This document shows positions 1 through 64,000 of a stretch of 64,000 bases of DNA, piece by piece (positions within the stretch are counted from its first letter, which is position 1; the number at the start of each line of letters is the position of its first letter). Source of the DNA: Marsupella aquatica (taxonomy: Eukaryota > Plantae > Marchantiophyta). The translations under genes and the position numbers were made by a program. The stretch lies in assembly GCA_973895155.1 (NCBI GenBank), contig OZ316899.1, positions 13,271,934 to 13,335,933 of the forward strand, written 5' to 3'. The notes under the pieces were generated by a model, which did not search any database, was not told the origin of the DNA, and worked only from the letters and a program-made list of their open reading frames with translations.

Positions 1-1391
1 ATTAGGGTACTCCTTGTGTGGAGATGGCACTCCTTGTGTGGAGACCCAAATTCCATCACAGCCAGGTGACATACAGGGTGTGACCATGGACGTTGGAGTA
101 GAAGTAGAACTCTCAGCTGCTGGGAGACCTATTCGGAAGGTGAAGAGTCGGGCCAGGGCAAGTGGTAGAGTGACAGCGGCAAAGAAGCGTAAAGCTGATG
201 CATAATTGAAAACTCATGCACATCCTGAGTATGTATTGTTCTCACCACAGCAAAATGAGTTGTGTGTAGGGTATGGAAAATTGTGCCCTTAGCAGATTAC
301 ATTCCATTGCAAAGAAGTACCAACAGGGTATTCTGTAGTGTTGTTGACAAAGCTTGTGAAGCCAAAGACCCCTTTACCAGTTCCTAATTTGAATGATGAC
401 CCGCCACAGACAACTATTGCAGATGCTTTGAACTCTTTGGTGTTGTGGCCAACAGATTACATAGGGACACCTGAAATGTGTGGTTTGTAGTTTTTTATAC
501 TTAAAAACAGCTGCATGATTGGTGCCAAATGTTACCAAGATATTTCATAATGCAGAGTCAAATTGAGATTCACTAGATCATCCACTGATCATGTTGTGAC
601 AACTTTGTTTGTATGAAATTATGCATGTGTGTTCAATAGTTAATATGAGTTCTAAGATTTGAATAGAACTATGTTGTCTCTCATGTTTTCATGTAAGACT
701 TGTGTACTTGTATGCTTGAGTGCTTGAATGTATGCTTGTATGCTTGAGTTGATTATTAGTCATGGTTGTAGTGCTATGTGCAGGCTGCAATTGCCTCAGG
801 TTGAGTCAAAATGTTGACCAAAAGGGTCAAAGAATGCAGTCGTGAACTAGACTAATGAGTCATTTTGGGTCATTAAGATATGACCGTGATATATTACATC
901 GTGGTCCCCAATAAGACTAACCAGTCTAGCCCAATCTTAAGATTTTTAAGAATCATTAGTCATCTATAGTCATCATTGGTCACAAATGTGACCATATACT
1001 CTAAACTTTTAAGACCTACTAGTCATAATCAGTCGCTTGTGTTCCAATATTGAACCATAGCACCAATCATATATGCGAAAGGCTACTCTTCCTCACTGAC
1101 TGTGTGTGACTAATTCATACCTCATTTTGAGTCATGAAAATGACTACTTTGCAGTCACTTGTAAGACTACACCTTCTCCTAATCCCAAAATGCCCAAGTA
1201 CGGATTTGGTCATTATTAGTCACAAAATGTGTCTTAAACCCTAGTCACATAGCTGACCACTCGATTTCAGTCACTTTAAATAAGACGCTATGTCAAAATT
1301 ACGACTGGCTTGATACCCCCCAAACTTTAGTCACAAGGAGTCATGGGCAATCGTAAAACTTAGTCATAAAACACCCCGGTTTCTACTAGTG
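1..1391 (+). mobile_element. 3' end of a CACTA (En/Spm) DNA transposon; the 5' part lies outside the window
   Basis: Ends in ...ACCCCGGTTTCTACTAGTG (reverse complement CACTAGTAGAAACCGGGG), the same TIR as the element at 26489. Dense AGTCA/TGACT subterminal motifs at ~730-1370. Relic TNP1-type coding segment at ~230-470. Confidence 0.88.
227..480 (+). pseudogene. Relic C-terminal TNP1/TnpA-like domain of CACTA
   Basis: Manual translation EYVLFSPQQNELCVGYGKLCP*QITFHCKEVPTGYSVVLLTKLVKPKTPLPVPNLNDDPPQTTIADALNSLVLWP aligns with ORF 27390-27935 (VCVGTG...FHGKVVPDDHVVVLLT...DDPPQEIIADAVGSLVLWP). One internal stop. Confidence 0.75.
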
Positions 1392-1499
1392 TTTTATGCC
1401 CTTTGGCTAATGAAGAAAACAAGTAGAAAGGTATGCCTTGTTTCAAATTGAAGTTTTGATTGGTTGTAGTGTTGTTTATGCTTCCTTCTATGTGATTGT

Positions 1500-1925
1500 T
1501 TTATAATTCTCATTATGTTTATTTTAAATGGAGGGATATGTGTGAATTCTTGTACACGTAGGCTTGGAGCCTCGGCTCAGCTTGGGATATTTTGTGCAAG
1601 AGCTTTCCATATTTCCTTAACAATGAGACATCATTTTTTGATGAAGCAAAATATTTTTGAGGATGGAGAAACTCATGTGCGTGTACCTGGAGCCTTGGCT
1701 CGGTATGTGATATTTCACATGTGTACGTGTCATGATTCCTTTAAAATATTTTCACTTCATAGATAAATGGTTGTTACATTATATATTTTCAAAAACTTAG
1801 GATGAAGTAGGGATGTAGGGGAGTATGAGAGATGGGGAAACTTTGTTGCGCAATCTTCGAGTTTCAACTCAGGTTGGGATAATTCAACAGAGTGTCCTAG
1901 TCTTTTATATTCGTCACAACCAAGA
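1500..1925. repeat. Left long inverted arm of the hAT element
   Basis: Imperfect reverse complement of ~19995-20405, aligned by eye. Confidence 0.7.
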
Positions 1926-2149
1926 AATAAAAAAAGGAGAATAACAATCATATATATCTTGGGAAATGTGGTTGTTTAAGTTGCTCGTTATTTTGCTGGC
2001 ATAGTATGAGTTATATGTTGCTTTGACATGGATGAAATATTTACACATGGAATAAATATTTATTTTGCAATGTTAAATTCTTTAAATTCAGGGTGTGTTG
2101 GAGGTGACGGTCTCATTCTTGAGAGTGTAAAGTCCTCTTTCTGTCAACA

Positions 2150-4291
2150 ATGTCTTTTGATGAGGAAGAGTCCGGTGAATCTGGACATCAATCCACTATT
2201 CCTAGGCATGGTCCAAACCAATCTCGGGAGCGGAATGCAAAATTTTCTGCAGTGTGGAAATACTTCGAGCAATGTGAAGCGCCGCCAAGATGTAATGATG
2301 TGAACCAAATGTATCGGAGATGCAAGTTTTGCAAAACATATAATACTTTTCATGCAACACGAGCAAAGGCACATTTGATGGGAAACAACGTGAAAGGGGA
2401 TGCGCCACCATGCCTAGGACTATATGGTCATGTCAACTTGGATGAAATCAACAGAATGTACAATGTCATCAAAGTTCCAACAGCTGTGAAATACAAACGA
2501 AGGGATGGAACCCACATTTTGCGGGATGCAAGAGGTCGCGGGCCAGATATTGGAACTTCAAATTCACAAGCATCCACATGAGTGTCTAACCATCTTCAAA
2601 CGGACGAGAAGTCAAATTTGACTGCTAGGGGTAGGGCAAGAAGTCTTTCCAACCCAATAATGGATGCTTTTCAAATTCCAAATAGAACATATTTGGACAA
2701 GCTTTGGGCAAAAGCGTTCTACACAAGTGGTATTGCGTTCAATGTTTCACAGAATCCTTATTTTTGAGAAGCGGTACATGAGACTTCAAAGGGAATTGTA
2801 AATGGGTATTCTCTTCCCATTATGACAAATTTGCGAATGAAGTTGTTGGAGGAGGCTAAGGAAGATCTCACAAAAGATATGACCAAAACAATGAAGCAAG
2901 CAAAACCTTTTGGATATTCTCTTTCATCCGATGGATGGAAAAACATCCGTAGGGAACCGTTGATGAACGTCATATTGTTGACTTCTAAAGGTGATTTTTT
3001 CTTGGATAGTTGGAATGCGGCACAAGCTGATAGGAAAGATGGAAAATATCTTGGAGAGATGTGGCTGAAATATATTGATGACATTGGTCCGGATCACATC
3101 GTTCAAATTGTAACCAATGGTGCGCCTGCAAATTGCGTAGCAGGTTGTGACATAGTTATGAAGAAATATCCACATGTCACATGGAGTTGGTGTGCTGCCC
3201 ATGTGTTTAACTTGTTGCTGGAAGATATGTGTGGTCACAAGAAAATTGTGGTGGATGAGAGTGGACGGAATCCATTCAAACTCATTTTTAAACGCTTGAG
3301 ATTGATAGTAAAAGCAGTTTCATCGTCACAAAAGCTTTCTGCAATATTTGTGAGGAAATTAGCTTACAAAAAACTATTGAATCCAAATGCAACAAGATTA
3401 GCGACCAATTTTTGGATGGCGCAAAGAGCTTTGGAGCTGAGAGGAGCTTTGCAACAAATGGTCATTGATGATAAATGGGAGTCTTACCGTGATAGACTTC
3501 CAATTCAACCAAAGTCAGCTGGGCATATGACTAGGGGAAAGGCAGATGAACTTAAAGCATGGATCCAACAAGATGCATTTTGGACTCAAGTGAAAGCCAC
3601 AGTGAACTTCTTTCTCCCGTTGGTGAAAATGCTACGCAAATTTGATGGTGATTCACCCCGGTCAGCATGGTTGTATTGGAGTCTGAAAAGGGGGATTATT
3701 GATCTCAAGGCAAGCATGGAGGAATGTTCATTGGTATCTGAGTACTTGAAGCCAAGGATACTAAAAGTTTACATGGATCAAAGAACATCTCTTACTACTG
3801 ATTTTATGCTAGCTGCGGCATATATAAATCCGAGGATATTTTTTGATGATGAACTAGATGTTGCAGGAGATGGAGAATTGTGTAGAGGGTTCAATCAATA
3901 CATTGCCAGATATGCTGAACACAATGTGAAGGAAGGGATCAACCATGATTGTGAGGTGAATGCACTCATTACTGCCATCCAAATGCAAGGAATTGAGGCG
4001 CAAAAGAAGTTGCCAAACACAACGGTAACCATGAGAGGAGCCCAATCAAGTATAGGTGATGTCAGCCTAGGAGAGTGGTGGCATTCATACGGTGCTGATT
4101 ATCCAGATCTAAGAATTATGGCTAGAAAAATCTGTCACCAAAAGATGCGTGCATCAGCGTGTGAACGAAATTGGAGTTCATATGGATTTATACATTCTGC
4201 AAGTCGCAATAGATTGACAAATGATTGAGCAAAGGTTTTGGTGTTTGTATTCACAAACATGAGAGTGGAAAAAGGGCTTACAAAAGTTTGA
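2150..4291 (+). pseudogene. hAT transposase (BED zinc finger, DUF659-type DDE core, C-terminal dimerisation domain) with in-frame stops
   Basis: WKYF...CKFC...RAKAHL BED finger; SDGW, IVTNGA (second catalytic D changed to N), WCAAH, WW..YG..YPDL..MA, SACERNWS. ORFs at 2150, 2582 and 2822 share one frame, separated by TGA stops. An acidic tail continues to ~5030. Confidence 0.92.
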
Positions 4292-5801
4292 AACCCCCAT
4301 ATGTATATATTAACGTTATGAGGAAAGAAGAGCTTTAATTGATGGTGTTAGGCCAGTATCCACGGAGTGCTTTGACAATGAAGGGTATGATGCAACACGT
4401 GCGGAGGTTGGAGAAGAAGACATCATCAATTTTGATACAATTGATGATGCTGATGAAGCACTGCAAGGATTATCATTAGATAAAGAAAATGACTTCTTGA
4501 CGCATATTCCACCGGATACAGACGTAAATGATGTAGGTGAATGGGAGAATGACACGGATTTTGACATGTATCTTACAATTGACGAGTCTCAATTTGAAGA
4601 TGAGGATCATGTATCATTGTATTCAGAGTTTGATATATCTTCCCAGCCAAAGTCAGCTTGGGCTTATCCATCATTGAATGTCCACAATGATGTCGACCCA
4701 AATAGATCATATTTTGTTCAACAACACACTAGCATACAAGGGCATGATTTGGGGGAGGGAAGCAGATCACCAATTTTTCCACAACACAATGATATACAAG
4801 GTCGGTCTACGGACAACACACATGCACCATGGCAACAAGCTGCTACAATCTTCAATGAGTACAGGGGAGCTAGTGAAACAAATCCGTATACATCAAACAA
4901 ACGTATTGGTGATGGATTTCAACAACCTCGCAATCGTGATGCAGTTACATGGGCTGTAGAACAAGAGTGGAATCAAGCTTTGCAGCAAAATCGTAACAAC
5001 AATACTAGGAATTTCCTTTCACAACCTTGAGATATGTTTTTACTACTATATTAGCATGCTTTCTTACTATTGTGAACATTGTTATTGTTATATCATTTTT
5101 TGTTTAATACAAGCTATTTTTGTTTCATACAAAAGGTGTTTTTAAAGTTTCAAATGTCACAAAGGAATGCCAAACACCATTTTGGAGGGGTTAAGAGTCA
5201 TCATATTATTATCACCCAAACCATTATTATTTTTAGTCATAAATTAAATCATTAAAAATAAATGATTCAGCGGCAAAGTAGGGGTTTTCACCCTTCATGA
5301 TCCTACCTATTTTATAATTCTCATTCTGCCCATTCATGGTCGTCTATCGGTCATTACGGACAAGAATGAGACGAACAAGACAGCAAGCCCAATTTCTCAG
5401 GTCCAACAATTTCTGCGAGTTTACTCTGCAGTGCTGCCCAAGATGACTGACCTGTAGACCATAAGGATTGGCAAGGTTGGCTACAATCACTCTCCACATT
5501 GCCAAGATTTGTTCGACCCCTCAGAGGTTGTGGGCACTCACAAAAGCCTTCAAAGAGTCCAACATAGGAGGTCCAACATAGTTTCCAAATTCCACTGATT
5601 GAAAGGCCTATTGCTTTTATTATCCCTCAACTCCTCTGGTGTCAGTCTTCTTTGTTCAATCACCGATGCTGAAATAATCGTTGATGGTAGTCCACCTCTG
5701 ATACTGTTATTGTCGTTGTGCAGAAATTGCGATGATGTAAGTCCATACGTTGTAATCCAAAATTGTTTCCTTGAAATTCCTAAATAGCAAGTTTTCGTCG
5801 G

Positions 5802-6106
5802 AGACCCATGTCAGTCGGCCTTGGATGTCCGTTGTTGTCACTTTGTTCGATCTCCATCAAGTTGTATGTCATATTTTGCCACCCTGATGTCTGTTACACA
5901 AATGGCTCCCGCCTTGTGGTCATATAATACCGAAAGGGGTACAAAAATTAGTGTACTGTACATCCAAGGTTGCATCCTTGGAATGCACCTCACTGTTGGA
6001 GTCATTTGTGCAAGTAGACACCAGCGTCACAACATTTGACCTACACGTTGATGGAGATCAAAGCAAGTGACAACAACGAACATCCATGGTCGACAAACAT
6101 GGATCT
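5802..6106. repeat. Imperfect inverted repeat (fold-back), ~107-bp arms and ~90-bp loop
   Basis: 5802-5908 is an imperfect reverse complement of 5999-6106 (TTGATGGAGATC...AAGTGACAACAACG.ACATCCA). Confidence 0.8.
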
Positions 6107-6716
6107 TGGATTTCTCTACTCCCAATTTTGCCGGTTTACTTTGTTGGCCAAGGGCAATGATAACATACCATGATTATTCACCTTTTCATGTCCCTCTATT
6201 TAAAGACAACCTTTACATATTGCCTAATGAAGTTTGTGGCTACGTGTGCAAATGGTTATATTGCACAAAATGTTGAATGTACTGCAATGCTATTTCTTGA
6301 AGTGGAACCCAAAATTGTCACTTAGTGTGACTTCAAGATACACAAACATATCACAGAAGCTCAACCAAAACTAAATATGATGTCAAGTCTCCAAACTTTT
6401 TTTGAACAATTAAAAGTTGAAAACCATTGTCAAAGACTATTTGCAAGTGCTAGCATAGGAAAAGTCTCTAAGGATCAAGTACATCAAAATCTAGAGACTA
6501 TTGGATTCAATTCCTTTTGCCGTTGAAGTCTACTGCTTCTGCTTTCACTTCCGCCCGTTGTTGACGTCGTCGATGGCAACAAATAGATCGTTGCATATTT
6601 TGCTCATCTATTGATGGCTGATTGGCTGCAGCACATTCCTTCCATTCATTGAATCGACCACTTAGGAGCAACCTCTCAAATTTGCCATTTGACAAATTAT
6701 ACTCATTGATTGTAAA

Positions 6717-7139
6717 CTATTCAATGGGAGTGAAATCTATTTGCGGCATTGCTAGACCCTCTTCTGTCATTTCCTCAATGGCTTGTTGACTCTCCATTGG
6801 TGGCATTTGGTTCAACAATCCTCGTTGCTCGTATTTGCGTTCATGAAATGGTGTGCGACACCAACATTTTTTGCTCTTCTTTAGCCATCTAAACAAGCAA
6901 GCATGATGCCATATATGACCACAAGTTCCAAACATGGAGACAGATTCAAGACCCCATGGATATAGGCACCAAGTACACTTGTCATCTTTTTCACGAACAA
7001 ATGCTGCCATATTATCATCATTTTTCCACTTATCAAAATATTTTTGAATGCCTTTAGCACTAGCCTCCACATCCGGAAAAAGGTTGTTGGATCCTGTAGG
7101 ATCAATGATCTGCATGTGAACAAAATCTTTTGACCCATC
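6717..7139 (-). pseudogene. 3' half of a coiled-coil/RING-H2 (E3 ligase-like) cargo gene, split by the retroelement
   Basis: CTWC...CGHIWHHAC...CWC RING-H2-like pattern. Removing 7140-16688 and one CATC copy joins it in frame to 16689+ (…ECESKK-DG-SKDFVH…). Confidence 0.8.
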
Positions 7140-7469
7140 TGTCACACCATTCTGAGTAGTATAGTAATATATCGTGCTATTAGAGTATGTACATTTGGTA
7201 TGAGTGCTATTGGAGCCGATAAGGTTCCGTTAGGTTTGTGTGAGAGGGTACTTCTCACTTGTGAGGCATTGAAAGGTCATCTTTCAATGTTGAGCCTTGG
7301 AGAGAGAGGAGCTTGAGTGTGGCTATGGTGGCTGTGAGCTCCGCTTGTGTAACGTGGATTCCTTGAGTAGTGCAAGGTGCGTTGGCTTGACATACGTGTG
7401 TGATCGGATCGGTGCGGGATCGATGGGGTATTGTTGACCGGGATCGTTGTGCCGATTGTATTGAGATTA
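7140..7469 (+). repeat. Split direct repeat A1 (330 bp)
   Basis: Near-identical to 16222-16551 (about 4 mismatches by eye). Confidence 0.95.
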
Positions 7470-7480
7470 CATTGAAAGAT
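7469..7480 (+). promoter_or_regulatory. Putative self-priming primer-binding site (Tf1-like)
   Basis: ACATTGAAAGAT directly after A1 is the exact reverse complement of ATCTTTCAATGT at 7279-7290 inside A1. No TGG-type tRNA PBS is present. Both 12-mers are conserved in the diverged copy (45096-45107 and 45281-45292). Confidence 0.65.
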
Positions 7481-7740
7481 CACATTCGAAATCTGTTGTA
7501 CGGACTGTGCGGACAGAAGTTCGATTGATTGAGTTGTCGACGGTTTGTGGTAGCTTGGATCGTGTGTTGTTATCGAACAGATCGTTGGTATCTTGACCTG
7601 TATCGTTGTTGTCCGATCGGTCTGCTTCCCGATCGATGTACAGATCTGTGATTGGTGACAGGTTTTGAGTTGGAGGTCGATTGATGATTCGTGGAGGAAA
7701 GCGAATGTTGAGTAGATGTTGGACAGTGGAAGTCGATCCG

Positions 7741-7830
7741 TGAGGCTTCAGATCCGATTGCCGGCTACTATGAGGCTTCAGATCTGATTGTCGGCTACTG
7801 TGGGGCTTCAGATCTGATTGTCGGCTATTG
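7741..7830 (+). repeat. 3 x 30-bp tandem repeat in the retroelement leader
   Basis: TG(A/G)GGCTTCAGATC(C/T)GATTG(C/T)CGGCTA(C/T)T(A/G) repeated three times. Further GGTCACCCATCCCGGGGCTATTCC duplications at ~8145-8235. Confidence 0.85.
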
Positions 7831-8794
7831 TTGGACGATGTTGGCAAGGTGCAGGTGAAGCGATGGCTCTTTTCCTGAAGGAACGGAGCTGCCAATGCCC
7901 CATGCGACGGTATCATCGTTTCAGTGAAAGAAACGAGGGTCAAAGGTGTTGAATCAAGCTGCTGCCAATTCTATGGAAGGGCTGCGTTTTTCATGAAGGA
8001 AATTGACAGTTTTGGGGAGCTTTTCGTGAAGGAAGTAGTCGTTTTGGGGGTCAGGTGTGAGGCGCATGAGGTCATCCATCCCAAAAGTGCTCCCAACCGC
8101 GAGCGCGAAGTCACCCATCGCGAGCGCAGGTAGGCGCGAGGTCGAGGTCACCCATCCCGGGGCTATTCCGGGCCGTGAGCGCGAGGGGAGGCACGAGGTC
8201 GAGCGCGAGGAGGTCACCCATCCCGGGGCTATTCCTAGCCGCGAGCGCTTAACTGACAAGTTCTCATCCCACCTTGTGTACACACAAGCTTTGACAACTT
8301 GTTGTTTAGATTCAAGCGCCAGGGGGCTTTATACACTTCCCGGTTTGTTTAGAGGCCTATTCTAGGCCAAATCAGAGGTTGTTTCAGGGTTTTTGATACT
8401 TCTGAGTCCATCTAGACTCACAGATTGAATCAATTTTGCCTTGGTTCTCATCTACAACATTGGAGTGCCATTGTGAAGCCTATTATGAAGGCTCTTCCTT
8501 GAACCTTATGCACATTGTCATATTGATTTGCATTTACTTTTGTGTGGAGAGTTGAATGGTATCCATTCTTGTTTCTGGATCCTCTTCACACATGTTTCCT
8601 GTTTATGTGCCATGTTAGTTTGGTGTGGGCGTTTGATTCCATAGGAGTGATCCGGGTTTGCAACCGAACATTCTAGTGTGCTGTGTATTTCTCTCCTGGT
8701 GATGTTGGAGTGATGTCCAACACACCATGGTGAGTGCTTGTGGTGCTGATAGGGACAGATTGCCCTTAGGGTTAGCACATAGATTAGGTTAGGG

Positions 8795-10156
8795 TTGATC
8801 ACCACGGATTCTTCTGGTGCTGTTGGGTTACCCGATGGACGACGGACCGGTTTCACTCGGAGTGGGGCGCAATTTTGGCCAGCGGCATTGGTAGCAGTCA
8901 GCAATGCAGCTTCAGACAGTGATTCTGATGAGGACTCAGTGACCAGTTCTCCTCATCATCAGGTGGTTGCACCTTTGTTGTGGGATATGGACGAGATGTA
9001 CGGGGCTACAAAGGGCCCACGACGATACTCTGGTGCAGTTGGCACGATTGATCTGGATGACTTCATCCAGGAGTTTGATACGTGGTGCGATATGCAGACA
9101 TTGCGTAACGCCACGTTGTTTACCCCTTTCATGGCATGGAAGGGATTATTTCAGCATTTGGAGGGGTCACCCATGGATGACTACCATGAGTTTTGGAAGG
9201 CTCATTTGGTTGAGATTGAGGCATGGAGGCAGCATTGGTCACCTAATTACGTGTCCATCACCTATGGCACTAGTGCGGCTACCCAACCCATTGCCACAGC
9301 TGTTGCCTCTTCTAGCAGCACTAGCCAGAGTGGCACACCATCCACCAGCAGCACTCCAGCAGCATCCACCGCTACTCCTGCCGGTGTGATTGTGACAGGA
9401 ACTGGAGTTGCGCCAGCATTTAATCCTGTGGTGGAATTCTTTGAGGTACTGAAGCAGAACTATCAGGGTGTAAGAACTGATAAGTTGAAGGGTCTTCAGG
9501 AGTTCCAGCACAAGACTGGAGAGAGTCTACGTGAGGCATACACTCGTATGCGCAGATTGATCACTGTCACCAAGGGAGTGACAGAGGCTCAAGCAGTCCA
9601 GTTTTGGTATGCAATTCTGGACAAAGAATTGCGACGCAGAGTGAGAGATGTCACTCTGCTTAGGGATGCAGATCCCACATTAGCAGTTGTTTTCACCCTT
9701 TCTGAGCGTATTGAGCTCAATATGGTGAATGAGAAGGTGGTGACTTCCGGATTTGCCAAGGAAGCACCAAAGGCTGCATCTACATCTACACCACAGCCTA
9801 CTACACGGAAGAGCCAGAGGGAGAAGCCTACTGCACGAGAGTCTACCAGCCAGAGACCTGTGCCCTCTTATGTTGGACAACAGTCAAGATGTTGGACCTG
9901 TGGTGGGGATCATGCACAAAGATATTGCCCAGATCATAGAGGATCAGGGGGAGCATCAGCACCTGATCAGCAACAGTGTGATCATTATGGAGCTCCTGGA
10001 CACACCAAGGATAGGTGTTTCTCACTCCACCCTGATTACGGAGGGGAGGATACCGTACACATGATCAGGGAAGAGGAGAAGGAGGTAGAGGTGGTGGACG
10101 TGGTCGTGGCATGCCACATGCAGGGAGACAGGGAGGTGACGCTGCCCCTGCTGTAA
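8795..10156 (+). pseudogene. Gag of the DNMT-retroelement (capsid-like region plus zinc knuckles); frameshift near 10035
   Basis: FQHKTGESLREAYTRMRRL retrotransposon-gag motif; CWTCGGDHAQRYC and degenerate CDHYGAPGHTKDRC knuckles; RGG-rich segment in the shifted frame. Confidence 0.85.
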
Positions 10157-10224
10157 CCATAGATCCTAAGGATGCTAAGATTGCTCAATTGGAGCAATAG
10201 CTAGCTGCCATGGCTAGTTCCTAG

Positions 10225-11358
10225 GTGAGACCTACTTCTGGTGATGGGGCATCTACATCCTATGGACCTTCCACATCCCATGGTCCTTCCACATCTTATG
10301 GAGCTGATGGAGATCTTGCCACCATGGGATTCATGTGTGGCACTGCACATATTGATGCATCAGCAGCTTTGACACATGGGGCAGCCAAAGCTCTTGAGCC
10401 CCGAGGAGCAGTAGTGGAGTTAGATCCACAGAGGGGGGATGCATGTCGGCAGACAAAGCTTCCTCAGTCTTTTATATTGTCAGAGACAGTTCAGACTGTC
10501 TCTATGAACCCGGTTCGGACAAACCCTGGCGTGGGTAAGTTGGCAAAATCCGGTAGTGATACAATAGGGATGACAGGTACCCTGCTGGGGGTGGCTACTG
10601 CCATAGTACGCACCCCATTATTTTCTGCGTCAGACATGCTGAACTTGGGAGTTGGTCCTACAGAAGTGTTCAGATTGGCAACTACACTCTGTGAGGACAC
10701 TCCAGTTGTTGCTTCCCATGCAGAAGCAGCTTGCAGTGTTGAAGCAGTGAAGACCATACCACCTACTGCTACTAGTGAGACATGGCATGCAACAGCAGCG
10801 AGGTTGGTGGATTTACCAGCATGCCCTGCATTTGAGAGGACTAGGTTTAAACCTAGTGTTGTGTCATTGGATAATCGGAGTGGTATCTTCCGATTAGTTG
10901 GGCCTTCTGGAGCAGTATACCAGCGAGAGAGAGTGTTACTGGATACTGGTGCTCAGCCCTTGATGTTGGGGAAGTCTGCCATACGTGGATTGGGATTGCG
11001 TCCAGAGGATTTGGAGGATTGGCCCTTTCCCATTCAGACTTCATTGGGGGGACTTACACCTACACAGCATATCATCAGGAGACCACTTGATTTGAGGATT
11101 CAGGAAGGTCATACCATAGATAGCTCACAGATACAGGCGCGAGATATTTTGACTAAGGCAGAGTCATATGATGTGTTGGTGGGATGTACAGTGCTCTACC
11201 CCATGGGATTTATTCTTGATTTTTGGGAGGAATCAGTATCATATAGACCTGATTGGCAGTCAAGAGATGCTCGATTGAGCAAATTGCCAGTGAGATTTAG
11301 TGGACCTGTGGAGGCCCTAAATCCACACCATTGTCTTTGGCAGCATTCAGTGGTGTAA
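10225..11358 (+). pseudogene. Aspartic protease region of the polyprotein
   Basis: VLLDTGAQ catalytic motif and downstream YDVLVG. Confidence 0.85.
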
Positions 11359-11645
11359 TTGCTGGACCTGATGATTTGATTGAGGGTAATGCGCATGCAA
11401 CCAGTGTTCCACCATTGGAGGAGTCTCATGAGGAGCACATCATGCGAGGATTACCTGTTGGCAGTGTTGTGCCACCAATGTGGGGCACTGCACAAGCCTT
11501 GCCACAGGCAGCAGCACGATTGGTACATGATGCATGGCGTCATGCTTTTACACCACAGTCAGGAGCAGAGCAGTCTCTTGCAGATGGACCTGTGACTCTT
11601 TCACCATTGGATACCACTCCTATTGCTTGGCAATATCCACCGGAG

Positions 11646-12615
11646 GGTATTTGTTTGTTGGATCTTTTTGGTGGGATTAGCACTGGATTGGCTGCTGTTC
11701 TTCAGGTAGGAATTCCTGTGCGTCGTTATTTGTATGTGGAGACAGATGAGACAACACGGAGGGTCTCATTGCGACATGTGGCTATGTTGGTGGATAGATA
11801 TCCACAGTTGCTGCCAGTGGATGCTGTTTGTGGTTATCAGCATGCACTACCTGCTGATATTTCATTGTTGGGGGCGGATCATCTACATCATGTTGGCCCC
11901 ATTGATTTGGTGATTGCTGGTTGGCCATGTTAGGGCCAATCTAGAGCTGGCATTGGGCATGGACTTCATGATCCACGCTCTGCATTGTTTTGGGAGATGT
12001 TACGGGTGCTGCGTCATCTCCAGCTACATCAGACAAAGTCTCCAGCATACATTTTAGAGAATGTGCCATTGTTAGGTGATGATCGTAGTCGGATTGTTGC
12101 CAGTGTTCACCAGGTGAGGTCTTGGATTGGACCTGCTGTGTTATTGGATGCTGCACGCGTGGGTTCTCGTGCACATCATCCACGCTTGTGGTGGACTAAT
12201 TTGATCCCATGTGAGGTGCTGAAGCGCACATTTGACAGCATTCCATGCTCACCAGCCTTAGTGGTGGATGATATTTTGGATCCAGGGCGTCGGGCACAGG
12301 GTGTGACCCAACCTGATAGACCTCCATTGGCAATGGTCAATGCAGTTGGGCGCCCACGTTGTGCATTACCCACTCTTGTAAGCCACTCTGCTTTATATGC
12401 ATTCAGAGCAGGTGGCCCTGGACTTGTGTGGGACACAGCTCTCCAGCAGTTAGTGGAGCCTACTGCTGATGAGAGAGAGCGTGCTATGGGATTTTTGATT
12501 GGCACCATTGCAGTTGCCTCTGTGTCAGAGGGTTTGCGGCGCCAGGTTCTTGGTCAAGCAATGGACCTGAATTGTTTGACTTGGATTATCAGCTTGGGAG
12601 TAGCTGAACAGTTGC
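11646..12615 (+). pseudogene. DNMT3-like C5-cytosine DNA methyltransferase domain inside pol (one in-frame TAG at 11931)
   Basis: Motif I LDLFGGISTG; II YLYVETD; IV DLVIAGWPC*G (TAG probably from CAG) followed by GLHDPRSALFWE; VI YILENV; VIII DAARVGSRAHHPRLWWTN; IX-X ERERAMGF...RRQVLGQAM. These match DNMT3 AHRARYFWGN and ERVFGF...RQRLLGRSW. Confidence 0.92.
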
Positions 12616-12899
12616 GGATGCGCTTTGCTGGAATTACTGATTGTCCCTTGGTGAGCTTGCGGTCCACTGAGACAGTATTGACCACAGTTGGGGGCGAGCA
12701 GAAAGTCCATGGACCTATGGCAGGATTGGCCAAGGCTGGACAGATTGTTGAGCAGGAAGGGACTGCTCAATTTACTGCTAAATAGCAATCATCGGCTATC
12801 TCTTCTACCCTACAAAGAGATATTAGGGATTTGGTGGAGAGTTGGGAACCACAGCTTGGCCCTAAGTTAACAGGGGAGGAGAGACGTCGCATGCATCGA

Positions 12900-14280
12900 T
12901 TCCTGAAGAGTTATTGGAATTGTTTTGCATTCAGCATGAAGGATTTGGGACACTGAAGGGCCCTGGTATTCAGATTGAATTGGCTAGTGATGCGCCAATC
13001 TTTCGTAGACCATACCATTATAGTGACATGGAGAGAGCTCTGATTCAAAGCAGAACTCAAGATTTGTTGGAGGCTGGATTGGTGGAGATTTCATATGGGG
13101 AGTATGCATCTGCCACAGTGATGCCAGCCAAGAAGGATGTGCATGGCAATTACACAGATAGGCGCATGTGTGGTGATTACAGACCTATTAATCACCAGAC
13201 AAAATCTGATCGATATGCCATGCCCACACCTGAGGAGATCTTTGATGCTGTGGGGCATGCAAAGGTTTTCAGTTCATTGGATCTGAGGGCAGGGTACCAT
13301 CAACTTCCAATTAGGCATGCTGACAGGTCCAAGACAACATTCTGGGGGATTGATTCTTATGGCAAAGATCATTTGTATCAGTGGTTATTCTTACCAAATG
13401 TTGAAGAATGCACCAGTTGAGTTCCAGAGAGTCATGGATCGAATCCTTGCAAGTTTGGATTTTGTCAAATGTTATATTGATGATATTTTGGTCTATTCTT
13501 CTACTGTGGAAGAACATCAGCAGCACTTGCAGATTGTGTTGGAGAGATTGAGAGCACATGGGTTGAAGCTCCATCCTGGCAAGTGTAAGTTCTTCCAAGA
13601 CCAGATTGAGTATTTGGACCACACTATATACCCAGGGGGATTGGGTGTACAGCAGACTAAAGTGGAGGCCATTACACAGATTCCTTGTCCTACTGATGTG
13701 AGTAGAGTTCGTGCATTCTTGGGATTGGCGAGCTACTACAGGAGGTATGTTAAAGGATTTAGCCAGCTTGCTAAACCTTTGACCATACTCACTAAGTTGG
13801 ATCAGGAATGGATTTGGGATGATGACCAGGAGCATGCCTTTCAGGAGTTGAAGCAAAGGTTGGCATCATCCCCTATTTTGAGAAGACCCATTTCAGGCAG
13901 ACCATTTCAGCTACACACTGATTGGAGTGGAGTAGGACTTGGAGCAGTGCTGACTCAGAAGGATGATGAGGGGAATGAGTTTGTTGTGGCTTATGCCAGT
14001 AGATCAAACAATTCAGCAGAGGCTAAGTATAGCTCTTATGAGGGAGAGTGTTTGGCAGCAGTGTGGACTGTTGCACACTTTTGTTGCTACTTGTTTGGTA
14101 ACCCCTTCACCTTGATGACTGATCATCAGCCTCTTAAGTGGTTAATGGAGTCTGACAAGCTTACAGGGAAGCTTGCACGATGGGCATTGTTGTTACAGGA
14201 GTATGATTTCTAGGTGGTGCATAGGCCTGGAAAAGTGAACTTGGATGCAGATGGATTAAGCCGCAATCCATGTACCAGTT
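12900..14280 (+). pseudogene. Reverse transcriptase and RNase H (gypsy type), frameshifted
   Basis: RMCGDYRPIN, FSSLDLRAGYHQ, KNAPVEFQRVMD, YIDDILVY, VRAFLGLASYYRRYV, LHTDWSGVGLGAVLTQ, TDHQPLKWL, LARWALLLQEYDF. Confidence 0.95.
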
Positions 14281-14654
14281 AGCAAGATGAGACTGGAGCC
14301 AGATGGCATGATGAGTCAGATAAGGAGATGGTGCCAGGATGGCATGCATCTGCCTTTCTTTGTTGGGTGCCAGCATACAGTGGATCTGTGAACTCTACCT
14401 CATTGGATGGAGTGGATGATGAGTCTTCAGATGTGGATGTTAGTGAGGTAACTACTGGACAGCAAGATATTCACAATGATGTGAGAGTGTTGGAATATCT
14501 GCGCAGTGGTTCTATTGTTGGCAGTGTTGATGCCAAGGAACGTGACAGGGTTCTACAGAGAGCCAAGAGGTTTCGATGGGAGGGAAACCATCTTTTGAGA
14601 GTACTGCATGATGGTAGAGTGTTGGTGGTCCCAAAACCATCATAGAGAGTACAT

Positions 14655-15740
14655 TTGGTGCGACATGCGCACGAGGAGTTGGGTCACTTTGGTGTAAAGC
14701 GCACTTACAGTTTGCTGCAGACACAGTATTGGTGGCGTGGTATGCACACTCATGTCCAGCAGTTGATAGCTAAGTGTGTGGTATGTGATAGAGTGAGAGC
14801 ATCATTTAATGCTCCCACTCCCCAGTTGCACCCGTTGCCGATCATGGGTTTGGGATATCGTTGGAGTTTGGATTTTGCTGGTCCATTACCTCTTACCCAA
14901 CGTCATAATCGGTATGTTTTGGTCATGGTGGAGCACTTCTCCAAGTGGATTGAGCTAGTGGCGTTGCCAGATAAAGCCAGTGGAGGAGTTGCTGCTACAT
15001 TTTTGGATCGTGTACTCAGTCATTTTGGAGCACCAGCTGAGGTGTTGACTGATCAGGGAACTGAGTTCCGTGGAGAGTTTGAGAGTTTGTGTGAACAAGC
15101 TCTGATTGATCATCGTACTACCTCTCGTGATCATCCTGAGGCAGATGGATTAGCTGAGAGAGTTGTGCAAACTGTGAAGAGAGGATTGCGTAAGTATGGC
15201 TTGCAGGTTGGTGATCTGGGAGATTGGGATCTCCAACTACCTTGGTTAGCTATGGGCTACCGTTTCAGTCGGCAAGCATCACTTGCATCCTTCTCACCTT
15301 ACTTTTTGCTCTATGGTAGAGAGCCAGATTTGCCAGCAGCTATTCGTCGTGATGCTGCATCAGTTGTGAACTTGGATGATCCTAATGTTTGGGTCAAGGT
15401 GTGTTCAGAGAGAGCACGGGTATTTCAGAGAGTGATGCCCATGGCTTTTGACAACCTTGTCATTGCCCAACATCGTGATACTTTGAGGTATGCCACTATT
15501 CGTGGAGGAGGTTACCGTGCAAGCATTCGGTGATTTCATCCTGGTGATTATATTTATTTGCAGCAGACAGCACCCACGACACTTGATGTGACCGCAGGCC
15601 GGACAATCTTACGTGTGCGTGAAGTGTTGCCTTCTGGTGTCCTGATGTTGGAGGGACGCGATGGTATGGTTTGGAAGGATCATGTGCGCAATTGTGCACC
15701 ATGTCACCTTCCCAACATTGATGGTACAGTAAATCCAAGC
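14655..15740 (+). pseudogene. DDE integrase (HHCC zinc finger, rve core, C-terminal region)
   Basis: HEELGHFG...CVVC; SLDFAGP, LTDQGTEF, DGLAERVV (D,D35E). No tyrosine-recombinase ORF anywhere in the element. Confidence 0.95.
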
Positions 15741-15767
15741 TTGGCACATGTTCGTGCTGGCTTGAAA

Positions 15768-15908
15768 TGTATGTTGTGTGGATTTGCTCAGGGAGCAGCT
15801 ACTATGTTGATTTGTGATAAGTGTTCTAGAGGATGGCACATGTCATGTCTGACACCACCATTGCAGGTGATTCCTAGTGGATCATGGTTGTGTCCTCAGT
15901 GTCGGTGA
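15768..15908 (+). CDS. C-terminal PHD finger of the polyprotein
   Basis: CMLC...MLICDKCSRGWHMSCLTPPLQVIPSGSWLCPQC, a canonical C4HC3 PHD, in frame with the integrase after a TGA at 15531. Confidence 0.92.
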   Translation, partial: CMLCGFAQGAATMLICDKCSRGWHMSCLTPPLQVIPSGSWLCPQCR

Positions 15909-16072
15909 AGCCGACTAGTTATCATTTGTGTTCTCTTGGCAGATATGGATTGCAGGTAAGTGATCGATGGGGCTCACTTGCACCCGGCCTCCTGATCTTC
16001 ACACCTAAAAAGGTGTATATCAACCTTGTAGAACTCATGGCTAGCTAGAGTTAGGGGACCTTACTTCCAGCT

Positions 16073-16082
16073 AGGGGGGCGA
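16073..16082 (+). promoter_or_regulatory. Polypurine tract
   Basis: AGGGGGGCGA immediately before repeat B1. Confidence 0.7.
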
Positions 16083-16219
16083 TTGTGGGTTTTGGACATG
16101 TGTGGACATGAGTTCCACTTGTATTCCATTCTCTTGTGTTTGTGATGTGGTAGTGTGACTATGTCTGGATGTATGTGACAAGCGATGTATGTTGTGTAGC
16201 GATATGTATGCGCACGACA
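16083..16219 (+). repeat. Split direct repeat B1 (137 bp)
   Basis: Near-identical to 16552-16688 (2 mismatches by eye). Ends GACA, followed by GC and then A2 starting TGTC. Confidence 0.95.
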
Positions 16220-16221
16220 GC

Positions 16222-16551
16222 TGTCACACCATTCTGAGTAGTGTAGTAGTATATCGTGCTATTAGAGTATGTACATTTGGTATGAGTGCTATTGGAGCCG
16301 ATAAGGTTCCGTTAGGTTTGTGTGAGAGGGTACTTCTCACTTGTGAGGCATTGAAAGGTCATCTTTCAATGTTGAGCCTTGGAGAGAGAGGAGCTTGAGT
16401 GTGGCTATGGTGGCTGTGAGCTCCGCTTGTGTAACGTGGATTCCTTGAGTAGTGCAAGGTGCGTTGGCTTGACATACGTGTGTGATCGGATCGGTGCGGG
16501 ATCGATGGGGTATTGTTGTCCGGGATCGTTGTGCCGATTGTATTAAGATTA
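16222..16551 (+). repeat. Split direct repeat A2
   Basis: Copy of 7140-7469. Confidence 0.95.
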
Positions 16552-16688
16552 TTGTGGGTTTTGGACATGTGTGGACATGAGTTCCACTTGTATTCCATTC
16601 TCTTGTGTTTGTGATGTGGCAGTGTGACTATGTCTGGATGTATGTGACAAGCGATGTATGTTGTGTAGCAATATGTATGCGCACGACA
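16552..16688 (+). repeat. Split direct repeat B2 (element 3' terminus)
   Basis: Copy of 16083-16219; ends GACA followed by TSD CATC. Confidence 0.95.
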
Positions 16689-18009
16689 CATCTTTCTTTG
16701 ACTCACATTCCAAATCACCATGGTTGAAATTATCTATCTCCTGCTGTAGATTTGTTATGATGAGCTGATGAGATGCAATGTCATTTCAAAGATCATTGAT
16801 GACTTTGTTCTTCTTCTGAAGTTCTGCCACTTCATTATGTTGAACTTCTCTTTGGGCAAGTTGTTGAGCCAGCTTCTCAATTTCTTCCATCTTGTCAAAC
16901 AATTGAACCTTGTACTCATTCATCTCAGAATTGCTTGTCGATTCCATGTGCCTCTTTTCTAGCAATTTTATCTTCAATTCAACCTCTTGTAGTTTTGCCT
17001 TGTACCTTTCAATGGTGCCAGATTCACAAAGCTCAACTGCAGATTTTGTGGAAAGATTCTTCTCAATGAGATTGCCAACCTCTACTCTCAAACTCTTGCA
17101 TACATGTTGCATGCTCATTCGCTCCTTGTTCGGGTTCAAAGTATCAATGTTGATTACATGTGGAGTTCTACTCCCAACGCCTGAAAGGTTTCATTGGTTT
17201 TCTTTTGTTGGTAGACTCCACACTGCTCGGTGTGGTTGATGCCTCAGGCTTCACAAAAAATTGTGAAATAGTAGTTGTTTTCTCCTTTTGTTGCATATTG
17301 CCCTGTTGCGCATCATCCATCTTTCTTTTGCACCCCTTGTTGGAAGTACCGATTGGAACATCTTTCTTTGCACTTTTGCCTCTATTTGTTGCAATAACAT
17401 GCACTGATTCATGCACCTGATGGGTCACCTTGCCATCATTATTTTCCCAACGGTAATCCACTTTCCAATTAAGAATGAACTCTGCAATCAAACATCAAAG
17501 AAATGGAGGACAAACAGGTCCAATTTTCCTATTTGCCTTGTTTGGAGCATATTCTCAAAATCTTTGTTGCCAATGCGTGGCAACCGCTCAATGTGTTACC
17601 TTTGAGATAGTAAATTTCTCCTTGACCAAGATCTTGTTTCCCACATTTCCGGATCATCAAAAAGCATTCGTGCAAATTTTTGGAACTCTGCTTTGGGCAT
17701 CAAAATCTCCAATTCTTTTGCATTGATGGGCCACTCATCATGAGGAGGTTTGACATTTTCTGCTACAATATTCCATTCCAAATCGATACTGCCATCCTCC
17801 AACTTTGTTGTGTTTTGCAAGGAGTTTTTGCTAGCCATAGCAGTATTACAAACATTGGGTTCCGACTCATCTTCCGGCCCAATTATTGGAGGTAGCAAGT
17901 TTCCATAAACATCATGATCAAAATCATTGTAGTAAGCATCTTGAGCGTCTTGCATGATTATAGGATCATATTTCACATTTGTATCTTTGTCATCATCATC
18001 AGATTCCAA
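16689..18009 (-). pseudogene. 5' part of the acidic/coiled-coil RING cargo gene
   Basis: Colinear minus-strand ORF pieces at 17596-18009, 17168-17491 and 16786-17139 (heptad-rich), continuing in frame across the retro insertion into the RING segment. Confidence 0.65.
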
Positions 18010-18193
18010 ATCCTAGCGTGGCATGTTTGCACAATCTACAAACATAAAAACAAATTTAGAACAAACTCAAATATTCATCAAAACAAAATATACAACAATA
18101 TAAACATATCACTTCATATAAACCATGTCAATGTTAATGCCTTCATGAGGCAATTGTTGGGTCAACCTTGTAATCTCTAAGATAAGGACTATT

Positions 18194-19819
18194 TTATGCA
18201 AATAGTCTACAATTCTGAAAGGTTCGAATCATCTTCAAACTCCAAAAGACACAATCCTGCCTTTTCTTAACGTCTGTGGCCATCATATCACAAACCATAG
18301 CTTCCAATTTAGGACCATGTTCCAATGCATTCCAACCCCTACCCAACCACCGTGTTCTCATGGATGCTCCATCCCAATTCTCTAAAAATAGACTCTCAAA
18401 AATGTTGCCCAAAGCATATATATCAGTTGCTTGGCTATACTCTACTGGAGTGGGCGAAACAAGCTCAGGAGTCAATTGTGGATATTGTTTTTGATAGGCT
18501 ACAACTTTATCTACAGGAGTAGACCACATTCGATTCTCTGGTAATTTGCACTGTGACTTATGTTTGGACAAGCCAAAATCACATAAGCCAATATACACCC
18601 TGATAGCTACATCCTCCTCATAGTCAAAATGAAGAAGAATATTTCCAAAGTGAAGATCACAATGAAATCGTCCGTGGTCATGCAAATATTGTAGCGTCTC
18701 AAGCAACGCCAAGGAGATCCCCAAACGGTTCTCCAGAAAAAGTTTCTTCTCAGAAACAAACTTAAAATCAATGTTGGAGGTACCCTGTGATTTCCCTTTG
18801 CTCTTTGACCATAATTAGCACTTATCTATGAAGCTTCCCAAATCACCTCCATTGTAGTGATCATAAACAAGTCTTGGCGGATCATCAATAGTCATTGCCA
18901 AAGCCCCAACAATTCCCTTGTGATTCAATCCTCCCATAAGCATTTCCTGTAATGCATCTGTTCTTCTCTTCTGCTTATCACCTTTTTGAATCTTTTAGCG
19001 ACTAGTGTGACATTTATCGGAATAAGAGGACAATCTAAAACGTGACAAGTGTAAACCTCTCCTTGAACACCTTTCCCGATGGAATTTGCATTTTCAACCT
19101 CTCAGGCTTAAGGAAATGAATACTCCTAACCTCCGGGACTACACGTGATGGACGTGTTCCTTTTGAATCACTTTTGATACTGACATCCCCAAACTGCATC
19201 ACCTTGTTTGCATATTTGACGTTACTTTCTGCTTTTGCCATTACCAACTCTTTACTCCAAGTTGATAACAAACTCCTCTTGTGCTTATACATCCCAGGGT
19301 TTTCAAGTAATGTACTATCATCCTAACTCAATTTGGCCACCAACACATCCCAAATATTCATCTCCAAGTTCAATGCCACATTGTCAATAAATCCAGTTGG
19401 TTTCTCACAATCAACTAGAAATGCCTCCATCTGTTCTCCTGTGAAATTCTCTTCATCCTCCACATTTTCACGCATACAACGGGTTATCTCGCTCACAAAC
19501 TTCTTGTATCCCTTCAGACCGTGCCTGGTGAACTCCTTCTCAAACGCATTTGTCTCATATTGATGTGGTTGAGTGTAACGATACAGTACTCCTTTCCATA
19601 TTGCCACTACCACGTTGAATCAAACATGTTTGACCTCAATATTCCCCCCTCTTTTTTCCTCTTCCCAATCACTTTGGTCGGAGTTACTGCATACTCAAGA
19701 GCCTTTTGTGCATTCCTGAGTGACTCAAGAGCAATCCTATCCGGTTCACCCCCCTCATCCAAAACTTTCGTGATTGTTTCCAACAATTGTCTATATTCTA
19801 CACAAAAATGAGACTCCAT
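18194..19819 (-). pseudogene. Cargo gene: unknown N-terminal region plus protein kinase domain, decayed
   Basis: LVAKRF, ALQEML...NHKGIV...LVYDHYNGGDL (manual translation of ~18820-19010), HCDLHFGNILL, CDFGLS, TPEL, YSQATDIYALG. Confidence 0.8.
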
Positions 19820-19994
19820 TGTGGCTTCACCAGAATGATACGTGATGAAAGGAGTAAAACCTTACCACTCCAAAATAATTCTTCCAATAAATTGTCGACA
19901 GAAACCCTGAAATTCACGGATCGACGTGAATTGTTATGCACTATCTCTCCCATTTCATACTTTTATTCCATTTCATTCTTATTAATGTTTTGAA

Positions 19995-20405
19995 TGTCGC
20001 AACGATAAAAGAAGGGAGAACACAATTGTAAATTATCCCATGCCGAGCCGAAGCTCCAAACATAGGCACACAAGTTTTCTTTTCTTTCAAGGTTATAACA
20101 TTCTTACTTCAATCTAGGTGATATCTATAATTTAACAACCATTTGTTGATCGAGTGAAAACATTTTCAACGAATCGTGACACCCATGCAAAATATCACAT
20201 GTTGAGCCGAAACTCCAAGCCTGCATACATGGGTTTCTCTATCGCCATAAATGTTTCACTCAATTTACAAATGATCATAAATTGTTAAGGTGATATTAAA
20301 TGACTCATGTACAAAATATCACATGTCGAGCCAAAGCTCCAAACACACGCGTACAGGATTCTCTTTATATCCCTCCATTTATCTAAAAATAAAGTTATAA
20401 ATTAC
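19995..20405. repeat. Right long inverted arm of the hAT element
   Basis: Reverse-complement similarity to 1500-1925; contains three GAGCC(G/A)AA(G/A)CTCCAA motifs. Confidence 0.7.
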
Positions 20406-21128
20406 AAAGGAAACACAAGTGAACCAATACAATACAAAATACAAAACATAACCAAAAACAAAACCAAACATAAAACTAAAAACAAAACCTACCTTATCTC
20501 TTCCTCTCCTCCTCCTCCCCTCCTTCTCCTCCCCGACTCCTCCACTCTCCTTCCCTTCACTCCTCCTCTTGCAAAAGAAGACAATGAGGGAGGAGGTTGG
20601 GAGTCGCGGAACTCGACTACCTTAACATTTAGCTCCGGCGTCGCTGACTCCGACGCTGAGCTCCCTTATGGTCCAGGCCCGGATAGGCCATCCGGGGAGG
20701 ACTTAGCATCGGGAGACTTGTGGGCAATGAGACGTGGCATTGGCGAGGCAAGGGGCCAAGCTGGGGACACACACTAAGGACTTGGACTAGCCTATGGCTG
20801 GTCAGGTCAAGGGGAAATGGGTCGGGCTCAAGGATGGCCGTTCGGACCGTCGGATGGACTTTGAGTTCTGAGGGCTTGGGAGTGAGCTCCTCTTGGGCCC
20901 AAGGCCAATGGAGTTGACGCCATTGGCAACGGACGCTTGGGGCGCAAGTTGTGGCTCAATCCGGGTTGGGCCAGTTGAGGGCCCCGAGCGGCGATCAGAC
21001 CTGAGGGCCTAGGCATGAGCACTGGGTCGGCCCGGTCACAATGGGCTAAGGCACTCCGCTTGCGGATGCCTATCAAGAAAGTTATGGGCGTTGCCAGTTG
21101 GTGGCGCGCCCATTATGCGCGATGGGAT

Positions 21129-22864
21129 CTATGCGTTGAAGAAGTGGGAGATTTACCTTAAGAACGGTCCCAAAGTGGTCATCCACACAGATAGCTCGCC
21201 GGTCGGGTACTTCAGTTCTAAGCCAAGACTGAACCCCAAGAAAATGCGCTGGCAGATGTTCTTGGCGAATTTCAATTTCGAAGTCCGCCACGTTCTAGGG
21301 AAGACAAATACGGCAGCGGACGCGTTATCGCGTAAGGACCAACATCGTGTCAATGGGATCACGATGCTCGAATCCGAGTGGCCAAAGGTTCTGGCTGCGG
21401 CGTACGGGGATGACAGGTTAGCTAAGGAATGGCAAAGCAATGGGGGTAGCCAAGGCAAGGTAAGGCACGTATTGTTGGGTTGGATAAGACGCATAATGTC
21501 CAGTTATGGCGATACAAGCAGAGGCGTGTGTACATACCGGAGTCTCTAAGGTTAGAGGTTCTGCAAAAGTACCACGACTCGCCTTGGGGAGGGCATGGAG
21601 GACAAGCCGTTACGTATTGCATCATGTCGCAAGATGTGTATTGGCCGGACATGAAGCAATCGGTCCTTCAACACGTGCAAAGTTGTTACTTGTGCCAAAA
21701 GAATCAAACGGTCTATAGGGCAAAAGGAGGACTACTACAACCCTTACCAGTAGCTGCGGCTCCATGGGAGTCTATCTCCATGGACTTCATTGTTGGGTTA
21801 CCTGAGTACCACGGCAGTAACTCCATCTTAACAATTGTGGATTGTTTTTCCAAGTGGCATATTTCTTGCCTACTACGAAGATGGTTTTGGCCCGAGAGGT
21901 TGCCGGTCTAGTATTTGACAATGTCTTCCGACAGTGGGGATTGCCGTTGCATATCCTGTCAGATCGCGATACCAAGTGCACGGGCCATTCTGGAAGGCGT
22001 TGTTCCGGTTATCCGGAACGGACCTGACCAGGGGATCAGTGTATCATCATGAGACAGATGGCCAAACAGAACGGGTTAATGGTATCGTGGAGGACTACTT
22101 GCGTCACTTTGTGACGGCCAATCAAAAGGATTGGGCAAAGCACTTAACGATGGCCGAGTTTAGGTATAACTCGACCAAACATTCGGCGACGAGGTTTGCG
22201 CCGTTTGTGTTGGCCATAGGGAGGACACCAAGGGCGCCCTCCTGGTTTATAAATCCGGAAGCTTGGCGGACGAAAAGCAAGGTTCCTTCTGTGAACGAGT
22301 TTATTCGAGCGGTGCCTAGTTGTGGAAGCGGCTACCAAGTGTATGACCCTTGCCCTAAGTCGGTACAAGGAGCAAGGGGATAAACATCGACGCCAGGTAA
22401 GCTTTGAAATTGGGGAGAGCGTCTGGTTGCAGTTGAGACCTGAGCAATACCACGGGAACATAAGTAGGAAGCTAGCTCCTAGATATGCGGGGCCCTATCG
22501 CATCATACGATGGGCCCACAAGGATAATCCGGTTTTGGTGGTGTTGGAGACACCCAAGGAAATGGGCGTGGGCAAAAGCTACCATGTTAGCCAGCTCAAG
22601 AAGTTTGTCAAAGACGATGATCCCAACCGGGATCAGGCCTTGCGTCCGGACGCCATGCTGGTGGAGGACACGGAGGAGTTTGAGGTGGAGGAAATTCTGG
22701 ACCACCGTTACAAACGCAAGTTGGGAAGGCAAATCTTAGAGTATTTGGTGAAGTGGGCTGGCTACGACCAGGTCGAGAGTACTTGGGAACCGGAGGAAAA
22801 TTTGGGTAATGCCTCAGAGATCCTTGGAAGCTATCGTAAGCAAAGTGGCCTACCGCCGTTGTGA
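21129..22864 (+). pseudogene. pol remnant: RNase H end, integrase, chromodomain (frameshifted)
   Basis: NTAADALSR; HDSPWGGHGG..CYLCQ; WESISMDFIVGLP; TDGQTERVN; KLAPRYAGPY; FEVEEILDHR...EYLVKWAGYDQVESTWEPEENL. Confidence 0.93.
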
Positions 22865-23301
22865 ACGGGTACAGGCAACTGTAATTACCTTTGTGAGTTG
22901 TATCCTAGTTTCACTCCTCTCGGCCTCTTAAGGATAAAGTTGGATTGCGTTGGTGCTAGAGGTTGTTGGGCGGCCGATTTGCTTTTTGCGAGTGGAAGTT
23001 GATGGTGCCCGCCCTACATCTGTGGGCGGGCTAGTTTGAACCAAAGGGGAGCGCCCCAAGGGGAGGACAATGGGTTTGACGAGTTTGGAGTTAGCTTACC
23101 CGTTTGGATTGACATCCTACTTGGATGAGTGGGATAGGTTGGAATTTCCTAAGTTTGGAATGCGCATACCAACCTGGCTTGCATCAGCCTTATGGGCAAA
23201 CCATTTGTTACCTCATAAAAATTTGAAGACCCAAAGTGGTCTAGGCGTGTTGGAACATTTACTGAGGTCGCGCGGACGTGACCATTTTTAAGGGGGGGTG
23301 C

Positions 23302-24126
23302 AAGTCGCGGAACTCGACTACCTTAACACTTAGCTCCGGCGTCGCTGACTCCGACGCCAAGCTCCCTTATGGTCTAGGCCCGGATAGGCCATCCGGGGAG
23401 GACTTAGCATGGGGAGACTTGTGGGCAATGAGACGTGGCACTAGCAAGGCAAGGGGCCAAGCTGGGAACACACACTAAGGACTTGGACTAGCCTATGGCT
23501 GGTCGGGTCAAGGGGAAATGGGTCGGGCTCAAGGATGGCCGTCCGGACCATTGGATGGACTTTGAGTTCTAAGGGCTTGGGAGTGAGCTCCTCTTGGGCC
23601 CAAGGCCAATGGAGTTGACGCCATTGGTAACGGACGCTTGGGGCGCAAGTTGTGGCCCGATCTGGGTTGCGCCGGTTGGGGGCCCTGAGAGGCGATCAGA
23701 CCTGAGGGCCTAGGCATGAGCACTGGGTCGTCCCGGTCACAACGGGCTAAGGCACTCCGCTTGCGGATGCCTATCAAGAAAGTTATGGGCGTTGCCAGTT
23801 GGTGGCGCACCCATTATGCGCGATGGGATCCGGGTTGGGGGCCAAATGTTTAGGGACCAAAGCTGGTCCGGGGGTGGCAGGTCTCCAGAAGCATATATGA
23901 GGGGAGTGGTGTCTCCCTGGGGGCTAAGGCCGAGCCGAAGTCGTGAGACGCGGCGGTCGCGACACTAAGGGAAACCGCCAAACGGAAATGGCGATATCTC
24001 CCCAACGGGAAGTCCGTTGGAGGACTTCTTGGGTGCGTTGGAAAGCTCTTGAGGAGGGCTACGCCCTCCTGAGCTCAGATGGGTCTAGGGCTGCCATGAG
24101 TTCTCATGGTTTGCGGGTGTTAGCTC
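23302..24126 (+). repeat. Chromovirus LTR sequence (also at 20602-21128, 24487-25356 and 63107-64000)
   Basis: High-identity direct repeats starting AGTCGCGGAACTCGACTACC. Confidence 0.85.
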
Positions 24127-27100
24127 ATCCCGGCTGCAAGTCCGACCAAGCAACCTCCGCTCGACCCTCACCCCTGACTGCCAGCCCGACCTTTCACCCC
24201 AACCTTTCACCCGACCTCCGCCCGACCTTTCACCTTGGACCCCGCCCCCGACTAACAGCCTAACCCCTAAACCTGAATCCCCGCCCCCGACTGACTATTG
24301 ACTCCCGAACCCCCGACCGACCTACTCCCTCCTGATCGCCTTCACCGCCCACCCCCAACTCCCGTTGACTCCCTCTGCCCGACCCAACTCTCACCCGACC
24401 CGACCATAGTTACCTGGCCGGGATCGATTGGGACTACATGTGTCGGATATCGGTCGCCAATGCCCCAATTTGTCCGACAAGTTCAAACTGGGCCGGGGGT
24501 GGCAGATCTCCAGAAGCATATATGAGGGGAGTGGTGTCTCCCTGGGGGCTAAGGGCAAGCCGAAGTCGTGAGCCGCGGCGGTCACGACACTAAGGGAAAC
24601 CGCCAAACGGAAACGACTATATCTTCCCAACGAGAAGTCCATTGGAGGACTTCTTGGGTGTGTTGGAAAGCTCTCAAGAAGGGCTATGCCCTACTGAGAT
24701 CAGCTGGGTCTGGGGGCACCATGGGTTCTTGGGGTTTGTGGGTGTTAACTCGCCCGCTTGCCAAATCCTGCCGAACAGCAGCCAAGCCGCGTTTAGTCTC
24801 CCAAGGGAGCTTGTGTTGGGGAGGCAAGGCCAAGTATGTGTGGAGGTTGAGTTCCAAGAGTTTTTGGCCCTAGACCATCAGTGAGGCGAATCAAGAGTTG
24901 GTTGCTAGAGCCGGGTCTTTCCTGGTCCCGGCTTGTTGGGACAAGCTTTAGGACAAGCTACGCTAATTGGGCCATGAGCATGTCCTGGGGTTAGGGCGGT
25001 CAGTTGGTGATGGATAGGTATGAGGGGAAACCCGGGCCGCGCTCAAGGAAGGAGCTCTTTTGGACGAACAGTGGGCGTGGGTCCGGGTTCCGGCTTATGG
25101 CATCGGGAGGACCTATTGCTGACCCTCTTGTTGTGGGATGGACGGATCCCACGAGACTTGTTTCTTATGCTTTGGCCTTGGGATTTCAGCTTCGGGCAAT
25201 GATTTGGCCAATTCCCGGTCAATAGAGTCCGCATCGGTGGGGGCAGCATCGGCTCCCTACTTAGTTGGAGCCGTATTCTCCATATCCTCCGAACCAATGG
25301 CCCGTTCTTGTTGTTCCTCTGCCGGGGTGCCAGAGAGGCTCGGGGTGGCTCCGTCTATATATCACTACGCATGGTCCCCACCACAGGTCCAACATCCTGA
25401 CTGTTGACCATCATAGGAAGGCACAGGTCTCTGATTGGTAGATTCTTGTGCAGTGGGATTCTCCCTCTGGCTCTTGCGTGCAGTAGGCTGTGATGTGGGT
25501 GTAGATGCAGCCTTTGGTGCTTCCTTGGAAAATCCGGAAGTCATCACTTTTTAATTCACCATATTGAGCTCAATGCACTCAGAAAGTGTAAAAATAATTG
25601 CCAATGTGGGATTTGCATCCCTAAGCAGAGTGACATCTCTCACTCTACATTGCAATTATCTGTCCTGAATTGCATACCAAAACTGGACTGCATGGGCCTC
25701 TGTCACTCCCTTGGTGACAATATCAATCTGTGCATATGAGTGTATGCCTCACATAGACTCTCTCCAGTCTTGCGCTGAAACTCCTAAAGACCCTTCAACT
25801 TATCAGTTCTCACACCCTGATAGTTTTGCTTTTGTACGTCAAAGAACTCCATCACAAGGTTAAATGCTGGCGCAGCTCCAATCCCTGCCATAATTGCATC
25901 GGTAGGAGTAACGGTCGATGCTGCTAGAGTGCTACTAGTGGATGGTGTGCCACTCTGGCTAGTGCTGCTGGAAGAAGCAGCAGTTGTGGCAATGGGTTGG
26001 GCGCCGCACTAGTGCCATAGGTGATGGACATGTAATTAGGCAACCAATGCTGCCTCCATCCCTCAATCTTAACCAAATGAGCCTTCCAAAACTCATGGTA
26101 ATCATCCATGGGTGGCCCCTCCAAATGTTGAAATAATCCCTTCCATGCCATGAAAGGGGTAAAGAACGTGGCATTACGCAATGTTTGCATATTGCACCAC
26201 GTATCAAACTCTTGGATGAAGTCATCAAGATCAATCGTGCCAACTTCACTAGAGTATCGTCATGGTTCCTTCGTAGCCCCGTACATCTCTTCCATATCCC
26301 ACAACAAAGGTGCAATCATCTGATGATGAGGAGAACTGGTCAAAGAGTCCTCATCATAATCACTGTTTGAAGTTGTGCTGTTGACTACTACCAATGTTGT
26401 TGGCCAAAATTGCACCCCACTTTGAGTGAAACCAGTCTGCCATCCATCGGGTAGCCCCGCAGCACCAGAACAATCCGTGATGACCAATCACTAGTAGAAA
26501 CCGGGGGGTATTTAGACCCCATTAAACGACTATTCAATACCGTATAGGACTTGGAAACGACTGGGAAGGACTCTAGTCCTTTATAGGACTGCGAGTCGTA
26601 TGTTTTGTTACTATAATCAACTGAGTCCTTTATAGAACTGGTTTATAAGTCGTTTAATAGACTGGATTTTCAGTCTATTTTAGTCTTTGTGTGGGTAGCT
26701 TTGGTGAGTCTTTTTCAGTCTTTTATGGGCTGCGATGGTGAGTCGTTGGGAACAACTCAAAAGGTTATGGAGGGTAGTCTTTAAATATACTTTGTGGGTT
26801 TATAAAATGACTAAAGTAGACACTTTGTGGGGGTTTATAAAACGACTAAAGTAGACACTTTGTGGGGTATGTACAAGTCTTTCATGTCAACTGGAAATGA
26901 GTGATGAAGACCCCACTATACTACTTGGAATGAACTCACTCTTGTGCACAAATAACACATTTCATTCATGTTTTATTGTGTACTTGGAATGAACTCACTC
27001 TATAAGGTCACCATTCACCATGTTAACATTAGAACCTCACACAAATTTTCAGAAAGCCATCTTCTATACCATGTACACTAATATGAATTCACAGATTCAA

Positions 27101-27389
27101 ACATCATAGACTACAAAGAAGGTCACAAAGCATTCGTCTATACCATACACACTAATACTGAATTGATACAAAACAGATTCAAGTATCATAGACAATCACC
27201 ATAGAGCCATAGTTTGACATCAATCACTTGTTTCATACATACAGAATTCAGAAATATCAATGTCACACACAACGGCTCCTTCATCCTCTTTACCAAATGG
27301 AAAAATTGGTACAGATATTTCTTGGATTTTTCCAAGGCAATGTCAAAATGTAACACAATTCACATGATTCTATCTACACTTGTATTCAG

Positions 27390-30300
27390 TCACTGCAGAC
27401 TAACACACTCTGATGGCCAGAGCACAAGAGATCCTACTGCATCTGCAATTATTTCTTGAGGTGGATCATCGTCTCTATTCGGAAATGGCAAATTACAATC
27501 AGATACAATCACTGTAGTCAACAACACTACTACATGGTCATCCGGGACCACTTTGCCATGGAATTTAGCATGATCCGGTCGCAAAATGCCTGTACCCACA
27601 CATACCTGCGAGTCATTCTCCCATGATAGAAGATTATGGACTGGCTCTGCTGTGGCTATCACCTCCACCTTACCCTGGCTGTTTTTCTTGGCTTTCCTGG
27701 GTGGCTTATACATGACATTATTCATACCTTGGTTGCGAGTCATGACTTTGGCACGAGTGTTTTGTGCTGGTGATCGAGAATTGGCTACACTCTTCTTCAA
27801 AGAATCTGCATCCATATTTGACACTTCCGATTGTGTAGCAGGATTTCCCTGCGACATCATCTCAGTATCTGCTAACATTGTACTTGCTTCAATTGAAGCA
27901 TCTACAATCTTACTTGCATCCAATGTTGCTCCCAAGTTTCAACGTCGCTTCACCCTGCTCCCACTTGGTTGAGAGTCTGTCAACTCTGCATCAACTACAA
28001 TTCAATGCATTGTCCAACATAAGTGAATCACTCATCACATGTGCGCCATGTACATGTCACCATCCACAAAGTTGTCACTATCTCCTTACCATTATGAACA
28101 GCCTTCTTCCCCTTCTTTGCCATTGCCATATCCTCCATGTCTGCTTCTGCTGATCAATAAACAGACCACAAGATTCAGGTTCAATCTATTAACCACTGAA
28201 TTGTTTCTCAACAATGGTAGGAGAGGAATTTAAAGCATCAGCTTACCTGATACCTCCTTGGCTATGGTCACTGAGGCACTGGGCACATCTTTTTCATTGC
28301 TCTTTGAATCACCTGATACATCAATCATGATGTCACTTCAATTCCCAGTTTATCCAACCAATTCTTACAGAAAAGATTACCTCCAACCGGCTTAAGCTTC
28401 ACAAAACTCCATGCACTTTTCAAATGTAATGTACTGGATCATAGCAGGTTACCTGTCTCAACAACCTTTTTGCCATTCTGCTTACCGATTACAGGGTCCA
28501 GGTTCTCTGCCTCCACTCTTCCTGCATTCAAACCATTCACTCAATTCATGAAAACTTACTTCTAACATTTGAACATAGGACACAATGAACAATGGGCCTC
28601 TCTTGTTTCAAAATCCTCATTGCATACCTGTGTCAGATTTGCCAATTCCCTTTTTTGTTAACAAGGGCACACTTTGTACAATGTTGCCCTCATTGTTTGG
28701 TTGGGAACCACCCAATTTTTCAATCACAAGCTTGAAATTAGATTCCACTGATGCAAGAAGGTTCGCTACAGATGCCTCCACAATATCCAAATGATCAGCC
28801 AATTTACTTTCCACTCGAGGGAGTCCACACTCTAATGACTTCAACCGTTCAGACATCTTTGTGAGAGTTGTAACAGTTCCCTGTCATAACACAGTTTACA
28901 TATCTCAGATAATTGTCCCCAAGAACTGGTTGCTTACTTCCTACTACAATTCTTTCTGATGCTCAAGGCCAAATAGTCACAGAACATATAGAATTACAAC
29001 ATAATCACCTGTTTGGAAGTCACACTTGTCACCTCACTCCTTTGTTTCATGAACTCCTCTCTCACTTCTTGTGCTGATGGTTCTTCACCTGTCAATTTCT
29101 TCTGCAGTCCACATCAACATACATATGAATGAAACCAAGTGTTGATTGTCAATGAAAATGTAATAATGGTAGCAAGATGATAAGTTTGAGGCTTACTATT
29201 AGGCATGTCACTGCCTTACCAATTGTTCTTTCACTGAAGCATAACTTCCTCTCCCAGCCTGTGAAAGGTGTTTCACTTTGCCTCGAGCATTTGACATCAG
29301 TTCACTCTTGCTCTGTCCAGCCTCCGACATGAACCCTTTGATTAACCGTGTCCATTGATCCAGTTCCAATGATGGGGGTGGTGGCATTCTCCTGTTAGAA
29401 CCATTGTCTATCCACATCCTTTTCAACCTATGCCTCTCTTGTTTCAAAATCCTCATTGCATAATCTGATATGCAATCTTCAACTGGGCCCTTACCATCAT
29501 TACCAACATAGTCCCACCGTTCAAGAATGTCCTTGCAGATAGCAGCCCAATCAGCTTTGTTCTGACTCCTAAACTCTGTAATGCTCAAATCTAACCAACG
29601 CAATACTTCTCCTCTTAGGTCAGAATGCCAACGGTTCTTACCATCACATGTGGGAGTTATCCAACCTTCGGAATTCACTTCTACTTTACCAAATTTGTTA
29701 CTGTCTCCTGCCTTGGTACTCCCTGAAGCGCTACTAGGTGTCCCTCCACGGCCTGGTGTCCCCCCACGGCCTGGGGTCCCTCCACGGCCTGATCTCCCCC
29801 CACGGCCTGGATTGCATTGTCCAAACCTCCCTGGAGTCCCTGCACATTTACAGGATCCATTTACAGTCACTTACATTAGGTAAGTATGAATCATAAATCC
29901 TGCTGCCAAATATACACTGGACTTCAGAGCAATTCTGCAATGACCAAGTTACCTCTCCCTTGGCGCATAGATGGTTCTGGACCACCTGTCCTATTGCTTT
30001 GTCTTGATGAATTAGGGCCGTTTCTCCCGCCTGTGAATGATTGCCGCCTATCTGAACGTGGATGGCCTTTGTTGTTTTCGTGATTGTCCCAATCAGAGTC
30101 TGCATACCAACAGGTACATGCCACACTCATGGACCTGTAAGATAAACTCTTTGCCCTAGCTACACATCAGATAAGTCCATATTGAGCTAAATCTCTACTA
30201 CCATCACAAAATCACTAGCACAAGGCACTTACTTGTCCAATCATCCTCCTCACCTGTCCATTGCCCTCTGTACCCGTCTCTACCACGCTCTGGGTGTTCA

Positions 30301-30580
30301 TATTCATCCCATCCATCTTCTGCTCCATCATAGTCATCATCATAATTATCAGGCGTCCCTTGCCAATAACTCTGGCTCCTTCTAGGGTATGGATTATGTG
30401 ATTTCTCTCTAGCTGCCCACCTACCTGGGACTTGATGAGGGCCCTGTGCATTCCTGCACAGGTGCATTTTTCTGTGAGCCCCCTGCATCTGGGTCTCCAT
30501 CCATATCCAATCTTTCCTCTTCACCCCACTCTCCAAGCCCCATGTCTGTCTCCATGTCATCACCCTCTTCCCCCATAGCT
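27390..30580 (-). CDS. Multi-exon TnpA-like gene of the CACTA element (Transposase_24-like core, C-terminal TNP1-like domain); exon structure approximate
   Basis: Exon ORFs at 29208-29870 (RHRLKRMW...PPPSLELDQWTRLI...KSELMSNARGK...GRGSY), 28617-28856 and 27390-27935; many GT-AG boundaries; GRGGTP repeats. Confidence 0.7.
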
Positions 30581-30753
30581 TCTGCACAGCACCCACAACC
30601 AAACAGGGAGAATCAGCACACTAAATTCAAAGTATCAATCAATTTCATGCATATCCAACTATCCTAAACATCATTCCAGGCAGCAATTCCCGTTCTGTGA
30701 CTCTGTGCAGGTAGTCATCCTCAACCTCATACTTGCCAATCGCCAGCTGTTGC

Positions 30754-33700
30754 CTATTGCAAATCATCAACCTCATCATATTCCATTTGCCCAGGTTCAT
30801 CATATGTCTCTCTCAATGTTAAGGGGATGTAGTCAGTCCCTGCCCGAGTTGGAAGTACAGTCTCATGACTAGGATGCTCGAATGCAGCATGGTCATCCAA
30901 ACTGAACTCTACTTTACTTCCATCCATCCGCCTGTTCCGTGCTTGGCTATGGCATACCACCCTCCAGCCATGTGACTCCTCCACATCTGCAAAGAAAGCC
31001 TGTTCAACTTGGCTAGGGAAAACAAAAGGCTCAGACCATTCTGGTACTCTGGACCTAAAATTGGCCAACAAGAACCCATCATGATCACGCTTCATGGTGG
31101 CCCTTGGTCTCTGCCACTCTGATTTCACCCATGATCCCTTCATCAATATCACTGGGACACTTGTGTTACCATAATTCAACACCCAAATGTCGGTCAACTC
31201 CCCCACGTAACCCATCTTCATCCACCCCCTCTGTTCTTCAGAGGTTCTCTGCTCAAACACAGAAATCAAACCACAATCATATGATACACAATGGTCACCC
31301 TGCTCATCCCTCACTCGATAATGATTTCCATAAGCTCTCATCCGTTTGTAGGTCAGAATAGACAATCGTGGTGGCACAGATAGAAGATACAAATCCTTCT
31401 CCATATCTGGGTGATGTCTACTATGCTCTCGAATTGTCACCCGAATCCACTGCTCGAACTGTGGGAAGGGATCCTGCTGCCCAGAGTGTGCAGCTTTTTG
31501 CATATCATATTCCCTGCAATATGAGGTACAGGCATAGTTAGGTCTAAACAACACATGACAACCTAAGATCACCCTTGGAACAGACAAGAAGCATCACAAC
31601 AAAGGCAAGTCAATTCAATCACTCACCTCCACCATGGTTGCATAGGCTCTGTGTTTGCCAGCACATATGAATGAGCCTTGTCTCGAATCGCAACAGGCAG
31701 CTGAACAGCACGTCCCACACCTTCAACAACCTCGCCACTCACTCCATCATCTTCACCAGATTTCCAAACTCTTGTCATAGCTTCACCAGACCCAGCCATG
31801 TACTCTGTTAGGAATCCCAACGTCTCATCCTTAATGTACCCCAATGCCATGGAAGCCTCTGGCCTGTAGTATGTTCTCACATGACCTTTCAACAACTTCA
31901 TGTATCGCTCCATAGGGTACATCCATCTGGTACTGACTGGCCCATACTGCCCTAGCTCTTCTACCACATGGATTAGGAGATGAGTCATAACATCAAAGAA
32001 AGCAGGGGGGAAGTATATCTCCAAGTCACAGAGGACATAAGCAGCATCCTGCTTCAACTGCTCCAATCCTTGGGGATCCCACACTTTCACACATATACGG
32101 CGAAATACATTGCACAGTCGAAGAATGACATTACGGACTGGTTTCTGCATGAGACCTCTGAGGCATAGGGGCAGAATGTGCTGCATCAACACATGGTAGT
32201 CATGTGTTTTCATACTGCCAAGTTTATTCTTTGTAATATGCTTCTTGAAGGCACCAGCATAGCCAGAGGGCACTTTCAGACAGCTCAATCTATACAAGAA
32301 TGTCTTCCATTCATCCTGTGTGCACACATAGGGAGCTTGGAACTTGAGAAGTACATTGGGATTGCTTGCATGGGGCTTCAACCAAAGGTGAGGGCGAATC
32401 CCCTTCTGTTGCATATCAGCTCGAACTGCTCCTGTATCTTTCTCACCCGACAAGAACTTCAGCAAGCTCTCACAAATATTTTTCTCAATGTGCATGACGT
32501 CCACATTGTGTTTGCTGGGCTCGAATTCCTGCACTCCACAAAGCAAAGAATTCAACAACAGAAACACTAATTAACCACATAGGAGGATTGTAACCAACAT
32601 CAATCCACCATTGCTCCAATCTAAAATTGCAATCATACAGGGGCTGGAGGCTAAGTACATTACCCTCCAGTACTCCAACTCCAAGTCCATCAAGGTCTGT
32701 CTTTTCACACCGTGTTTCACCACTGGATCCTCAGGTTCTCGATCAGTGGCACTTCTCTTGTCCCAATCAGCCTTCCTGGCTGCCCACCTCAGGACTTGCT
32801 CTCTGGTGACCCTCTGTGGTGGGCCACGAAGCTCTGTTTTGTTGTTGAAGTGTGCAATTTGAGACCGTGTGTGCCTGTAAGGATGATCAACAGGCAGATA
32901 CCTTCTATGCCCCTGAAATTTCATACTGTGCAGGCATGCGACCACTCACTTGTCACATTTTTCCCACATGGTGTGCACCCCACATAGCCCTTTGTCACTC
33001 GTCCAGATATGATGCCATGGCCTGGGTAATCTGCTATATCCAGCAAACAAATTGCATGCAGTCTAAAGGGGCTGGGTCGAAGAAGCCCCTTCAGAACATC
33101 ATGGGTTAACACCCCTTCTATCCACAAAGTCTTCCACTCTTCCACTGCTGGAGCCAACATGATATCTATGAATTGCTCGGTCACAGAAGCTGGTCCAGGG
33201 ATTAACAGCACCATCATGACAAAAAACCTCTTTGTAGTCATCCATGGGGGAAGGTTGTAATTTAGCAGCGTAACCGGCCAACATGAATAACGGTTGTTTT
33301 TGTCTCCAAATGGGTTTACTCCATCCAGTGATAGACCAAATCGAAAGTTCCGCTTCTCTGCAGCAAACTGTGGCCACCTCTCATCAACAAATTTCCAATG
33401 GTTGGAATCTCCAATGTGACGCTGCAGGCCATCACTGCTCTTGTTATCAGGAGTCCATGTCATCAGCTTGGAAATGGCAGGGCATCTAAACAGACGTTGT
33501 AGTCTAGGAATGAGAGGAAAATGACGAAGAACCTTGGCAGGGTGTGTACATTTCCCTACATTCTTGTACCTGTGCTTACCACAATGAGGGCATGTCAATT
33601 TATCTGCATGCTCTTTGCGAAAGAGAACACACCCATCAGGGCATGCGTCAATAGACACATAGTTCAGCCCAAGGTTAGACATCAATTTCCTAGCCTCGTA

Positions 33701-34453
33701 CATATTTTTTGGAATTGAATTACCATCTGGTAACACATTTCGGCGCAGGAAGGTCAACAACTCTGTCACAAATATATTGGGAACATTGTGATTGCCACAG
33801 ATGTTCAACAACAACACGACAAAACCCAGCTTGGAGCAGTTCGACCCCTCGTAGATAGGAATGCAAGCTTCTTTGATGTGTTTTGGGCCCCCAAACACCC
33901 ACTCCCTCTCTGCTGCACCTTCCCCAATGTCAAAGTCAGGTTCAGCTTGGCCGTCGCCAATGTGTGGCTGCGGTTCATTGTCCTCTTCTGATTCCACTGT
34001 GTCGTAAAAAGCATCAAGGTCTTCAAAAATCTCTTGAACCATTCTTGGGACATCCATCCCACCGTCCTCAGTGACTGCCTCTGCATCTCCATCTTGGTCA
34101 TCCACGTTCTCATGTTGGACCCCAGGACCATCCTCTGCACAGTCTATGTCCTGCTCTACGTAGTCTCTACGCCTAGCTGTATTAGAATCCACAAAGTCAG
34201 CTCTCCACTCTTCATCAGAGGAGTCTTCTTCTGCTGGTACATTCCAAACCCTCCACCGAGGGTGCCTTTCATGCCGCAGCAGGTGAAGGTGCACAGTGTT
34301 CAAACTCAATGACTTGAATCCTTGGCACTGTGTGCATGGGCATCTCATCCTCCTACTCCTACCTTGGGCGGCCCGGGCTTGTTCACGCATCCACAATTTA
34401 GAATCATGATGCCTAATCCTAAATGGGTTGTGAAGAGGCAACCTTGGAGCCAT
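30754..34453 (-). CDS. CACTA transposase TnpD (Transposase_21 + DUF4218 + DUF4216-like), 2 introns, one apparent frameshift near 32930
   Basis: IDACPDGCVLFR, LRHFPLIPRLQRLF, GLSLDGVNPF, WPVTLLNYNLPPW, DYPG, GHRRYLP, DVMHIEKNICE, MKTHDYHVLMQ, FPPAFFDVMTHL, RWMYPMERYM, EPFVFPSQVEQAFF. Confidence 0.93.
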
Positions 34454-34779
34454 CACTATACACACGCACTCAGCACCCTGTCATTTTATTATGCAAGTGA
34501 AAAATACACTTCCTGTTAAGGATTTCACCCCCGACTGTACTTGCCAAAATACGTAACGTTCCAAAAAAACAAAAAAACAAAAAATATAGGTGCCTGAGTC
34601 ATGTACCTATTCTCAAGTGAATGAGACAAAATTCCTAAATGTTTGAGGGTGTCAACTCCTCCGCTGTCCTCACATGTACTGCCTCTGCACGTACATCCAT
34701 GACCATATCAGAGTCCAATCATGTATAGTCATAGACACAGGTGCCAGGTGCGAGACCGGTGTGAGATGTCCTCATCTTA

Positions 34780-35253
34780 CTACCACATCAAATACGGATA
34801 CCAATCTTGTTGTCGATGCCACTCAGCCCTGAGGTACTCAGGCATGTACATTAAGTCATCAAGGTCTAAACCCTGCTCATGCCATGGTGGTCTTCGATCC
34901 GTGCCTACAAGCAGTGGCAGCAGTGCCCTCCATGGTGCACATGTTGCTACCAAGTCCCTCCACTGGGTACTAATTAGTCTATATTTGCAGATATCTTGTG
35001 CGCCAGACACCACAAGAACCCTCGGCCAGACATGTGTAAGAACTATATCATCTGCCAAATCAGGCAACAAGGAACCACCTACAGCATCGTGCTTGTCTAA
35101 CTCATCTGCTGAAAAGTAAATGTCCTCTTCCGACTGTGCATCCTCATTCACCACAGCATTCACAACACATCCAAGGTCTGCAGGCATTATCTCGGATGGA
35201 GCTACACTCTGTCTGGTTACCAATCCACACAAGTAAGCCCAAGCAGTAGCCAT
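34780..35253 (-). CDS. CACTA cargo: small F-box-like protein
   Basis: SLLPDLADDIVLTHVWPRV...YRLISTQWRDLV resembles plant F-box motifs; open frame; acceptor AG at 35279-35280 before the ATG. Confidence 0.6.
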   Translation of the reverse strand: MATAWAYLCGLVTRQSVAPSEIMPADLGCVVNAVVNEDAQSEEDIYFSADELDKHDAVGGSLLPDLADDIVLTHVWPRVLVVSGAQDICKYRLISTQWRDLVATCAPWRALLPLLVGTDRRPPWHEQGLDLDDLMYMPEYLRAEWHRQQDWYPYLMW

Positions 35254-35489
35254 GCACGATGCAACCCGTAGGAGGACCCTACACAGGGCCTGACGGTCTG
35301 GAAGAGGCAGCATACCCACCAAAGTCTTCAGCCAAACAGAGCCCAGCAAGTAGATTCACAATCACACCCCACGCAGCAGGAAACAACAATCACTTCAACT
35401 GCGACCAACCATGACAAGATGAGTTAGTTCAAGGATCACATTTATTACAAAATTGTGATTTATACAAAAATATGAGGGACTCCTACTCC

Positions 35490-36338
35490 TCACTCTCTCC
35501 CACCTTTGCTAAGCATACATCTCCGCTGAATCTTGGAGGGCCAGGCCTCAAAAATATCAAAGTCCCAAGCATTCTGTCGCTTCCCTCTAGCTGCTGATTC
35601 CAGAAGCCAATCAGGGGAAAGCACCCAAAGATTGTTGTTCATGACAAAATCACGCACTGTTGTCTTAAAGAATTTTCTGCATATTTTCATGTATGACAGA
35701 CCTACAACATGAGTGGAGGTTTCTGTTAGACTCTCCTCCACTGTCCCACCTAGCTCAACAACTATAGACTTGTACAGTCTGCACTTAGTCTCCCCAATTC
35801 CTTCTTCTGCAAATACCACACTGAACCCCTTCATAATGGTATTTCTCTCCTTGCCATGCTCATTCAATATAGCATCTGCACGCATAGGATGGTGTCCTAT
35901 GTTGACAACAGGTCCATATTGGACAGAAGCAAAGTTGGGTTTCTCTGCCACTGCTTCATAGGCTTCCTTTTCAGCCAAAGCCTCTGCAGTGGCCTCCTCA
36001 CTCTCCCACAACTCATATTGCTCAGTACTCTGTACACACCTATGTTTAACAGAATCGGTCAGCCAAGAGACTTCAACTACTTTTAGACCTTGGTTGGTAA
36101 TGGCAGAATCAATGAAGGACCATGACCACTTGTTCATCACATCCAGCCATGTCCCCGCAACAACATGTGTAGTTTGTGGAGTGATGTCCTTGACTTCAGT
36201 CCCATGGAACTCTGAGAATCGTTTTTGTACGATTGGCCAACTCACTTGGGTGAACCCATAGTGGCCAGGAATCAAAATGGCTTTGATTCCAGCCAACAGA
36301 GGCGGGTGGTCAACATTTGTACGTTTCCTAGAGGCCAT
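35490..36338 (-). CDS. CACTA cargo: tandem BRCT-domain protein
   Basis: Two repeats with G...(T/S)THVV...V...W L.(D/E)S BRCT signatures (TTHVVA..VEVSWLTDSV; LGGTVEESLTETSTHVVG..LSPDWLLESA); intact, intronless. Confidence 0.85.
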   Translation of the reverse strand: MASRKRTNVDHPPLLAGIKAILIPGHYGFTQVSWPIVQKRFSEFHGTEVKDITPQTTHVVAGTWLDVMNKWSWSFIDSAITNQGLKVVEVSWLTDSVKHRCVQSTEQYELWESEEATAEALAEKEAYEAVAEKPNFASVQYGPVVNIGHHPMRADAILNEHGKERNTIMKGFSVVFAEEGIGETKCRLYKSIVVELGGTVEESLTETSTHVVGLSYMKICRKFFKTTVRDFVMNNNLWVLSPDWLLESAARGKRQNAWDFDIFEAWPSKIQRRCMLSKGGRE

Positions 36339-36938
36339 GTACACACGGGCCACCTAATCACTGCAAACCGGAAGATAATGCGTTCACCTGATAATCGGAG
36401 GGCCCTTAAAATGCTGCGTTTATAACTTGGTCCAGTCCAGTCGTCTGGTGAGTCTCTGCTCCGATTCCAAACGGGAGAAATATTGGGACAAACGTACTAG
36501 ACACCTGCAAGCATGCACTTCATAGTTTGAATATGTGCCTTCACAATATTGAAGGTGACAAGTGCAATTGTTTTGTGATGCCACATACAGATGTTTCGTA
36601 TGGGGGCAGACATTCAATGAGAATACAAAATGTTGGTACACTTTAAGGGAATTCTCGCAAATTAAATAGCCTTGTAACTTATATGCTCATAATGAGAAGT
36701 CCTGATTTAATTTAAGCAGTGTCATGTAAGTCGTGATCAAAATGATTGCAGAGTTAAAAAAGTTCCTAGAAGGCTTAAGGGGAGATTTTGAAGGCATGTA
36801 CCCAGGAACAAGTAATGAACTTAGGGTACTTGTTGCCTAAGCATCCTCTCCTACAGAGGTCCTTCTTCTCAAAATTGGAATGTCTGCAATCTCCAAGGTA
36901 TCCACATCAGGTGCACTATGCATGTACATTATTCAGGT

Positions 36939-37619
36939 TCAAAGCCAAGAAATGTGATCTCTCATGGGAGTGTGCAAAGTAGGATCTATGGCATGGCGAT
37001 GACAATAGAAGATCCATCGATCAACACCATGTGCAGAGTGATCATAGATGTGTCTGTCACAAGCATAGCCTTCTGCTTGACGCTCCTTCAAACAATGAAA
37101 GTGCCACATGGTGGGACACCTAACACAGTGGACTATGTCCACCCAGAAATCTTCATCGTGCTGACCACATGCCTTGCACTTATGAAGTGGGCAAGCTGTG
37201 GCAAGATCGGGCAAACATGAAAAACAAAAGAACCTCACACAATATCTGTCAGGGCATTTCCTAACAAGTGGTGGAGCATCAACAGAGCCCTCATAAGACC
37301 CCAACTTCCCACACTGTGCACACTTAGCCTGCTTCTCCAAACAATCAGTGCACATCCAGCCTCCTTGGTGTGCTGACGGGAGGCCCACCCCTGGACAGTT
37401 GTTTTCTGCAGCAAGGTCAGACTCCGGGTTGAGGTGGAAATGCCTCATGCAAGGGCCCTCACATATGGCTAAGTCACCACCATCGTCACAAATGGCACAA
37501 CAATGAGCTGCCTTCTGGAAAATCTGACTTGCGGAGAAGTTACTACCATCTGGCCCAACTACACCTGTGTTGCTCACCTCTGTCCCCCGCTTCTTGGCTC
37601 GGATTTTAGGGCGTGCCAT
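36939..37619 (-). CDS. CACTA cargo: stand-alone EDM2-like composite PHD-finger protein
   Basis: CAICDDGGDLAICEGPCMRHFH...CAQCGKLGS...CPLHKCKAC...CVRCP..WH..CL...IFYC.RHAIDP.L.TP.RDHI follows the EDM2 PHD cassette pattern; intact 226 aa with a basic NLS-like N-terminus. Confidence 0.88.
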   Translation of the reverse strand: MARPKIRAKKRGTEVSNTGVVGPDGSNFSASQIFQKAAHCCAICDDGGDLAICEGPCMRHFHLNPESDLAAENNCPGVGLPSAHQGGWMCTDCLEKQAKCAQCGKLGSYEGSVDAPPLVRKCPDRYCVRFFCFSCLPDLATACPLHKCKACGQHDEDFWVDIVHCVRCPTMWHFHCLKERQAEGYACDRHIYDHSAHGVDRWIFYCHRHAIDPTLHTPMRDHISWL

Positions 37620-38288
37620 GCCTACGCATGAGACAGATAGTACAATTTAGCAGAGTGCACAGACAATACAATTTAGTGCAGTGTACAAAAAGTACAGTGT
37701 AGCATATAGACTAGAGTGGCAATTGCTACTGCAATGAAATGTTCACACACATGTGCAGAGTAGACATACTTTTTGGTTTGTTGAGCCCACACTAAAAACT
37801 GATCCCCTCGTACAATAGCTCCACCTACACCTCAATTTTGTGGCTATGATTCACCAAAGGAGATCTGCAACAAGATTTAATGCATTTGAATCACATATAA
37901 CAGTCGTGACATGTAAAACAGACATTTTTTGAACAGGATTGGTATCAAGCAGTGTGATCAGGGTTGTAATTTATACATCCTAAATAGGCTATGATAGTGA
38001 ATGAGACAAATAAGTTAGGCATAAATCACTTTTTCCAGGTTATCACATGGCCCATTAATTCCAGTCTTTGAAAGGAGACTTTTAAGTGAGCTTGCTAGCC
38101 TCTTAAATTAGGATATTGTACTTAGTGCAGCCATAATAGGATAAGTTATGTACTGTTGACCCTAAACCCTGGACCCAAAATTGGTCATAATTCAAAATCT
38201 TAAGTAAATATCCTCTCTGTTCAAGTCAAAGTGTTAAGTTATAGGTCAATGGTCTCTGGTTTGTGCATGCGGTGTGACAAGTGGTCCT

Positions 38289-38738
38289 CTAGAGCGTGTG
38301 ATCCAAACATGTGTAGACACCAAAGTGACCGGTGGTGGGGTCTGGGAGGGCAGGACAAGTGACATCGCCAGGCACACTGCAGGATGGCGAGTGGTTCCAG
38401 ATGATACATTGTGCTCTGTGAAAAAACCGACATCCAAGAGAACGGTCATCCAACTCTAGGCCAGAAGCCCTACAGGCAGGACAGTCATATTGGCAACTGT
38501 GCACACACCCTTGGGCCCTAATTTGTGGCGGGTCATGTACAAGAGACAGAAATACCAAGGATGTTGGGAAGGGTGGAGAAGCAGGTACAGGCCGGCTGTA
38601 GTTGTTCCTGGCAACAACTGGGTACTCAAAGTACCATGCAGACTGGGCTGGAAGGATCCCAAGTCTGACATACTCAAGGCGCAACATCTCTGCCTTGCGT
38701 GCAAGCCGCACATGTTCAGCGTTGCGGGTCCTCACCAT
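38289..38738 (-). CDS. CACTA cargo: hypothetical Cys/His-rich protein
   Basis: 149-aa open frame on the same strand as the other cargo, with a Cys/His-rich C-half (CVHSCQYDCPAC...CRFFH...C...H.PSC). No family recognised. Confidence 0.45.
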   Translation of the reverse strand: MVRTRNAEHVRLARKAEMLRLEYVRLGILPAQSAWYFEYPVVARNNYSRPVPASPPFPTSLVFLSLVHDPPQIRAQGCVHSCQYDCPACRASGLELDDRSLGCRFFHRAQCIIWNHSPSCSVPGDVTCPALPDPTTGHFGVYTCLDHTL

Positions 38739-41269
38739 AAGTGTTGCTTTTGTGGAGATGTCGTGTGTTCACGTCCTCTGATAAGCACCTTCGATCAGCA
38801 AGGTGAGCAGGAGCTGTACTTGCCTCACCAACAGCAACCAACCTTAAATTATCAGTTCCCACTCACTGTGTCATTCCATTGGTTCCAGCTAGGGGTCACA
38901 GTGTAAACATAGCATGAAACACTCCTAATCAACTTGCTTACAAACTACAATATCCAGAAAGAGTGAAAGTCTCACCCTCCAGTGAGCAGCAGAGAGGTAG
39001 TTCACTAGATGTGTTGATGTGCAGTTAAACCTCCACTATTGCTTACTTCTGGTGTATGCTGCTCAGAAGAAGACATATTAGTAGCAGCAAATTGCAAATA
39101 ATGGCCATAAGCAAACCGTGAGAGTTTGCAGAATGCTACGACAAATCCATCACAGCAGTGCTCCACAGGAATGAAACCAAGCAAAATTTGGTGACCTCGG
39201 CCAATGACAAGGCCAATGTAGTGAACAATCCTTGACCGATCAGGATATGGATTGGAATTACAATTAGTCAGCTCTTCTTCTTTGTTTTCTAACTCTGGGG
39301 GAAATGAGCATGGCCAGGGAATTCTCTGAGAAATAGAAGTGCACAGGGAAAATGAAATTGGCTCATTCAGCTGCGCAAGACCGACCATTGCAGCATACTT
39401 GGACAGTTGTTCCGCAATACATAAAATACCCTGACTTACATGCAATCGATACAATCTGCTTCTGTTGGCTGTCCTACAGCTCATGGCAGTGCCGTTGGGA
39501 TAGGGTAAGTGAATATTGCCATAGCTGAAGCACATTGAGCTTGCAGCAAGAAGTGAAGGAGCATGGCCAAAAGCAGAAAAGACAGACAGGTTTTACAAGA
39601 AGAAACTAACAACCGCCAATCTGCTCAAATCCGCTGCATAGATCAAACCCTCCAAACTACACAGCCCTCCTTTGAAAACAATCCAATGTGCTTTGGCTGG
39701 TGGATGACAAGGACTGGGAGAAGAGGAAACGTCTGCACAATCAATCCAAATGACGGGACACAGAGACCAGGCACAGAGAGGATTTGTGCTTAGACAAAAA
39801 CCACAAATTGTAGCATGGGCGCCATAGCATTCTAGACAAAGCACAAAACATAGAATCTATGAATCTATGACTCATGGACTAACAAAATGATTGGGTAGCA
39901 TGGCAAAAGGAAAGACAAATTTCAAAATGACAACATGGCCCGTTTCCGCCATTCATTTGACGTTGCTAGGTGTCCGTAAGATGACTGACCCACAGACAAT
40001 CCCGACAACCTCATCTGACAGACTGCTTTTCTAGTGTGAAGAAATACATGATTACAAGCAACACCATGCCTCATCCAAGCAGGGAATTGAAAACATAACC
40101 ATGTCATTCCTGTATTGGACAGTGTCCTCTGCCATTGCACTGCATAGTTGTTATTCCATGTTGGTTGTCAACAGTTTGTTGGCTTGCCACAGCCTAGATA
40201 GAACAATAAAATACTGTATATGAATACAACAAGAAAAATCTGCATACAGCGATGGCCTGGTCACTTGAGGAAAAAACAAAACTAAGAAGGCAGGCACACG
40301 GGCAACCGAGAAAAAAAGCTAGTGGCGCCTCGCGGAGAATCCAGAATGGTAATGCCCTTGCCCAGAAGCTTGGGAAACAAAAGAGAAAAAAACAAAAACG
40401 AGCTACCGACCACCGTCTTGACCAGGCCCGACATCCAAGGTATGGCTGGAGGCTGTGGTCCCCCCCTTAGTAAAGAAAAGGATGCAAGTCGGAGCACGGG
40501 GCACAAGGCATGTTTGGATCCAGGGAGGAGCAAAACAGTAATGTCAAGCAAGAAGTGTGGAGAGACCAAATTCAGTAAACAAAAATAGGGGAGAACAAAC
40601 ATACATCAGCAGCAGCAGGAAACGAGAAAGTTGATTTGGGAGGGATTGTAGGGAGAGAGCTTTCGGTGGGCTCGGCTATGCGTGAAATATCGGGAGATAG
40701 ATGTGCGAGAGAGTGAAGAGGGTGGCAAGCGGAAGACAGGTTGGGACTGGTCCCTTGGTGCCGGGGGGTAATATATGGGGTTTCAATGAACAATGGGCCA
40801 GTTTGAGGAGGATTAAGTAGCGCACACCCCACGTTCTTGGGTGGTGGTTGGGTGGGGTTTTGTTTGATTGAAGAAGAAATCACCATTATCTTCTGGAAGA
40901 AAGAAAATTGCAGGAAACAGTGGACGGGAGAACAAGGCATGTAATAGAGTACTCGCGGTTACTCTAACGGTGCACGAACACTCACCTCTGTCTTCCGCTT
41001 TGTCAATGTGGCCGATAAATCCCAGAGCGCTGCCAAGCTTGGTCGTTGCTCGATGGTTGAAAGTGCGCAGCTCAGGTCCCTAGCTGAATGTTCAACTCAA
41101 TGTGGGATGCGGCATCTCCTCTTGGTTGACAACGCGCAATAGCGCTTGATGGTTGACAGTGCGCAGCTCAGCTTCGAGTTCCAACGTTACGATGCACAAC
41201 GTTACGAACACACAACAATGGGAGTAGGCGGCGACAGGAATATCAGCTCTGAAGTGCAACCTTCACAGC

Positions 41270-41686
41270 TCACGCACATTCCAAGACTGCAAAAAAAGTC
41301 CGGTTCATGTTGTTACCGATTCTCACACCACATAAAGTCCACAATCCATAAAACACCCGTAGCGCGCCCGTAGAATAGATGCAACCCGCATGCAGCTTCA
41401 CCAGCTGCAAATGGTAAGCAACAATAGAGGTAGTGGCAAGCAGAGAAAATAGAGAAGGCCAAGCATAGGCGACTTCAACTCTAACCTCCTTGCTTGACCC
41501 AGGCCTGAATGTCAGTCCACAGTGACCTCCAATCTGTTCGATCCCTTCCGCAAGCAGCCGAGCGGCAGACGACAATGTAGGGATCAAGAACCAAGTGCCA
41601 GGCGGACATTGCACAAAATGAGGAACGGGGGCATAGACAAAATCTACCGAAATGTACCGAAATCTACTCCCTGGGGTCCAGCCCAC
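41270..41686 (-). CDS. CACTA cargo: hypothetical protein
   Basis: 138-aa ORF on the element's coding strand; no motif recognised. Confidence 0.25.
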   Translation of the reverse strand: MGWTPGSRFRYISVDFVYAPVPHFVQCPPGTWFLIPTLSSAARLLAEGIEQIGGHCGLTFRPGSSKEVRVEVAYAWPSLFSLLATTSIVAYHLQLVKLHAGCIYSTGALRVFYGLWTLCGVRIGNNMNRTFFAVLECA

Positions 41687-44600
41687 GGATGGACATCATG
41701 CAAGGTGGTCAAAAATGGTAAGTGCAATCATTGGAGAGTTGTAGTCGCGATTACTAACGGTGCATCCACAAAATGCGTCGTCAAGTTGTCGGTGCGGCCG
41801 CAACAATTTTGACAGTCTCAGGATCACAGGTCCACAAACAAGTTGCAAATGAAGACACACAACGTCCAGGAGGGAAAGTCCGCAACACTAACCCTTTGTA
41901 AAGCCCCCGAGCTTACCTTCTAGCTGCCGACGCAAAGAGAAAACCTACTTGGACACTGAAGCAACCCTAAACTCAGAGTCTCACCTTAGCGCAACATCTC
42001 CTGGATTGGATTCAGCTAGCGTTGGCCCACTCTAAGCTCCCGCGCCGCTCCTTGTTGCTTCACCGTGTCCTCCCCAATGCCTCCTTTGGAGTCGCATGTA
42101 GTCTGCAGCTCACGACTCACGAACGTTAGGCCCACAACCTTGCACAAGACACAAACGGCATTCACTATGTTCACCCAATGCCTCTGCACAGGTGCTATAT
42201 TCGGGTCGATCCTGCATTCAGCGATGGCGGTAAAAGGTAAGGGGCAATCTTCAATCGTCACAAGACAGCGCTACACATTCAACCAGCACAGGGAGTAGAC
42301 GCTAGCAGCTTTGCATTTGAACGCTTGGCAGATCAATGCACTTACAACAGGAGGATGCAACTGCTCACAGCTCGCGTGAGGTGCTCGGGATGGCAAGAGT
42401 GTATACACTTAGAGCAGCATGACGCTTGGACTGATCGAGAAAGCTCATTGTCAATGAAAAACCCTTTGGCAAAACCCCGAACACCCAAGACCCCACCACC
42501 TTGTTTCGACCACTAAGTCACGAAGAATTCTCCCGCGCCTTGCCCATGTAGTTTAGTCCGGCCCAAAAGTTAAGCGTAAACCCTTAAACAGAATTAGGGG
42601 AAGGAATTTACAAAGCCCTAACCGTTGGGGTGAGCCGTTGAGCACAGAAGCATATGTTCTGTAAACACTAGTGGACTCCAACAAGGCAAAAATGGCCTGG
42701 CAAATTACCCTAAGAAGGCAATGAATGGTCATATTTGCACATACATGGTCGGCACATAGTGGCATTCTATTGTGCCATAATCAGGATTAAGGTTGCCCAA
42801 CATTAAATCCAGTCCTAAAATGCAATATTCCTAATTTGCTATGATGACCAAAGCACTTACAGTCACCCTAACCCAAGACTTAGTGCAAGCAGTCATGTAA
42901 GCTCGTTTCCGTTGAGGTGACCCGTTGAGCATAATAAGTACGTCCGCGCCAGAGTGTTAGGCAACAAAAGACACAAAACTAACACGGGTTAAGGATAACT
43001 TTAAATAAAATCCTTTGGTGACAAAGTCATGGCCACTTAATTAGTTGTGCCCCACCCTAACCCTCCCCCCCCCCCCCCCCCTTGTGGAATTAATCTTGGA
43101 TCAAAAGGCACCATCATTTAGACTAAAATCAATCACGGGCTAGACTGTTCATTGTGCCAATTAGTGGCCATGACCCTATTAAAATGACACTAGTTGGCAA
43201 TGCGGAATATATCATGGTGTGGGAGTTGTACCTAGCTAGGGTTATAGTGATGCATTAGTTCCGGTTCCGGTTAGAAACCACCCTAAGCCCTCTAGTACAG
43301 TTGTACCCTAAGTTATGAAAAGTACCCGTTACATGGATATTTACGGTGCAATGTTAGTTAAGGTTGGTGATATATACAAGGCATGTCCTTAAGCACTTAG
43401 GCCAAAAAGTAGCATGTCACCGGTCCTTCTTAAGTATACTCTTATCATGAACCCTTGTAAGACTTTGTATTATACTAGTCTTTGTGTGGACCTTTAGAGT
43501 GATTCCAAGAACAAAACCCATGATGTCCTAGAGTGTTCACCCTTCACAAAGTAGCAAGGTTACTTTTCATAGTCTTTAACTAAACCGGAAAACACTCAAA
43601 GTCTTTTATAGTCTTTAACAAAACCTTGGCAATGGATGCGAGTCATTTAAAGTATGGAAGAAGGACTTAGTGGGCTTAGTCCTATAAGGTATGGTCTAAA
43701 TTACCCCGATTTCTACTAGTGAATCACAAAATTGTAGCCATCAATCTAATCTATGTGCTAATCCTAATTGGGCAATCTGTCATTGCCAGCACCACAAGCA
43801 CTCACCATGGTGTGTTGGGCATCACTCCAACATCACATGAGAGAAATACACAGCAAAACTAGAGTGTCTGGTTGCTAGCCCAAATTACTCGTACGAAATC
43901 AAACGCCCACAGAACACTAACATGGCGTGTTGGCAGGAAGCATGTGTGGAGAGGGTCCAACAACAAGAGTGGATAAGCAACAACTCTCCACACCAAGAGT
44001 GATCACAAATCAATCAAACAATGTTCATAACGTTCAATGTAGGACCTTCATAATAGGCCTCAAGAATCCCGCGTCAAATATTCAAGAATCCATTGCAAAC
44101 AAGTTCAAATAGAGTAGTTAGATGAATTCAAAAGTGCATAAAATCCCTAGGTCCTCATTCCTTGGACACCAAGTGTGGAAGGAAGCATGTACAATGCACT
44201 ACATAAGAACTAGCTAGTTAAGCGCATGAGGGGAGGAATAGCCTTGGGATGGGTGACCTTTCACTTGTCATTATGCACAAAATCTGGCTACTCTGCCCTC
44301 ATGTCTCGCTCCTACTCCGCCCTCACGTCTCGAGTAACCATGAGTTGCCTCAAAGCCTCGAAATGCCAAGATGAGCCAAAGAGTGAGTCTGCAACGCATC
44401 GCCACATTAGTATCCATTCAGATTCTGCAACATCCGGGAGCACTTCTTTCATAGATAACACAGGGTTTAGTGCATCATTGCTGCGCCCAAAGGCGATGTC
44501 GTATGACAGTCATCTGGTCGGGATCGGTATCCACAAACGATCGCAACTCGGCGACAATCAATCAATTTATCAACATTGCGACTGCTTCCTCCACAAAAAT

Positions 44601-45554
44601 GGTAGATTTGTGTCTACAACTATACAGGTGTCATCGATCAAAATAGCAACTTTCAAACTCAGTTTCCTTCACAAAACAGCCTGCCAGCACACCGAGTACT
44701 GATCTAGCTTGTTCCTTGACAAAATCCTGCACTGTCCAAGCGCAAATCAGTAGCGGTTGAAGGCAAGGCGTAGATCAAACACCGCCAAACTTGATCTCAG
44801 CCAGTCAATCGATAGGCAAGGAACACAAATGATTTGTACACAAACTGTCGACAAATCCAATACCAACGTGATCCAAATCTGATTAGCGTCGCATACAGGC
44901 TACAAATCTGTTGAACCTCCAACTCTAGGTCCGCTCAAGAATCAAACTCATATGATCTTAACTTGGATCCACATACCAGCGATCCACTCAAGCAATACGA
45001 TGCGCGATCTGAGATACCACAAACCGTCGCCAAATACAATCAAACTGAAAATCAAAGCTCTGTCCAATAGTCCGTACGGCAGTAGAGTTTGGTCGATCTT
45101 TCAATGTAATCTCAATAGAATCCAAACAACGATGGACGCCAACAATACACATTCAATCCCGTTTGATCCGATCACACACGTATGTCAAGCCAACGCACCT
45201 TGCACTCAAGGAATCCACGCTACATAGAGAGATCTCTCAGCCACCATAGCCACCACACAAGCTCCCCTCTCCAAGGCTCAACATTGAAAGATAACCTTTC
45301 AATGCCGATAGAAAATCTATCAACAATCATCCTATCGTCGTTGATAGATTCTCTATTCTCTATTCTCAACGATCAATCTATCGTCGTTGATAGATTCTCT
45401 AGAAAAATCATCTTGCCGGCTGATTTCCTATACTCATCATTCCCCAATTTTCAAGTTTTGGCGACTTGTGAGTTGTTAGTACTTCTCCCATGCCATGACC
45501 CTTCCAACCAATGACCTTAATTTGGTGATTCTTGAATGGCCTGGTCCCACTTTG

Positions 45555-45985
45555 GAGTACCATGGTCCTGTTAGGGTACTCTCTCTTCCTGGGTACCCTG
45601 TTCTCCTTAGTACCCTGTGATGAAGTACCCTCTCAATTCTTGAGTACCCTGTGATGGGGTTTTCTCCCTTTTGAGTACCATGTGATGAAGTACCCTCTCA
45701 ATTCTTGAGTACCCTGGTCTGGGTACTCTCCCTCTTTATGAGTACACTCTTCATCTTATGAGTACCCTCTGATGGGGTATTCTCCCTTCTTGAGTACATT
45801 ATGATGAAGTACCCTCTCAATTCTTGAGTACCCTGGTCTAAGTACTCTCCCTCTTTATGAGTACCCTCTTCTTATGAGTAAAGTGTGATGGGGTATTCTC
45901 TCGGGGTATTCTCCCTTCTTGAGTACTTTGTGATGAACTACCCTCTCAAGTCTTGAGTACCCTGTGTCGAGGTACCCTCTTCTCA
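45555..45985. repeat. Degenerate tandem array built on GAGTACCCT
   Basis: Repeated GATGAAGTACCCTCTCAATTCTTGAGTACCCTG units and variants. Confidence 0.8.
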
Positions 45986-46699
45986 CTTAGGGCACCCCTT
46001 TTTTCACTCCAGGCCTTGCTCAGGGCGCTTCTTGTTAACTTGCAGAGAATGGCTAAGCGACTTAGCGGCCTAGCGGTTTTGCAACAAAACTGCTAGACAT
46101 CTATTATTTATGATTTTTAAATTTTTAACTTGAACTCCATTTCCACTGAAAGTTTTTCAGTAGTGTATTCCTCTACCTATAATCTATCCCCTGGCAAAAA
46201 CTCGAACAATTTGGACAACTATAAGTCATCTTGAAAAATCTTCAAATCTAACAAACAAATAATTTGTCGAAAAAAACAGAAAAAATTCTAACTACTCTAG
46301 ATACTCTTTTAATTACTTTGTAGTTTTCCTTAGACCCTTAGTAATACCAGGTTAACCTTTCCCATCTTTTGGCCTACCCTTGGTCACATATTCTAACTAA
46401 GTAAGAAGAAGTGTCCATGTTTCTCTTTCTCTAAATTCCTATTAGCATAACTACTCCCCCCAACCACCTGACCTTTTGTCGCAAAGAGTGACCTTTTTTG
46501 GCCTGGTTTTGCTTTAAACCCTTTGCAGCCTGATGGTGTTTGCTCTCGGCCCTGTGGTTTCCAATAGGCGTCCGATGCTTTCTGCATTGGACCCCTTGTT
46601 ATTCATTTTTTGCCACTAAGTTTCCAATTGGTTTCCGATACTGCAACAATTGGATTGAGAATCGGACCCCTCATCGAAAGCTTAATTAAATTAGGTTGT

Positions 46700-48725
46700 G
46701 TGGTATTTTTAGGGGACTTTTACTTAGGAATAGTTTAACTTGGGTATTGGGTTTAGGGGTTGCATGATTGAGTAGCACTTTGTGCAGTTTTTTAAAATTA
46801 GGGTTAAATGTGAGAACTAGTTTGATTAGGGGTATATATAGGGGTACATAGGGCATGGGACCCAAGAATACTTGGGCCTATTTTTAATTAGGGTTTAACG
46901 GTTTTAACGAGGGGTATGTAGGGTGTGCATTATGGGGATAGGTTCTAGGGGGGTCCAAGATTACTTTGTTTGATGCTAATGGGATTGTAGGTTTGGGATT
47001 GTGAAATGCTAGGAAAGGGAGTCGGGTCCTATTGGACCATCCGAGAGAGAATTTGGCAAAGAGGGATGGACCCCGCGCTCTTAAGCGCCACCTTGAGGAT
47101 GAGTTGGGAGAGGTTTGTGTTCCCCCTAGGTTATGATTTTTTTTTTGGTTATGGTGAATTTGTTAGAATTTTGGAGGCAACCACTAATTTAACAACAATT
47201 TAATCCTAGCTATGTGTTGCACAGGAGGAGTCAGGATCAGATGGGGAGTCAGGTGGGGCAGGTGATGAGGACACAAGTGATGAGGACGCAGAACCCTTAG
47301 AGGATGCGGCAGGGTCAGCAGGGGTGGCCACAGTTACCCCTATCCCTCACGTCCCTCATGTTGCCCCCACATCAGCAGAGGGGGCTGGTTCACATGATGC
47401 TGATGGTGTGGGCTCCCATCATTCAGCAGTATCACAAGGTGGTAGGCCCGGGCCCTCACGAGGTTGTAGAGGTCATGTGGGACCAGGCCATCGCTCAAGA
47501 GTATCCTTTGAACCAGCTGGCTCTCCACGACGAGGGACTAGTGACATGCAGGATGGTGGTTCTAGGGGGCGAGCGCCATCTTGTGAGTCTGGAGGGAGTA
47601 CAGCACGGCACAGGCCCAAGACAGCACATGCAGGCCCAACATCCCATCACTTGCGTAGGTCTACCGGAGAGGGTGAGGGCTCCTTTCACTCTGCCATGTC
47701 TGGGGGTGGTGGGACATCTGTCTTTCCTGAGCACCCTAGTGGGTGCATCTAGTGGTTCAGGGTCTAGGCCGGCATCAGGCCAACCCTCGGGCCAACCCAC
47801 GCCATCCGTTGAGCAGGTGGCTGCCACGGCTGTGGGAAGCCACCGACATGAGGGCTCTCGTGCTCCCAAACCTGTACCCCCCCCCCCCCACACTCTCGCC
47901 CAAAGAAGAAGAAGGGACGCAACACACCTTTTTAGAGGTTAGTGGTATGTAGTGTCCGATAGCTTTGATTAGAGGTACCACATAGCATAGGCTAGTTAGA
48001 GCTTTGTTCTGGTGTTTCATGGCCAGAGCCGTCACGGGCCATATGGGTCTACTGCTTATCTAGGCCCATTTCATTTGTACATATTGGGGTGTTCCCCATT
48101 CTGAAACTTGATATTTAATTGAACCACTAGCTTGCTTTGACCCCGACTTTAACCATGTTGTTTGGACCCTATTTTGTCAATCTGACCTTGAACCCTAAAC
48201 CTAAACCCCCAAATGATTGATCCCATGAATCTGATATTCCACCCCCATAAACCTTAAACACCCATTATTAGTCCGTTGATCCAGCTCATATCCAATAACA
48301 TACCCTAGAAAATATCCAATGTAACTGACTTTGGACCCCTCCTCCGAATGTCCGATATTCACTATCGCAATTTGCGTTACATAAACTTATGGATGTTCTG
48401 ATACCAAACGCTATGCAAAATCTGATAAATTTAGGGTCGGTATCCCACACAAAATACATTGGACGCATGATATTCACTTGCGGTAGCATCTTAAGTATCC
48501 GATGACATCAAAAACGGACACAAATAGTCCAAAACAACCGTTAACGGATCTACCAATGGGCATAGCAATGGAATGTCTGATAGGTGTCCAATTGTTCATA
48601 TCCGATATGTGAAGTATGGGAAAGTGCAAAGCAAATGCTATCGGACGCCTCAATTTTCCGTGTCAGATTTTTTGAAGGGGTCCGATGTGGTTAGGATTGG
48701 AAAAGGGGCCAAAAATGTACTAGTG
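46700..48725 (+). mobile_element. 3' end of a different CACTA family (5' end not found; left boundary approximate)
   Basis: Ends GGGGCCAAAAATGTACTAGTG (reverse complement CACTAGTACATTTTTGGCCCC). ATCCGA/TCGGA subterminal motifs at ~48290-48700. Low-complexity exon-like relic at ~47225-47942 ending in a PKKKKGR-like stretch. Confidence 0.55.
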
Positions 48726-49689
48726 TCTACATTTCAAAGGTTTGCTGATCCATTGAAGTTGAGTCAACTTATACATGTCTATGTATTATAGACCCTGAAG
48801 TGACGTTTTTGCCCCACCATTTCCTTTGTGTAAATTGAGATTGAATGTTGTGTACTTTGATGCTTAGAGTCATGTCATGGTAATCTTGTACGCGTCAAGG
48901 ACGCTTGGCCAAGTGCACTATTCAAATTGTGCACGGGGTGTGAGTTGTGGATACCTGTTGCAAGCCTAGGTTGGCGCCCGTATCATTGGAGCCACAAAAT
49001 CAAAGGAGCACTATACAAGGCTTAGCAGCCCTTAAGTTGGGGTTGTCACCAACTATTGACTAAGGGTATGTTCAGGGGGTGGAACACAAAGTTGGGCACA
49101 AAGTGTATCTTAGATAAGTATATATATATTGTTAGTTAGTTAGTTAGTTATGCCCGCTGAGCACTATTTTAGGTAAATAATTGCGGACTACACGTCCCTC
49201 CTTTCCTGAAACTTGATACTAACAAAGCTTGTGTCATATTTAGAGTAGAATCTGCTTAAAGGCTAAACTTTTGGTGTGATATAGCCCTTGTTTTTGGTGT
49301 TAGATGGATGGGGTATTGTTAGTTGTTAAGAGAGTAAAGCTACATGTGAATTGAACACTTTTGGCGATAGTAACTATGATGGTGCTCTGTGAGTTTTCTA
49401 GGTAGCAATGGGGATAGCAGATGCCTGTTACTTGTTCACAAGCAGCATATTTGAGGAGGTTGAAGGCAGAAAGAGAAAATGAGTCATCAATCAGATCCAA
49501 GTCATTGGAGTCAGACAAGTGTACCTTGTCACGCTGCCATATGAGGAATCCGTTGGGACCAGCTGGGCCTGGACCAACAACACCTCTGCCAGCACCAGCG
49601 CTAGTGCTTGTTTCTCTAGTTTCTCCCGTAGGTGCACCAGCCCATCTTGTGATATCAATGATGCCGGGACACACCCTGTGTTTGGACGA

Positions 49690-51005
49690 GTAGCACAACC
49701 TTAGTAGCCTCAGGTCTCACAAAGATCTTGATTTCATTATTGTCCTTTCAAGGATTGTCATGGGGACAATCGGGACAAATGGTTGCATGAATTCAAGGCT
49801 ATGGCCAAGGCAAACGGGAAGGATGCCATGAATCTTACCATTCTCCTTGGGTAAGGAGAGGCCAGACTTGGTTCAATTTGTTGCAGCCAGGAATCACTTG
49901 GCCTCAATTTCAAACCGCCTTGTTACAGGAGTTTTGAGCTATTGGAGCCAAGTCCCGGTCTTTGCTGAAGATTGACCATTTGCGCATGGGGAAAAATGAA
50001 TAACTGCGCATATTTATTCAGAAGTTCCAAAAGATTGTGGCCAAATTTCAGCCAAAACCAGAACAGGCTCTCCAGCTCACATGGTTCTTGCATGGACTGC
50101 CCACGGATATGCAGTTTTGGGTTTGTCAAAACAATCCTATCTCAATGGCCCACGCAAACACAGCAAGGCCTGCCCCAGCGGGACTCGCGCCAAGTGACAC
50201 AGTTGTATAGATGATCACCATGGAATGGCAGGACGAAACCACCGTGTGTGTCAACTTGGTTGATGTAGCGAAGACTTTGGATCCTGCAAACAAAGCCGGA
50301 TGTTACCCCGTATCAACTAGAGGTGACCGCAGACAAGAGAAGCATGATGAGAACCATAGAAGGAAGCAAGACACCACATCTGTGCCCGATGGTCATGATA
50401 TCACCACAAGAAGATGATGACTATCATCAAGATGATCCAAAATTATTTTAGCCCCAGATTGAAGAGTTAGTCAAGTAGCAGCTAGAAGCCTATGAAGCCA
50501 AGAAAGCACTTGACAAGGATCTGAAGGTGGCCAAAGCCACTCAGAAGGAGGAGCAAGATAAGCTCAATGAAGGAAACCAGAAGCTCCCCATGATCGATAA
50601 GAACAAAGACTACGATGTGCATTAGGATGTGAAGAATTGTCCAGCCAGTGCTATGGTGGGCCAACTCTTGCAGAACAGCCCGCACTGTTGCCAACAACTA
50701 AGGGAGTTCTCGACAAGGCAGAGACAGAGAGGCTACCCCGAATAAGCACCACCGGTATTGTTACATGATCTGTGATCTAGGGGTGTCCACAATTCTATCA
50801 AAATCAAAGGTTGTATGAAGTTAGTGCTTGTGTATGGCGGAGCAAGAGTCAATGTCATGACGGAAACTTTGTCTATAGAGCTCAGCTACATCACACATCA
50901 ACCCACAGCCCAAATATTATGTGGTTGACTAATGGATCTTTAGTGATGCCCTTGGGCACGCTCACTAAGGTCCCAACTTGGGTAGGAGGAGTGTTCAGAG
51001 TGAGT
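49690..51005 (+). pseudogene. Highly decayed gypsy-type gag-protease relic
   Basis: Fragmentary translations such as DKWLHEFKAMAKANG (gag) and GGARVNVMTETL...LTNGSLVMPLGTLTKVPTWVGG (protease-like). Confidence 0.55.
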
Positions 51006-51758
51006 ATAATATAGGCTTTGTTTGCTGGTTCTCTTGCCGAAGTCAATATAGTGGTGCAGGCTTCCTGTCGTGGGTAGTGTAGACTATGCTGGTGTATTAC
51101 TTTTGGTACGTTTCCTACCTTATTGCTTACAGGCCTGAGTTTGCAATGTGTTGTATACACTTGCTTCGTACTTGTAAGTAGGACTACCAAAAATAATTCT
51201 TGCCAGTAAAGAGCGTCTATGGAAGATGCAAACAGGCCTCTTGAGATTCTCCTAGTTAGGGAAGCAGACCTCTTGAGATTATCCTAGTTAGGAAATCCGT
51301 TTTTCCAGGGAACATCGTGTCTCGGCCAAAAGTGGTCAGCAACATATTATCGTTAAGAATGGATTGCATAGTATTGCTATAAAACGTTGTTGTCAGTTTC
51401 CACACTTGAGTTCCGAGGGTTACCTCTGTGTACGAGGATGACATAAGGTAATCATGTGACATTTACATAGTCCCTCCAAACATTTAGAACAAAGGTTTGA
51501 ATGCCTTACGGGTTCGTTCTCGAGGCCCCAGAGATTCATAAGCGACCAACAATAAGACTTAGCAAGCCTCATCCCAAGGAAATACAGGACAACAACTGCA
51601 GTCAAGCACTGTCTAGCCCTCTTGATCCAGTCTGGTCCCAGACTCTCCACAAGCTCCCATTCTTCATTTAATAGATCGGAAGCAAAGGACATATCACTCA
51701 AACAGTCCACCGTCTCATAAGTCGTAACAACTTTCAAAACCTGCATTTGGCGGTAAAC

Positions 51759-54595
51759 CTAAACTGGAGCAACATGTTGGCCGCCACGAGACGGGACACC
51801 ATTCCGTGGGGCCAGATTGCCACCTCCGCGCCTCGAGGCACGATTACCATTCCCAGATTGAGTATCCCTGTAATTATTGTCAATACTGTTGACTCCGACG
51901 ACTCCGCTTCCGTTAGTTCCGACAACGCCATTTAACCCTCCCCCAAAATTGCCACTGCCACTACGCACTGGACCAGTCCCGCGACCCTTGAATTGGGTTT
52001 CCCTGTCTCGGTCCTGCCCGGGTCCTCGACCACTTACCGCACGTCCTAATGTGCCCCGCCCTCGCATACCCTCACTACGAAAAGACCTATCACTGCGCCC
52101 TACCCCAGGTAGGCGCCCACCCCTGCCACCAGCTGCCATCACAATCAGGGATAAGACTCTACACATGATAATATCAGCCGCATTGGAGATAAACCCGCAA
52201 GGACAACCTTTCTTGTGCTTTTTCTCAAATGTTAAATGCCTTACATACCTCGTGGACCCATTGGTCTCTTCTCCTCGATATGAACTGGGCGGCCACCAAT
52301 AGATATAGGCGACGACTGTGGTAACAAACGAAACCGTTTTCAAAAGATATAGAATTGCCACACAACTACCCAAACTCAACAAATCTGGCAACCTTCAGCA
52401 GGCTATAGTCCTAATTCAACGAATATTGACCAGTACATTCTAACTCCACCAATTGCCTGGCCCAATCCGGCAGGTTTTTCAGAAACCTAACAAAGAAGAG
52501 CTGTGCATACCTCAATTGCCGTTTGAGCTGACGCACTGTCTTCGAACTCGATAAAAGCATAGCATACTCCTTGCTGGTCACAGGAAAATGTTGAAATCAA
52601 CAGAGTCAGGTTATGAACCAAACGGTGGTTGAGCAGCAGTGGTTCACGCTAGTGAAATTCTCTTATTTTCGTACCTTTTGTGTCTTAACATTCATCCCTC
52701 CAGCTTTTATGAGGCCAAATTTTCCAAATTCTTCTTCCAACTGAGAAGTGGAAATGCTCAATGGCAAGTTTTTGACATATACAGACTGTCCATCGGCCAG
52801 AAAGAGGGAACCTGAAGAGAAACAATAAAACATCATCAGCACGACGAGTTCGGTAAATACTTTACGGAAAGAATATTTCGGGTGGAAAGACATCAAAAGA
52901 TTAAAAGACGAACACTCTCACTGCTTCCATATGTCGTCTACCCACCGTCACTCTCAATTGGAGAGATCTCTTCGGGTATGTCTTGGCCCGAGGTCACAAA
53001 AGTGGGACGAGATGAATATGACGCCTGACGATCAACTGAAGGAGCTGTAACATTGGGAGAAGTAGTATATGTCGTGGACGGAACAGTAGATCCTGCGTTC
53101 TCCTTCATCCGTAGCTGCGAACAAAAATGCATATTCGTTAGACACTTCTGAGAGACTCGTATAGAAGAGACAAGTTCGTCGAGGAGAGGCCGTGATGAAA
53201 AGCATATTCGTTAGACACATCTGAGAGACTCGTATAGAAGCGACAAGTTCGTCGAGGACAGGCCGTGATGAAAAATATTGTACTCGAGAGCCCCATCATG
53301 ATATCACTATCATTTGTGACGTATACAAATGTGAGTTTGCGAGGAGCGGCTCACTATAGATGCATAGCTGACAATAGAAGCGTATGACTTCTTTGGGGCT
53401 TCTTCCGATGTCTCCTCAGTGGAAGGGACAGGACCCGAAGGTGCTGCCATTGGGGAAGGCGGCTCGTCAATTACTGGAGCGGTCTCCACGTGGCTCGAGA
53501 CCTCGATAGAACTATCATTTTCAGCTTCCAAAACTTCAACCTGCTCTGTGGCCTCGAAGATTTCCTCCACCATCGGCTCCACCTCTGGAGTAGGGGTTGC
53601 CAACACTTCTCTTGCTTCGTGCTCGGAAGGCGAAGATGGCTCTGAAATAACGCATCCATTAAATGACAAAATCAAGTGCTACACTGGCAGCAAAACCTTA
53701 ACAGCAACCTTAACAAGATCATCATCAGTGTCGCGTAAGTAAAACATCCGCTTAACCAAACTGAAAAACAACAGGGGGTGCAAGTACCTAGTTCTGTCAA
53801 GACATGGCCGTGAGTTGGCACAGGTAGTCCATTAGCGGCCACAGGCGCCGGCTTGCATGTCTGTGACTCGTCCTCGTCCAGATAACGGAAAATGTCATTT
53901 AGTACAAAATAACCCTTCTCCTGCGGGGCCAAGAAGAAGCTTTGTACAAAGTTCCTTCTGCCAGTCAGCTTCTTGTAGAGAGAACCAGTCACCATTACAA
54001 GTACCCCACCTGTGAGCGAATCCTGAGAGTCGACAGTGATGATCTCCGCCTTGAAGTCGCCGTAGTCAAGAGCCATGACCTTCTGATGGATCTCCTACAA
54101 CCATCAAAAAAGTTCAGATAAGCATGTAGAACCCTGGACGCGTGAAACAGCCTTGGAAATAAAAGCGGATTTCACGTCTGCTCAGATAGTCAGCATGTGA
54201 GGGGGGAAGAAGGAAGAGGGAACAATGATAATCCAGAGCCAACAAAGTGCCGAAACCCTCACAGATTGTGAAATCACGGAGTCAACTGCCCCATCAGGTC
54301 CTGCCTCAGCCCGGGTGAGTCTACTCGCGTCGGTGTAAAACCGATGCACGACCTGGGGAGACTGGTGTAAAACGTTATAATACTGATTAACGAAAGCATT
54401 TCCGACCTACATCCAACAAGAAAGCGAACAAAGGAGGAGGAGGTCAGTTACGTCAGACCAAAGATGAACCTTCACAGTTCCGCTAACTCACAGATCCTTC
54501 TAAAAATGGCGGGGGAAATTGGAAAATATAGTTAGCCTTACGACATGCGCAGCGGCAGGGAGAGCAGAAGTCATATTGCCGGGCTGACCTGCCAT
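51759..54595 (-). CDS. G3BP-like / NTF2-RRM-RGG RNA-binding protein, about 9 coding exons
   Basis: Exons 54542-54595 (MAGQP..HV), 54263-54406 (VGNAFVNQYYNVLHQSPQVVHRFY), 53788-54094 (FVQSFFLAPQEKGYFVLNDIFRY), ~53373-53641 (KKSYASI), ~52946-53114, ~52675-52811 (SVYVKNLP), ~52511-52573 (CYAFIEF), ~52249-52315 (IGGRPVHIEEKR) and an RGG exon to the stop at 51759. GT-AG introns. Confidence 0.95.
53129..53274. repeat. 73-bp tandem duplication in a G3BP intron
   Basis: GCATATTCGTTAGACAC.TCTGAGAGACTCGTATAGAAG.GACAAGTTCGTCGAGGA.AGGCCGTGATGAAAA twice. Confidence 0.9.
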
Positions 54596-56518
54596 TGGTC
54601 CTGCATCAAACCAATAGCCAGATACGGTAAGCGTATATCTCGTGAGGAACTATTGGCTGTTCCTCGCAAAGTTGCTAAACCCTACCACGCCGGTCAATCA
54701 TCCATGAGGACACACTCTCTGTAACATAAAGTAGAATCTATCTCATCACCTGCTGAAAACTGATCCAAGAATGTCTTGTTGACAGTTGACGACAGGGTGC
54801 ACTAGGACACGAATAACAAATTCCAATACAAATCCCACTCCGAAAACAGTGGGGCTCTTCCTGCGGTGAGATGCAAGAGAAGGGGAGGAAAGAGCTGAAC
54901 AGAATCTTAGTTAAAGCACCGACGTAAAGGAAGCATTCTCGACCGTAATTTTAAAACGTCTGCTCAACATATCTGCTAGAGGAAAATAGAGGTAAGTGGA
55001 GACAAAACATAGAGCGAAAGTCTTACGCACTTGACTTCCCTTGGATGGTCTCCTTCGGTCAAAAGAAGGCCCTACTGAGTCGCTAGCTTGTCTCTGGAAA
55101 AATAGAGGAGACAGCGATACACATGAACGACGAGTGAGGCCTCGAGAAGAAAACATTTGCATTCACGAGAACGATTGGCCTCCGCAAACTACCCTAGCTA
55201 GCCGTAATACAAAGATCGGCACGAGAAAAGCAACCACCTACACGAAATCTCTGTCACCCGGGTTATTATGCTACGTTCTCCTAATGCGTCCAACTTTGAA
55301 GTGCCAGATTTCGACACAGAGTTCGCCACGATTTGACAAAGTTCGTCGGCACGTCACAAACAAAATTGGGATCCAGTTTTGTGGCACTAATTCGTGATCC
55401 GACCATACGAGAACGCCTAACTGAGCCCTCTCGCAGGCAAACAGAGGGAGAACGCTAGAACGCTTACTGTTCGTCAGAGAAGGAATTTTAACACCTAGCC
55501 TGATGGATGCAAAACCTTCCCAACAGCGCGATCAATAATATCGATGTTCAATAATGCGCCATTAAGGACGAGTGTACACTTAAGTCGGTTTAACAGAGGA
55601 TTAGGGAATCGCGCCCACAAAACGGGCAGCGTGAGCTTTGCTACTAACGGCCCCTCATTGCCTGCCCCCATCGCAATCAGAATGCTCGTCCCTACCACCC
55701 ATCCAGGTTGCCTCTCAGGTCCAGAAGTTGCTTGCACACTCTTTCAATGAGACCCGCCATAGTCTCATCCTCTAAGTGTAGTTAGTAGCGTTAGTAGCAG
55801 TCAATTTCATTGACAACTTTGGGTACTGGCTACACATCTAGGATAATGACGGGACATCTAGGATAATGACAGTCCAGTTGACCGTTACTAGGTTGTAATG
55901 GAACAACCAGGTTCTGACACAATTTTGTGACTGCGGTAGATGGGAGCAACTATGGAGGAACCGGTACAACGTAGGAATGGTCGGCCGAGATTGTTATTAA
56001 CATACAAAATTATGGTTTTCAGGTCATGTTACCGGCTACAACCTAGACCAATTAGGAATGTCGATGCAGTTCAAGTAGTGGTAGCGGGGTAAAGAATATT
56101 AGAGCATCTCCAGTGGTCCTACCTTAACGCCCGTAAATGCCAAATATTTAGGATGGCGGTCAAATATGGAGACTTGCACCTCCCACCGGTGCCCCGTATC
56201 CCTAAACTCATGGTGGCCGACTAGCCAACTTGGCTACACTGGCCGCCAGTTTTGGCATCATTGGAGGTCGCAAGACAGACCTGCCATCCTGCCCCCCATT
56301 GTAATTGACGGACCGCACATCACCACGCGTCATCATCTGGAAATGACCCTCTCCGTGTTTAACCAGACACGGCAAGTTTCAAAATGTATGAATCACCCAC
56401 AACACTGTTAAATCATGACTTTTTTACTGTGTACCTTGAATGTTTGTGCACTCTGCACAGTACATTCCTCGTGTGCTCTTGATAGACATCCAATTGCAGA
56501 CATCAACACTGTAGGATC

Positions 56519-57560
56519 ATGGCAACCATCCGTGGGAAAAATCATACAAAAGAAGAATTGAAGCAACTTTGCTACAGCGTACTTCATGTCTCTCAAGACC
56601 CGTGTGTAGGGAATGGAATGCAAGCTAAGAAGTTTTGGGACCAGGTATTTGAACACTACGAGAAGAACAAGCCGCACGGGAGTGAGGTGAGGGGGAAGAA
56701 TCACTCGAAGGCAAGTGGCATGACATCAAGCACGATGTCTCCAAATTCATTGGGTGTTTTCAACAAGTAGATTCACGTCAGACTTTAGGGACCAACGAGG
56801 CGGATACATTGAGAGTTGCAAAGGAGTTATACAAGGATAACCATCCAAAGCACAGGATTTTTCATTTGAATCTTGCTATTTCATTTTGAAGGACTGCCCT
56901 AGGTGGAGCAATCCAACCGACGATATGGCAAAGGGGAAGGGCAAGAAAAAGGTAGCAGCAAAAGGTGCAGAGAAAGATAAGGACAACTCAAGCCCAACTC
57001 CAGAGGTTCTTGAGACATCAGACGATGACATTGCAGCACAAGCAGCTGATGACTATGAGTCAGGATCAGCGAGTAGGAAGAGACCTACAGGAAATCAAAG
57101 GGCAAAGGAAGAGATAAAGCGAATGAAGCCCCAAGAAGATGCTCTGAAGATGATAGCGTTGGCTAAGAAAGAGATGGCTGTTGCCAATGTGCAACGTGCT
57201 CCAGTAGCTGAAAACAATTCAAGTGTGGCATTACTTTCATTACCTACAAATAACCTGACACCATAGTTGCAAGCTTTCATTACCTACAAATAACATGACA
57301 CCATAGTTGCAAGCTTTCATGGAGGAATTGAAGCTGGAAATTGCCATCAATTTGAAGCAAAGAATGCAGCAGCATATAGATGTCCAGCCAATTCTTCAAG
57401 TGACACACAATCCATTGCCAAGCGTTTGACAGCCGGTATTCCCAATGCCAATGCCACCTCCAAATGTTGTTCAGGAACCAGAGGAGTCAGAGGATGAAGG
57501 GGACGAAGTAATTGAAGTTCCAGTTGGGGAGCAGCCAATGAACCAAGATGATTTTATGGC
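56519..57560 (+). pseudogene. PIF ORF1 (Myb/SANT-like, NAM-associated), decayed
   Basis: EELKQLCYSVLHVSQDPCVGNGMQAKKFW, LKDCPRW, RPTGNQRAKE. Confidence 0.8.
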
Positions 57561-58820
57561 AATGCTTGAGCAGACATAAGTTTAGGTAGAAATTCGCTAG
57601 CCAGACTTCATACAGGGGTAGCTTTGGTGCAGCATGAATCACTCTTGTAAAATTGGATCAATTTAATATGAGGAAATTTTTGTGCTTCAGGCATTTCATG
57701 GCATTGTCGTGTAGGACTATTTATACATTCCAACAAATCTGCATTGTCGATTTTCCGCATACCTATCCACTCACACAAGACTGATAATTAATCAAAAAAA
57801 TTCCAGAACATGGATTGTATTACAACATTGTCACATCTGGTTTACAAAAATGCAGCCACCCTTAGGCCTGCCTTCGCAATTTTGAAGTACATCCTACTCT
57901 ATGTATGTGTTGCTCTCTATATCCGCCAATTGAAACATTGGGACTGTACCAGCTGAAACATTGAAACTTGCAAAAACAAAACCTGCTCTACAACAGACAA
58001 CTTGTGTCCCCAATCAGTCCAGTCCCTCCACTTCAGTCTGATGGCCATCACCAATTGTAAATTTTGCCATCAAATTTGTCATCTTCACCATTCTCTGAAT
58101 CAGAGAGTTCCACCCTTGCCCTCCTCGCACATCGAGGCTTCTTCCTCATTGCCCGATTCTTCTTCTTCTCCATGCCTGTTTGGGGAGGAGGAGAGGGAGG
58201 TGCTTCCTCTCTTGCAATGACCACTGGGAGCGATGCAGTTGCATCAACCTAGGTGGGAGCAACATTGGGTGTAGGATGTGGAAGTGAAAAGTCCTGCCTC
58301 TTGTGCTCATCCATAGCTCGGATTGGATGTGCCATAAATAAGACTGGGGAGGAAATTGCTCTTCCAGTACCCAAGACAATCACCCTCTCCCTCCACAACG
58401 TCAAGGCACAATTGCCTCTAGGCAGCAAATGTCAAGGTACAATTACCTGTAGGCAGCCAAAGGTCGAGGCACAATTGCCAATTGGAATGCCTCACTAGAA
58501 TCCTCATTACATAATGTATACAAGGGTTTGCAGCGAGCATTGGCTCCACCTGCATGAATAGAAGCTCATGGTGAAAACGTGTTGGCAGTCCTACACAAAC
58601 ATAGAATGGGACTCACCTGTCATGAAGCTTCGTTCATGTTGAAGTGACCTGTCTAGCTTGCCATCTCATGTGAATCAGGACACAATGCTGGACACAATTG
58701 ACATGCCCTCAATTAAAGATGGTGACACAAACAAAGTTGGGCACAATTGACTGTATTCCCTAAATTAATGATGGTGACACAAATGAGACACTCACCCCAA
58801 GGTCAATTATCAGCATAACC

Positions 58821-59130
58821 TCAGCCCCTTCGATGCCACAACTGGTCGATTAAATCATTTCTCAAGCGAAAATGGTTTTCTTTTTTGTGAATTTCCCTAT
58901 TGGCCTCAAGGAATTCAAGCCAAGGCATTAACCCTCGTCTCACATTTGGTGTCCTCACTCTCAGATATGGAGAAAACTCTTCACCTCGTTCATCCTCCAA
59001 TATCATATTGTGGAGGACCACACATGCCATGAGAATGTGAGTCAAGTTTGACTCATACCAAGATCTTGCAGGCCTCTTGATAATTTCAAACCTGGCTTGG
59101 AGCACACCAAATGCCCTCTCAACATCTTTC
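58821..59130 (-). pseudogene. PIF/Harbinger transposase C-terminus
   Basis: KDVERAFGVLQARFEII..PAR.W...ILMACVVLHNMILEDE...HFRLRNDLIDQLW. Confidence 0.92.
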
Positions 59131-62100
59131 TGCAGGAAAATTGTCAGCTTAAGACTAGACAGCAATGCGGGACATGAGAGCACTCAATCTCACACTACAC
59201 CAACAAGACACCACGATCATGAAAAAAATCCTGAAAGATCCATAGCTCATGAGATTGAACATGTGAAGAATGAGGGAGAGACTGCTCTCACTCCAACCTA
59301 TACCCCCCAAGGGGAACAAAGATGTGTGGGCCTAAATAAGTGGATCTTATCCTAAACTAACCAAGGGTCAATTAACCCTAGTAAGGCCAAACTAACTATA
59401 GTCGGAAATGAGAGTCAATTCCTAACAATCTCCACCTTGACTCCAGTTCACACAATGAGCTAGGTGATATACAATATGTAAATAAGTAACGACATATCTA
59501 CATAGTCTCCGGTTTGGCCCTAACATTAATTATATCCACACAATGACTAAAGTTACTGGTAGGTAAAACTTTGGTAAGCATGTCTGCTGCATTCTCCTCT
59601 GAAGCCACCTTCTCCAGAAACATCTACTTCATCTCAATCACCTCACGGATGAAGTGATAACAAATATCGATGTGCTTTGTCCTAGCATGGAACACAGGGT
59701 TTTTAGCCAGATGCAAAGCACTTTGACTATCACACAACAGCACCGGTCTTTCAGGTGAAAGACCAAAATCACTCACCAATCTCCGTAGCCAGATTAGCTC
59801 CTTGGTTGCCTCGCAAGCAGTCATGTACTCAGCCTCAGTAGTAGACAACGCAACATACAATTTCTAGCTAATACAACCTCCACCCAACATAAACACATAG
59901 CCTGTAGTAGACTTCCTATTATCCAAGTTACCAGCATAATCTAAATCTACATAACCTCCCAACTCTGATGTAGAGTCTGCTTTATCGTCAAATAGAATCC
60001 CACGATCTAAGGTTCCTTTCAAATATCACAAAACCCACTTCACTGCTTCCCAGTGAGGTTTACTAGGGTTTGCCATAAATCTGCTCAAAATGCTAACAGT
60101 GTGAGCAATATCACGTCTAGTGCATGTCATTGCAGACTTCAAACTACCCACAACACTATCATAGGGAACTTGTTTCATCGCCAATCTATCACTCTCACTA
60201 GAAGGGCAATCATTCTTTGAGAGTTTAAAGTGGGAAGCCAATGGAGTACCAACTGGTTTTGCATTCTCCATCCCATACTTGGCAAGTACTTTCTCTAAAT
60301 ACTGCCTTTGAGACAACCATAATTGCCTCTACTCCCTATCACAATGAATCTCCATCCCTAGAATCTTCTTGGCCTGACCCAAGTCCTTCATTGAAAACTC
60401 CTTACTCAGCATTGCTTTCAGATGGGCAACATCAAAGTTATTCTCAGCCAGGATTAGCATGTCATCCACGTATAGTGCAAGCACAATGTAACCAAAGCGT
60501 GAATAATTCTCCACCTCCTTCATGTAAATACAACAATCATGTTCACTCTGTGTGAACCCTTGAGACAACATGAAGGAATCAAAATGCTTATTCCATTGTC
60601 TGGGACTCTGCTTCAAACTGTATAACGAGCGCAAGAGCTGACACACAAAGTGTCTGGTATTCTCGTCACTAAAACCTGGAGGCTGAGTCATATAAATCTC
60701 CACATCAAGCAATCCATGCAAGAAAGCAGTAACTACATCCATTAGATCTAACTCAAGATCATAGAATGCCACAATTGCAAGTAAAACACGGATAGTAGCG
60801 AGTTTGACAACTGGTGAGAAAATCTCTATGTAGTCCAAGCCCTCCTTTTGGGTGTACCCTTTGGCCACAAGGCATGCCTTGTAAGTGTCATCTTGCTTCT
60901 TCTTGTACAACCATCTACACGGAACCAGTGTCTTCCCGTGAGGCATGTCCACTAAGCGCCAAGTTGAATTCTTCTTCAAAGAATGCATCTCCTTGAATAT
61001 CGCCTCCATCCACTTATCCTTCTCTAGAGAGGCCATAGCTTCTTCATAGCTAAAGGGGTCTCCATCTTCAATGAACAATATAACACCGGGATCATCGTCA
61101 TGCTCAACAACATGAACACGAGGATCTACAAAACCAAATCTATCAGGGGGTTGGCCAAGATTGGCCCTTGTGGAGCGCCTCAATTGAGGAACTGCACCTC
61201 TACTAGAGGGACCAACAGCTTCCTCAACACCATCAAGCTCCACCGTAGCGGGTTCCTCCACCTGCTCCTCTTGATTATCTTCTTGACAACCATTCTTTGT
61301 CAAAAACAACATTCTGCTCACAACTGCCTTGCAATCTACAGGATCCCACAATTTGTAGCCCTTCTGTCCAGAACTAAAGCTTAGAAAAATACATTTCTTA
61401 GACTTGGGATGCAACTTAGACTTGTGTGGCTGCTCAATGTGAACATAGGCAGCACACCGAACAACTCGGAGTCTAGAGTAATCAGCACGTCTCTTATACC
61501 ACAACTCAAATGGAGTCTGCATTAACTTACTACTGTGTGATGACAGGTTGTACACATATGCAGCTTGATTGACAACTTCAGCCCAAAAATTATTGGCCAA
61601 CTTGGACCTACATAGCATGCTGCGTGCTTTCTCCAGTAATGTCCGATTCAACTGTTCTGTCACTCCATTCTGTTGCGGGGTCTCCGGTATAGTGTAATGA
61701 CGCTTGAGGCCAAGGTCCGAACCAAATTGGTCAAACTCATTGGACTTACACTTGCCACCATTATCTGACCAAACACACTTCAACTCCTTCCCAGTTTGTA
61801 GCTCCACCATGGCTTTCCACTCCTTGAAGGTCCAAATACTTGAGACTTCTCCTTCATGTAGTACAACACATTTGAGAGTAATCTTCTACAAATGTCACAA
61901 AATATCTGTCTCCACCCAACGACGGCTCCGGCGCTGGACCCCAAACATCCAAATGTACATACTCAAGAATCTCATGAGAATGGTAGGAACTAGAACTGAA
62001 ACTCACTCTCCTCTGCTTGCCATAGATGCAATCTTCACAGAAAGGAAGTTTTCCAGATTGTGCGCCTTGCAACAATTCTTTATTTGCCAAGGTTGCCAAT

Positions 62101-63106
62101 CGATCCTTTACCACTCAAGTGCCCTGGACGTGCATGCCATAAATCTATGGCCTGTGTGCGACCAGATGTCGATGGTGCTTCAATTGAAGCAACCAACAAT
62201 GCCACTGCATCCAATGTTCCACCACAAAATCCACATGCTCCACTCTAGGAGCAATGACATCTCCTTGCAAGATGTACAAATTATTCTATCGGAGGGCCTT
62301 AATCAAAGATACCTCACCTTTGACAACAAGGAGCGCACCATCACGTGCAGTGAAATGATATCCACCAGCTTCCAAAGCACCAAGAGAAATCAAGTTCTTA
62401 GAGATGTCTGGTATGTGCTTGACTTCCGTCAATGCTCGTACAACACCATCATTGACGGAAGTCAACACACTTCCGTCAAGATGATTGATTATTCCCTTAA
62501 GCCAATGTGGCTTATTATATGTTGTACATTGGGGTAGTTGTAACTACCCTTTCCTAGTCTTGTGTCTCTTTATATCTAGGTATTGCATACCTCTTTGTAT
62601 CATATGGGCTAAGGGTTAAATATATTCTAACAAACATCAACATTTTCTCGAGGAAAACATCAACCCAAGACCCGTAAGAGATCAAGTCGAGCACAAAGAC
62701 TCCATAGCCAAAGAGATTAGGCTACAAACAACAAAACATAAAATGATATTGCTCCGCACTCGCCGAATGAAATGCTGTGAAACTTTCATTGAGACAAAGT
62801 GCCTGCCGCTGCACACAATGAAATGCAAGATTGTCCGCCTGACAGTACATTCACAAAACCAAAGACACATCCGACACTTCTAATATGAAGTTTCAATCAG
62901 GAAACAGTCACTCCTTCTGAACGCAAAACCTCCAGCACACAACGACCAGTGACACAATCACACGAAAACAATCTGATCCGTCACCATGATTCAACACAAA
63001 GAATACTCTCACCACTGTCCAGGCAACTGAATGTCAAACACAAAGCTCTGATACCACTTGTAGGAAACCGTCAGCTCCAGACTAGACAGCAATGCGGGAC
63101 ATGAGA
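59131..63106 (-). mobile_element. Ty1/copia LTR retrotransposon (gag deleted; 5' LTR cut by a chromovirus insertion)
   Basis: 3' LTR 59131-59427 (TG...CA); PPT AGGTGGAGAT at 59428-59437; PBS TGGTATCAGAGC (tRNA-iMet) at 63045-63056; 5' LTR remnant at 63059-63106. Confidence 0.92.
59560..62480 (-). pseudogene. copia pol (integrase, RT, RNase H), frameshifted
   Basis: VHLDVWGP, SDNGG, TPQQNGV, KACLVAKGYTQ, MDVVTAFLHG, LYVDDML, STTEAEY, CDSQSAL..AKNPVFHARTKHID. Confidence 0.95.
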
Positions 63107-64000
63107 AGTCGCGGAACTCGACTACCTTAACACTTAGCTCCGGCATTGCTGACTCCGACACCGAGCTCCCTTATGGTCCAGGCCCGGATAGGCCATCCGG
63201 GGAGGACTTAGCATGGGGAGACTTGTGGGCAATGAGACGTGGCACTAGCGAGGCAAGGGGCCAAGTTGGGGACACAAACTAAGGACTTGGACTAGCCTAT
63301 GGCTGGTCGGGTCAAGGGGAAATGGGCCGAGCTCAAGGATGGCCGTCCAGACTGTCGGATGGGCTTTGAGTTTTGAGGGCTTGGGAGTGAGCTCCTCTTG
63401 GGCCCAAGGCCAATGGAGTTGACGCCGTTGGTAACGGACGCTTGGGGCGCAAGTTGTGGCCCGATCTGGGTTGGGCCGGTCAGGGGCCCCAAGCGGCAAT
63501 CAGACCTAGGCATGAGCACTGGGTCGGCCCGGTCACAACGGGCTAGGGCACTCTGCTTGCGGATGCCTATCAAGAAAGTTATAGGCGTTGTCAGTTGGTG
63601 GCGCACCCATTATGCGCGATGGGATCCGGGTTGGGGGCCAAATGTTTAGGGACCAAAGCTGGTCCGGGGGTGGCAGGTCTCCAGAATCATATATGAGGGG
63701 AGTGGTGTCTCCCTGGGGGCTAAGGTCGAGCCGAAGTCGTGAGCCGCGGCGATCGCGACACTAAGGGAAACCGCCAAACGGAAATGGCGATATCTCCCCA
63801 ACGGGAAGTCCGTTGGAGGACTTCTTAGGTGTGTTGGAAAGCTCTTGAGGAGGGCTACGCCCTCTTGAGATCAGCTGGGTCTGGAGGTGCCATGGGTTCT
63901 TGTGGTTTGCGGGTGTTAGCTCGCCCGTTTGCCAAATCCTACCGAATAGTAGCCAAGCCGCGTTCAGCCTCCCAAGGGAGCTTGCGTTGGGGAGGAAAGG
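63107..64000 (+). mobile_element. LTR of another copy of the chromovirus family; runs off the window
   Basis: Near-identical to 23302-24126 and 24487-24830; inserted into the copia LTR. Confidence 0.9.

What the first reader, a model, noticed from the sequence alone, without database searches (positions are those of the whole stretch)
7140..16688. Integrase-type gypsy retroelement with split direct repeats (A...B-A-B) and a palindromic circle-junction att site
Seen: A1 (7140-7469), internal region, PPT, B1 (16083-16219), GC, A2 (16222-16551), B2 (16552-16688). The ends are TGTC...GACA with TSD CATC, and the interrupted host ORF rejoins in frame. The internal B|A join is the perfect palindrome GACA-GC-TGTC, i.e. 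the two element ends head to head with 2 extra bases. The PPT and the priming site define the reverse-transcription 'LTR' as B+A, but the integrated ends fall in the middle of that unit. Known: A-B-A-B split repeats typify tyrosine-recombinase elements (PAT, TOC1, Ngaro), whereas DDE integrases process linear TG..CA ends by removing 2 nt. Inference: this family circularises its cDNA, and a DDE integrase cuts the internal palindrome after CA on both strands (2-nt GC overhang lost) and integrates a permuted circle. This would be a hybrid replication route that I do not know from LTR elements.
Basis: partly seen in the sequence, partly recalled or inferred. Interest (0 to 1): 0.93.

Follow-up and report, generated by a model that had tools for sequence, protein, structure and literature searches.

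The report
Gypsy retrotransposon with permuted, split LTRs
A decayed plant (bryophyte) jumping gene of the gypsy type whose integrase cuts at a small palindrome inside the terminal repeat rather than at its tips, so every inserted copy has a rearranged A...B-A-B repeat layout; the layout is a family trait that had been noted once before, but its mechanism is unsolved.

Summary
Window 7140-16688 is one insertion laid out A-internal-B-GC-A-B. It has TGTC...GACA ends and a 4-bp target duplication (CATC), and it sits in a RING-finger ORF that rejoins in frame.

It is not a one-off. The same layout, 2-nt spacer, palindrome and 4-bp duplications occur in copies from Calypogeia fissa, Marchantia polymorpha and Sphagnum fallax, and in about 24 distinct moss-metagenome copies. 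No copy has a conventional 5' LTR.

The element encodes gag, protease, a Dnmt3-like cytosine methyltransferase, RT, RNase H and a DDE integrase fused to a PHD finger. No tyrosine recombinase is present. The window copy is broken by stops and frameshifts.

Reverse transcription is self-primed as in Tf1: a 12-nt primer/PBS pair co-varies in six variants. This fixes the reverse-transcription LTR as B-GC-A. The A2|B2 join is an exact U5-tip|U3-tip junction.

An integrase acting on the internal palindrome of an LTR-LTR-junction intermediate is the best reading. However, the mirror-image permutation that a symmetric closed circle predicts is never seen.

De Mendoza et al. 2018 already noted DIRS-like repeats in a Gypsy-Dnmt3 element of Klebsormidium. 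This is therefore a new member of a known but mechanistically unexplained kind.

The parts
7136..7139 (.). Left copy of the 4-bp target-site duplication, CATC
   Evidence: The same tetranucleotide follows B2, and the empty site restores the host ORF frame.
7140..7468 (+). A1: 3' part of U3 (about 139 nt), R and U5. Starts TGTCACAC, the left integrated end.
   Evidence: 98.8% identical to A2. From position 126 on it is shared with a second, diverged copy in the window, which marks R-U5.
7267..7290 (+). Imperfect hairpin. PBS-like arm CATTGAAAG (7267-7275), loop, then the 12-nt self-primer ATCTTTCAATGT (7279-7290), followed by TGAGCC.
   Evidence: inverted repeat I1; same arrangement, co-varying, in all subfamilies; RNAalifold.
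7469..7480 (+). Primer binding site ACATTGAAAGAT, the perfect complement of 7279-7290 (self-priming, Tf1-like)
   Evidence: 12/12 complementarity here and in five other sequence variants; 7 of 10 pairs carry compensatory changes and none is broken.
7481..8794 (+). Untranslated leader with short tandem repeats (30-nt units at 7741-7830; 39-nt units at 8068-8248)
   Evidence: families D3, D4, D9, D12. No Pfam hit in its ORFs.
8795..10156 (+). Gag-like ORF with two CCHC knuckles
   Evidence: translation; 53-72% identical to proteins of Calypogeia, Marchantia and Sphagnum, some of them named gag/CCHC by their sources.
10225..11358 (+). ORF holding the aspartic protease motif (LLDTGA)
   Evidence: translation. 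No Pfam hit at E<=0.01, so the assignment rests on the motif and its position.
11331..12785 (+). Dnmt3-like cytosine-5 DNA methyltransferase region. It is broken here by a stop inside the PCQ motif.
   Evidence: motifs DLFGGISTG, GWPC*GQ and ENVPLL. The intact orthologous ORF of L001 hits PF00145, and DNMT3A/3B are its best solved relatives.
12914..14213 (+). Reverse transcriptase and RNase H, split over two frames (12914-13420 and 13317-14213)
   Evidence: RVT_1, RT_RNaseH and RT_RNaseH_2.
14655..15533 (+). Integrase: H2C2 zinc domain plus DDE (rve) core
   Evidence: The D, D and E residues are visible in the alignment.
15558..15908 (+). C-terminal part of the integrase ending in a PHD finger. 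A stop separates it from the core here.
   Evidence: PF00628, E 3.6e-11. It is one continuous rve+PHD ORF in L001.
16073..16081 (+). Polypurine tract AGGGGGGCG
   Evidence: Conserved immediately upstream of B1 in all copies.
16082..16219 (+). B1: 5' part of U3, ending GCGCACGACA
16216..16225 (.). Palindrome GACA-GC-TGTC: the two integrated ends head to head with a 2-nt spacer (16220-16221). Proposed integrase site.
   Evidence: The 2-nt spacer (mostly GC) and the flanking CGACA/TGTCA are conserved across copies and in a relative with 36% pol identity.
16222..16550 (+). A2, a complete second copy of A
16551..16688 (+). B2, joined exactly to the U5 tip of A2 (a U5|U3 'circle-type' junction at 16550|16551). 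It ends in GACA, the right integrated end.
   Evidence: The first base of B co-varies between B1 and B2 in L088, which places the junction exactly.
16689..16692 (.). Right copy of the target-site duplication, CATC
6717..7139 (-). C-terminal part of the interrupted host ORF (RING-H2 finger). Its upstream part continues from 16693 on the minus strand.
   Evidence: in-frame rejoining; zf-RING_2, zf-rbx1.

Best explanation
What it is: a decayed member of a bryophyte lineage of self-priming Ty3/gypsy retrotransposons. Its gene order is gag, PR, Dnmt3, RT, RH, IN-PHD. The two integrase recognition ends are not at the LTR tips. They lie head to head inside U3 as ...CGACA-GC-TGTCA....

Proposed cycle:
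1. Transcription starts at the 12-nt primer arm in A1 and ends in R of A2.
2. The RNA 5' end folds back on the PBS and primes minus-strand synthesis, as in Tf1. The PPT primes the plus strand. The cDNA therefore carries LTRs of the form B-GC-A, whose tips (ATTG... and ...GATT) are not integrase substrates.
3. The U5 tip becomes joined exactly to a U3 tip, giving an LTR-LTR junction. This could arise by ligation into a 2-LTR circle, by plus-strand end-to-end template switching, or by host end joining.
4. The DDE integrase cuts 3' of CA on both strands of the palindrome in the PBS-proximal LTR. This leaves 5'-GC overhangs, like ordinary 3'-processed ends.
5. The two ends are inserted across a 4-bp stagger.

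The product is A-internal-B-GC-A-B. It still carries one complete U3-R-U5 plus a 5' R-U5, so it is replication-competent.

Shown here: the layout, its conservation, the target duplications, the exact tip-to-tip junction, the self-primer, the DDE integrase and the absence of a recombinase.

Inferred: the junction intermediate, cleavage by the integrase, and the order of events.
For: Layout and insertion
- The layout, the TGTC...GACA ends and the CATC duplication are in the window.
- The same layout with 4-bp duplications occurs in long-read genomes: Calypogeia L001 (AGGC), Sphagnum L003 (AAGT), Marchantia L086 (GGTT) and L087 (CCCT).
- Metagenome copies L012, L019 and L047 also have matching duplications.
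- Thirty-three A copies sit in a B-A-B context. Twenty-one 5' ends (about 20 distinct) are flank|TGTC-A-PBS with no B upstream.

Conserved ends
- The spacer is always 2 nt, mostly GC. Most variants are transitions.
- The integrated ends are conserved (TGTCA[C/T]......CGACA). The U3 and U5 tips vary and are not TG...CA.

Junction
- The A2|B2 junction equals U5 tip|U3 tip with no PBS or PPT bases.
- One copy (L019=L028) has a 17-nt partly templated insertion plus 3 PPT bases. This shows the junction is made afresh from cDNA ends.

Self-priming
- The primer/PBS pair is 12/12 complementary in six co-varying variants.
- RNAalifold pairs the RNA 5' end with the PBS. Seven of 10 pairs are compensatory and none is broken.
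- A TATA-like box lies about 30 nt upstream of the primer arm in most subfamilies, though not recognisably in the window copy.

Enzymes
- An rve DDE core is present and no Phage_integrase domain is found in any ORF.

Independent sign of internal cleavage after GACA
- Two loci end in an inverted copy of the left end of A (...GGTCATGACA|flank), placed beyond U5-PBS.

Precedent
- Tetrameric HIV-1 integrase and foamy-virus integrase cleave palindromic LTR-LTR junctions (PMC1905944; PMC1180852).
Against: - No extrachromosomal intermediate and no enzyme activity has been observed. The mechanism is inferred from end products only.
- A symmetric closed 2-LTR circle has two identical palindromes. It should yield A-B-GC-A-internal-B as often as the observed form, yet 0 of about 20 5' ends show it. 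Some asymmetry is therefore needed that I cannot explain.
- About 15 distinct metagenome loci are A-internal-B with correct 4-bp duplications. They could be direct products of cutting both LTRs of a plain linear cDNA. If so, a junction intermediate is not always needed.
- The window copy and every copy examined have broken pol frames. No demonstrably active copy is in hand.
- The transcription start and poly(A) sites are not mapped.
Confidence: 0.6

Rival explanations
1. Closed, symmetric 2-LTR circle, exactly. The full-length blunt cDNA is ligated into a covalently closed circle in the nucleus, and the integrase linearises it at one internal palindrome chosen without bias.
For: The exact U5|U3 junction. 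An occasional junction with inserted or retained bases, typical of end joining. Known integrase cleavage of circle junctions (PMC1905944, PMC1180852).
Against: It predicts about 50% A-B-GC-A-internal-B insertions, and none is seen among about 20 distinct 5' ends. All six copies from long-read genomes carry the duplication on the 3' side. The inverted-A right ends cannot come from a circle.
Confidence: 0.2
2. No junction intermediate before integration. The integrase tetramer cleaves the palindrome of one LTR on the linear cDNA and inserts both halves. Host double-strand-break repair then joins the two free cDNA tips (U5 and U3) inside the chromosome. Alternatively, the plus strand switches from the U5 tip to a U3 tip and only a tailed linear molecule is used.
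For: The L019 junction, with a templated 17-nt insertion and PPT remnant, looks like repair or template switching. Right-end extensions beyond U5 do occur: PBS plus inverted A. The missing mirror form suggests an asymmetric, not fully closed substrate.
Against: The first version again predicts the mirror form unless one LTR is preferred. There is no direct evidence for either version. Most junctions are exact, which is unusual for error-prone repair.
Confidence: 0.15
3. Conventional LTR element rearranged after insertion, or a one-off aberrant insertion or assembly artefact. The family normally has paired B-GC-A LTRs and this copy is exceptional.
For: Short-read assemblies can mis-thread repeats. 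Unequal exchange does occur: L088 has B-A-B-A-B.
Against: The same layout with matching 4-bp duplications occurs in five independent assemblies, several of them chromosome-scale, and in about 24 distinct elements. No copy has a conventional 5' LTR.
Confidence: 0.02
4. DIRS/PAT-like mobilisation by a tyrosine recombinase supplied in trans, with the palindrome as a recombinase core site.
For: The A-internal-B-A-B layout is the hallmark of PAT/Ngaro-type elements. The palindrome resembles a recombinase core.
Against: Every testable copy has a 4-bp target duplication of variable sequence. That is the signature of a staggered DDE strand transfer, not of conservative site-specific recombination. The elements encode a conserved DDE integrase and no recombinase. 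The spacer is only 2 bp.
Confidence: 0.03

Closest known systems
KnitGypsy-Dnmt3 of Klebsormidium nitens (de Mendoza et al. 2018, PMC5890265)
   Same: An LTR-Gypsy domain set with a Dnmt3-type methyltransferase inside Pol. The Fig. [quoted passage not shown]
   Different: The host here is a bryophyte rather than a charophyte. That paper treated the acquisition as specific to the K. nitens lineage and gave no mechanism, target duplication, palindrome or priming analysis. Direct sequence homology to the K. nitens element could not be tested, because no K. nitens sequence was retrievable.
Tf1/sushi/Tcn1 group of self-priming Ty3/gypsy elements
   Same: [quoted passage not shown] Here the pair is 12 nt and co-varies. 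From memory, unverified here: the Tf1 self-primer is not removed, and its integrase must cut off the PBS-derived extra bases. That would be a smaller-scale case of internal end processing.
   Different: Those elements have ordinary paired LTRs with TG...CA tips and a chromodomain. This family has permuted repeats, internal integrase sites and a PHD finger. Its phylogenetic position was not tested.
DIRS-order elements with split direct repeats (PAT, Ngaro; TOC1 of Chlamydomonas, the last from memory)
   Same: The A1-internal-B1-A2-B2 layout.
   Different: They use a tyrosine recombinase and make no target duplication. Here a DDE integrase, 4-bp duplications, a PPT and a PBS are all present.
Integrase cleavage of the retroviral 2-LTR circle junction (foamy virus, HIV-1; PMC1180852, PMC1905944)
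   Same: A retroviral-type integrase cuts both strands of a palindrome made of the two viral ends head to head, 'restriction-like', and the reaction requires a tetramer.
   Different: In retroviruses the palindrome is created by joining the LTR tips and is a side pathway. Here the palindrome is encoded inside U3 and inherited through the RNA. The tip-to-tip junction is not palindromic and is kept intact in the inserted copy.
Circle junctions of IS3/IS30-family insertion sequences such as IS911 (established knowledge, not tested here)
   Same: A DDE enzyme acts on two abutted ends separated by a 2-3 bp spacer.
   Different: Those are bacterial DNA transposons whose junction is formed by circularisation. 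No reverse transcription is involved.

Membership tests
Ty3/gypsy (Metaviridae) LTR retrotransposon | Pol order PR-RT-RNase H-IN with a DDE (rve) integrase | tested here: met
   Pfam: RVT_1, RT_RNaseH, Integrase_H2C2 and rve, in that order.
Ty3/gypsy (Metaviridae) LTR retrotransposon | Two identical terminal direct repeats (U3-R-U5) with TG...CA tips flanking the internal region | tested here: not met
   The 5' end carries only the 3' two-thirds of the LTR (A). The 3' end carries LTR plus an extra B. TG...CA lies at the permuted ends, not at the U3/U5 tips.
Ty3/gypsy (Metaviridae) LTR retrotransposon | Short target-site duplication, a PBS next to U5 and a PPT next to U3 | tested here: met
   4-bp duplications in all 12 copies with both ends readable. 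PPT AGGGGGGCG is present, and the PBS is a self-primer type.
Gypsy-Dnmt3 elements with DIRS-like repeats (KnitGypsy-Dnmt3 kind) | Dnmt3-type C5 methyltransferase domain inside the polyprotein | tested here: met
   Motifs I, IV and VI in window 11331-12785. PF00145 in intact orthologues. Best solved relatives are DNMT3A/3B.
Gypsy-Dnmt3 elements with DIRS-like repeats (KnitGypsy-Dnmt3 kind) | A-coding-B-A-B repeat arrangement combined with Gypsy domains | tested here: met
.
Gypsy-Dnmt3 elements with DIRS-like repeats (KnitGypsy-Dnmt3 kind) | Sequence homology or shared ancestry with the K. nitens element | not tested
   No K. nitens protein appeared in the length-limited searches, and no plant or algal genome collection can be scanned with these tools.
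DIRS order (tyrosine-recombinase retrotransposons) | Encodes a tyrosine recombinase | tested here: not met
   No Phage_integrase hit in any ORF of at least 80 aa on either strand, nor in L001 or L003.
DIRS order (tyrosine-recombinase retrotransposons) | Insertion without target-site duplication | tested here: not met
   4-bp duplications of variable sequence in every testable copy.
Tf1/sushi-type self-priming elements | The 5' end of the RNA (start of R) is complementary to the PBS immediately after U5 | tested here: met
   12/12 complementarity in six co-varying variants and compensatory pairs in RNAalifold. The transcription start itself is not mapped.
Tf1/sushi-type self-priming elements | Phylogenetic placement of RT/IN within the Tf1/sushi/Tcn1 clade | not tested
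   No reference set (GyDB or REXdb) is available here. The more distant hits carry chromodomains and the SH3_Tf2-1 domain, which is only suggestive.

The most novel reading that the evidence does not exclude
A whole lineage of Ty3/gypsy elements has moved its integrase att sites from the LTR tips to an inherited palindrome inside U3. The lineage spans liverworts, mosses, the charophyte Klebsormidium and probably more distant algae, since L090 keeps ACGACAGCTGTCACAC at 36% pol identity. It would replicate obligatorily through an LTR-LTR-junction intermediate that a retroviral-type DDE integrase cuts in a restriction-like way, with a built-in asymmetry that always places the duplicated LTR on the 3' side. 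That would be a third, so far uncharacterised integration route for LTR retroelements. It would sit between classical integrase elements and DIRS elements, and it would be a natural realisation of the old 'circle junction as att site' idea.
Probability: 0.5. Interest if true: 0.85.

Novelty: new member of a known kind. Interest (0 to 1): 0.72.

Why it matters
LTR retrotransposons and retroviruses are taught to integrate from linear cDNA whose LTR tips are processed by the integrase. Split A...B-A-B repeats are treated as diagnostic of tyrosine-recombinase elements.

This family breaks both rules with an ordinary DDE integrase, and it does so consistently across bryophytes.

Three consequences follow:
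- It shows that integrase end recognition can be uncoupled from the ends made by reverse transcription.
- It offers a natural system for testing internal, palindrome-directed cleavage by a retroviral-type integrase. So far that activity is known only as a side reaction of HIV-1 and foamy-virus enzymes.
- It occurs in Marchantia polymorpha, a tractable model plant.

There is also a practical point. LTR-finding pipelines that require paired LTRs will miss or mis-annotate these elements, so their Dnmt3 genes may be counted as host genes. The plant survey read here does not mention PHD, methyltransferase or Marchantia.

Tried and rejected
Searches that gave nothing useful
Repeated with a single protein.
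- Look-ups of distant PHD-clade relatives. P0082 and P0087 returned no DNA. L089 and L090 showed no terminal repeats within the contig, so they say nothing about layout. L090 does keep the palindrome.
- Scan of viral contigs: one irrelevant hit.
- Marchantia loci L002 and L004 and ENA locus L005 were too degraded or truncated for the 3' structure. L005 still gave a primer/PBS pair.
- The second, older copy in the window (minus strand, about 45306 downwards) has no recognisable 5' terminus or B.
- Literature searches for a bryophyte description or for the Tf1 primer-removal paper found nothing in the searchable library.

Ideas considered and rejected
- Nested insertion of a solo A-B unit next to an A-internal-B element. 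No duplication flanks A2-B2, and the spacer is a constant 2 bp.
- Plus-strand priming just upstream of A2. There is no purine tract there.
- A tRNA primer. The PBS does not start TGG, and it co-varies with R.
- Hairpin priming from the PBS-like arm as the source of the permutation. It does not reproduce the exact U5|U3 junction.

Step left out
- The joined host ORF was examined only inside a script. It was not sent as a joined sequence to any search tool. Its downstream piece was searched by reference.

Full report
1. THE OBSERVATION

Repeat finding and blastn confirm two direct-repeat families. They are A (7140-7469 and 16222-16551, 98.8% identical) and B (16082-16219 and 16551-16688, 98.6% identical), arranged A-internal-B-GC-A-B.

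Read directly, the left end is ...CATC|TGTCACACC. The internal join is ...GCGCACGACA-GC-TGTCACACC.... The right end is ...GCGCACGACA|CATC....

GACAGCTGTC occurs once in the window, against 0.08 expected by chance.

Deleting the element and one CATC restores an uninterrupted minus-strand reading frame. The C-terminal part of that ORF is a RING-H2 finger. The joined ORF was inspected only in a script.

The element is therefore a single genuine insertion with a 4-bp target-site duplication.

2. CODING CONTENT

The plus strand encodes the following:
- a gag-like ORF with CCHC knuckles;
- a protease motif;
- a region with cytosine-5 methyltransferase motifs I, IV and VI;
- RT and RNase H;
- an H2C2 plus DDE (rve) integrase;
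- a C-terminal PHD finger.

The intact orthologous ORF in Calypogeia hits PF00145, and DNMT3A/3B are its best solved relatives.

No tyrosine recombinase domain is found in any ORF on either strand.

The pol frame of the window copy is interrupted by several stops and by frameshifts, so this copy is dead. The A and B pairs differ by about 1.3%.

3. NOT A ONE-OFF

The gag ORF finds relatives only in bryophytes: Calypogeia fissa, Marchantia polymorpha and Sphagnum species. The surrounding DNA shows the same layout each time.

| Locus | Species | Target duplication | Internal join |
|---|---|---|---|
| L001 | Calypogeia fissa | AGGC | GCACGACA-GC-TGTCACAC |
| L003 | Sphagnum fallax | AAGT | as above, with point changes |
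| L086 | Marchantia polymorpha | GGTT | GC spacer |
| L087 | Marchantia polymorpha | CCCT | GC spacer |
| L088 | Calypogeia fissa | not determined | B-A-B-A-B (one extra A-B unit) |

A metagenome scan with the IN-PHD protein returned 80 moss-associated loci. Mapping A and B on all loci gave these counts:
- 33 A copies in a B-A-B context, about 24 distinct elements after removing the same locus assembled in different samples;
- 21 5' ends (about 20 distinct) that are flank|TGTC-A-PBS;
- no 5' end preceded by B or by A-B.

The spacer is always 2 nt. It is usually GC, and the variants AC, GT and AT are explicable as transitions.

Target duplications are 4 bp and variable in all 12 copies whose two ends could be read.

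That test is answered: none do.

4. WHAT DEFINES THE REVERSE-TRANSCRIPTION LTR

Directly after A1 lies ACATTGAAAGAT (7469-7480). It is the perfect complement of ATCTTTCAATGT (7279-7290) inside A.

The same 12/12 complementarity is found with different sequences in other subfamilies:

| Source | Primer arm | PBS |
|---|---|---|
| Window | ATCTTTCAATGT | ACATTGAAAGAT |
| Calypogeia | AGTTCTCTAAGT | ACTTAGAGAACT |
| Sphagnum | AGTTCTTTGAGT | ACTCAAAGAACT |
| Marchantia | AGTTCTTCGAGT | ACTCGAAGAACT |
| L005 | AGTTCTTCGTGT | ACACGAAGAACT |
| L061 | TTCTTGTCAAGT | ACTTGACAAGAA |

RNAalifold pairs the first 10 nt with the PBS. Seven pairs are compensatory and none is broken. A conserved adjoining stem follows, GTTGAGCC pairing with GGCT(T/C)GA(C/T).

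A TATA-like box sits about 30 nt upstream of the primer arm in most subfamilies, though not recognisably in the window copy.

This is the Tf1-type self-priming arrangement (PMC7175516; plant Tcn1 clade, PMC6317226).

The conserved PPT (AGGGGGGCG) lies directly before B1. Together these fix the LTR made by reverse transcription as B-GC-A, with U3 = B + GC + about 139 nt of A. Its tips vary between subfamilies and are not TG...CA.

The integrated ends, TGTCA(C/T)... and ...CGACA, are conserved even in a relative with 36% pol identity. L090 carries ACGACAGCTGTCACAC about 900 nt after its pol stop.

5. THE A2|B2 JOIN

In L088 the first base of B is G in B1, B2 and B3, where L001 has A. That base therefore belongs to U3. 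The A after U5 in A1 belongs to the 12-nt PBS.

The A2|B2 join is thus exactly U5 tip|U3 tip, with no PBS or PPT bases. This is the sequence expected from joining the two tips of a complete cDNA.

B2 and this join lie downstream of R in A2, so they are not expected to be copied in the next cycle. Each copy would then record a fresh joining event.

One copy (L019=L028) has a 17-nt partly templated insertion and three retained PPT bases at this join.

6. OTHER END PRODUCTS

- A-internal-B. About 15 distinct metagenome loci have this form, with correct 4-bp duplications in the four that can be tested. They may be direct products of cutting both LTR palindromes of a linear cDNA or of a 1-LTR circle. 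They may instead be B1/B2 recombinants, or loops collapsed by short-read assembly. None of the six long-read copies has this form.
- Inverted-A right end. Two different loci (L021=L025, and L064) end in PPT-B-GC-A-PBS, followed by the reverse complement of the hairpin and of the first about 165 nt of A. They terminate ...GGTCATGACA|flank. This is what would result if the plus strand copied a long, unremoved self-primer and the integrase then cut after the first available GACA. It is independent support both for self-priming and for internal cleavage at the end motif.
- Tandem type. L061 shows IN-PPT-B-GT-A-PBS-leader.

7. MECHANISM

The simplest account consistent with all this has four parts:
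- The integrase sites are the two halves of the palindrome.
- Cutting 3' of CA on both strands yields two recessed CA-3'OH ends with 5'-GC overhangs, equivalent to ordinary processed ends.
- Strand transfer is across 4 bp.
- The standard product requires that a B segment be joined to the U5 tip, that is, an LTR-LTR junction.

Precedent exists. HIV-1 integrase tetramers and foamy-virus integrase cleave palindromic LTR-LTR junctions (PMC1905944; PMC1180852).

A 2-LTR circle holds two identical palindromes. Cutting the other one would give A-B-GC-A-internal-B, which is never seen (0 of about 20 5' ends). All six long-read copies have the duplication on the 3' side.

Three possibilities remain that I cannot separate:
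- The intermediate is not a symmetric closed circle. Examples are a plus-strand switch from the U5 tip to a U3 tip, or a tailed or branched molecule.
- One LTR is preferred for an unknown reason.
- Mirror copies collapse quickly through their closely spaced 329-bp A repeats.

These need experiments.

8. COMPARISON WITH WHAT IS KNOWN

De Mendoza et al. 2018 described KnitGypsy-Dnmt3 in Klebsormidium nitens. It is a Gypsy element with Dnmt3 in Pol. The legend of their Fig. 4c says its repeats have the structure of a DIRS element while its domains are those of Gypsy.

The combination found here therefore belongs to a kind already recorded. That record has no mechanism, and the acquisition was presented as specific to the K. 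nitens lineage. Only that paper contains the element's name in the searchable library.

The plant LTR survey of Neumann et al. does not mention PHD, methyltransferase or Marchantia.

I could not fetch K. nitens sequence, so homology is inferred from shared architecture and was not tested.

New here:
- the bryophyte distribution, with many annotated 'hypothetical proteins' of Marchantia;
- the 4-bp duplications;
- the conserved palindrome with its 2-nt spacer;
- the exact tip-to-tip junction;
- the self-priming;
- the PHD-fused integrase;
- the missing mirror permutation;
- the minor end products.

9. VERDICT

The finding is a new member of a known but unexplained kind.

Interest is high but not extreme. 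The phenomenon has been glimpsed before. However, the evidence now makes a long-dormant question directly testable in a model plant: can a retroviral-type integrase use an internal, junction-like palindrome as its natural substrate?

No repaired or consensus sequence was built.

Noticed in passing
window 11331-12785 (+): A Dnmt3-like cytosine-5 methyltransferase domain lies between protease and RT. In this copy a stop codon sits inside the catalytic PCQ motif. Intact versions are annotated as hypothetical proteins or as 'DNA (cytosine-5)-methyltransferase' in Marchantia and Sphagnum, so they may be counted as host genes.
   Followed up: partly
window 15558-15908 (+); L001 16245-17330: The integrase ends in a PHD finger instead of the chromodomain of chromoviruses. 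Many unnamed relatives at 35-55% identity share RT-RH-IN-PHD, some with and some without DNMT. In P0082 the precomputed Pfam order puts DNMT between RNase H and integrase, not before RT as here. This hints at more than one acquisition or at a rearrangement.
   Followed up: partly
window 7267-7290; same position in L001, L003, L005, L086: A conserved but imperfect hairpin: a PBS-like arm sits immediately upstream of the self-primer arm, between a TATA-like box and the presumed transcription start. It co-varies with the primer. Its role is unknown.
   Followed up: partly
window about 45306-43743 and 26487-25369 (minus strand): A second, older and diverged copy of the same family. It shares R-U5, the PBS and parts of the leader and gag (79-89% identity), but not the first 125 nt of A nor B. 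About 17 kb of other sequence separates its two parts, including a CACTA-type transposase (31623-34465) and a BRCT-domain ORF. Its ends could not be found.
   Followed up: partly
L021 3361-3890 (= L025) and L064 1282-1800: An alternative 3' end: B-GC-A-PBS followed by an inverted copy of the first about 165 nt of A, ending ...GGTCATGACA at the host junction. It is found at two different loci.
   Followed up: partly
L088 15454-16429: A Calypogeia copy with B-GC-A-B-GC-A-B, that is, one extra A-B unit. It could come from unequal exchange or from a multi-LTR intermediate.
   Followed up: no
L019 10840-10860 (= L028): The U5|U3 junction carries a 17-nt insertion partly copied from nearby A sequence, plus three retained PPT bases. 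It is an error record of the joining step.
   Followed up: no
alignment A2: The IN-PHD protein is 74-84% identical between liverwort (window, Calypogeia) and moss (Sphagnum) copies. That is high for lineages separated for hundreds of millions of years. It points to strong constraint or to horizontal transfer.
   Followed up: no
L090 11590-11610: A relative with only about 36% pol identity, from an unidentified organism in a JGI metagenome, keeps the motif ACGACAGCTGTCACAC downstream of pol and after a purine-rich tract. The contig is too short to show the repeats.
   Followed up: partly
window 2822-4228, 20592-24784 with 63097-63955, 60329-61810: The window is rich in transposable elements. 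It holds a hAT transposase ORF, a Ty1/copia RT ORF, and a further set of long direct repeats (three copies, 84-98% identical) belonging to other elements.
   Followed up: no
window 7741-7830 and 8068-8248: Short tandem repeats (30-nt and about 39-nt units) lie in the 1.3-kb untranslated leader between the PBS and gag.
   Followed up: no

Follow-up and report, generated by a model that had tools for sequence, protein, structure and literature searches.

A Ty3/gypsy element with split repeats

The window analysed here, a stretch of 64,000 nucleotides from Marsupella aquatica (contig OZ316899.1), contains a Ty3/gypsy element of 9.55 kb on the plus strand (7140-16688), which starts with TG, ends with CA and is flanked on either side by the 4-bp target-site duplication (TSD) CATC (7136-7139 and 16689-16692). 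Protease (PR), reverse transcriptase (RT), RNase H (RH) and a DDE integrase (IN) are found in the order PR-RT-RH-IN, the canonical Ty3/gypsy domain set; the canonical pair of equal LTRs is absent, and the element displays instead split repeats in the layout A-internal-B-A-B. Repeat A1, at the 5' end and beginning with TG (7140-7468), shows 4 differences in 329 bases to A2 (16222-16550), and B1 (16082-16219), which ends in CA and has no match at the 5' end, shows 2 differences in 138 bases to B2 (16551-16688), whose CA closes the element. A polypurine tract (PPT, 16073-16079) stands ahead of B1, the same GCTAGGGGGG motif being present before B1 in the related loci L071, L022 and L081. The joint between B1 and A2 is a palindrome, GACAGCTGTC (16216-16225), made up of the CA end, 2 bases and the TG start; we predict it to be an internal attachment site.

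ORF1 begins with a Gag-like part carrying two CCHC-type knuckles (8987-10830), named so for its position and its knuckles; it gave no Pfam match and is 58% identical to the N-terminus of the Marchantia protein P0123. It is followed by an aspartic protease with the motif LLDTGAQ (10831-11298), also without a Pfam match in this copy, its relatives carrying PF13650, and by a DNMT3-like C5-cytosine methyltransferase domain (DNMT, 11646-12611) at the end of ORF1. A conserved stop in a UAG-CAR-YYA context (12783-12791), predicted to be a readthrough site, separates ORF1 from ORF2, which encodes RT and RH (12843-14210; RVT_1, 1e-18; RT_RNaseH, 1e-35), the integrase, with an H2C2 finger and a D-D-E core visible in the translation (14649-15746; Integrase_H2C2, 2e-15; rve, 2e-14), and a C-terminal PHD finger with the final stop (15747-15908; PF00628, 4e-11). 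The solved PHD fingers closest to the latter are those of CHD4, DPF3, ATXR5, PHF21A and KDM5, which we take to be readers of unmodified H3K4. Such a pairing of a methylation writer with a reader of unmodified H3K4 would resemble animal DNMT3.

This copy of the element is dead. The initial annotation had ascribed its inactivation to point mutations, which holds for the premature stops (at least five, some of them around the integrase) and leaves out at least four frameshifts, near 10035 in the Gag-like part, near 11309 downstream of the protease, and near 12946 and 13399 in the RT-RH region; an explanation of all four as homopolymer errors was not borne out. The stop at 11931-11933, inside the DNMT, is private to this copy: nearly all other copies from three sequencing runs differ there, the best of these runs being possibly the source of the window itself.

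An older related copy was detected on the minus strand in two pieces, one covering the 5' region (43743-45306, 79-83% identical, with part of A, the same primer and primer-binding site and the leader) and the other Gag (25369-26487, 89% identical), which likely continues the former. Between them lies a CACTA-type region on the minus strand (29211-37646; Transposase_21, DUF4218, DUF4216) beside BRCT and PHD-like ORFs, all of which may belong to a single large nested element. RING-finger and kinase-like ORFs on the minus strand (6720-7229 and 16789-19861) flank the element and may represent a single gene or element interrupted by the insertion. The rest of the window holds a hAT transposase on the plus strand (2768-5027), a chromodomain Ty3/gypsy remnant (20592-23900 and 63097-63955; RNase H, integrase, Tf2-type SH3, chromo) whose repeats are shared with a copy near the window end, a G3BP/NTF2-type host gene with introns on the minus strand (51762-54094), a Harbinger-like pair (56841-59183; NAM-associated, Plant_tran) and a copia pol on the minus strand (60332-61885).

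The methyltransferase domain and its relatives

All the C5-methyltransferase motifs that had been read from the sequence beforehand (LFGG, E, GWPC, ENV, RAH-x-R-xWxN, ERxMGF and RQxLG) were recovered in order in a single frame of the 11646-12611 translation, whose sole break is the private stop immediately after the catalytic Cys; motifs I to X are in the canonical, non-permuted order. In a PF00145 search the stop-corrected translation, carrying X at the stop, scored 38.7 bits, the cut-off being 22, with an E-value of 1e-9. Searched against PDB sequences, the open relative P0122 (85% identical) had its best match in DNMT3A (E 3.6e-11), with which it is collinear from motif I to VIII and in a stretch of motifs IX-X, in agreement with the proposed DNMT3 type lacking circular permutation. 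Its other matches were DNMT3B (6e-8), DRM2 (0.004) and M.HhaI (0.012), the one to DRM2 being confined to the C-terminal part, which is what a permuted DRM and a non-permuted window domain would give. When the AlphaFold model of P0002, a 71%-identical relative (pLDDT 90.8), was compared using Foldseek, only DNMT3A/B/C chains appeared among the matches listed, with a best E-value of 1.7e-18. Judged by these two relatives, the window methyltransferase resembles DNMT3 more closely than it does DRM or bacterial enzymes, and the label DNMT3-like is based on their PDB sequence matches and Foldseek comparison. The translation also places the domain between the protease and RT, as had been described; however, it does not lie inside pol but closes the Gag-PR ORF, ahead of the conserved in-frame stop.

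Protein searches retrieved 161 and 102 relatives of the DNMT domain, in two length classes. Those with a species name belong to Marchantia polymorpha, M. paleacea, Calypogeia, Riccia, Sphagnum, Mesostigma and Haematococcus, identity over the full domain reaching 72% among the Marchantia, Calypogeia, Riccia and Sphagnum relatives; the suggested extension of such elements beyond Klebsormidium to embryophytes is thus supported by named land-plant relatives. A further search added DNMT-RT polyproteins of Closterium and RT proteins of Coleochaete and Klebsormidium. An alignment-based scan of metagenomes confirmed 80 loci from 158, an earlier scan with P0122 alone having found none, and among viral contigs none of 25 pattern matches was confirmed. 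Prokaryote genomes yielded one locus, L081, an uninterrupted member (L081:1-9285) on a contig whose ends overlap; it is filed under a cyanobacterial assembly, in which it is most likely eukaryotic carry-over or contamination. Proteins P0020 and P0223 carry bacterial labels as well.

The catalytic residues are nearly invariant among full-length relatives (Cys in 144 of 147, Glu of ENV in 146 of 147, Asn in all 147), and both motif VIII Arg are present in 144 of the 147. Eight between-family pairs gave dN/dS values of 0.15-0.23 (two more were saturated), which speaks against neutral evolution; the DNMT domain is under purifying selection. Three within-family pairs of decayed copies gave 0.45-0.97, and only 5 of the 51 full-length domains at the loci retrieved are free of stops. 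The latter two figures, together with the broken state of the window copy, are what would be seen if a host DNMT3 gene had been captured once and were decaying neutrally, or if the assembly were chimeric, an explanation to which we give next to no credence: the same domain order is found in hundreds of relatives across green plants, and the 11931 stop is missing from nearly all other copies. The family-wide occurrence of the domain and the between-family dN/dS rule out a one-off capture.

In a tree of RT-RNase H sequences (FastTree, 120 rows), the 80 rows bearing DNMT or PHD make up one side of a branch with a support of 99. The window element clusters with two metagenome loci and Marchantia (99), and the next to join is Coleochaete (95). 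A DNMT tree built from element domains only locates the window within the same liverwort-moss group. Both placements point to a bryophyte as the likely host, a group that the host genes of the window did not by themselves identify. A single origin of the DNMT/PHD-bearing rows is compatible with the first tree, whose outgroup is not a curated plant-lineage set. P0272, a partial RT protein of K. nitens with no DNMT in the protein, sorts in a tree built without the published KnitGypsy sequences into the 25-row group of the window (support 83) and lies, at the branch supported at 99, among the rows bearing DNMT or PHD.

The ORF1 stop, the predicted primer and the element ends

Three architectures were distinguished: a single ORF encoding Gag-PR-DNMT-RT-RH-IN, as in Closterium and other members; RT-RH-DNMT-IN-PHD, as in Haematococcus and numerous unnamed members; and Gag-PR-DNMT, the type of the window, with the ORF ending soon after the domain. 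As read from these sequences, the DNMT has changed its position in the polyprotein within the lineage. The RT-RH-DNMT-IN-PHD rows (P0159-P0203 and P0233-P0260) form a branch of their own with 51 rows and a support of 100, Haematococcus being within it. Gene calls of close relatives end 56-143 residues past the domain or are Gag-PR-DNMT proteins (23 of 199 long proteins).

In the window the stop at 12783 is followed by CAATCA, and the RT N-terminus lies downstream in the same frame. Comparison of the 58 loci that have DNMT and RT close together, out of 82 examined, showed a stop 14-27 codons before RT in 57, and the form stop-CAR-YY at that distance in 53, against a background of 0.8%; the full CARYYA follows the stop in only 4. 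The independent count is four families, since most of the 58 rows belong to one family and some loci appear twice, and between these four, all keeping stop-CAR-YY, synonymous sites are near saturation. The frame is preserved across the stop in 44 of the 58 loci despite decay, and in L081 the stop alone parts 1355 and 1047 open codons of one frame. UAG-CAR-YYA, found in the window, L081 and L052, is the readthrough context of tobamoviruses (PMC3542737); the largest metagenome family has CAA-CCC after the stop, matching 5 of the 6 motif bases with C at the sixth. From this context we predict that the conserved ORF1 stop is a readthrough site, which, if right, would mean that DNMT is made at Gag levels. 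In the largest metagenome family an ATG also lies two codons downstream of the stop and could permit reinitiation, and ORF2 might more generally be expressed by reinitiation or from a spliced or separate RNA. Such expression is argued against by the lack of a Met before the RT core in L081 and L052 and of a conserved one in the window, and by the maintenance of the frame across the stop.

No primer site of the tRNA type (TGG) was found directly after A1 in the window. The 12 bases at this position (7469-7480) are instead the exact complement of 7279-7290, within A1, which is predicted to be a self-primer and likely the 5' end of the RNA. An exact complement of 10-12 nt is present at 10 of 24 5' ends, 7 of them with a spacing of 168-190 nt, and in three families, represented by the window, L057 and L081, the pairs measure 12, 12 and 13 nt (the last in L081) and differ in their letters. 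The duplex forms part of the lowest-energy fold for L081, L057 and L069; that of the window lies outside it, 3.7 kcal/mol above, with a mean pairing of 0.30. In Tf1, self-priming uses a primer-binding site complementary to a stretch in the 5' repeat (PMC4600332), and a similar self-primer of 12-13 nt is predicted to replace the tRNA site here.

Reverse transcription from this site and the PPT would give a linear DNA with B-GC-A at both ends. The integrated form is not this molecule, and neither end of the element adjoins a primer site; its TG and CA ends correspond to one half each of the B1-A2 joint. This joint, GACA-GC-TGTC, is identical in the window, L004, L022 and L081 and 1-2 bases off in L044, L071 and L045. 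Among 11 complete elements the 4-bp TSD is exact in 8, one base off in 2 and absent in 1. The integrase of foamy viruses cleaves the palindromic junction of 2-LTR circles (PMC1180852), and by analogy the integrase of this element likely cuts the internal palindrome.

The A2-B2 joint, on the other hand, is flush in 4 loci, contains a 19-nt filler in L045 and a remnant of the primer-binding site in L069/L072; this variation, expected where primer-made ends are joined anew, looks like that of an end-joining scar. Seven complete copies have the form A-internal-B (L023, L027, L028, L032, L042, L050 and L058). In the metagenome family such copies with TSDs are commoner than A-internal-B-A-B; they have no terminal repeat and would therefore be invisible to LTR finders, and they could alternatively come from recombination between B1 and B2. 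None of the 21 5' ends, from 19 distinct loci, showed the mirror form, A-B-A-internal-B. As this form is what cutting a 2-LTR circle symmetrically predicts, such a cut was discarded, and the step of palindrome cutting needs a further asymmetry. The missing permutation would also fit a scheme in which RNA template jumps rebuild the repeats, along the lines suggested for Ngaro/PAT, with no internal cut and with ORF2 expressed separately as considered above; the element ends are nevertheless not beside primer sites and one A2-B2 joint retains a remnant of the primer-binding site, and we regard this scheme as very improbable. At L003:6343-6457 and L013:6473-6587, probably one locus seen twice, the position of A upstream of Gag is taken by repeat B in inverted orientation.

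A model for the element and its relation to known systems

The identity of the element is near certain. Building on what was observed directly (the domain and its position, the conserved in-frame stop, the repeats, the TSD and the selection), we propose that 11646-12611 is the DNMT3-like domain closing ORF1 in a dead copy of an old green-plant Ty3/gypsy lineage, probably related to KnitGypsy-Dnmt3, whose working copies would package the enzyme at capsid levels and methylate new cDNA before integration; we lean towards this model as a whole with guarded confidence. Most ribosomes would stop after DNMT, so that DNMT would outnumber Pol, and a few would read through UAG-CAR-YY(A) into RT-RH-IN-PHD. 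Minus-strand synthesis would be primed in the manner of Tf1, by the first 12-13 nt of the RNA annealing to the site downstream of A1, and with the PPT ahead of B1 the linear product of ordinary reverse transcription would have B-GC-A as its true LTR. The integrase would then cut the internal palindrome, freeing a TG and a CA end, and the ends set by the primers would be joined together, giving A-internal-B-A-B, able to replicate again, or A-internal-B, a dead end, both with a 4-bp TSD. The abundant packaged DNMT would methylate cytosines of the new cDNA before integration, which the PHD finger likely steers to chromatin with unmodified H3K4, and the pre-methylated copy would be taken over by host maintenance methylation, new insertions thus being likely quiet and tolerated.

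With the same anatomy, the domain might act not on cDNA but on host or target chromatin, that is on the insertion site or on rival elements after nuclear entry, or bind DNA or RNA with little catalysis. The PHD finger supplies a link to chromatin, and the DNMT is kept in three polyprotein positions, which means that a place beside Gag is not needed everywhere. Moreover, CpG depletion gave no element-specific signal in the window, the observed/expected ratio being 0.32 for the element, 0.36 for the copia and 0.33 for the CACTA sequences (0.77 in L081); CpG content thus lends the cDNA model no support. We nonetheless consider this function unlikely: the near-invariance of the catalytic residues implies that catalysis matters, and production in bulk with Gag would fit a substrate inside the particle.

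Another option gives the methyltransferase a part in making the ends, methylated CAG/CTG in the palindrome marking the joint for the integrase. It would account for the occurrence of only one permutation, the palindrome does contain symmetric CHG sites, and DNMT and split repeats co-occur here, in KnitGypsy-Dnmt3 and in SymbioDIRS-Dnmt3 (PMC5890265). But DIRS elements have split repeats without a cytosine methyltransferase, and the retrotransposon Dnmt3 domains assayed methylate CG, not CHG (PMC5890265), which makes it improbable.

Returning to the packaged enzyme and the internal cut, a wider reading is offered tentatively, as quite possible: that an unnamed branch of Ty3/gypsy elements, spread across green plants, breaks the LTR rule, its DDE integrase cutting the ends from an inherited internal palindrome and the primer-made ends being joined, while in land plants a leaky stop loads the particles with a de novo DNMT at capsid levels and copies arrive methylated. 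If true, the palindrome route would be a means of end formation not yet reported for LTR-type elements, linking Gypsy and DIRS-type layouts. In practice, these elements would escape LTR finders that rely on a pair of equal LTRs. Through the relatives described here, DNMT3 carried by retrotransposons extends beyond a single alga to land plants; copies are annotated in the model liverwort Marchantia polymorpha, in which methylation mutants make it testable why a silencing enzyme is retained by a transposon. Counts of plant DNMT3 genes can also be inflated, several element copies being annotated as host proteins.

A DNMT domain together with A-internal-B-A-B repeats has already been published for KnitGypsy-Dnmt3. 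Land-plant or chlorophyte members, a leaky stop, a self-primer or the palindrome were not found in the literature searched, and figures, Repbase, supplements and subscription journals may hold such a description; the same features were not found in the accessible passages of PMC12344493, PMC11244446, PMC8616336, PMC6317226, PMC11982613, PMC9985172 and PMC7466625. A DNMT ending ORF1 before a readthrough-type stop, the self-primer, and ends matching an internal palindrome are the three features for which we came across no earlier description. Taken by itself, the methyltransferase is not as surprising as the initial annotation had it; the end-making anatomy would surprise a retroelement specialist.

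The Klebsormidium element to which the initial annotation referred is indeed on record: de Mendoza et al. (2018; PMC5890265) describe it from Klebsormidium nitens under the name KnitGypsy-Dnmt3, its Pol containing a Dnmt3 that is not permuted. The split repeats had been taken as a departure from that report, but the legend of its Fig. 4 gives KnitGypsy-Dnmt3 a DIRS-type layout. Both elements share the Ty3/gypsy domains, a non-permuted Dnmt3-like domain, A-B-A-B repeats and purifying selection, and methylation of cDNA, suggested here, is also what these authors propose for theirs. In KnitGypsy-Dnmt3 the DNMT and RT share an ORF, whereas in the window they are in the same frame with a conserved stop between them. 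KnitGypsy-Dnmt3 is treated there as a capture in the K. nitens lineage, while relatives of the window element are known from liverworts and Sphagnum as well as from chlorophytes and other charophytes. PHD is not mentioned for KnitGypsy-Dnmt3 in the main text, the figures of which may show one, and the window element has a PHD; self-priming, readthrough and a palindrome are not covered in passages of the same article. Expressed in yeast, the Klebsormidium domain gave no methylation, a result its authors call inconclusive, and the SymbioDIRS-Dnmt3 domains of Symbiodinium methylated CG (PMC5890265). A 2025 paper and a 2026 preprint repeat KnitGypsy-Dnmt3 as a streptophyte case, the preprint naming "streptophytes (Gypsy-DNMT3)" without detail in its available part (bioRxiv 10.64898/2026.05.21.726589).

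With Tf1/sushi and Tcn1 the window element shares, as judged from its sequence, a primer-binding site complementary to a stretch of the 5' repeat in place of a tRNA site (PMC4600332, PMC6317226); unlike them it has a PHD finger for a chromodomain, split repeats for two LTRs, and a DNMT. The A-coding-B-A-B layout is that of the DIRS order, including SymbioDIRS-Dnmt3, in which Symbiodinium also carries Dnmt3 cargo (PMC5890265), but the window element has a DDE integrase, TG/CA ends and a 4-bp TSD, and no match to a tyrosine recombinase was found in its ORFs on either strand. Troyka elements were set aside as a match, having CG...CG ends and a 3-bp TSD and being described from animals only (PMC12440569), against TG...CA and 4 bp here. 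The UAG-CAR-YYA context is like the type I readthrough of tobamoviruses, where it is used to express the polymerase (PMC3542737); in contrast, the stop follows here a retrotransposon protease and DNMT, its readthrough is predicted, and the largest family departs from the motif at its last base. Finally, the CA-NN-TG palindrome, here the predicted integrase substrate, is like the 2-LTR junction of foamy viruses, but there it forms when the ends are joined (PMC1180852), whereas this element receives it from the RNA as a fixed sequence of its interior.
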